From contig JAGFND010000007.1 in NCBI GenBank assembly GCA_021409285.1, forward strand, positions 1-32,000: 32,000 nt of DNA. The letters run 5' to 3'. Positions 1 through 32,000 of this stretch are shown here, piece after piece. The DNA is from Candidatus Methanoperedens sp. Its GTDB lineage: Archaea; Halobacteriota; Methanosarcinia; Methanosarcinales; Methanoperedenaceae. The notes beneath the pieces are model-generated. The model was not told the origin of the DNA, searched no databases, and worked only from the letters and a program-made list of their open reading frames with translations. The first letter of the stretch is position 1. The number at the start of each line of letters is the position of its first letter. Both the position numbers and the translations under genes were made by a program.

Positions 1-147
1 AGACTGAAACTCAAAGACAGAGGGATCGATACGAGTATTGAAGATGCTATGAGAATGCTTGAACGACTAAAGGCTGCACATATCGCTGTAGGAAAGGATG
101 GCGAAATCCAAGTTTATAGAAAGTTGAGAAATATTGATGGATTGTAA
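1..147 (+). CDS. 3' end of an ORF running off the left edge (RLKLKDRGIDTSIEDAMRMLERLKAAHIAVGKDGEIQVYRKLRNIDGL*), function unknown
   Basis: Frame 1 is open from nt 1 to TAA at 145-147. It is absent from the supplied track because it is truncated. I can assign no diagnostic motif. A faint resemblance to C-termini of IS-encoded transposases cannot be verified. Confidence 0.3.
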   Translation, partial: RLKLKDRGIDTSIEDAMRMLERLKAAHIAVGKDGEIQVYRKLRNIDGL

Positions 148-410
148 TTGTTGCTGATTTCTTGGCTTTTGTTTTGATGCACACACAAAAGAATGAAAGC
201 CAATGAAATCAACTTATCTATTTCAGCAGCGGGATAAGAATATGCGTTTATACTTTCCTATGCGTAAATAAAAAGCAAATTATAAATAATTTCCAGTATA
301 TATTTATACTGTTCGTGTAGCACACCAGAAGAAAAGTGTGCCCCCATTTGAGTCCGTGACTATAAGGTTTTTGCCTGTTTTGTCCAAGCCGAGGACAGGG
401 TAAACTTCAA

Positions 411-1430
411 ATGCAAGGTAATCTTAAAAGCAACACTTATATGTTAAGAGATGAAAAAAGCCTGCTAACAGAAAAGCTTAAAAATTACATCCCAGAAGAA
501 TATAAAGTTACACTCATGCCGCATTTCTGTGTAGACAACTTTATTCGTTGCGATGAGAGCTATGATTCCTTTATTGAAAAATTTAAGAAGACCGCAACTC
601 AGGGAGGTGGGAATACGGTTATGAGGCAAATGCTGCATATAGGAGGAAAAGCAACAAACTGCGCATCAGCGCTGGACAGCTTAGGTCTCAATCCCTGTTT
701 GATTGCAAAAACAGATATTTTAGGATATAAATTGCTTGAATATTTCCTTGAAGGGAAAAACGTGGATATATCTCATGTAAGCAGAGATGGCGAGCTTGCC
801 TTTACCACAGCCATTGAGCTTGAAGGTGTGAATATTATGTTCAGTTTCCCGGGTGTTACATCCCAATTTGGACCTGAATATCTTACTGAAGACGATGAAG
901 AATTGATTAGAGAATCCGATATGGTGTGCATTTCTGACTGGGGCTTAAACAATTGTGGTACAAAGCTTGCAAGGTACGTTTTCAGCTTGGTTAAAAAAGA
1001 AGGAAAAGGTAAGACTTTTTTTGATCCAGGGGACCCATCTCCAAAAAAGGAGAGGGAAGAAGTAGAAGTAAAAGGGATTAAGAATATGTTGAAACAGGGC
1101 TTAGTGGATATACTCAGTGTGAATGAAAACGAGCTAATAAGGTATGGAGGTATCGACTTTCTCAGAAAAGTAACAAGAGTGGATATGCACACTGAAAAAT
1201 ACGTAAAAACGTTCTATAATGATAAAGAAACCGAAGAAATACCAGCATTCAATGTAGAGCCAAAAAGATTAACAGGGGCCGGTGATGCATGGAATTCTGG
1301 AGATATACTTGGTGAAGCTATGGGGCTTTCTGATGAACTGCGGCTGTTACTTGCGAACTCAGTAGCAGCGTATTACATTTCAGACCTAGAAGGAAAGCAT
1401 CCTACGAGGCAAGATTTAATAAAATTGTAG
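411..1430 (+). CDS. PfkB/ribokinase-family carbohydrate kinase
   Basis: 339-aa ORF. The C-terminal block KRLTGAGDAWNSGD matches the PfkB-family GAGD signature. The stop lies 9 nt before the treS-mak start on the same strand. Confidence 0.8.
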   Translation: MQGNLKSNTYMLRDEKSLLTEKLKNYIPEEYKVTLMPHFCVDNFIRCDESYDSFIEKFKKTATQGGGNTVMRQMLHIGGKATNCASALDSLGLNPCLIAKTDILGYKLLEYFLEGKNVDISHVSRDGELAFTTAIELEGVNIMFSFPGVTSQFGPEYLTEDDEELIRESDMVCISDWGLNNCGTKLARYVFSLVKKEGKGKTFFDPGDPSPKKEREEVEVKGIKNMLKQGLVDILSVNENELIRYGGIDFLRKVTRVDMHTEKYVKTFYNDKETEEIPAFNVEPKRLTGAGDAWNSGDILGEAMGLSDELRLLLANSVAAYYISDLEGKHPTRQDLIKL

Positions 1431-1439
1431 GAACCAGAC

Positions 1440-4400
1440 ATGCGTGGAAAAGAAAGTCGTCTTGAAGAAGATCCCCTCTGGTATAAGGACGCTATAATAT
1501 ATGAGGTTCATGTGAGGAGCTTTTACGATAGCAACGGCGATGGGATAGGGGATTTTATCGGGCTTACCCAGAAGCTTGATTATCTTAAGGACCTTGGGAT
1601 AACAGCCATATGGATTCTTCCATTTTATCCGTCTCCCCTAAAAGATGACGGATATGATATATCTGATTATCTCGATATTCATCCTAATTACGGAACTCTG
1701 AAAGAATTCAAAAATTTCTTAAAGGAAGCCCATGATAGAGGAATAAGGGTTATAACAGAGCTCGTTTTAAACCATACCTCTGACCAGCATCCCTGGTTTA
1801 AGAGGGCAAGAGCAGCACCTCAAGGTTCTAGGTGGAGGGATTTCTATGTCTGGAGCGACACACCAAAAAAATATAAAGATACAAATATTATATTTAAGGA
1901 CTTTGAAAGCTCGAACTGGGCATGGGACTCTACCCAAATGGCTTACTATTGGCACCGCTTTTATTCACATCAGCCGGATTTGAACTATGATAACCCGCAT
2001 GTTGAGAAGGCTATGCTGAAGGTTATAGATTACTGGCTTAATATGGGGATTGATGGAATGCGCCTGGATGCAGTCCCCTATCTCTTTGAAAGAGAGGGAA
2101 CAAACTGTGAAAACCTGCCTGAAACCTATGAATTCCTGAGGAAGCTCAGGGCACACGTAAATGCTAAATATAAGAATAAGATGCTTCTTGCTGAGGCAAA
2201 CCAATGGCCTGAGGATGCTGTTGCCTACTTTGGAAACGATGATATATGCCATATGGCTTTCCACTTCCCATTGATGCCAAGAATATTCATGGCGCTTCGA
2301 ATGGAAGACAGGTTCCCTATAATTGATATTCTTGAACAGACCCCACAGATACCAGAATCCTGCCAGTGGGCGCTTTTCTTGAGAAATCATGACGAACTTA
2401 CTCTATCGAGGGTGACAGACGAAGAGAGGGAATATATGTTCCGCATGTACGCGCATGATTCTGTGGAGCGAATAAATCATGGTATACGTCGCCGCTTAGC
2501 TCCCCTCCTCGGAAACCACAGAAGAAGAATAGAACTTATGAAAAGCTTGCTTTTATCCCTGCCAGGGACGCCAGTAATTTATTACGGGGATGAGATTGGG
2601 ATGGGGGATAACATTTATCTGGGCGACAGAAATGGAGTGCGCACGCCAATGCAATGGAGTGCGGATAAAAACGGTGGCTTTTCTCGTGCCAACCCCCAAA
2701 AACTCTTCATATCTGTTATCATCGATCCTGAATATCATTACGAGGCAGTCAATGTAGAAGCTCAGCAGAATAACCCGCACTCGCTTCTGTGGTGGATGAA
2801 ACGTCTTATCTCCCTAAGGAAGCGGTTCAAAGCATTTGGGCGCGGAACTATGGAATTCCTGTATCCTGAGAACTGCAAGGTCATAGCCTTTATTCGACGC
2901 TATCAGGATGAATGCATATTAGTTATTGCCAACCTATCGCGTTTTATTCAATACGTTGAGCTTGATCTTTCAGCTTTTAAGGGAAGAACACCTGTTGAGC
3001 TTTTTAGCAGGACAGAAATCCCCCCAATTGGAGATAAGCCCTATTTTATCACTCTGGGACCTCATGATTTCTACTGGTTTTCCCTAGAGCTAAAGCAGGT
3101 CTGCGAACTTCGAATCCCCGAAATTGCGTCTATAGATGTAGCGGATGAGCGTATGTTTTTTGAAGAAACAAGAACAGAACTGGAAAGTATTTTGGCAGCC
3201 TACCTGCAGGCATCCTGCTGGCCAGGAAAGAAAGCAAGAACCATCAAATCGGCAAGTCTGCTTGAGGTTATTCCTGTACCCTATAATTCCTCACTATTCT
3301 ATATGACCATGATTCACATCGAATATATCGATGGCAGCCCTGAGATTTATAACCTGCCACTCACCATTGCCTTTGGGGAAAAAGCGTCGTATATGCAGGA
3401 TAAAGCCCCTCAAAGCATTATAGCTCGTGTAAACATGAGAGGCAAAGAAGGCGTTTTCTACGACGCCTCAGCAGACAGGGATTTCTGCTATGCATTAGTT
3501 GAGGCCATTTCCCACCGCCGTCGCTTCAAAGGAAAGAACGGCGAAGACATAGCCTCTCCTACCAGGGCGTTCCGGAAGCTCCTCGGGCCGACTGAAATCC
3601 TGCCTGAGCCTGAAATTCTTAAAGGAGAGTACAGTAATATTCTCATTGCATATGGGGATAAGCTTGTTTTGAAGTTTTTCCGCCGCATCGAAGAAGGGCA
3701 AAATCCCGATCTTGAGATAGGACTTTTTCTTACGGAAAGGAAATCTTTTGCCCATATCCCCCAAGTCGCAGGTGCTCTTGAGTACTACGGGTATAATGGC
3801 GAACCTGCTACTCTAGCTATCCTCACGGGCTATGTGCATGACCAGAGGAATGCATGGCAATACACTTTAGATGTACTTGGTCGCTACTTTGAGCTTGCTC
3901 TTGCAAAAAAAGGCGCAGAGATACCCTCAATCCATAAATCTCTGATCGATATGGTCGATGAAGATATTCCCATTCAAATCCAAGAGATGATGAACTCTTA
4001 CATAGAGACAGCGCGGCTTTTGGGACAGCGTACTGCAGAGCTTCACATTGAGCTGGCTTCAGATCCAGAAAACCCCAACTTTGCACCTGAAGCATTCTCT
4101 TCCCTATATCAGCGCTCAATCTACCATTCCATGCAGGGTATGGCAAAGCAGGTCTTTCAGCTTCTGCGCAAGCGAATGAATTGTCTTCCTGAAGCTGCGA
4201 GAAAGGATGCACAGCAGGTTCTTAACCTCGAAGGGGAGATTCTCAAGCGCTTCAGGTCAGTCATAGACATCGAGATAACAGCAATGCGGATACGATGCCA
4301 TGGCGACTACCATTTAGGGCAGGTTCTTCGAACTGGGAATGATTTTGTTATTATTGACTTCGAAGGAGAAACTGAAAAGGCTTTGAGTGAAAGAAAGTTG

Positions 4401-4745
4401 AAGCGCTCTCCTTTCAAAGATGTTGCTGGAATGATCAGGTCTTTCCATTACGCAGCTTATGAGCTCTGCCTCAATCGTACATCTCTTAGACCTGAGGACA
4501 TCCCCGTACTTGAGCCATGGTCAGATGTATGGTATACATATGCTGGAGTTGCCTTTTTAAAGTCATACCTTGACACAGCTAAGGAAGAGATATTCATTCC
4601 AAAGAATAGAGAAGAGATTAAAGTTCTGTTAAATGTGTTTTTACTTGAGAAGGCGGTTTATGAGCTTGATTATGAATTGAACAATCGCCCTGAGTGGGTA
4701 ATTATACCGTTAAAAGGAATACTTAACCTCGCCACCTACGGTTAA
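1440..4745 (+). CDS. treS: Trehalose synthase fused to maltokinase (TreS-Mak/Pep2 fusion)
   Basis: 1101-aa ORF. The N-terminal half has GH13 blocks (DGIGDF, GYDISDY, GIDGMRLDAVPYL, FLRNHDELTL, YYGDEIGMGD). The C-terminal ~450 aa has the maltokinase/phosphotransferase block HGDYHLGQVL...VIIDFEGE. Confidence 0.9.
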   Translation: MRGKESRLEEDPLWYKDAIIYEVHVRSFYDSNGDGIGDFIGLTQKLDYLKDLGITAIWILPFYPSPLKDDGYDISDYLDIHPNYGTLKEFKNFLKEAHDRGIRVITELVLNHTSDQHPWFKRARAAPQGSRWRDFYVWSDTPKKYKDTNIIFKDFESSNWAWDSTQMAYYWHRFYSHQPDLNYDNPHVEKAMLKVIDYWLNMGIDGMRLDAVPYLFEREGTNCENLPETYEFLRKLRAHVNAKYKNKMLLAEANQWPEDAVAYFGNDDICHMAFHFPLMPRIFMALRMEDRFPIIDILEQTPQIPESCQWALFLRNHDELTLSRVTDEEREYMFRMYAHDSVERINHGIRRRLAPLLGNHRRRIELMKSLLLSLPGTPVIYYGDEIGMGDNIYLGDRNGVRTPMQWSADKNGGFSRANPQKLFISVIIDPEYHYEAVNVEAQQNNPHSLLWWMKRLISLRKRFKAFGRGTMEFLYPENCKVIAFIRRYQDECILVIANLSRFIQYVELDLSAFKGRTPVELFSRTEIPPIGDKPYFITLGPHDFYWFSLELKQVCELRIPEIASIDVADERMFFEETRTELESILAAYLQASCWPGKKARTIKSASLLEVIPVPYNSSLFYMTMIHIEYIDGSPEIYNLPLTIAFGEKASYMQDKAPQSIIARVNMRGKEGVFYDASADRDFCYALVEAISHRRRFKGKNGEDIASPTRAFRKLLGPTEILPEPEILKGEYSNILIAYGDKLVLKFFRRIEEGQNPDLEIGLFLTERKSFAHIPQVAGALEYYGYNGEPATLAILTGYVHDQRNAWQYTLDVLGRYFELALAKKGAEIPSIHKSLIDMVDEDIPIQIQEMMNSYIETARLLGQRTAELHIELASDPENPNFAPEAFSSLYQRSIYHSMQGMAKQVFQLLRKRMNCLPEAARKDAQQVLNLEGEILKRFRSVIDIEITAMRIRCHGDYHLGQVLRTGNDFVIIDFEGETEKALSERKLKRSPFKDVAGMIRSFHYAAYELCLNRTSLRPEDIPVLEPWSDVWYTYAGVAFLKSYLDTAKEEIFIPKNREEIKVLLNVFLLEKAVYELDYELNNRPEWVIIPLKGILNLATYG

Positions 4746-4783
4746 GTAAAACGTATTTTTATCACCTTATCCAGGATGTCATG

Positions 4784-4797
4784 AAAAAAAAATAAAA
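4784..4797 (-). terminator. Oligo-T tract (T4-A-T9 on the minus strand) downstream of the thermosome gene
   Basis: An A9-T-A4 run on the plus strand lies ~35 nt after the thermosome stop at 4832. Archaeal intrinsic terminators are oligo-T tracts. Confidence 0.4.
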
Positions 4798-4831
4798 CCA
4801 TTTTAACACCTCCTACCTTCTTATAATATGC

Positions 4832-6475
4832 TTAATCCATTCCTTCCATTCCACCTGGTGGAATTCCTCCGGGTGGTACACCTCCTGCAGGTGCGGATTT
4901 GCTTGAGAGCACATCATCGATGCGCAGTATCATCGTAGCTGCCTCCGTGGCAGAATCGATAGCCTGTGTCTTTATTCTGAGAGGCTCAACCACGCCTTTT
5001 TCCCACATGTCCACGACTTTTCCAGTGAACACGTTGAGCCCTGCTGTCTTATTGCCCTTCTCATGCTGGCTTCGCATCTCCACAAGCATATCAATGGGGT
5101 CAAGACCAGCATTTTCAGCCAGAGTCCTGGGGATGATTTCAAGCGCCTCGGCAAATTTTGCGACAGCCAGCTGTTCCCTGCCTATTAATGTGGCTGAATA
5201 TTCTCGCAGGCGCAGAGCCAGTTCAACTTCTGGCGAACCGCCACCTGCTACAAGTGTCTCATCCTCGATCGCAACTCCAACAACACGCAATGCATCATGA
5301 AGCGCTCGCTCGGCTTCATCCACCACGTGCTCGGTCCCTCCACGAAGAATAATGGAGACTGCCTTGGGGTTATGGCACCCTGTAACATATGTCATTGCAT
5401 CCTCACCGATCTTTTTCTCCTCTACAATATCCGCTTTTCCAAGATCAGATCTGCTGATTTCCTTTAGACCAGTCTGTATCTTTGCACCTGTTGCACGTGC
5501 CAATTTTTCCATGTCGCTTTTCTTTACGCGCCTTGCTGCGTATATGCCTGCTTTTGCAAGATAATGCTGTGCAATGTCATCTATTCCCTTCTCAACAAAG
5601 ACCACATTTGCACCGCTGTCTATCACTTTGCTGATCATGTCATGCAACATCTGTTCTTCCTGGTCCAGAAATAACTGGAGCTGGTCAGGTGTTTTTATTG
5701 AGATCTCGGCTTTCACTTCTGTCTTTTTGATCTCAAGGGCCTCGGTGAGCAGAAGTATTCTGGCATCATGGACATTCTTTGGCATGTTCGTATGGACTCT
5801 TTCATTATCGATTACCATGCCTTCGATCAGCTCTGATGCTTCTACACTGGCGCCAACTTTCTTCTCAATTTTGATATCTTCAACATCTACTGTATATTTA
5901 CCATTCTCTTTATCAAGCACAGCTAATATGGCATTTACCGCAAGGTTGGAGAAAACATCCTTGGACGCTTCAGATCCTTTTCCGGTAATCGCAGTCACCG
6001 CGATTTTCAATAATAAATCCTTATCTTCAAGGGTCACTGGTTTTGCAAGGGTTTTAAGGATCTCTTTTGCTTTTGATGATGCAAGCCTGTATCCGCTGAC
6101 GATGACTGTGGGATGCACACCCTGCTCCAAGAGTTCTTCAGCATTCTTCAGGAATTCACCTGCAAGCACTGCTGCAGTTGTTGTGCCATCTCCCACCTCG
6201 TCATCCTGGGTCTTTGCGACTTCCACTATCATCTTGGCTGCCGGATGCTGGATGTCCATTGTCTGGAGAATGGTTGCACCATCATTCGTGATTACGATAT
6301 CCCCCACCGCGTCCACGAGCATTTTATCCATACCCTGCGGTCCCAGGGTCGTCCTGACCGCCGCTGCTACTGCCCTGGCAGCCATGATATTGTTATGCTG
6401 CGCTTCTTTTCCTTTTGTTCTTTGACTGCCTTCTCTTAGAATATAGATTGGCTGTCCTGCTAATTGTCCTGCCAT
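4832..6475 (-). CDS. ths: Thermosome subunit (group II chaperonin)
   Basis: Group II chaperonin blocks are present: [26 protein letters not shown], and a Gly/Pro/Met-rich C-terminal tail ending GGMEGMD. The track ORF starts at 6511. The ATG at 6475 ([13 protein letters not shown]...) has GGAGGT 5 nt upstream, so I trimmed the start to it. Confidence 0.95.
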
Positions 6476-6917
6476 AACTAACCTCCGTCTCGATCGCGAC
6501 CTGTTTTTCAACTTTAGTGCCGGGCATTACCCATGATTGGCATTTCTATATCATCCTGAACTTACGAGATTACCACGTAGGTTTAGAAAATGATCACTCG
6601 TTTTACTCTCCATCTAATATGTATGACATTAATGGCATTTATATATGTTGATTGGGGCATTGCCCCCCAATGACAATGAAGTACGGCGGCGACTCACACG
6701 TTTTGGCTCCAATGTACCGAAATATTTAAAAGAGAGAGGTTCTAATTAAGAAACGGCAGCCCGCACTTTCGGCAATAGATTCTTTATTCCGGATGGAAGA
6801 GGATGCAGATCTTACAATATGCCTTCATACCTTAGGTCAAAACATTGGAAAGGCTATGAGAGATAAGATGAAAGAAAGTGAATACCTTATGTTCATGCTG
6901 ATTGAAGAGGTTGCGAG

Positions 6918-7676
6918 GTGAGTCACTTGGAGTCAATCATTGAGGTCAGGAATCTTACCAAAGTGTTCAATTCAAGAGGAAGGAAAATAACAGCAGTGAA
7001 TGATGTCAGTTTCGATGTATCCAATGGTGAGATTTTTAGTATGATAGGACCGAACGGAGCCGGCAAATCCACCGCCTTTGCCATGATGACCACATTAATT
7101 AAACCCACAAGCGGCAGCATAAAGGTTGCAGGTTTTGATGCTGAAAATGAAGATGACAGGATAAGGCCAATCATAGGTATAGTTCCTCAGAAGTTAAGCC
7201 TTTACCCGGATCTTACAGCCAGGGAGAACCTGGAGCTTATGGGCAACCTTTATGATGTACCTAAAAAAGTCATGGAAGAAAGGATTGAATATTACCTGAA
7301 ACTGGTCAATCTTGAAACTCATGCAGACCGTTTTACGGGGGGCTTCTCAGGAGGCATGAAGCAGCGCCTTTCCGTGATCAGCGCAGTGATACATGACCCG
7401 CAGATAATCTTCTGGGATGAACCAACGACAGGCCTTGATCCGCAGACAAGACAAGCTATCTGGAAACTTGGCCGGAAGTTCAATACGGAAGGAAAAACTC
7501 TTATTTTCACTACACATTACATGGATGAAGCAGATAAACTCTGTGATAGGGTTGCCGTGATGAATGCCGGTAAACTGATGGCTTTAGATACACCTGAGAA
7601 CCTGAAGAAGGCTTCAAACAGCACAAGTCTTGAAGAAGTTTTCATTCATCTGACAGGCGAGGAGATACGTGATTGA
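6918..7676 (+). CDS. ABC transporter ATP-binding protein (ABC-2 exporter type)
   Basis: Walker A GPNGAGKST, ABC signature FSGGMKQRL, Walker B IIFWDEPTTGLD. The track start is GTG at 6918. TTG at 6927, preceded by GAGGTGA, is an alternative start. Confidence 0.9.
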   Translation: MSHLESIIEVRNLTKVFNSRGRKITAVNDVSFDVSNGEIFSMIGPNGAGKSTAFAMMTTLIKPTSGSIKVAGFDAENEDDRIRPIIGIVPQKLSLYPDLTARENLELMGNLYDVPKKVMEERIEYYLKLVNLETHADRFTGGFSGGMKQRLSVISAVIHDPQIIFWDEPTTGLDPQTRQAIWKLGRKFNTEGKTLIFTTHYMDEADKLCDRVAVMNAGKLMALDTPENLKKASNSTSLEEVFIHLTGEEIRD

Positions 7677-8790
7677 AATGGATTTAAAAAAGGAAATCAG
7701 GAAATCCTGGGTAATTATGATCAAGGAGTTCAGGCAGATTATCAGGAAAAAAGCCTTCATGATCCCGATGTTTATGTTCCCAATAGTCATGATCGTCTTT
7801 TTCGGCTACGGGATGGGCGGCACTGTCAAGAACGCCGACGTTCTTATCGTCAATGACGACACAGGTATAGCCTCAAGCTCCCTCGTTCAGGAAATCGGAA
7901 GCTTCATCCCCAAATACGGCGATGACAAAATGTTCTCGATAACTTACACGAAGGATATGGGGCAATCAGAAGCTGAGAGGAAAATAGATTCTGGGTTGTA
8001 TAAAGCAATCCTGATCATCCCACAGGATTATAGCGAGCGCGTGGCAAGAAATGAGAGCGTGACCCTGACGCTTCTGACTGACTCCTCGGACACCTCATCA
8101 AGCAGCATAATCATTAATTTTATGAAGCAGTTATTTTCAGGAACGTCGAGTTCGCTTGTTACGTTGAAAATTCCTGATATTTACGGCAAGCTACAGTATA
8201 TTGACTTCCTCACACCTGCAGTTATTGCCCTTACAGTGTTCATGGGTACTATTCAGACCATGGGTTATGCAATAGCAGGAGAGCGGCAGGACGGCACATT
8301 GGTTCGTATTATGATGACACCTGTGAGCAGGGGAGCCATTATTCTCGGTAAAACCTTACATCAGCTTGTATTGCAGCTTGCCAGAGCTGTGGTGCTGATA
8401 ATCGGAGCAATTGTTATTCTCGGGGTCACCATGAACGGAAGCTGGTTGCTTGTGGCTCTGGTGCTTATAATCTTCACTTTAAGCGCAGTAGGTCTTGGAA
8501 TGGCTATCTCTGCCGTATCAGAGGACATGACCTCTTTTCAGGCGATAAGCATGTTAATCGCCTTTCCTTCCATGTTTGCCACGGGTGTTTTCTATCCGTT
8601 AAGCTCGGTTCCTGACTGGATGCGCTGGATAGCGTATATGGTGCCTCTGAGTTATGCTAACGATGCAATGCGAACCATCATGATAAAGGGACTGGGTTTG
8701 AGCTTTATAGCTAATGATTTGATAATACTTGCTTTATTTGCGATCTTTTATTTCGCTTTGGGGGTCTATCTATTTAGGAGGGAAGTATAA
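7669..8790 (+). CDS. ABC-2 type transporter permease
   Basis: 373 aa with one N-terminal TM helix, a ~150-aa loop, then a C-terminal bundle of about five hydrophobic helices, which is typical ABC-2 architecture. It overlaps the ATPase gene by 8 nt. ATG at 7678 is an alternative start. Confidence 0.85.
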   Translation: MIEMDLKKEIRKSWVIMIKEFRQIIRKKAFMIPMFMFPIVMIVFFGYGMGGTVKNADVLIVNDDTGIASSSLVQEIGSFIPKYGDDKMFSITYTKDMGQSEAERKIDSGLYKAILIIPQDYSERVARNESVTLTLLTDSSDTSSSSIIINFMKQLFSGTSSSLVTLKIPDIYGKLQYIDFLTPAVIALTVFMGTIQTMGYAIAGERQDGTLVRIMMTPVSRGAIILGKTLHQLVLQLARAVVLIIGAIVILGVTMNGSWLLVALVLIIFTLSAVGLGMAISAVSEDMTSFQAISMLIAFPSMFATGVFYPLSSVPDWMRWIAYMVPLSYANDAMRTIMIKGLGLSFIANDLIILALFAIFYFALGVYLFRREV

Positions 8791-8792
8791 GA

Positions 8793-9785
8793 ATGAGAAT
8801 GAAAAAAAACTGGATTGCCTTTTTCATGCTGGTTGTTCTGGCAATAGGCGTCGCCGCAGGCGCCGATACCCCAAGCACATATAACGTGCCCAGAAGCTTT
8901 GATTTTGCGACAAATTACTATAATGCATTCGGCAGCCCGGATATTAATGCTACTATTATGGGCACAAATGAATTCGACAGGGACGAGACTATTACTTTAT
9001 ATGTTGACTTAATGAACCGGGGCAAATTTTTAGGATTTGAGAGAGACCATACCCCTACAACTGCTGATGAAATATATGCCGCCCAGACCGAAGTGAAGCT
9101 TGAAGGGAGGATAGTTGACGCAACCGGCATAATTGCATCGCTCTCTGTTGATCCGGATAGCCCGCTTGAAGTCAAGTCTCCTGCCCAGCAGGTAGGTTCC
9201 ATAAATAGCGGGCAGAAGGTGCTTTCTCCGGTAAAATTCGATATAAAAATCGCCAAGAAAGCAAAGGCTGGCGTATATAATCTCACCTTGAATCTCACCT
9301 ATGATTACCAGAAATTTGTGTCGATATCGAATACAAATGCAACCGCGCAAACATACGATGCAAGCTATTGGTACGGGATGATGGCTCAAAACCAGACCCT
9401 GAAAATGAAGGTAAAAACGCAGGCAGATTTCGAGGTCGTGCGAACCACAGGAAGTTTTTACGCAGGAAGGGAAGACATTGTTGAGATAGCGATTAAAAAT
9501 ACGGGAGAGGAAGAAGCGAAAGATGCCAGGGCAATAATCAACCCGTCTGACCCTCTTAGCACCACAGATGACCAGGCGTTCCTCTATACTATAAAGCCAG
9601 GCGATACTGTAGTTGCCACCTATAAAATCAAGGCAGATAGCAAGGCTGTACCTAAAACCTATGCGGTAGACACCGTTATAAGATACGAAAACCCGGACGG
9701 GGATATCAAATATTCAACCATCCTGCAGGCGCCGGTGGATGTAAAGGAATTGGGCTTCTTCCAGAGATTGTTCGGATTGGTTTAG
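8793..9785 (+). CDS. Secreted beta-sandwich (COG1361 / CARDB-like S-layer-domain) protein, third gene of the ABC-2 operon
   Basis: N-terminal signal peptide MRMKKNWIAFFMLVVLAIGVAAGA. Two repeat-like blocks resemble the 'vtNtGtatA' type (AGVYNLTLNLTYDY; IAIKNTGEEEAKDARAIINP). The start lies 2 nt after the permease stop. The family call is from memory of similar operons in Methanosarcinales. Confidence 0.55.
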   Translation: MRMKKNWIAFFMLVVLAIGVAAGADTPSTYNVPRSFDFATNYYNAFGSPDINATIMGTNEFDRDETITLYVDLMNRGKFLGFERDHTPTTADEIYAAQTEVKLEGRIVDATGIIASLSVDPDSPLEVKSPAQQVGSINSGQKVLSPVKFDIKIAKKAKAGVYNLTLNLTYDYQKFVSISNTNATAQTYDASYWYGMMAQNQTLKMKVKTQADFEVVRTTGSFYAGREDIVEIAIKNTGEEEAKDARAIINPSDPLSTTDDQAFLYTIKPGDTVVATYKIKADSKAVPKTYAVDTVIRYENPDGDIKYSTILQAPVDVKELGFFQRLFGLV

Positions 9786-9846
9786 AGGGCACCAGCCAGT
9801 GCCATCATTGTCATTCAGTATCAACACACCCGGTTATTTCTCTTCT

Positions 9847-11103
9847 TCAAGATGACAGCAATTTCCCCAGGAACTTCGTGTACATCACAAGATCCTCTAT
9901 CAATATGTTCTCGTCATCCGAATGCGTATTGCTCTGTGTTCTTCTTCCTATGCCGTAGCAGCACGCGGGCAGTCCCGTTACTTTTACCGCATAAGCCACA
10001 TCAAGGCTTCCCTGCGCACCTGCAAGGCTCACATCCCTTCCGGCCACATCATCCGCAACGCTTTTGACTTTATTCACCCATGGATGCTTCATATCAGTAA
10101 GCAATGGAGCATATATCTCATCGCAGCTCCATTTAAGGATAATATCAGGATGTTCTTTCCTGACTTTTGAAAGCGCATCAATGAATTCCTTTCTGACATC
10201 ATCGTAATTCTCTTCGGGGATGAATCTCCTGTCCCCTTTCAGCGTGCATCGATCAGGCACTACGTTCTGTTTTACTCCTCCGTTTATCATGGTTATATTC
10301 AGGACAGGCATCAGTGTCTTTATCCCGGTCATCCTGCTTATCGCCATACTTGCCGGTACTTTAGAACGCTTTTTCTCGATATTTGCCTTCAATTCCATTA
10401 ATTCATTCATGACCGGGATGGATTTCTCTATTGCGTTTATGCCAAGAAAACTGCTCCCGCTGTGATATGATCTCCCGATAACATCCACCTGCCAGTCCAC
10501 ATTCCCGTTCGAAGCTATAGTGATGTCATCGCTGTCCCCATCCATGCTCAGGAAATAATCCGCTTCAAGTTTACCCAGGTCAGCAAAATAACACAATCCC
10601 GAATAAGGCCCCATCTCTTCATCGGTTGTAAGAGCGATATTGAGGTTGAAATTCGGTTTGATATCAAGTTCTGACATCGCAGATAGCAATGTAATAAGAG
10701 CAGCAACGCCTCCCTTTGAATCAGCCACTCCGCGGCCGTATATACGCCCATCTTTAACAGTGCATTCAAAAGGCGGGACAGTCCAGTTCGGACTTGCGGG
10801 AACAACATCAAGATGCGTGTTGATCAGAAGGGTTTTTTCCGCCCCGACATCCAGTTTTGCCGATAAGTTCGCACGATCTCCCGTAAGATGCAAAAGACGG
10901 GGATTTTTCTTCTCGAATAATTCGCGAGGCATAACAATCGTCTCAACTTGAAACCCAAGTTCTTCAAGATTCCTTCCTGCAAGTTCCATGGCTCTCATGT
11001 AATTTTCACCCGGCGGCACAGCGGTCTGGATGCGTACAAGGCCATCAAGTGTTCTTATTGTCTCATCGGTTCTGGAGTCAAGATATTCTAATAACGCCTT
11101 CAT
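9847..11103 (-). CDS. M20-family metallopeptidase (ArgE/DapE-like deacylase)
   Basis: Metal-ligand blocks NTHLDVVP, GRGVADSKGG and TTDEEMG. The track ORF extends to 11172. MKALLEYLDS... (ATG at 11103) matches the usual family N-terminus and removes the overlap with the divergent GTPase gene. Confidence 0.85.
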   Translation of the reverse strand: MKALLEYLDSRTDETIRTLDGLVRIQTAVPPGENYMRAMELAGRNLEELGFQVETIVMPRELFEKKNPRLLHLTGDRANLSAKLDVGAEKTLLINTHLDVVPASPNWTVPPFECTVKDGRIYGRGVADSKGGVAALITLLSAMSELDIKPNFNLNIALTTDEEMGPYSGLCYFADLGKLEADYFLSMDGDSDDITIASNGNVDWQVDVIGRSYHSGSSFLGINAIEKSIPVMNELMELKANIEKKRSKVPASMAISRMTGIKTLMPVLNITMINGGVKQNVVPDRCTLKGDRRFIPEENYDDVRKEFIDALSKVRKEHPDIILKWSCDEIYAPLLTDMKHPWVNKVKSVADDVAGRDVSLAGAQGSLDVAYAVKVTGLPACCYGIGRRTQSNTHSDDENILIEDLVMYTKFLGKLLSS

Positions 11104-11165
11104 TATGCTTAAAAAAGTCGTTTTTACCCAAATGCTTTTTGCCTCGCTTACAGGTATTAGACCCG

Positions 11166-12257
11166 ATGGCACTGGAAGAAGACATAAGGTCTATTGAAGA
11201 AGAAATATCTAAAACGAAATACAACAAGGCTACCGAAGGTCATATCGGGCGCCTGAAGGCCAAACTTTCACGATTAAGAGACGAAGTTCAAAAAAGAGCT
11301 TCTGCAAAAACAGGCGGTGAAGGTTTTTCTGTAAGAAAATCCGGTGATGCGTCTGTTGTACTGGTAGGATTCCCATCCGTTGGCAAAAGCACGCTTCTGA
11401 ATAGTCTGACAGGAACAGAATCAGCGGTTGCTGCTTATGAATTCACCACTCTTTCAGTTGTACCAGGTACACTTACGCATAAAGGAGCCACTATCCAGAT
11501 CCTCGATGTACCCGGTATCCTGAGGGGTGCCGCTTCAGGAAGAGGTCGAGGCAAAGAAGTACTTGCGGTCGTAAGGAATGCGGATTTAGTAATAATTATG
11601 CTTGATGTTTTCCAGCTTGTCCATTATGATGTTCTTTTCCAGGAACTTTTTGAAGCTGGAATTCGAGTCAATTCAAGGCCTCCAGAAATGACGATCAGAA
11701 AAAAACCAAGAGGGGGGATAATGATCAATAGCACAGTAGATCTGGGACTTGATGAAGATACGATAAAGTCGGTAATGGGAGAATACAGGATACATAATGC
11801 AAATGTAGTGATACGTGAAAATATCAGCATCGACCAGTTAATAGATGCAATACTTGGAAACAGAAAATATATTCCTGCCGTCGTTGTGATCAATAAGATC
11901 GATCTTGCAGATGAATATGCGATAAGGGCATGTAGAGAAAAATTCCCGGAAGCACTCCTTGTTTCAGCAGACAAGAAAGTCCATATCGAAGAACTCAAGG
12001 AGAGACTTTATGAAAAACTTGGGTTTATTAGGATATTTATGAAGCCGCAGGGGAAGGCTGCCGATCTGGAAGAACCCATGATAATAAGATATGGCGCCAC
12101 GGTCGGGGATGTATGCGACAGGCTTCACCGTGATTTCAGGAAAAGGTTCAGGTATGCGCAGATATGGGGTTCATCGGCAAAACATGAAGGACAGCGTGCC
12201 GGGCTCGACCATTCCATGGAGGATAATGATATCCTGACGCTTGTGCTGAGGAAATGA
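11166..12257 (+). CDS. DRG/Rbg-type developmentally regulated GTP-binding protein (OBG-HflX-like, C-terminal TGS-like domain)
   Basis: G1 GFPSVGKST, G3 DVPG, G4 NKID. The N-terminus MALEEDIRSIEEEISKTKYNKATEGHIGRLKAKL is typical of DRG. The track ORF start at 11049 is an upstream extension overlapping the M20 gene. Confidence 0.9.
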   Translation: MALEEDIRSIEEEISKTKYNKATEGHIGRLKAKLSRLRDEVQKRASAKTGGEGFSVRKSGDASVVLVGFPSVGKSTLLNSLTGTESAVAAYEFTTLSVVPGTLTHKGATIQILDVPGILRGAASGRGRGKEVLAVVRNADLVIIMLDVFQLVHYDVLFQELFEAGIRVNSRPPEMTIRKKPRGGIMINSTVDLGLDEDTIKSVMGEYRIHNANVVIRENISIDQLIDAILGNRKYIPAVVVINKIDLADEYAIRACREKFPEALLVSADKKVHIEELKERLYEKLGFIRIFMKPQGKAADLEEPMIIRYGATVGDVCDRLHRDFRKRFRYAQIWGSSAKHEGQRAGLDHSMEDNDILTLVLRK

Positions 12258-12261
12258 TAAT

Positions 12262-12699
12262 ATGAAAACCCATGAGGGCAGATTTATTCCAGAAACCCCG
12301 CTATTAACGGTCGATGCCCTGATATTATATGAAGGAAAACTTGTCCTTATCAGGCGCCTTAACCCTCCATTCAAAGATCATTTTGCACTTCCGGGGGGAT
12401 TTGTGGAGGTGGGGGAAACAGTTGAAGCTGCGGTTGTGCGTGAAGCAAAAGAGGAAACAGGGCTTGATATAACTCTTTTGAAGATAGCAGGCGTGTATTC
12501 TGACCCTTCACGCGATCCGAGAGGCCATATTGTTTCTATTTGTTTCCTTGCAAAAGGGAGTGGAAAGCTTAAAGCAGGTTCGGATGCAAAAGATATAATG
12601 CTTTTTGGTTTGAATGAAATACCCAGAATAGCATTTGACCATAATATGATCATAGAGAACTCAAAGAGTGATATAAATGGAATTCTGTCCGAAATGTAA
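12262..12699 (+). CDS. NUDIX hydrolase
   Basis: Nudix box GGFVEVGETVEAAVVREAKEETGL (GX5EX7REUXEEXGU). The start lies 4 nt after the GTPase stop. Confidence 0.85.
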   Translation: MKTHEGRFIPETPLLTVDALILYEGKLVLIRRLNPPFKDHFALPGGFVEVGETVEAAVVREAKEETGLDITLLKIAGVYSDPSRDPRGHIVSICFLAKGSGKLKAGSDAKDIMLFGLNEIPRIAFDHNMIIENSKSDINGILSEM

Positions 12700-12979
12700 A
12701 AGCATGATGATGCCTGCAAAAAACATTTATAAATGCAGGAAATGCGGGTTTGAAAAAAATATCAAGGAAGGTTTTGTTTCAAAGACCCAAAGGAATGAAC
12801 GTGAAGTAACAGTGCTGGAACAGCGGGAGATGGGGCTTCCCACGGCTCGCCAGAGATGTGAAGATTGTGGAAATGACACAGCGTACTGGTGGCTGCGGCA
12901 GCTTCGTTCAGCAGATGAAAGTGAGGTCAGATTCTTCAGGTGCACAAAATGCGGTAAGACCTGGCGAGAGTACAATTGA
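12677..12979 (+). CDS. tfs: Transcription factor S (TFS; TFIIS / RNAP subunit M family)
   Basis: N-terminal zinc ribbon CPKC...CRKC and C-terminal zinc ribbon CEDC...CTKC. The acidic hairpin RSADESEVRFFRCTKCGKTWREY is characteristic of TFS/TFIIS domain III. Confidence 0.9.
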   Translation: MEFCPKCKSMMMPAKNIYKCRKCGFEKNIKEGFVSKTQRNEREVTVLEQREMGLPTARQRCEDCGNDTAYWWLRQLRSADESEVRFFRCTKCGKTWREYN

Positions 12980-13182
12980 TAAGCCTGAACCTGGCAAACC
13001 CATTCTGAATTATTTATTTAAACGATTAATTATTATATAACGGCCATTAAAAATCACAAATTATTTAAGGCATCAGAATAAGAGTATTGATGTGACCATA
13101 ACAGGAAAAACGGGAAAAAACGGGGTCAATTAACAAAATCAGGATAGGAACAACATAAAATGATTCCGTGAGGTAATTTAAA

Positions 13183-14139
13183 ATGTTTCCCAAAAAGAAT
13201 AGCACAGCTTTTCCATTGAAAAAGAAACTTGTATTGATCTCAATCACAATGTTTTTTCTTCTGGCCGCAATAGTCTCAGCGCAGAAGGACGTATCCTGTT
13301 ATCACTGCCATACAGGAGTTGTATCGGAATTCAGAAATAATATTCACTATCAGATGGGTTTCACATGTGAAAATTGCCACGGAGGAAATATTCAATCAAA
13401 TACCTCTGTTGTATCCGCGAATGTAATGTCAGGAGATTTTATCGGCCGCCCATCCAGGCAAGATATAACCAATGTCTGCTCAAAATGCCATGAAAAGGAA
13501 ACAAAGGATTACAAGCAGAGCATCCACTGGGAACAGATCGAAAAAGGTCATCTTGAAGCTGCGACCTGTACCGATTGCCATGGAATACATGAGATCCGCG
13601 CAGTATCTGATAACAAATCATCTTCAAACCATCAGAACAGTCCGGCCACATGTGCAAAATGCCATTCCAACAAAGAAATGATGAGCGCATGGTACTATGG
13701 TATAAAGACAGATCGGATGGACACATATAAAGAATCTTTCCACTGGAAAGCACTTGAGAACGGATATAATGTGGTGGCGACGTGCGCCGATTGTCATAAC
13801 AACCACAATACAAAATCACATGATGATCCGCAATCAAGCACATATCCGGACAACCTGCCAAAAACATGTGGAAAAGCGAACTGCCATCCTGATGTCAAAT
13901 TTGACGCAAAAATAGCAGCCGGCCTTGTCCATGATAAGGAATCACTGCATACGGGAGAACTCATATTCAACAAGACCGGAATCGACCCATTGATAAAGTC
14001 ATATTATCTTGGTCCTTTTGACCTTGCATACTGGATTGCATTATTTTTCAAGATATTGACAACAGGTGTAATAGGCGTCTTTACAGGTATGGTGCTTCTT
14101 GACCTGTTCTCGCATTTCAAGGTACAGAAGAGATGGTAG
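13183..14139 (+). CDS. Membrane-anchored multihaem c-type cytochrome (6 CXXCH + 1 CX4CH)
   Basis: Haem motifs CYHCH, CENCH, CSKCH, CTDCH, CAKCH, CADCH, plus CGKANCH. It has an N-terminal signal/anchor (LVLISITMFFLLAAIVSAQ) and a C-terminal TM helix (WIALFFKILTTGVIGVFTGMVLLDLF). GAGGT lies upstream of the ATG. Confidence 0.9.
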   Translation: MFPKKNSTAFPLKKKLVLISITMFFLLAAIVSAQKDVSCYHCHTGVVSEFRNNIHYQMGFTCENCHGGNIQSNTSVVSANVMSGDFIGRPSRQDITNVCSKCHEKETKDYKQSIHWEQIEKGHLEAATCTDCHGIHEIRAVSDNKSSSNHQNSPATCAKCHSNKEMMSAWYYGIKTDRMDTYKESFHWKALENGYNVVATCADCHNNHNTKSHDDPQSSTYPDNLPKTCGKANCHPDVKFDAKIAAGLVHDKESLHTGELIFNKTGIDPLIKSYYLGPFDLAYWIALFFKILTTGVIGVFTGMVLLDLFSHFKVQKRW

Positions 14140-14142
14140 ATC

Positions 14143-14892
14143 ATGTCCAGATCCAGGCAGATAGAAGTTACGATCACTGAGGAATTTTCAGGAGAAAATA
14201 CAATGAGTGAGGTTTATTTCAAGAGATTTACATTCAATCAACTCGTACAGCACTGGGTTATGATAGGCAGTTTCATGGTTCTTGTAGTAACTGGAATGCC
14301 GGTCAAATTCCCGGACACATGGTGGTCGCCTGTAATAATCAATATGGTTGGCGGATTTGAAATGAGGACGCAGTTGCACCATGCAGCAGGTATCGGAATG
14401 GTCATTCTTGGCCTGTGGCATGTCGGATATCATGTTTTCGTGGATAAGGAATCGCTGCTTGATCGTAAGGTGTGGCCAACAATAAAGGATGCAAAGGATT
14501 TCTGGCAGACAATATTATTCTACTTTAGAAAAGCGGAACATCCGAAATTCGGGAGATATTCATGGAAAGAGAAATTTGACTACTGGGGCGCTTTCTGGGG
14601 AATGGTAATGCTGTGCGTCACTGGACTCATAATGCTCTTCCCGTTCACTGCAATGAACTATATTCCTTATGCATATGTGCATCTTTCAACCATCATTCAT
14701 ACAGATGAAGCATTGCTTGCGACACTATTCATCTTCATAGTCCACTGGTGGAATGTCCATTACAGTCCGGAATCGTTCCCCATGTCAAAAACATGGCTTA
14801 CAGGGAACCTTTCAGAAACGCAGATGAAACATGAACATCCGCTTGAGTATGAAGAGGCAATGAGACAGATACGTGAAAAGGATGAACATTAA
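14143..14892 (+). CDS. b-type cytochrome membrane subunit (FdnI / Ni-Fe-hydrogenase cytochrome b-like)
   Basis: Four to five TM helices carry conserved-looking His residues (QHWVMIG; HHAAGIGMVILGLWHVGYH; IIHTDEALLATLFIFIVHWWNVH). The start lies 3 nt after the cytochrome c stop. The alternative start ATG 14203 has AGGAG 9 nt upstream. Confidence 0.7.
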   Translation: MSRSRQIEVTITEEFSGENTMSEVYFKRFTFNQLVQHWVMIGSFMVLVVTGMPVKFPDTWWSPVIINMVGGFEMRTQLHHAAGIGMVILGLWHVGYHVFVDKESLLDRKVWPTIKDAKDFWQTILFYFRKAEHPKFGRYSWKEKFDYWGAFWGMVMLCVTGLIMLFPFTAMNYIPYAYVHLSTIIHTDEALLATLFIFIVHWWNVHYSPESFPMSKTWLTGNLSETQMKHEHPLEYEEAMRQIREKDEH

Positions 14893-15419
14893 CACTTTCC
14901 GATCAGATGATTTTTCTTGAGGTTTTCAAATACCTCTGTTCCTTTTTTCGTCAGAATAAACTTCTTCCAGGTTCTTTTCCCGGGAGTCAGGGACTGAATC
15001 AGCCCGCGCTCTTCCAGTTCCCGCATTGCATAACTGATATTCTGCAATGATCTCTCAGTGGAATCTGCTATATCCGATGCCTGTATCATCCTCTTTTCGT
15101 GCATCATTTTTAATACGATCAGTCTTCTATCCACTCCCACAACCCACATTGATAGCCCATCTAAATTGACTACCCCCAGAATAAATAATTTAAACAGTTC
15201 TGTATTTGAATCATATGAGCATTCAAATTTATCCTGGATTTTTTCCTCTTGGGATTGCTGTTGCTGCAATGAAATACCTTCAAGGTCGACACAGGGCTTA
15301 TTAGTTTGAAATTCACTTTTTGAGGGGAGAGGCATTATGGCTACAATCGAAAATAAAACTAATGATAATATGACTACCAGGATTCGTAAGGTTTTATTAG
15401 GTCGTTCATTATCCTTCAT
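14889..15419 (-). CDS. Membrane-anchored winged-helix (MarR/ArsR-like) transcriptional regulator
   Basis: The C-terminal ~70 aa looks like a wHTH (MIQASDIADSTERSLQNISYAMRELEERGLIQSLTPGKRTWKKFILTKKGTEVFENL). There is an N-terminal TM helix (LRILVVILSLVLFSIVAIM), then a Q-rich, Cys-containing linker. Its stop codon overlaps the cytochrome b stop in a TTAA (14889-14892). Confidence 0.6.
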   Translation of the reverse strand: MKDNERPNKTLRILVVILSLVLFSIVAIMPLPSKSEFQTNKPCVDLEGISLQQQQSQEEKIQDKFECSYDSNTELFKLFILGVVNLDGLSMWVVGVDRRLIVLKMMHEKRMIQASDIADSTERSLQNISYAMRELEERGLIQSLTPGKRTWKKFILTKKGTEVFENLKKNHLIGKC

Positions 15420-15485
15420 ACTATTTACGTGAATTCTTTTTCCATCGTATTATGTTTTCCCCAATACAATCTAAATTCTTTTTAT

Positions 15486-15563
15486 CTTTAAAAATTAAAT
15501 TATCTATAATTAATAATAACTTATCACAAATTAGAAAGATTTATAATATTTAAGAATTATAGG
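15486..15563. promoter_or_regulatory. Divergent promoter cassette, copy A (between the wHTH regulator and small ORF 1)
   Basis: It contains TATAATTAATAA (15505-15516) and CACAAATTAGAAAGATTTATAA (15525-15546, a BRE/TATA-like AAAGATTTATAA). Both blocks recur at 15880-15891 and 15900-15921. Confidence 0.5.
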
Positions 15564-15618
15564 TTTATCAAACATGTTCATCGTAACATGGTGATTAATC
15601 TTTAAAAAAGGAGAATTT

Positions 15619-15729
15619 ATGGATAAATTGATTGAAATGCTCATTGGACCAGCAATGTTTTTAGTATTGGCAGGAATCTTCTATCTTGTGATAGAATTGA
15701 GAATTAGAATGCTCAAGTGTAGGGGTTAA
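15619..15729 (+). CDS. Small ORF 1: 36-aa single-TM peptide (MDKLIEMLIGPAMFLVLAGIFYLVIELRIRMLKCRG)
   Basis: Not in the track because it is under 60 aa. The ATG is preceded by TTTAAAAAAGGAG with 5-nt spacing. It lies ~70 nt downstream of the copy-A TATA-like box and has a hydrophobic core with a basic C-terminus. Confidence 0.35.
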   Translation: MDKLIEMLIGPAMFLVLAGIFYLVIELRIRMLKCRG

Positions 15730-15847
15730 TTATTCTTGCGATGAGGTTTTTAATTACCCCTGTTCCTTTTTTCGTGTATCGATTTTAATTTTTATCAGAA
15801 TACGGCCCAGCTCTGCTGCCGTTATAACGTTTGACCCTATCACCCAT
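15730..15847 (-). pseudogene. Decayed remnant of a second copy of the wHTH regulator gene
   Basis: 15733-15805 aligns with the 3' end of the intact regulator gene (14913-14958). There is an identical 16-mer CTGTTCCTTTTTTCGT at 14936-14951 and 15760-15775, followed by CAGAATA after a 20-nt insertion. The minus-strand translation gives ...RAGPYSDKN*NRYTKKGTGVIKNL versus ...ERGLIQSL..ILTKKGTEVFENL, with an in-frame stop and deletions. Confidence 0.5.
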
Positions 15848-15851
15848 TCTT

Positions 15852-15940
15852 CCTTTAAATTTAAAAGAATAAAATTATATATAATTAATAACAAGTTAGC
15901 ACAAATTAGAAAGATTTATAACATTTAGTAATTATTGACC
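15852..15940 (+). promoter_or_regulatory. Promoter cassette, copy B (drives small ORF 2 / mtrD-like operon)
   Basis: Shares a 22-nt identical core CACAAATTAGAAAGATTTATAA (15900-15921) and TATAATTAATAA (15880-15891) with copy A. The same TTTAAAAAAGGAG ribosome-binding context follows at 15986-15998. Confidence 0.5.
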
Positions 15941-16007
15941 ATTGAACAGCCATCAATAATGTTGATTCTCTATGATGATAACTGTTTAAAAAAGGAGGAA
16001 ACATTAC

Positions 16008-16166
16008 ATGAAATCTGAAATTGTATCCATTTCAAATCAAAATTTAAGAGCAGCCAAATCAGACCTTATGAATGGTATCGATAGTTTCTCACTGCTTTCA
16101 AGCATCTGGACTGAAATCAGGAACGACAGAGACAAATCAAAAATAAGGAAAAAAGGAGTGAATTGA
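16008..16166 (+). CDS. Small ORF 2: 52-aa soluble basic-tailed protein (MKSEIVSISNQNLRAAKSDLMNGIDSFSLLSSIWTEIRNDRDKSKIRKKGVN)
   Basis: Not in the track. AGGAGG lies 9 nt upstream of the ATG. Its stop at 16164-16166 is 1 nt before the ATG of the MtrD-like gene, and its own 3' end supplies the AAGGAG Shine-Dalgarno for that gene. Confidence 0.45.
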   Translation: MKSEIVSISNQNLRAAKSDLMNGIDSFSLLSSIWTEIRNDRDKSKIRKKGVN

Positions 16167-16167
16167 A

Positions 16168-16899
16168 ATGGTGGATATTTTACTACTTGATCCGACGACA
16201 TTAACAAATATACTTTTAATAGCCATCAGCGGCACTCTTATTTGCCTGGGTGTGCATTTTGTGCCGGTCGGGGGAGCCCCAGCGGCAATGGCACAGGCGA
16301 CCGGTATAGGAACAGGTACTGTGGAACTTGCGGCAGGTTCGGGACTTGTGGGTTTGATAACATCGGCTTATATGTATGCAAATGCTCCCAATCCAACAAT
16401 GGCTTTAGTACTGGCTGCAGGAGCTACAGGTTCAATGATAATGATAGCAAGCACAATGCTTGCAGGAAATTTGGTTTATGGTTATGGCGTAGGGGTGCCT
16501 TTCGCTTCTGCCCAGATTAAAAAAGACCCCATTACAGGCGAACGCCAGGATACTTATATGTCAAAAGGAACACAGGGTCAGGGAATTCCAACCATATGTT
16601 ATGTAAGCGGCATTATCGGGGCGGCGCTGGGCGGAACAGGAGGTGCTCTTATTTATTATGTTCTGATAGGTATATACGGCCAGTTGATAAGTACAACAAG
16701 TGCAGTTGCAGTTGCGGGCGTATTCACAATGGGTGTTTTCTATGTAAATGCCGTTGTTCCGTCTTATGGTGTGGGCGGAACAATAGAAGGATTCCATGAC
16801 CCCAAGTTCAGGCGGGTTCTACCAAAAGATGCTTTCACAAGTTTTCTTGTAAGTCTTGTTTTAGGTATCGTGGCAATACTGATAACAGTAGGGATGTAG
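16168..16899 (+). CDS. mtrD: MtrD-family integral membrane protein (tetrahydromethanopterin S-methyltransferase subunit D paralogue), encoded outside an mtr operon
   Basis: 243 aa, Gly/Ala-rich and polytopic. The blocks HFVPVGGAPAAMAQATGIGTGT, GQGIPTICYVSGIIGAALGG and GGTIEGFHDPKF are the ones I recognise from MtrD proteins. No mtrE/C/B/A/F/G/H flank it. Confidence 0.8.
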   Translation: MVDILLLDPTTLTNILLIAISGTLICLGVHFVPVGGAPAAMAQATGIGTGTVELAAGSGLVGLITSAYMYANAPNPTMALVLAAGATGSMIMIASTMLAGNLVYGYGVGVPFASAQIKKDPITGERQDTYMSKGTQGQGIPTICYVSGIIGAALGGTGGALIYYVLIGIYGQLISTTSAVAVAGVFTMGVFYVNAVVPSYGVGGTIEGFHDPKFRRVLPKDAFTSFLVSLVLGIVAILITVGM

Positions 16900-16926
16900 T
16901 ATTATCATCTGCGAGAAGGAGTAAAT

Positions 16927-16989
16927 ATGGTTATAGCTATAATCGCATTCGATAAGGGATCAAAATATGTTCTAAGGAGGTTACGATGA
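16927..16989 (+). CDS. Possible 20-codon micro-ORF (MVIAIIAFDKGSKYVLRRLR) coupled to the downstream transporter gene
   Basis: GGAG lies 5 nt upstream of ATG 16927. The stop TGA overlaps the ATG of the next gene (ATGA at 16986-16989). This could be coincidental, because the same stretch carries the AGGAGG SD of the downstream gene. Confidence 0.2.
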   Translation: MVIAIIAFDKGSKYVLRRLR

Positions 16990-18122
16990 GCCTTGAGTTT
17001 AGTTCAATGGTGGCAGGAGGATTAGGTATAATTTTCATTATCGTCTTGCTGGGTCCTTTTTTGACCAAAAAAATTGAACATAACCTTGAGGTATTCCTTT
17101 TCTCAATGGGCATACTGGCGGTGACGGTTAACTCTATTTTTCTGAAAGTATCATCCGAAGCTGGAGTAGCAGCAGAAGAGACTTTGCCAAACTGGAACTT
17201 GCATTTGATAGAAAAAGCACTTGTCGACCCTATCGAGATTTCGCTTGCCGTATTATTCGCAGGACTTGTTTTCCACTATGGGCGAGGGCACATCAGAAAA
17301 TTAATGGAAAAAATATTGGCCAGGATACCGCTAAAGATAGTAGTCTTTGCAGTTATCGCATTACTTGGCCTTCTCTCAAGCGTAATCACAGCCATCATCG
17401 CTGCGCTTTTGCTTGTTGAGATTGTCAGCGCATTGAGACTTGACCGCAAGACCATGGTGAACCTGACGATAATAGCATGCTTTGCCATTGGTCTTGGAGC
17501 AGCGCTTACTCCAATCGGTGAGCCTCTTTCCACGATAGTGATAAAGACAAAGATGAACGAGAGCTTCTTTTATCTTGTTGATCTGTTGGGCATATATATC
17601 ATACCCGGAGTGCTGGCATTTGGTATCATAGGTGTTTTCTTTGCTTATAGAAAAGAAATAAAAGCGCCTGCGGGAGAGATCGAAGCGACAGATGAAGGTC
17701 ATGAGAGCATAAACGATGTGCTGATCAGGGCAGCGAAAGTATATGTGTTCGTGATGGCACTTGTGCTTCTTGGAACAGGTTTTACGCCCATCATTGAGTG
17801 GTATGTTATAAAAATGTCCGGAGAAGCCCTTTACTGGGTGAATATGGTTTCAGCCATCCTTGATAATGCAACTCTTGCGGCTGCAGAGGTCGATCCTTCG
17901 ATGATCGTGCCGGGTCTGATTGATCCTGCTATCAAGATCAAGAGCGTTCTTATGGGATTGCTTGTATCAGGCGGTATGCTAATACCTGGCAATATACCAA
18001 ATATTATCTCAGCTAACAAGCTTGGGATCACAAGCAAGGAATGGGCAAGACTTGGAGTTCCTTTGGGTCTTGTAGCAATGCTGGTATTCTTTATAATTCT
18101 CTATGCGCCGAACTATATCTAA
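16986..18122 (+). CDS. Polytopic membrane protein, DUF1646-like predicted cation transporter
   Basis: 378 aa with ~10-11 hydrophobic helices. AGGAGG lies 6 nt upstream. Size, architecture and blocks such as LIPGNIPNIISANKLGITSKEWARLGVPLGL recall the archaeal DUF1646 family. That family call is from memory and needs an HMM check. Confidence 0.55.
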   Translation: MSLEFSSMVAGGLGIIFIIVLLGPFLTKKIEHNLEVFLFSMGILAVTVNSIFLKVSSEAGVAAEETLPNWNLHLIEKALVDPIEISLAVLFAGLVFHYGRGHIRKLMEKILARIPLKIVVFAVIALLGLLSSVITAIIAALLLVEIVSALRLDRKTMVNLTIIACFAIGLGAALTPIGEPLSTIVIKTKMNESFFYLVDLLGIYIIPGVLAFGIIGVFFAYRKEIKAPAGEIEATDEGHESINDVLIRAAKVYVFVMALVLLGTGFTPIIEWYVIKMSGEALYWVNMVSAILDNATLAAAEVDPSMIVPGLIDPAIKIKSVLMGLLVSGGMLIPGNIPNIISANKLGITSKEWARLGVPLGLVAMLVFFIILYAPNYI

Positions 18123-18150
18123 CAATTTATTAAACAATAATGAGAAAATA

Positions 18151-18294
18151 ATGATATGTAAACATTGTGGGCACACTGTTAGTATGGCAGGAGGCCTGTG
18201 CTTTCATACAGAGAATGGTTTCTCGCAAACCTGCAAGATATGTGGTTGCAGGTTTCCGGAACAAGATGAGGATCACATGGTGAACAATAAATGA
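18151..18294 (+). CDS. 47-aa zinc-ribbon peptide (MICKHCGHTVSMAGGLCFHTENGFSQTCKICGCRFPEQDEDHMVNNK)
   Basis: CxxC (C3, C6) and CxxC (C28, C31) pairs plus an acidic tail. I chose the ATG at 18151 within the 63-aa track ORF. It lies 28 nt after the transporter stop on the same strand. Confidence 0.5.
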   Translation: MICKHCGHTVSMAGGLCFHTENGFSQTCKICGCRFPEQDEDHMVNNK

Positions 18295-18310
18295 AAATAA
18301 AATTAATCAG

Positions 18311-18414
18311 TTATATAATATTTTTGTTTCTTCTAAAGGTTAGGCATCATAAAATTTTTTCAATTGAAAAAATTACTCCTAAACAATTGGTGTCTAACCG
18401 GAATTTGAAATAAC
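18311..18414 (+). promoter_or_regulatory. Repeated TATA + conserved-stem leader element, copy 1 (upstream of the tandem USP gene)
   Basis: Block A is TTATATAATATTTTTGTTTCTTCTAAAGGTTAGGCATCAT. Block B is ACTCCTAAACAATTGGTGTCTAACCGGAATTTGAAATAA. GGTTAGGCA (18338-18346) can pair with TGTCTAACC (18391-18399), giving 9 bp with one G-U. The element is near-identical to 19389-19494. Confidence 0.5.
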
Positions 18415-18504
18415 GATATTTCCTGATATTAAAATTGTGCAAATTTTAAAACCAGTAGATTGAAATACAAGAAATTAGTAAATAACGAGATATGGGAGGA
18501 TATA

Positions 18505-19377
18505 ATGTTCAATAAAGTTCTATTTCCGACAGATTTTTCAGCGAATGCGCATAAAACTCTTGAGTGTATTGGTGAGATTCCCGGTGTAAAAGAGGTAGTG
18601 CTTTTGCATGTTGTTGCAGTCCCCTCGGGTGTTTTCGATTCAAAGCATGGGTGGATTCAGGGACCGCATGTAGAGGATGCAAAGATTCGCCTGGAAGAAC
18701 ATAGAAAACATCTTGAAAGTCTTGGATTGAATGTCACTACAAAAGTAGATATAATAACGACTGGTGATATATCACAGGTCATCCTGGGGATTGCCGATAA
18801 AGAAAACGTTTCTTTAATCATAATGAACTCTCACGGAAAAAGCCTGATTAAAGGCCTGCTTCTTGGAAGTGTCCCACTCGATGTAATACGCCATGCAAAA
18901 ACAGATGTTTTGCTAATGCGTTATAAATTAGCGGAAAGTCTTGAAGGTGAAAAGTCAGAAAAGTTTTGTGAGAAGATTTTTTCAAAAGTGCTTCACCCAA
19001 CTGATTTCTCAGAGCCTGCCGGAATGGCGTTATCCTTTGTAAAAAATCTGCAGGGAATTGAAGAAATCGGACTGGTGCATGTGGTTACTAAAGGTGAGAC
19101 AGATGATGAGATAAAGGCCAATGTACAGGAGGCAAAAAAGAAGCTTGAGGATATCAAGCTTGAACTTAGCGGTGCAGATTTTAAAGTGAAAGATTACGTC
19201 CGCGTAGGAAGCCCGGCAGAGGAAATTTGCTCTGTGGCCGAGGATGAAGATGCCTCGATGATAGCGATGAGTTCTCATGGAAAAGGTTGGCTCAAAGAAT
19301 TATTATTAGGTGACACGACCTTCGATGTGGTCAAAAATACAAAGATACCTGTTCTGGTTGTGAGAGCTAAGAAATGA
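18505..19377 (+). CDS. Tandem universal stress protein (two UspA domains)
   Basis: Two repeats of the USP pattern are present (KVLFPTDFS...LLHVV...NSHGKSLIKGLLLGSVPLDVIRHAKTDVLLMR and KVLHPTDFS...LVHVV...SSHGKGWLKELLLGDTTFDVVKNTKIPVLVVR). The ATG at 18505 is preceded by GGGAGG. The track start at 18460 is an upstream TTG. Confidence 0.9.
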   Translation: MFNKVLFPTDFSANAHKTLECIGEIPGVKEVVLLHVVAVPSGVFDSKHGWIQGPHVEDAKIRLEEHRKHLESLGLNVTTKVDIITTGDISQVILGIADKENVSLIIMNSHGKSLIKGLLLGSVPLDVIRHAKTDVLLMRYKLAESLEGEKSEKFCEKIFSKVLHPTDFSEPAGMALSFVKNLQGIEEIGLVHVVTKGETDDEIKANVQEAKKKLEDIKLELSGADFKVKDYVRVGSPAEEICSVAEDEDASMIAMSSHGKGWLKELLLGDTTFDVVKNTKIPVLVVRAKK

Positions 19378-19388
19378 GATAATGGCTA

Positions 19389-19494
19389 TTATATAATATT
19401 TTTATTTTTTCTAAAGGTTAGGCATCATTAAGATTAAGTCGAGTGCCAACAAACTCTTAAACAATTATGGTGTCTAACCGGAATTTAAATAAAA
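19389..19494 (+). promoter_or_regulatory. Repeated TATA + conserved-stem leader element, copy 2 (abuts the start of the DUF1614-like gene)
   Basis: It has the same two blocks as copy 1, with 2 substitutions in block A and, in block B, 2 substitutions and a 2-nt AT insertion. The stem arms are at 19416-19424 and 19471-19479. The ~25-nt segment between the blocks is unrelated in the two copies. Confidence 0.5.
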
Positions 19495-20187
19495 ATGTTT
19501 GCAAAGTTGGTTGAATTGTCTTATCAAATATTTCCAAGGATCAGAACCTCAGTTATTGCTTTCTCGTTTTTAATCCTCGTGTTGGTTTTCATATTTATAT
19601 GCTTGAATATCTCAGGCACTGCTTTCAAGAAACTGGGATTTCCTCCAGAATATTCGGTCTATTTTCTTTTTTTGTCACTGCCTTGCAGTTACTTAAACAT
19701 TCCCATTAAAAAGGTCAGGTCGCGCGTCTCCGTGATTTCAGACAAAGCAAGTTATACTCTAAAGTCGGGTTTGTCAGCTTCATCTCTTAAAATGTACAGT
19801 ACAATAGCTATTAACATAGGAGGCGCAGTTATTCCGATAATAATGTCAGTATTTCTGTCCACAAAGGCAAATCTGGTTGAAATCTTATCAGGAATTCTTG
19901 TCATGACGATAATTATTCATAAGATTGCTCGACCTGTGAAAGGTTCTGGGATCTTGATCCATGCGTTGCTTCCTCCGTTTCTGACGGCTTTTATTGCAAT
20001 TATTATCTCTCCTCAAAATGCACCTGTTATCGCCTACATCTCAGGCACATTTGGCTGCATTCTTGGCATCGACATACTCAACCTGAAAAAAATCCCCGAC
20101 CTTGGCGTGCCATTTGTTTCTATTGGCGGAGCAGGGACATTTGATGCAATATTCCTGACTGGTATAATATCTGTGCTCCTGGCATAG
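19495..20187 (+). CDS. Integral membrane protein, DUF1614-like
   Basis: 230 aa with ~6 hydrophobic segments. Blocks such as INIGGAVIPIIMS and GGAGTFDAIFLTGII recall the archaeal DUF1614 family, a call made from memory. There is no SD, and the ATG directly follows the conserved leader. Confidence 0.5.
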   Translation: MFAKLVELSYQIFPRIRTSVIAFSFLILVLVFIFICLNISGTAFKKLGFPPEYSVYFLFLSLPCSYLNIPIKKVRSRVSVISDKASYTLKSGLSASSLKMYSTIAINIGGAVIPIIMSVFLSTKANLVEILSGILVMTIIIHKIARPVKGSGILIHALLPPFLTAFIAIIISPQNAPVIAYISGTFGCILGIDILNLKKIPDLGVPFVSIGGAGTFDAIFLTGIISVLLA

Positions 20188-20360
20188 GGATTCCTGAGCT
20201 TCTTTATATATATAATAGCTCATATTCTTTTACTCCTGATATTCACGGGATCTTATTTTCCCACCACCATCTCTGCAATTTCCGCGCCAAAAAGCAAATT
20301 CTTAAATATCTCGCCTGTACATTGAATGAAAAATACGGGGTACTCTGGAGTTGAAAATAG

Positions 20361-21500
20361 ATGCACCACTCAAAGAATGATTACTGGGCTGGAAGGGCGA
20401 TATCTCCCATTTCGATCAGTGAGGATATGGATATTACAGATCTCGTCGATAATGTCTTTGACTGCATGGGATATAATGCAAAAAGGCTCGCTGAAGCATG
20501 TCATCTTTTCAAGACAATGATCGATGAGAACTCATCAGTATGTTTGACTCTGGCCGGCGCCATGAGTCCTGTGGGCATGGGCGGGGCTATCATCAAAATG
20601 ATAGAAAAAGGTTTTATAGACTGGATCGTTACAACAGGCGCCAACACTTATCACGATATGCATTTTGCATATGGATTACCTGTGCACCAGGGGAGTTTCA
20701 CTGCAGATGACAATGACCTTGCAGACGCTGATGTCGTCAGGATATACGATGTATTTATAGACATGCAGCGAACGCTTATAGCACAGGATAAAATCATTCA
20801 GACACTTACCCAGAAAGCTTTTGATAATGGAGATTTCTCGAAGAAATTCGGGACTGCCCATTATTACAGGACTCTCGGAAAAGGAGTAGAGGAGACTGCA
20901 AAACATCCTGAGCGTTCATTTATTGCAGCAGCGTCAAAAAATGATTGTCCGGTATTTGTTCCGGCTTTTGCGGATTCATCCGTCGGGATGGGAACAAGTT
21001 ATCTTCCTATAATAGCCTGTGCCAGATCTGGCAGAGAAAAACTCCATCCCATTGATTTTGTTGATCCAAGTCCTACAATGGATGTTCTTGAAAGTGCCGC
21101 CATAGTTCACAACAGTATGATCGAGGACATTCCGCGAGGAGTTCTTGAAGTGGGAGGAGGTGTGCCAAAGAATTTTCTTCAGCAGACAGGGCCCACTATC
21201 TCGCAGATACTTGGCATGGAATGTCCTGGAGAGAATTATGTTATCCAGTTAACGATTGACCGCCCCGATACGGGAGGATTATCCGGCGCCACGATAAACG
21301 AAGGAAAATCATGGGGAAAGATCCCCAGAGCCGGAGAGGGAAATGTTGTTCCGTATATTGATGCGACAATCGGTGTACCGGTTATTTTTGCCTATGCACT
21401 TTCAAACTGCAAACCGCGAAAGCTCAAACGCTATGGAAGCAAGCTTCCTGAAATGACTCAGGAACTCATTAAAGCTGCATTGAAAGTAGTTAAGAATTAA
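20361..21500 (+). CDS. dys: Deoxyhypusine synthase
   Basis: Blocks LTLAGAMSPVGMGG, WIVTTGANTYHD, GGGVPKNF and NEGKSWGKI (the catalytic-lysine SWGK motif). GGAG lies ~10 nt upstream. Confidence 0.85.
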   Translation: MHHSKNDYWAGRAISPISISEDMDITDLVDNVFDCMGYNAKRLAEACHLFKTMIDENSSVCLTLAGAMSPVGMGGAIIKMIEKGFIDWIVTTGANTYHDMHFAYGLPVHQGSFTADDNDLADADVVRIYDVFIDMQRTLIAQDKIIQTLTQKAFDNGDFSKKFGTAHYYRTLGKGVEETAKHPERSFIAAASKNDCPVFVPAFADSSVGMGTSYLPIIACARSGREKLHPIDFVDPSPTMDVLESAAIVHNSMIEDIPRGVLEVGGGVPKNFLQQTGPTISQILGMECPGENYVIQLTIDRPDTGGLSGATINEGKSWGKIPRAGEGNVVPYIDATIGVPVIFAYALSNCKPRKLKRYGSKLPEMTQELIKAALKVVKN

Positions 21501-21511
21501 GCCACCAATAA

Positions 21512-21751
21512 TCATTCATTTTCGTGTGTTATCCAGTAAACAGCCTTATATTTCTCGGCAAAACCGTAGATGTTCTTTGCCATCACTGCCCTGCCGTATT
21601 CCATTAATTGTCCGCCCCGGTCAAGGATATAAGTATTCTCTCCAAGTTTGGTTACTGTAAAGATTTCGCCTTTATCTTCTGTTCCTATATGAAGAACATC
21701 GCCGTTCTTCAGTTCGTTGAGTTTTGGTCGTACTGTTGATTTCTCTATCAT
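21512..21751 (-). CDS. Hypothetical 79-aa protein
   Basis: An ORF 20 nt downstream of the SGNH hydrolase gene on the same strand. I recognise no motif. Confidence 0.45.
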   Translation of the reverse strand: MIEKSTVRPKLNELKNGDVLHIGTEDKGEIFTVTKLGENTYILDRGGQLMEYGRAVMAKNIYGFAEKYKAVYWITHENE

Positions 21752-21771
21752 AATACTTGATCCTCCGGGTT

Positions 21772-23760
21772 TTATTTGCTTTTCACATAATCCCCAAACA
21801 TAATTGCAATTGTTAGGAGAAAAAACACAATAAGAAATTTCAGTTTGATCGGAAGCGCAACTATCGATGATATAAGGGCATTAAGTGTTGATCCTCCAGA
21901 CCCAGGCTTCTCACTTGAGGACATGTTCACACTTCCTCCTCTGCTGCCGTTCACATCTTGAGGATTGTTCATGGTTTGATTGGATTTAGCGGTCACGTTA
22001 ACTTCCCATGTTATGATGTTGCTTGTGCCATTTTGATTTTCTGCGAAAACCCGGATGGTCTTAAGTCCCGGATCAGCCCATGAAGCTGTAAAATCATTAT
22101 TGGTTCGAGAAACGCTATAAATACCATCATATTCCCAATCCCAGGACGTTATTGCCTGGTCAGCTATTGCACTGAAGTTTACGTTTTCACTGACATTAAC
22201 GCTAAGAGATAAACTCTTACCATTTGTCCTGCTACTGTTCCACACGATAATGGCAGGAGGAATATTGCACCGTATTGAGTAAGTTCCCGATGGCAATTTC
22301 TTTGTGAACCTTATATTTCCGTTCATAGCTACTTTTGTTTCTATATTCATAGAATCCGAAGATAGTAAATCACACTGATTTGGAGATAAATTGTCAATGT
22401 TTATCAAACCGATAGTACCACTATAAATCGTTATGTTTGCATATTCTCCCGCAGCAGGCATATTAAGACTTACATTTGCAGTCCCGGTTGTTGATGCCAT
22501 CCTCAGGGATATATTGGTCGCATCACTGAGGCTTGTACTATAAATGATAGTCCCATCGGGCTGGATCAAATTATACAGTCCCTCCTTTCCATAAACGAAC
22601 CTGAAAGAATCTTTTATGGCCTGTGCGATCCTTTCATTTCCAATAGAATTATAATGCAGCCCATCCCCTGTATATTTTCGATCAATATCCCAGCAATTCC
22701 CTGGTGGACCAGATGCCCTCTGAACACCTATATGGCATCTTGCATCGACGACAATCGACGGGGAATAGAGATTTGCCAATTTAATTAACTGCTCATTCAT
22801 ATATGAAATATTGTCTGACCTTTCGTTTGTTGCTCTCGAATCCGGCAATATTAACATTATTACAGGAGTTATTTTCTTATTAGATGCTTTTTGTATCATA
22901 GACTCCCAATTATCAAGGGTAGTCGTATAGTCGATGACAGGATAAGCATTAATATCGTTTATTCCCCCTTCTATCAAAACAAATTCTGGCGATAAATCAA
23001 CCACATCTGAAATAAATCTGGAATTAAGCTTCCCGGTCGTATCGCCGCCAAAGCCCATATTCTGGTAACTTTTATCAACTTTTCTTGACCATTTATTTTC
23101 AATTGATGCCTGTATATCTGTGACATCTTCATTTTGAAGGAAAGATAGGTGTTCAGGAAATCCTGATATTATCGAATCGCCTATGAAAGCCATGTAGGGT
23201 TTATCCATAAAGGGCTCGACCACAAAAACATATGTTGTATTGGTTTGATGTGTCCAGTTGTAATTTGTTGAGGATGTTACTGAATCGGATACATAAAATG
23301 TTCTATGGTCTGTCACATTTGTATCAATATAGAGCGCATCTGCTGAAGATTTGATACTATATCCATAAAAATCACCCTCCTGTACTCCTTCTATTGGAGT
23401 GGCCAGATCTATTATATTTATACCATTTGAAATATTATTGATTAAATTATCTGTTGTGGCAATTCTATCATAATTAGTTCCATTTTTTCTCCATATGGTA
23501 AATATGAATTGTGTTAATTTGGAAGCATCTGCAACCGCAAATCGTATTTGATAAATCGTTCCATTTTGCCGTATTCTGTCATTGTGTCCTGCCTGTATGA
23601 ATTCTGCATCCATACCCCCCCAATTTGGAGTTCTCTGAACAGGAATATCTGCATACGGTGCAGTTTTCGTAAGTCCGGGTGATAAAATATTATTTGCAGC
23701 GACAGGAAAGATCAAAAAGAAAATAAATATTAATGAAAAAATAATTTTTCTATATTTCAT
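21772..23760 (-). CDS. Secreted, C-terminally anchored SGNH/GDSL-family hydrolase with a PKD-like domain
   Basis: Signal peptide MKYRKIIFSLIFIFFLIFPVAA. SGNH blocks FIGDSIISG (I), GGINDI (III) and GDGLHYN (V). There is a PKD-like stretch (WDWEYDG...IRVFAENQNGTSNIITWEVNV), a Ser/Gly linker and a terminal TM helix. Confidence 0.75.
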   Translation of the reverse strand: MKYRKIIFSLIFIFFLIFPVAANNILSPGLTKTAPYADIPVQRTPNWGGMDAEFIQAGHNDRIRQNGTIYQIRFAVADASKLTQFIFTIWRKNGTNYDRIATTDNLINNISNGINIIDLATPIEGVQEGDFYGYSIKSSADALYIDTNVTDHRTFYVSDSVTSSTNYNWTHQTNTTYVFVVEPFMDKPYMAFIGDSIISGFPEHLSFLQNEDVTDIQASIENKWSRKVDKSYQNMGFGGDTTGKLNSRFISDVVDLSPEFVLIEGGINDINAYPVIDYTTTLDNWESMIQKASNKKITPVIMLILPDSRATNERSDNISYMNEQLIKLANLYSPSIVVDARCHIGVQRASGPPGNCWDIDRKYTGDGLHYNSIGNERIAQAIKDSFRFVYGKEGLYNLIQPDGTIIYSTSLSDATNISLRMASTTGTANVSLNMPAAGEYANITIYSGTIGLINIDNLSPNQCDLLSSDSMNIETKVAMNGNIRFTKKLPSGTYSIRCNIPPAIIVWNSSRTNGKSLSLSVNVSENVNFSAIADQAITSWDWEYDGIYSVSRTNNDFTASWADPGLKTIRVFAENQNGTSNIITWEVNVTAKSNQTMNNPQDVNGSRGGSVNMSSSEKPGSGGSTLNALISSIVALPIKLKFLIVFFLLTIAIMFGDYVKSK

Positions 23761-23762
23761 GA

Positions 23763-25058
23763 TTACCTGACTTTACATCCTATCCCTTCAAGAAGGGATC
23801 TTATACTTCCAATGACGGCATTTGAATCGTGATCTCCAAATATTATTATCCTGAATGAAACGCTTGTTCTATCTTTATAAGGATAAATGTCAATGATATC
23901 AACTGATATAACTCCTTCGGATCTGCAAACTACCTTCTTTATGATCTCAGGATCCGAATACTCCGGAATGAAAACTGATATATCGCGTGTCACATTTCTA
24001 AGGTTCTTCGCTTTCCAGATAAGCAAATCCAGTTCACTGAGGGGCCTGACATTTTCTATTAAAAGTTCAATCTCTTTTCCCCCTCTTTCTATCAAAACCG
24101 TTCTGGGACTCACTTTCTTAATGGTGCCGAAATGGACAACTCCGGAATATACGTGTTTCAGGGCAAACTCATGACCTATCGAGCGCACAAGTTCTTCGTG
24201 TTCTGCTATTTTTGTCCCGATAAGCTTTTCAGATCTTCTGAGTGCGGATTCTGTATCTTTGAAATGGGATGAAGCTTTTTTCATAAGGGCTACAAAGCTG
24301 TCGACATCTTTCTTTTTTACTATATCAGCCATCTGGTTGCACTGGTTGATGTATGCCCTGTGCACTCTTGCGACTTCAGGATTCATCTGTATCATGGCAT
24401 ACAGATAGGGATTTTGAGCAAGTATCCTTCCTACAAGATCAAGCATGATATCATACATCGGGCTCATGAACCTTCGTGATCTTGCCACGTCGAATTCAAG
24501 CTCGCTGAAAACCAGACCGATCGAGATATATGCAAAGTGTGTAAGACCCTGAACCACTGCCATCATTTTGTCATGTTCAACCGCATCCATTATCTCGATA
24601 TGCGCCCCGTTGTCCTCATAAAGTGCCCTTATTATAGGGAACCATTTTGCACATCGGATCGGTGTAAAAATCACGATCTGTCCCCTTATATCTGATATAG
24701 ACGGCCCGAACATGGGATGCGAGCCCAGTATCTCGACATCCTGCGGCGCATACTTTATCATTTCCTCAACAGGGCCGGTCTTGATCGAGGTGATATCCAT
24801 TAATAGACTGCCATGTGACATTTTGGGGGCTATATCCATTATTGTTTTTTCCGTGATATTGATAGGAACCGAGATCATGACGATATCGCTGCTTTTTATC
24901 TCATGGTCAAGATCATCTGCAAATTTCACGCCAAGTTCATTTGCTATGTCTTTTCTCTTATTTACACCCCATACTGTAACATCGTATCCGTGCTTCTTAT
25001 AGAATTTCACGAACCAGCGGCCTGTTTCTCCAGTCCCACCAATAATGAGTAATTTCAT
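23763..25058 (-). CDS. tyrA: Prephenate dehydrogenase with a C-terminal ACT-like domain
   Basis: Rossmann N-terminus MKLLIIGGTGETG. Blocks GSHPMFGP and HDKMMAVVQGLTHF. The C-terminal ~140 aa is regulatory-domain-like. Its start abuts the aroE stop. Confidence 0.85.
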   Translation of the reverse strand: MKLLIIGGTGETGRWFVKFYKKHGYDVTVWGVNKRKDIANELGVKFADDLDHEIKSSDIVMISVPINITEKTIMDIAPKMSHGSLLMDITSIKTGPVEEMIKYAPQDVEILGSHPMFGPSISDIRGQIVIFTPIRCAKWFPIIRALYEDNGAHIEIMDAVEHDKMMAVVQGLTHFAYISIGLVFSELEFDVARSRRFMSPMYDIMLDLVGRILAQNPYLYAMIQMNPEVARVHRAYINQCNQMADIVKKKDVDSFVALMKKASSHFKDTESALRRSEKLIGTKIAEHEELVRSIGHEFALKHVYSGVVHFGTIKKVSPRTVLIERGGKEIELLIENVRPLSELDLLIWKAKNLRNVTRDISVFIPEYSDPEIIKKVVCRSEGVISVDIIDIYPYKDRTSVSFRIIIFGDHDSNAVIGSIRSLLEGIGCKVR

Positions 25059-25871
25059 TTAAAGCCTCTTTCGCACAGCTTTTTCCATAACATCAACCGG
25101 AGGCATTATCCCTGTCCATATCTTAAAAGCCTCAGCGCCCTGGTACACCAGCATCATTACACCGTCAATTGTTTCTGCGCCAGCTTTTTTTGCTTCCTGA
25201 AGAAGCCGGGTGTTCTGGGGATTATAGACAATATCAAATACAGTCAGATTACTATGCATCATATCCGAGGTCACGATAGTTTCTGAAACATCTGGTGACA
25301 TTCCAACAGAAGTGGAATTGATCAGAATATCGCTATCCCTGATAATAGTTACAGGATCATCAAAACTTGATGCCTGGACTCTTCCAACTTTACTCACGTC
25401 CTTTGCGAGAGCTTCTGCCCGCCCAATAGTCCTGTTCACAATCGTAACAGATGCGCCGTCTTTTGCAAGCTGGAATGCGATCGCTCTGGCAGCCCCCCCC
25501 GCCCCAAGAATAAGGACTTTTTTCCCATTGATGTCAATACCTTTCCTGGAAAGCGCCATTCTGGCGCCTATTCCATCCGTATTATATCCTGCGATTCCGT
25601 TCTTGAAATCAACTGTGTTAACAGCACCTATCTGTCTCGCGAGGTCTGCTGGTGTGACTATATCAAGTGCTTTTTCTTTTAGTGGTATCGTGAGATTAAG
25701 GCCGCCAAAGGAAAGTGCACAGGCACCATATATCGCATCCCGGAGATTTTCAGGGCTTACTCTGAAAGCATGGTATTCACAGTCTATCCCCAGTGCGGCA
25801 AAAGCCGCATTGTGCATGGCCGGTGAAAGACTGTGTGACACAGGATCGCCAAGAACGCCATATAATTTCAT
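25059..25871 (-). CDS. aroE: Shikimate dehydrogenase
   Basis: [32 protein letters not shown] and the [12 protein letters not shown]-binding loop are all canonical AroE blocks. Confidence 0.95.
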
Positions 25872-25923
25872 CCTATCTTAATTAATGGTGATGGTTAAAA
25901 AGTATTACGCATAATTTTATTAA

Positions 25924-27366
25924 TCAATTCAATCGAATGACCACTTCACACAATTTATCCCCGTGAGAGATCAATTTATTGATCTCCAATTGCGCCATAT
26001 TACCGAATGCATAATTCAAAGCTCCTTTGAAAGCTTCTCTTGATGTTTGACAAATACATTTGTCAAATTTGTTCCCGTCAGTGGCTATATGGCATTTCCT
26101 CACAGTATATAGCAGATTTTTTCCCTCTAATTTCCATTCACTTTCGGTATGGATTCTTGAATTTATAATCTCAAAAACAGTTTTAAATGTTTCCAGATCC
26201 CAGTTCTTGATTCCATTTTCCTTTTCATATTCATGCATTAACGATGTTCCGATCTTTCGCCCCAAAGCTGTAAAAGATAATGTAATATCAGGAATGTTCT
26301 TTAATCCTTCTAAGAATGTCATGAACATCAGCAATTCCTGGTCGAAACTGGTTTTGCTCACTATTAGATTATCAACAATTTCATTGACTTTTATGCCTAC
26401 ATCGGGTCTGTGGGTCAATACGATCATATTTGCTGTTGTTTTTGGATCGAACAAATGGCCATTTGCCTCCAAGAGCAAGACAAGTGTTTTTTTTATCTTT
26501 TCAATTGCTTCATTAGACCTGTAACTGTGAAAAATAATTAAATTATCATTATCGATATCCACCTTGTCAATTACCCTGGAGGTTTCATAAACCTCTTTTA
26601 TCAATGAAAGCATCTCTTTTAATGGTATCTCCTGTATTGGTTTTTTTGCCAGGTTTTCTATACTTATTTCACCTAGCGGTATATTATTGGAAAGCAGATC
26701 TTCAAAAAAATTCCTGTGAACAGTGACCATATTATAATTACTTAAAAGGTGTCTTTTTACTATTGCCTTCCAGAAATCAGGGCGGCTCTTTATTCCTCTT
26801 ATCACTTCATCCATTCCCCCAAAAAAAGTAAGCAGGCTGTTTACGGCCTCTTTTTTAGTAGATCTGGCCAGTTCAACTTTGATACATTCATTAAAATTAA
26901 AAACAGACATTATCTCAAGGGGGATTTTTTCAAGAGAATTTTTCACCAAATATTGTGACAATATGCGAGCAACAGTCCGTATCTTTTTAAATTCCCCCCT
27001 TATTTCCAATAACATTCCTGAGGGAAATGTATCATTATCATATTTAAATTCAATATTAATATTCCATTCAAGATCCCTGAATCTGCAGTTAAGACAATTT
27101 TCCAGTTTCCTTATCGAATTGATCAACATCGGGTCTATTAATTCATCCAGTACGTTGTCTGGAATAAGGGTACCTTCGACCTCTGTTAACATCCAATTAA
27201 AAAGGGAATTATCTATTGCCGAAGAATTATCCGGGAAAAAGGATTTCCCGTTACGATCTATTATCTCTCTGATTGCTGCGCTGAAGTTTCCATTATGCTT
27301 CTCAAGTTGAGGTTTTAATTTCTCAACACAATCTTTGTCGATTGATATATGCTTTGTTACGATCAT
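25924..27366 (-). CDS. Hypothetical 480-aa protein: N-terminal ribbon-helix-helix-like segment, unknown central region, C-terminal V4R-like domain
   Basis: The N-terminus MIVTKHISIDKDCVEKLKPQLEKHNGNFSAAIREIIDR fits a strand-helix-loop-helix RHH pattern. The C-terminus ...YTVRKCHIATDGNKFDKCICQTSREAFKGALNYAFG...ISHGDKLCEVVIRLN resembles V4R (4-vinyl reductase) small-molecule-binding domains. The gene is visibly AT-rich. Confidence 0.5.
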   Translation of the reverse strand: MIVTKHISIDKDCVEKLKPQLEKHNGNFSAAIREIIDRNGKSFFPDNSSAIDNSLFNWMLTEVEGTLIPDNVLDELIDPMLINSIRKLENCLNCRFRDLEWNINIEFKYDNDTFPSGMLLEIRGEFKKIRTVARILSQYLVKNSLEKIPLEIMSVFNFNECIKVELARSTKKEAVNSLLTFFGGMDEVIRGIKSRPDFWKAIVKRHLLSNYNMVTVHRNFFEDLLSNNIPLGEISIENLAKKPIQEIPLKEMLSLIKEVYETSRVIDKVDIDNDNLIIFHSYRSNEAIEKIKKTLVLLLEANGHLFDPKTTANMIVLTHRPDVGIKVNEIVDNLIVSKTSFDQELLMFMTFLEGLKNIPDITLSFTALGRKIGTSLMHEYEKENGIKNWDLETFKTVFEIINSRIHTESEWKLEGKNLLYTVRKCHIATDGNKFDKCICQTSREAFKGALNYAFGNMAQLEINKLISHGDKLCEVVIRLN

Positions 27367-27556
27367 GATTTTAACCTGATCCAGACTAATACATTTCTCT
27401 TATCCATCCCGTTTTAATCATTTTAAATGTTTTCCCGATCCTTACTATTTTACATTCCTTTTTAAACATAAATATTTTGCTATCGAAAAAATATATTTTC
27501 ACGAAAAAAAGGCAAGTTATATATTCAACGATGCATATTCACATTAGATAACGGAA

Positions 27557-27817
27557 ATGACGGAAGAAAGATTAAAACTGGGATTGATGGGTTTGGCAGG
27601 CATTATCGTTTTAATGTATTTATCGATCTCAACAACGTTTATGATCCTGTTTCTTGGATTTCTATTATTCTTTCCAGCGCTGGTCATTGCATCAGTACTA
27701 AAGGAAGGTGTCCAGATAATTACTCAGCAATTGCATGATATACCTGTTTCAGGCAAAAATTTCTTTTTGATCTCCATTTCAAAAGAGAATATTATTCTTG
27801 AACCACAATTCAGATAG
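27557..27817 (+). CDS. Small membrane protein (86 aa, two predicted TM helices)
   Basis: Hydrophobic segments LGLMGLAGIIVLMYLSI and FMILFLGFLLFFPALVIASVL. It is divergent from the RHH/V4R gene, and TTATATAT lies upstream at ~27518-27525. Confidence 0.45.
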   Translation: MTEERLKLGLMGLAGIIVLMYLSISTTFMILFLGFLLFFPALVIASVLKEGVQIITQQLHDIPVSGKNFFLISISKENIILEPQFR

Positions 27818-27845
27818 ATCACTCTTTGCAGGCAGGATAACGTAA

Positions 27846-28424
27846 ATGAATTCACTTGCAATAGTCAGGGCAACAGACATACTGAAACTCAAAACAACAC
27901 TAAATGAAATGAAGCAGGCAGGCTTGCTCTTTGAGGGACATCCAAAGGAAATAAATCCGGGCTCTATAGAAAAGGCACTGTCGAATGATTCTGGAATATC
28001 AAACAGTATCTATGAGGTGTGTGCCCTGGTTCCGATCAACCAGGATTTCCAGTCGTTCCAGGACAAAATTGAAGCGATCTCACGTCACTCAAATGTGAAA
28101 ATTCTTGATCCAACACATTCACTTTATAATAATCTTGCTAATATGATCCCTATCCTACCTGACCTTGTCATTCCGAACATGGCTTTTCAAGAACAGAGTA
28201 AACAAACGAATTTTAAAAAAAACAGACCATCATCAGTCTATCTTGGTGTTTTTGTTAACCGTCAGGTAAAAGTCGAAACAGGTTCCGGAGTGATCTACGA
28301 AGGCGTCCTCAAACATGCTGATTCAATAGGTGCATTATTGGAGCCAGTTGATGACTCTTCACCCCTTTTTATAACATGGCATGATATCAAAAAGATAATA
28401 ATTCCAAAAGAAAAAAAGAAATAA
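27846..28424 (+). CDS. Hypothetical 192-aa protein with a possible C-terminal Sm-like fold
   Basis: The C-terminal VKVETGSGVIYEGVLKHADSIGALLE...LFITWHDIKKIIIP fits Sm1 spacing (G-x4-G-x-L-x3-D) and Sm2 (hydrophobic I/V run). This is motif-level only. Confidence 0.4.
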   Translation: MNSLAIVRATDILKLKTTLNEMKQAGLLFEGHPKEINPGSIEKALSNDSGISNSIYEVCALVPINQDFQSFQDKIEAISRHSNVKILDPTHSLYNNLANMIPILPDLVIPNMAFQEQSKQTNFKKNRPSSVYLGVFVNRQVKVETGSGVIYEGVLKHADSIGALLEPVDDSSPLFITWHDIKKIIIPKEKKK

Positions 28425-28431
28425 TAAGTCT

Positions 28432-29013
28432 CTATTTTTTGCATATTATTATGCAATACATATCAGATCCGGCAGTCGGTGGTTCAATTGTTGTTCCTTT
28501 TGCTATTCTTTCATCAGGATAGGAAAGGCGTTCACAGACCCATATAATCCTGAATAATCCATGAGATCTTAGAAAATCCGAAACCTCATTTACCCCAAAT
28601 GTCATATAAGGAAGAATAAATATGTTCTTGCTGGTCTTAAGTTCCAGTATGAGGCGGGTTTTTACGACCTCGATATTTCCCGAATGTGCTGACAATAAGC
28701 AGAACGATTCAATATCAAGATGTAATCGCGAGCAAGCAAGCTGAAAAGAAGATATTCCCGGGATTATCGTATCCTCTTTTTTTGCGAATTTCCCGAGACC
28801 TGAAAACATAGGGTCACCGGTTGAAAGGATGACAGCGTCTTCCGGGATCGATCTCATGGAATAATCTGTGATCTCACGAGTTTCACAATTTATATGCTCT
28901 TTTGCAAGTTCCAATGCCCTTTTCGATCCGAAGATCATTTTTGCGCCCTTTATTGCAGATATTGCTTCCCCTGTTATGAAATTCGGACCTGCGCCCACAC
29001 CGACTATTTTCAT
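28432..29013 (-). CDS. cbiE: Cobalt-precorrin-7 (C5)-methyltransferase CbiE
   Basis: A tetrapyrrole-methylase N-terminus MKIVGVGAGPNFITGEAISAIKGAKMIFGSKRALELA and a size of ~190 aa. It overlaps the cbiD stop by 1 nt. Confidence 0.8.
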   Translation of the reverse strand: MKIVGVGAGPNFITGEAISAIKGAKMIFGSKRALELAKEHINCETREITDYSMRSIPEDAVILSTGDPMFSGLGKFAKKEDTIIPGISSFQLACSRLHLDIESFCLLSAHSGNIEVVKTRLILELKTSKNIFILPYMTFGVNEVSDFLRSHGLFRIIWVCERLSYPDERIAKGTTIEPPTAGSDMYCIIICKK

Positions 29014-30014
29014 TATGGTTCACCACTGTCCCGCAGTATTGTTCCATCCCTGTTAAAAAGAACTACCCGTTTTCCTGAAGAGCGAACTGCCTGAAAATGA
29101 GCCACATCTATGAGTGAATTTCCCGGATCAGCTTCTATTAATTCCATAAATGTGAGATGATCGTTTCTTCTTAAGATGTCAGAGGCTGCCCATTTCAGTA
29201 TCAATCCTGGAAGGCCGGCAATTATTACTTTCTTATTTTCCCTGGCGGCCAAAAGACCGCGGGAAATGTCACTTCCTATAAGTATGACATCATGATCCGG
29301 GAAGAACATATTTGAAAAACACACACCAAGCCGTCCGGTTGTGAGGACTACCACCTTATCACTTTTTCTGATAAGTTCTTCTTTCATCTCTCCAAGATGC
29401 TCATTCCACGGTTCAACAAAACCTGTTGTCCCGAGAATTGAAATTCCTCCTGTTATTCCTGTTCTTTCATTTAATGTGAGTTTTGCTATATTTTTCCCAT
29501 CAGGTATGGTAATATTAACATGAGAGCCTTTTAGACCTGTTTCAACAAGTGCTTCTTTTATTGCCTCTTCTATCTGGTATAAAGGTATCGGGTTTATTGC
29601 CGGAGCACCTTTTTTTCTCCCGATACCCTGACCCGCTTCTATTACGATCGAGCCGTATTCTTTTGCACAGGCTTTTATCTCAATGCCGGCCGTTGCATCA
29701 AACCCATGGTCGCCCGCATCTTTTTTTGCACATGCTTTCCCATTTTTTGCAGAAATTGGAATATCCACGCGAATGCCTATCGGTGTGAGAACAGATATTT
29801 CTGATACCTCTTTTGTCAGCGATAATACTGAAGCTTTTGCCACTGCTGCCGCGGTTGTTCCTGTTGTATATCCCCGTTTTATGAACGAACCATCCGATAG
29901 GAGGATATAACGTCCGCTTGAGATACGGGCTTTAAGTTCTTCTAAAGTCATATTTGTGCGCTTTGCCCATTCATCAGGTATTTGAAAATTGCTTACTGGA
30001 TCGATCATCTTCAT
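29013..30014 (-). CDS. cbiD: Cobalt-precorrin-5B (C1)-methyltransferase CbiD
   Basis: The blocks RGYTTGTTAAAVAKAS, GDHGFDATAG and ILGTTGFVEPWN are characteristic of CbiD. Confidence 0.9.
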   Translation of the reverse strand: MKMIDPVSNFQIPDEWAKRTNMTLEELKARISSGRYILLSDGSFIKRGYTTGTTAAAVAKASVLSLTKEVSEISVLTPIGIRVDIPISAKNGKACAKKDAGDHGFDATAGIEIKACAKEYGSIVIEAGQGIGRKKGAPAINPIPLYQIEEAIKEALVETGLKGSHVNITIPDGKNIAKLTLNERTGITGGISILGTTGFVEPWNEHLGEMKEELIRKSDKVVVLTTGRLGVCFSNMFFPDHDVILIGSDISRGLLAARENKKVIIAGLPGLILKWAASDILRRNDHLTFMELIEADPGNSLIDVAHFQAVRSSGKRVVLFNRDGTILRDSGEP

Positions 30015-30081
30015 TTATTTTTTATCTCATCATCTCAAACTATATAAGATTAACAATTGATTAAAGTGCTGAGGTACAGTT

Positions 30082-30786
30082 ATGAGACCATCTCTACTCC
30101 ATGTTATTTTACTTTCAATTCTTGTTGCAGGATGCATTGAACCAGGGCTTGAAACAGGAGATCCGGCGAAATATGAATTGCCAGGTCTTTATAATACTAC
30201 CATATATTTCCTGAACGATTCTTCAGTCCAGGTTGTGGAAAATGTCATCAATTCGACGTCAGTAATGATAAATCTTGGTGACTCCGGCAGCATGGCTATC
30301 AGAGATCCAGTTGCTGTGGATTATTCAGGGAACAAAGTGGATTTCAATGTTTCCAGAGAGGCTATTTTCGGAAAAACTTTTATGAAATTCGGTTTCAATA
30401 CCTCATTTTCCGGTTATGTTGCCTTTACGCAATCCAATGATGGGGAGTTCAACCGCCAGGTGACAAGAAATGGAAGTATTCGAGTGGTTTTGCCTGTGAA
30501 TTTCACAACAGGATCAAAATTCCTCGGGATAGCTCTTCCAGAGCCTGATAATATCAGTTTCGATACTTCGGGCAGGGAAGTGCTAATATGGAATGATACA
30601 TATCCAAAGTACAATTCAATTTCAGTAAAGTATTATCATAAGAGCTCGCCTTCGATGCTGTTCGGTTTCATGATCCTCCTTCTTGGCGCCGTCTTGATCG
30701 TCTCTTGTTATTATTATTTCAGCATCAGGGCATTGCGGAAAAAGCGGGAACTGATGGAAAAGGGCATAAAGAAGCAGCAGGATTAA
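30082..30786 (+). CDS. Lipobox-bearing extracytoplasmic protein with a C-terminal TM anchor, function unknown
   Basis: N-terminus MRPSLLHVILLSILVAGC (lipobox-like LVAGC). There are several N-x-S/T sequons. The C-terminal helix MLFGFMILLLGAVLIVSCYYYF is followed by a basic tail. Confidence 0.55.
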   Translation: MRPSLLHVILLSILVAGCIEPGLETGDPAKYELPGLYNTTIYFLNDSSVQVVENVINSTSVMINLGDSGSMAIRDPVAVDYSGNKVDFNVSREAIFGKTFMKFGFNTSFSGYVAFTQSNDGEFNRQVTRNGSIRVVLPVNFTTGSKFLGIALPEPDNISFDTSGREVLIWNDTYPKYNSISVKYYHKSSPSMLFGFMILLLGAVLIVSCYYYFSIRALRKKRELMEKGIKKQQD

Positions 30787-30791
30787 TTTTT

Positions 30792-31757
30792 ATGGCCAAA
30801 GTTAATGCGACCGGAAGTCCAGGTGTTTTTGAAAGTAAAAGTATTGGCGATCTTGAAGAGCGGGTTCTCCAGACACTGCATCTTGCTGACAGGCGGGGTT
30901 ACGGTCTCACTCTTTCAAATATCTCAAAGATGCTTTTCCACGGGGCTATGGATGAGGATGCAGTGAGCTGCGAACTTGATTCCATGCAAAGTGTATCACA
31001 CAGCTTTGGCATCTATTGCCTGAAAGGAAGTGAAAGTCTTCTCCCCGTGACCCGGGAGAAGCTTTTATGTAATGAGATGATCGCAAAGAAATATGAAGCG
31101 CTTGCGAAGGATTTTGTCTCTGAATACGCTTCGTTCAGCCCTTTTATCAGGTTCATAGCGATCGCAGGTTCTATGGCTTCGGGCGGCTTCAGTGAAGATG
31201 ACGACATAGATTTTAACATCATTGTAGAGAAGGGGTGTAAATATACGGTATATCTTTCCGGAATTCTTCTTTCTATCAAATATTCAATTCGCCACAGGAA
31301 AAAACCACTTGCCAGGAAATCAGCCACTCCATTTCTGTCAAAGCTTATTTGCATCAACGTGATATGGGAGGATTGGGAGTCACTTCCGTTCTGGAGGCAG
31401 GACAAGTATATGGCATATGAACTCCTGAACCAGAAACCTGTGTTCGGGCTCAGGTTCTACAGGACTGTTATCCAGAGTAATCAGTGGCTTGAAACCTATT
31501 TTCCCCAGATATATGACACGCACGAAATACCCGCAAGAATAACACCCGTACCAACATCTTTGGCCGGAAGGCTTATGCGTCTTTTTTATTCAAATCGCAC
31601 AGCATCCAGCTTTGGGGAGATGGTTTGCAGGAAAGTATCCTACGTACTCTGGAGAATTGTTCAGTTCTCCCGCAGGAATAATCCAGATGCATTGGCAAGG
31701 GTAAGATTGGTGAACGAAATGCAGAAGCCTTATTCATTGTTTGGTGACAGGGTATGA
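30792..31757 (+). CDS. Putative wHTH + nucleotidyltransferase-fold protein
   Basis: The block IAIAGSMASGGFSEDDDIDFNII fits the Pol-beta-type NTase motif (GS-x-a-x-G-x(n)-D-x-D). The N-terminal LEERVLQTLHLADRRGYGLTLSNISKML looks wHTH-like. I chose the ATG at 30792, because the track ORF from 30705 overlaps the previous gene. The stop overlaps the next ATG (ATGA). Confidence 0.45.
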   Translation: MAKVNATGSPGVFESKSIGDLEERVLQTLHLADRRGYGLTLSNISKMLFHGAMDEDAVSCELDSMQSVSHSFGIYCLKGSESLLPVTREKLLCNEMIAKKYEALAKDFVSEYASFSPFIRFIAIAGSMASGGFSEDDDIDFNIIVEKGCKYTVYLSGILLSIKYSIRHRKKPLARKSATPFLSKLICINVIWEDWESLPFWRQDKYMAYELLNQKPVFGLRFYRTVIQSNQWLETYFPQIYDTHEIPARITPVPTSLAGRLMRLFYSNRTASSFGEMVCRKVSYVLWRIVQFSRRNNPDALARVRLVNEMQKPYSLFGDRV

Positions 31758-32000
31758 ACCTTCGGATACTTCTTATTTCAGCCTATATCATTATATTAAT
31801 TTTTTTATTTATCTACGGGAATAACTGTCTGCTGCTGGCATTCCTTCACAGGAACAAGAAAAAAGAAAAAACTCCTGATCCGGGCCAGTATCCCATGGTG
31901 ACGATACAGCTTCCGGCATATAATGAATTATACGTTGTAGAGCGACTGATACGGAAAGTTGCCGGGATTGACTATCCAAAAGACCGATTCGAGATACAGG
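31754..32000 (+). CDS. Family 2 glycosyltransferase, N-terminal part (runs off the right edge)
   Basis: An N-terminal TM helix is followed by YPMVTIQLPAYNELYVVERLIRKVAGIDYPKDRFEIQ. The QLPxYNE...DYP block is typical of GT2 enzymes such as cellulose-synthase-like proteins. Confidence 0.7.
   Translation, partial: MNLRILLISAYIIILIFLFIYGNNCLLLAFLHRNKKKEKTPDPGQYPMVTIQLPAYNELYVVERLIRKVAGIDYPKDRFEIQ

Follow-up and report, generated by a model that had tools for sequence, protein, structure and literature searches.

A second mtrD within a conserved operon

The 32-kb stretch of DNA analysed here (the window) comes from Candidatus Methanoperedens (ANME-2d) and carries, on its forward strand at 16168–16899, a gene for a 243-aa protein that profile, structure-chain and tree evidence identify as a paralogue of the Mtr subunit MtrD, here called MtrD2. 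Its product matches PF04207 (MtrD) at E 1.7e-83 (280.2 bits against a cut-off of 25, profile positions 2–217 of 217) and the TIGR01112 mtrD equivalog at 280.5 bits (cut-off 126.85), passing the Pfam and NCBIfam thresholds alike and securing the identity that the first-pass annotation had proposed from sequence blocks. Over its full length the protein also aligns with 9qtq_J and 8q3v_D, two MtrD chains of known structure. A tblastn search of the window with all eight Methanoperedens Mtr subunits returned MtrD as the sole match, in line with the earlier statement that mtrE, C, B, A, F, G and H are missing around it.

The surrounding genes lie where they had been described. A 52-aa ORF (16008–16166, +) stops 1 nt before the mtrD2 ATG and supplies its Shine–Dalgarno sequence (SD), AAGGAGTG; a 20-codon micro-ORF (16927–16989, +), with its own GGAG and an ATGA overlap, bridges mtrD2 and a 378-aa polytopic membrane protein (16986–18122, +); and a 47-aa CxxC...CxxC protein (18151–18294, +) begins 28 nt past the stop of the latter. 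We compared the window with related loci (labelled L003, L004 and so on to L173) and found the same gene order in 16 Methanoperedens genomes, a recurrence showing that the arrangement is not due to chance.

The 378-aa protein, a putative cation transporter, is a full-length member of the DUF1646 family, as had been suspected (PF07854, E 2.3e-120, 402.6 bits against a cut-off of 21.4, profile positions 4–345 of 347), with about nine hydrophobic segments. Na+/H+ antiporters have been predicted, not shown, among members of this family. Scores against CitMHS (PF03600, 30.2 bits) and NhaD (TIGR00775, 18.9 bits) fall below the respective cut-offs of 31.9 and 577, sequence and profile searches found no relative in the PDB, and an AF2 model built from a 35-sequence alignment was too poor to use (pLDDT 45.6). 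Orthologues at 77–100% identity follow mtrD2 in 12 of the 16 genomes, so the proposed pairing of the two genes is conserved; the other four, L011 and L016 (sister taxa), L015 and L018, keep mtrD2 and lack DUF1646 in the operon. DUF1646 paralogues also occur in similar cation islands without any mtrD. The bridging micro-ORF is of uncertain status: similar ORFs (M-V/I-I-x-I-I-x-F-D...) ending at or in the DUF1646 start are found at six of 12 loci (the window, L004, L007, L008, L014 and L053) and are absent at L005, L006 and L010, as well as at L003, L009 and L013, whose mtrD2 stop codon lies 4 nt from the DUF1646 ATG. The surroundings, which fit the first-pass inference of Na+/cation handling, comprise genes for Na_Ca_ex, Na_H_Exchanger, MscS and a P-type ATPase, with K+-related genes also among the neighbours.

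The small accessory ORFs near mtrD2 are likewise conserved across loci, in line with the first-pass annotation. The 47-aa zinc-ribbon-like protein, Zn47 (MICKHCGHT..MAGGxCFHTENGFSQTCKICGCRFPE), shows 70–89% identity among the paralogue loci, is intact in 11 of 16 genomes and frameshifted in L008, directly follows mtrD2 at three loci where DUF1646 is missing (L011, L015 and L016), and is fused to the start of the upstream ORF in L020. Only three homologues stand in the protein database, because such small ORFs are rarely called, and our counts come from tblastn on the locus sequences. Against PDB chains, Zn47 gave nothing at E≤10 beyond generic zinc fingers, and no similarity to the 9qtq chains. 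Next comes p43, in its intact form a 43-aa single-TM peptide (MKIEFIEKIKELGIG...WLIYNIFISSKG) that follows Zn47 at 15 loci, L020 and L050 included, with an ATGA overlap in the loci examined (e.g. L004 and L050); the window holds a remnant broken by an out-of-frame internal deletion (18291–18413, +), with a second fragment, WLLYNIFIFSKG, at 19383–19418. In most loci the module is followed by a tandem universal stress protein (Usp; 18460–19377, +; PF00582, E 1.6e-45, two domains), which probably starts at the ATG at 18505 and is called as 290 aa in the source annotation. The conserved module ends with a DUF1614 integral membrane protein (19495–20187, +; PF07758, E 7.7e-48), present downstream in 9 of 16 genomes and, in L173, the gene directly before canonical mtrE.

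Promoter, leader and regulator

The operon is preceded by a promoter and 5′ UTR (copy B, 15853–16007, +) comprising the block AATAACAAnnTAtCACAAAttAGAAAGATTTATAACA (BRE/TATA and candidate operator), the motif ATGGTGAT and the SD AAGGAGG. The exact core motif of this promoter block is present at all 17 paralogue loci. We built a profile from the 160 nt upstream of canonical mtrE at 33 loci; at all paralogue loci its match reaches the ATG. For 14 of the 15 loci in this search the E value lies between 4e-13 and 3e-4 (window: 15904–16010, E 3e-4), and for L009 it is 0.15. By this comparison, the promoter, 5′ UTR and start codon of the mtrD2 operon are homologous to those of mtrE. The upstream ORF, translationally coupled to mtrD2, thus stands where mtrE would be, its start codon aligned with that of mtrE. 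At all 15 loci its SD and ATG are conserved and it stays open up to the mtrD2 ATG, its length ranging from 13 to 67 codons between conserved ends (MQSEI... and ...DGDTLKIRKKGVN). No homology was detectable between its 3′ junction and the 3′ end of mtrE; given the likeness at the 5′ end, the ORF is probably an mtrE relic.

A second promoter and 5′ UTR, copy A (15478–15618, +; motif ACAAATTAGAAAGATTTATAATA at 15526–15548), is a tandem duplicate of 15853–15997, with 83% identity over 83 nt and 85% over the SD-proximal 26 nt; a motif search of the window found these two matches against 0 expected. Copy A precedes p36 (15619–15729, +; MDKLIEMLIGPAMFLVLAGIFYLVIELRIRMLKCRG), a 36-aa single-TM micro-protein; a hairpin and T-run come next, near 15713–15775. 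Full-length p36 homologues (64–83% identity) occur at L003, L004, L005, L007, L010 and L014, and L008 has a match shortened at the N terminus (32 residues, 75% identity). The exact motif found copy A at L003, L004, L007, L010 and L014, upstream of p36 at all five; it found none at L005 or L008, both of which have p36.

On the opposite strand, at 14889–15419, lies a gene for a putative 176-aa regulator with two predicted TM segments (residues 7–35 and 76–96 by hydropathy). The loop between them has about 40 residues, two of them Cys, and the C-terminal part is a predicted winged-helix domain for DNA binding. It scores 23.8 bits against Pfam HTH_27 (cut-off 22.2), weaker and below cut-offs against MarR, MarR_2 and ArsR/SmtB, and weakly matches 2eth in the PDB (E 0.0099). 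Homologues with 57–82% identity occupy the same upstream, opposite-strand position at all 14 loci with upstream sequence, and we propose the promoter block as a whole as the candidate operator. A palindromic operator, ATAACnnGTTAT, was considered and rejected: it is present in the window, and conservation across loci does not extend to its second half. Across the whole window no Rfam family attained its gathering score, and the leader matched no riboswitch or other known RNA; the Na+-riboswitch link cited in the first-pass annotation is a bacterial one and does not carry over to this locus.

mtrD2 is an old paralogue under purifying selection

The complete canonical operon mtrEDCBAFGH is present at 35 Methanoperedenaceae loci, and the paralogue loci carry mtrD alone. 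Both mtrD2 and a complete mtrEDCBAFGH occur in at least 8 MAGs, presence and absence counts from the genome scan being lower bounds. No other mtr gene lies within ±8 kb of mtrD2 in the 16 paralogue loci, with L173 as the exception: on this single 40.8-kb contig the two mtrD copies are 3.3 kb apart and 74% identical, and the whole mtrD2 module sits 258 nt upstream of canonical mtrE. Thus, in the window and in 16 of 17 loci examined, the extra mtrD lies outside the mtr operon, as first described, and relatives hold a canonical mtrD besides. The L173 operon apart, no mtrC or mtrE was found near the paralogue at any locus, and no orphan mtrE occurs among 80 metagenome loci. Judging from its closest relatives, the window's own genome would carry a canonical mtr operon as well.

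In a tree with canonical MtrD, the paralogues form a monophyletic clade of their own (bootstrap 84/100), nested in Methanoperedenaceae on short branches. The complete operons of its relatives exclude a split mtr operon, and mtrD2 is a true paralogue. None of the findings that the first-pass annotation had named as fatal to its view turned up: relatives have a canonical mtrD too, the transporter belongs to DUF1646 and the pairing recurs. Between mtrD copies of the same genome, dS is 1.2–2.4, and the duplication is therefore old and without gene conversion. With dN/dS values of 0.077 for mtrD2 and 0.086 for canonical MtrD, the paralogue is by this measure under purifying selection of the same strength as the canonical gene. 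MtrD2 is 74–81% identical to canonical Methanoperedens MtrD, and mean pairwise identity is 87% among MtrD2 proteins versus 79% among canonical ones.

MtrD2 retains Mtr residues and differs at one site in TM2

Every one of the 62 columns invariant in 66 canonical MtrDs is unchanged in all MtrD2 paralogues, as are 92 of the 94 columns invariant in canonical Methanoperedens MtrD, with per-site variability correlated across MtrD2 and canonical MtrD (rho 0.65). All 15 paralogues keep the corrinoid-binding helix APAAM, the Thr46/Gly47 cluster loop and the GGT loop unchanged; with roles taken from published papers, the retained residues include the corrinoid-binding helix 34–38 and loop 208–210, Gly47 in the Fe8S9C-supporting loop, Thr46 and Lys224. 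Such corrinoid, cluster and GGT residues would make sense only beside MtrC, MtrE and MtrA, and from the retained interface and cofactor residues we infer that MtrD2 assembles with MtrC and MtrE in Mtr.

TM2 has the canonical sequence but for residue 67, which is Ser in 35 of 35 canonical copies and Ala in 13 of 15 paralogues, the single systematic MtrD2 change at an otherwise invariant site. The window copy reads Ser66-Ala67, with the Ser one residue earlier, which may blunt the proposed effect of the substitution. A three-residue N-terminal extension (MVDIS) is also fixed, and the diagnostic differences from canonical MtrD are otherwise few and conservative. In structures published in 2024–2026, TM2 of MtrD is a mobile helix proposed as the gate of a putative Na+ tunnel at the MtrD–MtrE interface. 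MtrD is peripheral in Mtr and makes no contact with the stalk, and therefore appears exchangeable.

A proposed alternative Na+-gating subunit

Mtr, the Na+-translocating methyl-H4MPT:CoM methyltransferase, catalyses the Na+-coupled step of methanogenesis, which in anaerobic methanotrophs is driven backwards by the sodium gradient. Our best reading of the locus is that it encodes an alternative MtrD isoform for Mtr that would be expressed with a cation-homeostasis module; we put the case for such a version of MtrD, peculiar to Methanoperedens and under regulation of its own, at somewhat better than an even bet, and MtrD2 would probably serve as a swap-in for the Na+-gating subunit. Such a system could have arisen by a duplication at the 5′ end of the mtr operon that took in promoter and leader, the beginning of mtrE, and mtrD. 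The mtrE copy would then have shrunk, leaving a short upstream ORF that couples translation, the promoter would have gained an extra upstream operator-like block, and the operon would have come to lie beside the divergently transcribed, membrane-anchored winged-helix regulator. Departure of this regulator from the promoter would allow joint output of MtrD2, Zn47, p43 and, in most species, the DUF1646 transporter, with p36 driven by the second promoter copy and Usp and DUF1614 lying downstream; judged from the surrounding genes, the inducing signal might be ionic, osmotic or redox. MtrD2, lacking partner genes of its own, would assemble with the canonical operon's MtrC, MtrE and MtrA, filling the peripheral MtrD position of the MtrCDE globe. 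Substitution of Ser by Ala would remove a hydroxyl near the outer end of TM2, and since TM2 is the proposed Na+ gate, the swap would retune gating or leakage of Na+ in Mtr, which these methanotrophs run in reverse, as a Na+ consumer, while DUF1646 would simultaneously rebalance cytoplasmic cations.

Speaking against this isoform reading are the 4-nt spacing of the mtrD2 stop and DUF1646 start in L003, L009 and L013, a tight translational coupling typical of physically interacting partners; the scarcity and conservative nature of the MtrD2/MtrD differences, which leaves a functional difference between the isoforms hypothetical; and the Ser66 of the window copy. The coupling, or in other loci the bridging micro-ORF, together with the recurrence of the gene pair, the cation-handling neighbourhood and the conservation of p36, Zn47 and p43, all from the same promoter family or operon and two with a single TM segment, would suit a complex separate from Mtr, of the kind that the first-pass annotation had inferred, in which MtrD2 handles Na+ or other cations with DUF1646 and these small proteins. 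MtrD2 might there be a gating or regulatory transporter subunit, or else a homo-oligomeric channel, which is conceivable because MtrC, MtrD and MtrE share a common ancestor and form a pseudo-trimer. We nevertheless do not favour a different complex, because all contact residues for the MtrA corrinoid, the metallocluster and the vestibule are kept under constraint as strong as that on the canonical gene, which would go without explanation outside Mtr; because mtrD2 persists in all four genomes that lost the operon's DUF1646; and because the L173 module abuts mtrEDCBAFGH. DUF1646 paralogues in like islands without mtrD argue the same way. A separate cation-handling complex therefore seems to us improbable, and slightly less credible again is the bolder version in which MtrD2 has left Mtr for a novel Na+/cation machine with DUF1646, p36, Zn47 and p43, or for a homo-oligomeric, MtrCDE-like ion gate, under a membrane-anchored transcription factor.

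The few and conservative differences, with near-identity of MtrD2 and MtrD at all constrained sites, would suit a spare copy, functionally equal to MtrD and serving extra supply only, for example to replace a damage-prone peripheral subunit or to balance stoichiometry in stress-induced Mtr assembly, with DUF1646 linked through shared regulation only; the copied mtr promoter and leader and the adjoining Usp and sensor-like regulator, fitting a stress response, point in that direction. A purely redundant gene, however, would be expected to vanish or homogenise, whereas mtrD2 persists as a distinct clade with saturated dS, has fixed both the N-terminal extension and an Ala where all 35 canonical copies have Ser, and is more conserved than canonical MtrD, so that we regard mere redundancy as unlikely, if still worth reckoning with. 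The evidence comes mostly from MAGs, in which strain mixing during binning or mis-assembly could produce a second mtrD, but L173 holds both copies on one contig, the paralogue always has its own flanks (in the window these include the housekeeping genes for thermosome, deoxyhypusine synthase and shikimate dehydrogenase), dS between copies exceeds 1, and the same locus recurs in independent NCBI, ENA, JGI and Logan assemblies. An artefact is effectively refuted, and we give it next to no weight.

Significance and relation to known systems

As an isoform, MtrD2 is conserved over many Methanoperedens species with one fixed gate-helix difference from the resident subunit, and since that difference lies in TM2, at the proposed gate, a natural and separately regulated variant would offer a ready-made experiment on the tuning of Na+ gating and coupling, in a group of organisms relevant to methane mitigation. 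Its operon includes a putative cation transporter, with which we propose co-expression; if MtrD2 works with DUF1646, it would provide the first functional handle on an uncharacterised transporter family. The three conserved micro-proteins and the membrane-bound regulator are candidate Mtr or ion-homeostasis accessories. The literature searched contains no description of an MtrD–DUF1646 link or of a second mtrD in Methanoperedens, and the main text of the salt- and sulfide-stress papers does not mention genes of this locus.

MtrD2 resembles canonical MtrD (M. mazei 9qtq/9qts, M. marburgensis 8q3v) in family, length and six-TM layout, with an identical APAAM helix, Thr46/Gly47 cluster loop and GGTIEGFHDPKF loop, and differs by the fixed Ser-to-Ala change in TM2 and the N-terminal extension. 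Whereas canonical mtrD belongs to mtrEDCBAFGH, mtrD2 lies away from it in all genomes but L173. It stands behind a promoter copy of its own, with an additional block upstream and a regulator gene next door; a short ORF takes the place of mtrE ahead of it, and DUF1646 and small proteins that of mtrC behind it.

Zn47 resembles in outline MtrI (MM_2401) and MtrR of Methanosarcina mazei, proteins of about 50–70 aa, one with a zinc ribbon, whose genes lie outside the mtr operon and which bind to MtrCDE or MtrA as regulators of Mtr; it too is a small, Cys-rich, ribbon-like protein, and is encoded beside an mtrD gene. It is neither of the two. MtrI has about 65–68 aa, with an N-terminal 15-residue zinc ribbon and four helices, and its Methanoperedens homologues (65–66 aa, 41–47% identical to MM_2401) are separate from Zn47, which has 47 aa and lacks MtrI homology; MtrR is restricted to Methanosarcina.

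The DUF1646 protein strongly matches, over its full length, a family that includes genes of the bacterial Na+-I (DUF1646 motif) riboswitch, and like its relatives it is encoded among Na+/Ca2+, Na+/H+ and K+-related genes. Unlike those riboswitch genes, it is archaeal, lacks a riboswitch and stands behind mtrD under an mtr-type promoter, and its cation substrate is putative. Alternative isoforms of energy-converting enzymes are exemplified in methanogens by the McrI and McrII isoenzymes. By analogy, mtrD2 would likewise be a separately regulated paralogue of a core catabolic enzyme component, with the difference that McrI and McrII are whole enzymes, whereas in mtr only one peripheral membrane subunit appears to have been duplicated.

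Gene content of the mtrD2 module

The extra mtrD copy of the window (mtrD2, 16168-16899, forward strand) encodes a 243-aa protein that covers the whole Pfam MtrD profile (PF04207, E = 1.7e-83), scores 280 bits against the TIGR01112 equivalog, whose cut-off is 127, and can be aligned with the MtrD chains in the M. mazei and M. marburgensis structures, bearing out its initial identification as MtrD. The ORF map and sequence agree with the layout described in the first-pass annotation: a 52-aa upstream ORF (16008-16166) stops 1 nt 5′ of the mtrD2 ATG; a 20-codon micro-ORF (16927-16989) shares an ATGA overlap with the ORF of a 378-aa protein (16986-18122), confirmed as DUF1646 (E = 2.3e-120); and 28 nt further on lies Zn47, a 47-aa zinc-ribbon-like CxxC...CxxC protein (18151-18294). 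MtrD likewise proved to have no other Mtr subunit as a neighbor, since a tblastn search of the window with all eight Methanoperedens Mtr subunits returned MtrD only.

The window corresponds to JAGFNC010000013.1, a contig of a Ca. Methanoperedens MAG (GCA_021409295.1). Elsewhere it has the gene content of an unremarkable archaeal chromosome, with genes for a thermosome, deoxyhypusine synthase, shikimate and cobalamin enzymes, and a multihaem cytochrome/cytochrome b pair. This pair (13183-14892), also present in the source record, comprises a 318-aa multihaem c-type cytochrome with several CxxCH motifs and, 4 nt on, a cytochrome b561-like membrane protein, and lies just upstream of the regulator gene described below. 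At 1440-4745, preceded by a PfkB-family kinase gene, is a 1101-aa protein resembling a trehalose synthase/maltokinase-type fusion, with an alpha-amylase/maltogenic-amylase region and a C-terminal part weakly matching phosphotransferases (APH). Two long ORFs had no Pfam match at E ≤ 0.001 (25924-27366, reverse strand, 480 aa; 30705-31757, forward strand, 350 aa).

mtrD2 coexists with complete mtr operons

Scanning one genome per GTDB species gave at least 80 mtrD loci, with presence and absence counts being lower bounds, and tblastn sorted these into canonical loci with a complete mtrEDCBAFGH operon (L017, L019-L052 and all other Methanosarcinales) and paralogue loci with mtrD only (L005-L016, L018 and L053, joined by L001-L004 from separate searches). 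BLZ2 (on NTMG01000031.1, near 34.2-38 kb) and FeB_1 are among the Methanoperedens enrichments that have the mtrD2 locus. Both kinds of locus occur in at least eight MAGs, and the window's nearest relatives, L005 and L006 (92% identity), have a canonical operon (L041, L038). A split mtr operon, the alternative raised in the first-pass annotation, is therefore rejected: in these relatives a complete mtrEDCBAFGH stands alongside a separate mtrD. Locus L173, a 40.8-kb contig (Ga0172370_10001171), carries canonical and paralogue mtrD together, which rules out a binning artefact as the source of the second copy. Its module (8458-17745) runs from the regulator through an ORF like p36 (a 36-aa single-TM peptide), mtrD2, DUF1646, a decayed Zn47 that has lost its ATG and an ORF like p43 (a 43-aa single-TM peptide) to DUF1614; mtrEDCBAFGH comes next, in the same orientation, 258 nt farther on. 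This placement directly 5′ of the operon is possibly the ancestral arrangement.

A neighbor-joining tree bootstrapped 100 times unites the paralogues in a single short-branched clade (84% support) that lies inside Methanoperedenaceae, while L039 and L051 branch off outside it. Synonymous divergence between copies in the same genome (dS = 1.2-2.4) indicates that the duplication is old and has proceeded without gene conversion, and dN/dS values of 0.077 inside the paralogue clade versus 0.086 inside canonical Methanoperedens MtrD indicate equally strong purifying selection on both.

MtrD2 retains the residues of canonical MtrD

All 62 columns invariant among 66 canonical Methanosarcinales MtrDs are unchanged in all 15 paralogues, as are 92 of the 94 invariant among 35 canonical Methanoperedens MtrDs; only 12 columns discriminate paralogue from canonical, and every change is conservative. 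Judged by the residue roles given in recent structure papers, MtrD2 has lost none of the functional elements: the Factor III helix 34-38, Thr46, Gly47 in the loop that supports Fe8S9C, loop 208-210 and Lys224 are all kept. Where Methanoperedens departs from M. mazei (Gln50 to Glu, Glu131 to Gln), the paralogue agrees with the canonical Methanoperedens protein. MtrD sits peripherally in the Mtr complex, the stalk being contacted by MtrE only; MtrA docking moves a single helix, MtrD TM2, which also lines, against MtrE TM5, a predicted Na+ tunnel. Over the length of this helix (residues 51-71 of the window's protein) the two groups differ at residue 67 only, which is Ser in 35/35 canonical proteins and, among 15 paralogues, Ala in 13, Gly in one and Ser in one.

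A copied mtr promoter and a module-specific element

Searching with a profile of the 160 nt that precede canonical mtrE in 33 loci gives a match at every paralogue locus, starting at the TATA box and reaching the upstream ORF's ATG; of the 15 loci searched, 14 have E values between 4e-13 and 3e-4, and L009 has 0.15. Alignment of the upstream regions also revealed a conserved block of ~45 nt, AATAACAAnnTAtCACAAAttAGAAAGATTTATAACA, whose core motif was found in 17/17 paralogue loci and twice in the window, against zero expected. In the window this block occupies 15886-15935, and its copy 15511-15560. The module therefore uses a copied mtr promoter, 5′ UTR and start codon together with an upstream element of its own. 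The obvious candidate to bind this element is the regulator, a 176-aa protein (14889-15419, reverse strand) predicted to cross the membrane twice and carrying a winged helix at its C terminus, which lies upstream on the opposite strand in all 14 loci having upstream sequence.

Where mtrE would stand there is the upstream ORF, whose SD and ATG are kept in 15/15 loci. Its length varies over 13-67 codons, yet in none of the 15 does the frame close before mtrD2 begins, which argues for translation and coupling to mtrD2. Position and 5′ homology suggest that it is an mtrE relic; a search of this ORF for homology to the mtrE 3′ end detected none.

The promoter and 5′ UTR recur in the window at 15478-15618 as a tandem duplicate (83-85% identity, 375-384 nt apart), and this second copy is the putative promoter of p36, the two together spanning 15478-15729; p36 is a peptide conserved in the window and seven other loci and followed by a hairpin and T-run at about 15713-15775. 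Zn47 is 70-89% identical across paralogue loci and intact in 11/16 genomes; L013 additionally holds a diverged second copy (6881-7033, Cys17 to Trp) adjoining the regulator gene, besides the one after DUF1646. In 15 loci an intact p43 follows Zn47, by ATGA overlap in those examined. The window's p43 is broken: the copy behind Zn47 (18291-18413) has an internal, out-of-frame deletion, and a second, 12-aa C-terminal fragment (19383-19418) lies right after the Usp gene, suggesting a rearrangement around Usp. The 20-codon micro-ORF, a doubtful gene, occurs in half of the DUF1646-containing loci (6/12); loci in which 4 nt separate the stop of mtrD2 from the start of DUF1646 lack it.

Association with cation genes

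The pairing of mtrD2 with DUF1646 noted in the window recurs, DUF1646 following mtrD2 in 12 of 16 genomes and missing beside a retained mtrD2 in the sister taxa L011 and L016 and in L015 and L018. A DUF1646 paralogue (64-67% identity) resides in cation islands devoid of mtrD, alongside Na_H_Exchanger-TrkA, P-type ATPase, Na_Ca_ex, Usp and DUF1614. Further copies lie divergent from canonical mtrE (L050) or directly 5′ of it, the latter (L022 5722-6873; L033 87-950) being a third, more distant DUF1646 (51-53% identity) on the same strand, ~140-185 nt before mtrE. About 2.3 kb 5′ of canonical mtrE, two cassettes without mtrD2 place the regulator and promoter before Zn47-p43 (L020 4381-4875, where the first five upstream-ORF codons run in frame into Zn47) or before p43 alone (L050 4588-4960, where a Zn47 tail remains); they represent either deletion derivatives or the pre-insertion state. 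The module is thus part of a cation-homeostasis gene set found repeatedly near mtr genes. The function of the DUF1646 family is itself only predicted, and a PDB search found no relative.

Possible roles of MtrD2

The first-pass annotation had proposed recruitment of MtrD into a different membrane complex. Translational coupling of mtrD2 and DUF1646 speaks for such a complex between the two proteins; the MtrD2 sequence, however, fits a protein still in an MtrCDE environment rather than one recruited elsewhere, and we consider a new complex distinctly improbable. No mtrC or mtrE paralogue was found near mtrD2 loci by tblastn, and no orphan mtrE among 80 metagenome loci; the partners of MtrD2 would therefore be the canonical subunits. 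As a spare copy, MtrD2 would be functionally the same as canonical MtrD, which we regard as rather unlikely.

On sequence grounds we lean, without great confidence, toward MtrD2 as a swap-in isoform of MtrD. Its gene would be read from an mtr-type promoter subject to additional control, with a cation transporter and small proteins expressed alongside. During reverse methanogenesis, ANME-2d (Methanoperedens) operate Mtr in the Na+-consuming direction, and exchange of MtrD2 into Mtr run this way might adjust its Na+ gating.

Databases annotate the gene as plain mtrD, and a literature search found no mention of a second mtrD in Methanoperedens or of an MtrD-DUF1646 link. The locus is of real interest for Mtr energetics and ANME physiology. 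M. mazei offers a precedent for small proteins that dock on Mtr, MtrI and MtrR, although comparison led us to reject Zn47 as either of them. Set against known systems, the locus falls short of a new class: it is a paralogous subunit that brings its own regulation and partners.

Follow-up and report, generated by a model that had tools for sequence, protein, structure and literature searches.

Two nearly identical stretches of DNA flank a universal stress protein (USP) gene in Candidatus Methanoperedens, and the question they raise is whether they are promoters with a regulatory leader, as an earlier note had proposed, or signals of another kind. In the window (the whole stretch of DNA analysed, 32 kb), pairwise alignment of the two copies gave two near-identical blocks around a dissimilar centre, and a repeat finder returned matches of 43 nt with 93% identity (18311-18353 and 19389-19431) and of 22 nt with 95% identity (18388-18409 and 19468-19489), just where the note had placed them. 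For each 18-mer core the window contains exactly two occurrences, compared to 0.02 to 0.05 expected by chance. A covariance model (R1) recognized both as copies of one element and, scanned with filters off, found no third copy in the 32 kb. The two copies are therefore real, but the repeated unit is larger than had been described (Table 1).

TABLE 1 Features of the two element copies and of their surroundings in the window
Feature	Position	Strand	Remarks
Zinc-ribbon-like ORF, 63 aa	18103..18294	+	Overlaps the end of the DUF1646 gene; member of the same-strand string
Small membrane ORF, remnant of its start (ATGAAAATAAAATTAATCAG)	18292..18310	+	From comparison with L001 593-742 and other loci
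Copy 1, whole element	18318..18419	+	R1 87.7 bits, E 9e-19; zinc-ribbon ORF and mini-ORF remnant upstream, USP gene downstream
Copy 1, U-rich left arm ATATTTTTGTTT	18318..18329	+	Pairs with right arm
T-tracts of left arms	18321-18329 (copy 1), 19399-19410 (copy 2)	+	
Copy 1, core 5' side	18331..18337	+	UUCU (strand of the 4-bp helix), then 3-nt AAA bulge
Copy 1, inner stem, 5' arm GGTTAGGCATCA	18338..18349	+	Former stop TAG at 18341-18343; pairs with 18388-18399
Copy 1, loop, 38 nt	18350..18387	+	Own A/U mini-hairpin and motif ACTCCTAAAC; same type as in the USP-linked orthologue L009
Copy 1, inner stem, 3' arm TGGTGTCTAACC	18388..18399	+	
Copy 1, 3' side	18400..18419	+	GGAA, UUU bulge (18404-18406), G18407, A-rich right arm AAATAACGATAT
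Tandem USP gene	18505..19377	+	3' of copy 1; SD GGGAGG; Pfam PF00582, E 1e-45
Copy 2, whole element	19396..19498	+	R1 92.8 bits, E 5e-20
Copy 2, core 5' side	19409..19415	+	UUCU, then AAA bulge
Copy 2, inner stem, 5' arm GGTTAGGCATCAT	19416..19428	+	Pairs with 19467-19479
Copy 2, loop, 38 nt	19429..19466	+	Same type as in the DUF1614-linked orthologues L107 and L109
Copy 2, inner stem, 3' arm ATGGTGTCTAACC	19467..19479	+	
Copy 2, 3' side	19480..19498	+	GGAA, UUU bulge (19484-19486), A-rich right arm AAATAAAAATGT
DUF1614 membrane protein gene	19495..20187	+	3' of copy 2; Pfam PF07758, E 8e-48; annotated start

Both copies belong to a same-strand string that runs from an MtrD-like gene through DUF1646 and a zinc-ribbon-like ORF (without a Pfam match) to the first element, USP, the second element and DUF1614. 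Copy 2 begins 18 nt past the USP stop codon and overlaps the annotated start of the DUF1614 gene, whose ATG (19495) falls within its right arm. The earlier note took this ATG as a start codon 15 nt after the stem with no Shine-Dalgarno sequence (SD); the lack of an SD held, but a TTG is likelier than the ATG. Homologues of 226 aa imply a start at TTG 19507, and both the L107 start, read from the sequence, and the called start of L003 align with TTG 19516. To judge from these homologues, one of the two TTG codons is probably the true start, and the annotated one is probably mis-set here.

Further copies were searched for with a covariance model, as the note had suggested, and were found in relatives and in low-GC contigs that resemble Borgs, with the pairing preserved. 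Of the 15 Methanoperedens genome loci with a close DUF1646 orthologue, 14 retain the chromosomal copy in its place; there was no match in the fifteenth (L012), in more than 60 loci with DUF1646 from Methanothrix and others, or in loci of a paralogue with 64% identity, except for L023. IMG/VR viral contigs scanned with the conserved flanks also gave 0 matches. Copies were far more numerous in the low-GC contigs (30.5 to 36% GC) than in Methanoperedens chromosomes, about one per 4 kb, or one per three to four genes (every third or fourth intergenic gap). All of these ca. 30 copies are intergenic and on the gene strand, and they sit in the longer gaps, the short element-free gaps looking operon-internal. 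Every called gene (122/122) lies on one strand (loci L115, L118, L119 and L122 to L124, where L118 and L119 overlap), tandem repeats occur in intergenic gaps, and most products have no Pfam family. Borgs have a GC content of about 32 to 35%, near-perfect single-strand coding, pervasive tandem repeats and mostly hypothetical proteins (PMC11208441, PMC9879509). By these features the contigs that carry most of the copies look like Borgs; a search of them for a Borg marker gene or terminal repeat found neither. The element does stand before the USP and DUF1614 genes, as the note had said, but the co-regulation of these two genes proposed with it is not supported, since in these contigs it precedes many unrelated genes.

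As RNA of the plus strand, the elements (about 60 to 120 nt) fold into a long interrupted hairpin. From 5' to 3', a U-rich left arm is followed by one unpaired base, UUCU, an AAA bulge, a closing G-C pair, the inner stem, a free loop, the 3' arm of the stem, GGAA, a 3-nt UUU bulge and an A-rich right arm, the pairing partner of the left one (the terminal arms, ATATYTTTATTT and AAATAAAGATAT, are complementary). The 4-bp helix, UUCU/GGAA or UUCC/GGAA, is present in all copies, with 98% of cells paired. Among 46 distinct copies the AAA bulge hardly varies; it always has 3 nt and reads UAA in one. The closing G-C pair is likewise invariant or near-invariant. The inner stem (7 to 15 bp) is free in sequence but keeps its pairing, and the loop (13 to 46 nt, longer in some Borg-like copies) has no sequence conserved throughout the family. 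Of the two window copies, the first has an inner stem of 12 bp and the second one of 13 bp, each with two G-U pairs; the pairing reported earlier is real, but longer than the 9 bp with one G-U that had been counted.

Covariation was found within the inner stem. In a set of 36 distinct hairpins, both sides of this stem vary at positions 8-14, with compensatory examples such as CATCA/TGGTG, TAG/CTA, TATGG/CCATA, TACGGC/GCCGTA and TGTTGTC/GACAGCA, and such changes were also found at orthologous positions (L108 versus L113, L099 versus L110). Some stems differ wholly between identical flanks (ACCAAGAG.../...CTCTTGGT, ATTAAGT/ACTTAAT). A MAFFT alignment showed both-side changes in 7 of 14 inner pairs with 93.7% of cells paired. 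When copies were chosen without a sequence pattern, 12 of the 14 pairs changed on both sides, none of 500 shuffles reached the observed values, and sliding the partners lowered pairing from 94% to 40 to 48%. The outer A/U helix (ca. 12 bp) is 89 to 94% paired, with weak covariation. Since compensatory changes run across 46 distinct copies and the wobble pairs fit only the plus strand, the stem structure is real, and the note's view that conserved flanks around a variable centre reflect a maintained structure was borne out.

The strand bias was consistent. Inner stems contain 39 G-U pairs versus 1 A-C, the plus strand folds better in 36 of 39 copies (mean of -27.9 versus -22.3 kcal/mol for the reverse), and the model scores 70 to 106 bits on the plus strand versus 19 to 37 on the other. 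Within the window, the corresponding energies were -26.7 versus -12.9 kcal/mol for copy 1 and -28.9 versus -18.8 kcal/mol for copy 2. In at least 20 related loci the sequence before the stem belongs to the gene of a membrane mini-protein of 43 to 50 aa, and because its stop codon, TAG, lies within the stem, the mini-ORF mRNA must enter the hairpin; some Borg-like copies begin 0 to 14 nt past the upstream stop codon. From this arrangement we infer that the element is co-transcribed with the same-strand genes that flank it. No transcript-derived contig with the window USP gene was identified (the matches were one NCBI genome contig and one Logan contig). Overall, the copies very probably form a family of selected, plus-strand, co-transcribed RNA hairpins.

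In this genome, the mini-protein gene has been deleted. The remnant of its start and the retained 3' end no longer share a reading frame, which indicates an internal deletion of ca. 100 nt. The left-arm bases (ATATTTTTGTTT in copy 1) encode in relatives the part ...N-I-F-I of the mini-protein, and TTATATAA, the supposed promoter, corresponds to its Leu-Tyr-Asn codons, with variation of a codon-like kind at that position (LLYN, LIYN, LVNN, LLYS, LIFK).

Several known motifs were also considered and rejected by eye. A K-turn would require tandem G-A pairs, and none was seen beside either bulge. The boxes of a C/D-box sRNA (UGAUGA and CUGA) are ca. 140 nt apart, falling within the mini-ORF and the leader of the USP gene, and Borg-like copies do not have them. 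Masking of the USP ribosome-binding site by ACUCCU of the loop, acting as an anti-SD, would involve at most 5 bp at a distance of 100 nt, without conservation in Borg-like copies. The loops are longer than a cruciform or supercoiling switch would allow.

Several explanations place the signal in transcription itself. In the earlier model, TTATATAA is the promoter, transcription starts at GGTTAGGCA (18338-18343 and 19416-19421), and the hairpin closes a riboswitch-like or protein-bound leader that co-regulates USP and DUF1614. Both window copies do retain TTATATAA 19 nt before the stem despite the loss of the mini-ORF, the 5' edge of TTATATAA coincides exactly with the deletion junction in copy 1, the distance of TTATATAA to the stem base suits an archaeal start site, and many chromosomal relatives have an A/T-rich, TATA-like sequence there. 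We nevertheless consider this model very improbable, and TTATATAA was rejected as a promoter of the family, given its codon nature in relatives and its absence at a fixed distance from the Borg-like copies. The 20 nt that separate it from the stem are a conserved part of the element and pair with the 3' flank, so that an RNA starting at the stem would miss half of the element; while the folds are better than those of shuffled sequences for an RNA with a complete 5' arm (z = -4.7 for copy 1 and -3.8 for copy 2), they are not when the RNA begins 4 nt into it (z only -1.4 and -1.3). In L006, moreover, a 165-nt insertion splits the sequence at the TTATATAA position from the hairpin. A riboswitch is unlikely, as the only unpaired interior is the variable loop, in which a conserved ligand core is lacking. 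The note knew of no matching riboswitch class, and the cmscan check agrees: Rfam 15 gave no match across the whole window at gathering thresholds, and a search of 18200-19600 with E up to 10 returned chance-level hits only (E 1.6 to 10; 12 to 18 bits against cut-offs of 41 to 229). The DUF1646 gene and its cation-transport neighbours recall the bacterial Na+ riboswitch, which is the DUF1646 motif RNA, but the element lies downstream of DUF1646 and has neither a conserved unpaired core nor a cmscan match up to E 10. A promoter with a distal operator, which the note had also offered, is not supported either, as a variable spacing of the arms and a co-varying inner stem do not suit a protein operator. 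To an operator in the form of an inverted repeat GGTTAGG...CCTAACC bound by a dimeric transcription factor we give hardly any probability. The repeat adjoins a TATA-like box and its sequence is conserved in chromosomal copies, but the arms are 13 to 46 nt apart, are swapped for unrelated sequences that still pair, and confine their G-T pairs to one strand. A DNA-level stop/start module has more in its favour and is still unlikely. Here the T-rich left arm would terminate the upstream RNA, since oligo-T halts the archaeal RNA polymerase, the BRE/TATA promoter of the next gene would be CGGAA-TTTAAATA in the right arm, and the hairpin would be secondary, e.g., a 3'-end cap for read-through RNA. 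Nearly every copy has T5AT6 or T5AT3 on the gene strand, and most have CGGAA with TTTAAATA, TTTTAATA or ATTAAATA, a TATA-like box with a purine-rich BRE (the right arm of copy 1, AAATAACGATAT, resembles one when read as DNA); a left arm that reads as a textbook termination signal in many copies, next to such a look-alike, makes the module plausible for at least some of them. The preference of the Borg-like elements for longer gaps agrees with it, as do several start codons 38 to 41 nt from the C of CGGAA, close to leaderless spacing, and the L014 half-copy, in which just the 3' arm and the TATA-like arm remain. Some 28 nt separate the centre of the TATA-like box from the conserved DUF1614 start (TTG 19516), and the lack of an SD at this start fits a leaderless mRNA from this arm better than an internal cistron. 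Borgs, which encode neither RNA polymerase nor TBP, must use host signals (PMC9879509). A promoter in the right arm would predict starts ca. 23 nt after TTTGAAATA/TTTAAATA, at about 18432 and 19514. A literature search on start sites or promoters of Methanoperedens found nothing. However, in 8 of 18 Borg-like copies the predicted start site lies past the beginning of a canonical SD, the ATG is at most 36 nt from the C of CGGAA in 3 of 19, and that of L107 is just 18 nt past the box, so the right arm was rejected as a general promoter. Two copies (L115 10612 and L108 1440) lack the box yet have the left arm, core and hairpin; the T-tract of the relatives, being inside the mini-ORF coding sequence and upstream of its stop, can be no efficient terminator there; and some genes downstream of an element leave no space for a promoter of their own. 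Runs of at least five T on the gene strand of Borg-like contigs are not confined to elements, so that they do not decide for or against a terminator. Ordinary terminators and promoters do not have a co-varying hairpin between them or complementary arms, and the module leaves unexplained the compensatory changes, the plus-strand wobble bias and the 12-nt arm complementarity.

Two other explanations regard the element as mobile or as folded DNA. REP/BIME sequences of enterobacteria and Correia elements of Neisseria are dispersed short imperfect palindromes, co-transcribed with the genes around them, whose mRNA hairpins affect processing, stability or local promoters, and the element is likewise a dispersed, short, imperfect intergenic palindrome. 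It could be a selfish inverted repeat of this or the MITE kind that multiplied in Borg-like DNA, entered the Methanoperedens chromosome a single time and does nothing for the host, a history that its discrete unit of ca. 60 to 120 bp, its sharp ATAT...ATAT ends, its complementary terminal arms, its density in Borg-like contigs and a different MITE-like insertion beside the element in L006 would suit. Of the usual hallmarks, terminal inverted repeats are present, but target-site duplication is not evident at the flanks, the copies are not alike along their full length, and all have a single orientation relative to genes. Centres that differ wholly between flanks that do not are the opposite of neutral decay after transposition, orthologous copies maintain pairing by compensatory changes, the chromosomal locus is stably kept, and no transposase or RAYT-type enzyme was found, the window encoding no transposase or integrase; these traits, and its archaeal or Borg-like setting, set it apart from REP/BIME and Correia, and we regard a selfish origin without host function as very unlikely. 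A folded single-stranded DNA site, for attC-like recombination or as a replication or priming signal, with an orientation that follows replication and, in Borgs, the genes, is highly improbable. The element resembles integron attC sites in its conserved ends, a variable paired centre, bulged bases, strand-specific folding and a post-ORF position in one-directional arrays, and GTTAGGC/GCCTAAC fits the attC core consensus GTTRRRY/RYYYAAC. The core boxes, however, stand in the opposite order around the loop (GTTAGGC ... GCCTAAC versus RYYYAAC ... GTTRRRY) and are missing from most Borg-like copies, the window has no integrase, elements number one per three to four genes rather than one per cassette, and the chromosomal locus shows stable synteny from species to species; box order and the missing integrase led us to reject attC.

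The reading we favour, tentatively, is that the element is a processing or stability punctuation, an intercistronic hairpin which, transcribed together with the same-strand genes, would act post-transcriptionally by marking a point of cutting or stabilisation in a multi-gene RNA. Hairpins that separate cistrons by processing are known from the RNase III sites of phage T7 early RNA, and tRNAs punctuate mitochondrial transcripts. Like them, the element is a structured signal that recurs in long one-directional units, shortly before the ribosome-binding site of the next gene; its processing is putative. To our knowledge, most archaea lack RNase III.

Under this punctuation reading, a candidate enzyme is the tRNA-splicing endonuclease EndA, which may excise the variable hairpin at a bulge-helix-bulge core, so that the leader left to the following gene would be short, A-rich and without structure; religation by RtcB would be a further guess. 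EndA comes to mind because in the invariant core a 3-nt bulge on one strand is separated by 4 bp from a 3-nt bulge on the other, with the topology of pre-tRNA, as in archaeal bulge-helix-bulge sites, but we think it unlikely that the element is its substrate. The central helix has exactly 4 bp in all copies, with the 3-nt bulge of the 5' strand at its inner end and helices on both sides (7 to 15 bp inner with covariation, ca. 12 bp outer). At the 3' bulge the agreement is partial. In copy 1, G18407 is able to pair with C18330, which makes a canonical bulge-helix-bulge possible with a 7-bp outer helix, and L008 similarly has an unopposed 3-nt bulge, its C paired with an inserted G; where a U is found instead (copy 2 and most Borg-like copies) the motif is possible with three A-U pairs. 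The bulge is non-canonical in 21 of the 39 copies of alignment A2, mostly chromosomal, where the C faces UUU in a 1x3 loop, and several copies have four unpaired bases (TTTT or TTTG variants). Euryarchaeal endonucleases reportedly require strict bulges (PMC7714728). Moreover, the sequence of the 4-bp helix and of the flanks is conserved even though EndA needs none of it, which suggests another, sequence-specific partner.

The closest known system is the leader of Haloferax volcanii HVO_1309, with a 46-nt bulge-helix-bulge intron that recombinant endonuclease cuts and for which circular RNA was found (PMC7714728). It too is a small non-coding hairpin of an mRNA with a 4-bp helix and a 3-nt bulge per strand in the same topology, and the cbf5 mRNA intron of Crenarchaeota is also a bulge-helix-bulge cut by the tRNA-splicing endonuclease (PMC7714728). 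In the shortest copies of the element, excision would yield a piece of ca. 45 nt, against the 46 nt of HVO_1309. Unlike these two, the element is multi-copy, with conserved flanks and helix sequence, its cleavage is a prediction, and in 21 of 39 A2 copies its 3' bulge is opposed by an unpaired C or is four bases long. That the copies are mini-introns or punctuation hairpins bounded by bulge-helix-bulge motifs, at which the host endonuclease cuts the long transcripts of Borgs and of the host DUF1646-USP-DUF1614 string and frees small, possibly circular hairpin RNAs with a variable loop, together with an A-rich leader for the gene that follows, is a little less likely still than an EndA substrate as such.

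The element is new to Rfam. The searched literature on Borgs and related Methanoperedens elements held no mention of a promoter, terminator, hairpin or palindrome, and a search on archaeal palindromic intergenic elements and MITEs gave a general MITE survey only. For annotation, the TATA-like sequences of this element should not be called promoters without transcript data. Borg gene regulation has been described as unclear (PMC9879509), and one structured, strand-specific element common to the stress and cation-transport locus of Methanoperedens and to the gene gaps of Borg-like contigs offers a handle on expression via the host machinery. If the bulge-helix-bulge reading were true, the role of the tRNA-splicing endonuclease would extend from two isolated mRNA cases to a genome-wide one, and if the mini-intron reading were true, host RNA processing would be a main control point of Borg gene expression.

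The window is a segment of a Candidatus Methanoperedens chromosome that carries ordinary housekeeping genes and encodes no integrase or transposase, and the repeats sit within one same-strand gene string (see the table). Pairwise alignment of the two stretches gave two near-identical blocks around a dissimilar centre, just as the earlier note had described. The repeat finder resolved them as 43 nt of 93% identity (18311-18353 / 19389-19431) and 22 nt of 95% identity (18388-18409 / 19468-19489), and each 18-mer core occurs exactly twice in the 32 kb (0.02 to 0.05 times in shuffles). The stem proposed in that note does pair, but it is longer than the 9 bp with one G-U that had been read: GGTTAGGCATCA(T) with (A)TGGTGTCTAACC gives a stem of 12 bp (copy 1) or 13 bp (copy 2), each with two G-U pairs. 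The predicted fold was better than that of shuffled sequence (z of -4.7 and -3.8 for the two copies) only when the RNA included the whole 5' arm. The Rfam search gave no match for the element, in agreement with the earlier note, which assigned it to no riboswitch class, and the covariance model found no copy in the window beyond these two.

Features of the locus and of the two element copies (window coordinates)
Feature	Position	Strand	Remark
MtrD-like gene	16168-16899	same as string	
DUF1646 gene	16986-18122	same as string	
Zinc-ribbon-like ORF	18103-18294		followed by copy 1
Element, copy 1	18318-18419		covariance-model coordinates
Tandem USP gene	18505-19377		between copy 1 and copy 2
Element, copy 2	19396-19498		covariance-model coordinates
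DUF1614 gene	ends 20187		3' of copy 2
AAA bulge	18335-18337; 19413-19415	+	5' side of core
UUU bulge	18404-18406; 19484-19486	+	3' side of core
Loop motif ACUCCUA(U/A)AAC	18373-18384; 19453-19464		also in most chromosomal copies (related loci L001-L026 and L087-L111)

Several other features of the neighborhood were observed. The MtrD homologue (a methyltransferase complex subunit) is stand-alone and paired with the DUF1646 membrane protein, a pairing conserved across Methanoperedens. Since bacterial DUF1646 genes are known targets of a Na+ riboswitch, this cluster may, by analogy, handle Na+. Genes for a multihaem c-type cytochrome and, after it, a cytochrome b (13183-14892) lie just upstream of the locus, and a divergent MarR/winged-helix regulator is encoded on the minus strand at 14889-15419. 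A second, unrelated duplicated upstream region (15478-15560 / 15853-15935, 83 nt, 83% identity), with shorter blocks at 14918-14951 / 15742-15775 and 15588-15613 / 15972-15997, precedes two small ORFs (15620-15730 and 16008-16166), which in turn lie shortly before the MtrD-like gene; a TATA-like TTTATAATATTTAAG/TTTATAACATTTAG is present in each copy, and AAAAGGAG forms its end, before the ATG. Gene content between the element and DUF1614 varies by species, from USP, a small ORF and Na_Ca_ex (locus L001) or USP, CNNM, CBS and Na_Ca_ex (L003) to nothing (L010), the window having USP and a second element. The 3' end of the L003 Na_Ca_ex gene (TTTTAAACAACCGGAAATTTAG) is similar to the TAAACAA...CCGGAATTTA of the element, which hints at a recombination junction.

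The comparison with related genomes by covariance model, which the earlier note had recommended, found further copies whose pairing is kept by compensatory changes. Two sources, a set of 80 genome loci with the DUF1646 gene as anchor and a metagenome scan whose pattern left stem positions 7 to 14 free, yielded 36 distinct hairpins. Their stem base (GGTTAGG/CCTAACC) is constant, which is partly forced by the way they were selected, as GGTTAG and ACC were required by the metagenome pattern and the genome-locus filter tolerated no more than one mismatch to AAAGGTTAG. Stem positions 8 to 14 vary on both sides (CATCA/TGGTG, TAG/CTA, TATGG/CCATA, TACGGC/GCCGTA, TGTTGTC/GACAGCA), and two-sided changes are also found at orthologous positions (L108 versus L113 and L099 versus L110). 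The MAFFT alignment has 93.7% of its cells paired and shows two-sided change at 7 of the 14 inner pairs. The covariance model built from it retrieved copies with unchanged flanks and stems unlike GGTTAGG (ACCAAGAG.../...CTCTTGGT, ATTAAGT/ACTTAAT, GTCAAGT/ACTTGGC), raising the number of pairs changed on both sides to 12 of 14 in an alignment that is fitted to the model and with which the raw sequences agree. None of 500 shuffles reached the observed pairing values, and sliding the partner lowered pairing from 94% to 40-48%. Judged by these substitutions, the hairpin is under selection. The inner stems hold 39 G-U pairs versus one A-C, and in 36 of 39 copies the plus strand gives a more stable fold than the reverse (mean of -27.9 versus -22.3 kcal/mol); the element is a feature of the RNA strand. 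Arm-to-arm distance ranges from 13 to 46 nt. Combined with the arm swaps, this excludes a dimeric operator and makes a cruciform unlikely, and it does not fit the distal operator of the earlier note.

Around the stem-loop, 20 nt on the 5' side and 19 nt on the 3' side are conserved (ATATTTTTATTT(C/T)TTCTAAA / stem-loop / GGAATTTAAATAAAGATAT), with UUCUAAAG...CGGAAUUU as the core, and these two ends are complementary to each other. The predicted RNA consists, from the outside inward, of a 12-bp A/U outer helix, an unpaired C or U opposite UUU, a 4-bp UUCU/GGAA helix, a 3-nt AAA bulge, an invariant G-C pair and, innermost, a stem and loop that vary. Among 46 distinct copies there is little or no change in the 4-bp helix, the AAA bulge or the closing pair, and the outer helix pairs in 89-94% of cells with little covariation. 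Towards its 3' end, the loop of most chromosomal copies, whatever its length, has a conserved motif rich in pyrimidines (see the table), and some Borg-like copies have AUUACCUC in its place. Both window copies share a derived C-to-T change in the 3' arm (TGTCTAACC, giving a G-U pair; 18391-18399 and 19471-19479), where L009, the closest orthologue of copy 1, and L107 and L109, those closest to copy 2, have TGCCTAACC, yet their loops place them in different lineages, USP linked and DUF1614 linked. This looks like gene conversion between the two copies.

In chromosomes of Methanoperedens, copies turned up at the DUF1646 locus alone, after a small ORF and before the USP or DUF1614 gene, and in 14 of 15 genome loci with a close DUF1646 orthologue (L012 gave no match). 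It was not found at Methanothrix DUF1646 loci or, by a scan with the conserved flanks, in IMG/VR. In locus L014 (ca. 780-850), a half-copy (3' loop part, 3' arm, CCGGAGTTTAAATAAAGATAT) nearly identical to the full copy of the same genome follows a second zinc-ribbon ORF, ca. 900 nt upstream of the MtrD-like gene. The element is frequent in contigs of 30.5-36% GC, where 122 of 122 genes are on one strand (six loci with called genes, of which L118 and L119 overlap), tandem repeats occur between genes and the majority of proteins belong to no family. Borgs are likewise characterized by a GC content of 32-35%, single-strand coding and pervasive tandem repeats (PMC11208441, PMC9879509), and other Methanoperedens elements have ca. 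40% GC (PMC13444090). As protein searches of these contigs matched no Borg marker gene or Borg record, we call them only Borg-like. Their ca. 118 kb contain about 30 copies, all intergenic and all on the gene strand. The tandem repeats of L118 are perfect (3596-3711, 9914-10000, 6105-6187), and one, of two units (GATAAAATATTTGATAAAATATTAT), lies inside the loop of an element. Apparent hairpin-less relatives (TTTTATTTTTTATAAAGATGATAT; bare TTTTTTATTTTTTT immediately 3' of a stop codon) occur in Borg-like contigs (L108, 1290-1315 and 1765-1790).

In related loci, TTATATAATATTTTTATTTCTTCTAAAGGTTAG is the 3' end of this small ORF, which encodes 43-50 aa ending in ...MIGWL(L/I)YNIFISSKG* and has its TAG stop codon in the 5' arm of the stem. 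Because its 16 versions differ by indels that keep the frame and by conservative substitutions in a hydrophobic stretch, the product is, by its pattern of change, a real membrane mini-protein; it has no Pfam family. The mini-protein (…LGIG…MIGWLLYNIFISSKG) lies 3' of DUF1646 in nearly all relatives and is deleted here, with the overlapping element kept (18292-18343; L001 593-742). In copy 1 its first 19 nt (18292-18310) are joined out of frame to its last 33 nt, and in copy 2 only about 13 codons' worth is left. One Methanoperedens genome (L006, 2636-2800) has a ca. 165-nt MITE-like insertion between the stop codon and the hairpin, with a long internal inverted repeat (CGCAAAGAACGCAAAGTTCGCAAAG...) and AAGGTTAGG duplicated on its flanks.

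The earlier note had read a TATA promoter followed by a riboswitch-like leader. Although TTATATAA is retained in both window copies and the deletion junction of copy 1 falls at its edge, this is very improbable, since in relatives the supposed box is the L-Y-N codons of the mini-ORF and varies as codons do (LLYN, LIYN, LVNN, LLYS, LIFK, LLYK); that reading was largely wrong as a whole, although the structure itself is real. As DNA, the element resembles an archaeal terminator in its left arm (T5AT3-6) and a BRE/TATA promoter in its right arm (CGGAA-TTTAAATA), and a stop/start module in which the former terminates and the latter serves the next gene would explain why DUF1614 lacks a Shine-Dalgarno (SD) sequence in the window, as the middle of the TATA-like box is ca. 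28 nt away from the conserved DUF1614 start, TTG 19516. We give such a module some weight but consider it unlikely, as many copies do not fit it: of 18 Borg-like copies, 8 have a canonical SD that starts upstream of the start site predicted from the box; at most 36 nt separate the ATG from the C of CGGAA in 3 of 19 copies, and in L107 the ATG is 18 nt after the box; some copies lack the box and keep left arm, core and hairpin; and the T-tract of relatives is inside the mini-ORF coding sequence. Several elements begin 0-14 nt 3' of the upstream stop codon, where a further promoter would not fit. Translation of the next gene must thus in many cases use RNA that reads through the element. Evidence against a selfish MITE comes from centres that are unrelated although the flanks are fixed, from compensatory change in orthologous copies, from the single orientation and from the lack of target duplication, and an attC-like single-strand DNA site is disfavoured by inverted box order, spacing that does not fit and the lack of an integrase.

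As for the DUF1614 start (19495-19518), the annotated ATG (19495) lies within the right arm of copy 2. The absence of an SD mentioned in the earlier note holds, but the start that it placed close after the stem probably does not: the 226-aa homologues imply TTG 19507, and TTG 19516 aligns with the DUF1614 ATG of L107 (read from sequence) and L003 (called gene). The product is 194 aa as called by NCBI versus 230 aa in the Logan record.

From the comparative data we conclude that the element is a putative co-transcribed intercistronic RNA hairpin, which may mark a point of RNA processing or stability. Its invariant core is arranged like a bulge-helix-bulge, the type of site that the archaeal tRNA-splicing endonuclease (EndA) recognizes: a bulge of 3 nt on either strand, a helix of 4 bp between them and, as pre-tRNA has it, the bulge of the 5' strand on the inner side. 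Copy 1 can form a canonical version (C18330-G18407 pair, 7-bp outer helix) and copy 2 one with three A-U pairs. A precedent for such a site within an mRNA leader is the 46-nt intron of Haloferax HVO_1309, which is cleaved in vitro and has been detected as a circular RNA (PMC7714728). Against this reading, a C stands opposite UUU in 21 of the 39 copies of alignment A2 (mostly chromosomal), some variants have four unpaired bases at the 3' bulge, and euryarchaeal splicing endonucleases are reported to be strict (PMC7714728). Conservation of the core sequence beyond what EndA needs suggests a sequence-specific partner, and cleavage by EndA is a tentative, rather doubtful prediction of the model.

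With no Rfam match and no mention in the searched papers on Borgs and related Methanoperedens elements, this is an undescribed family of a known general kind, that of intergenic hairpin elements in mRNA. Its distribution is unusual, with one host locus and many Borg-like sites, and the bulge-helix-bulge-like core makes a specific mechanism testable.
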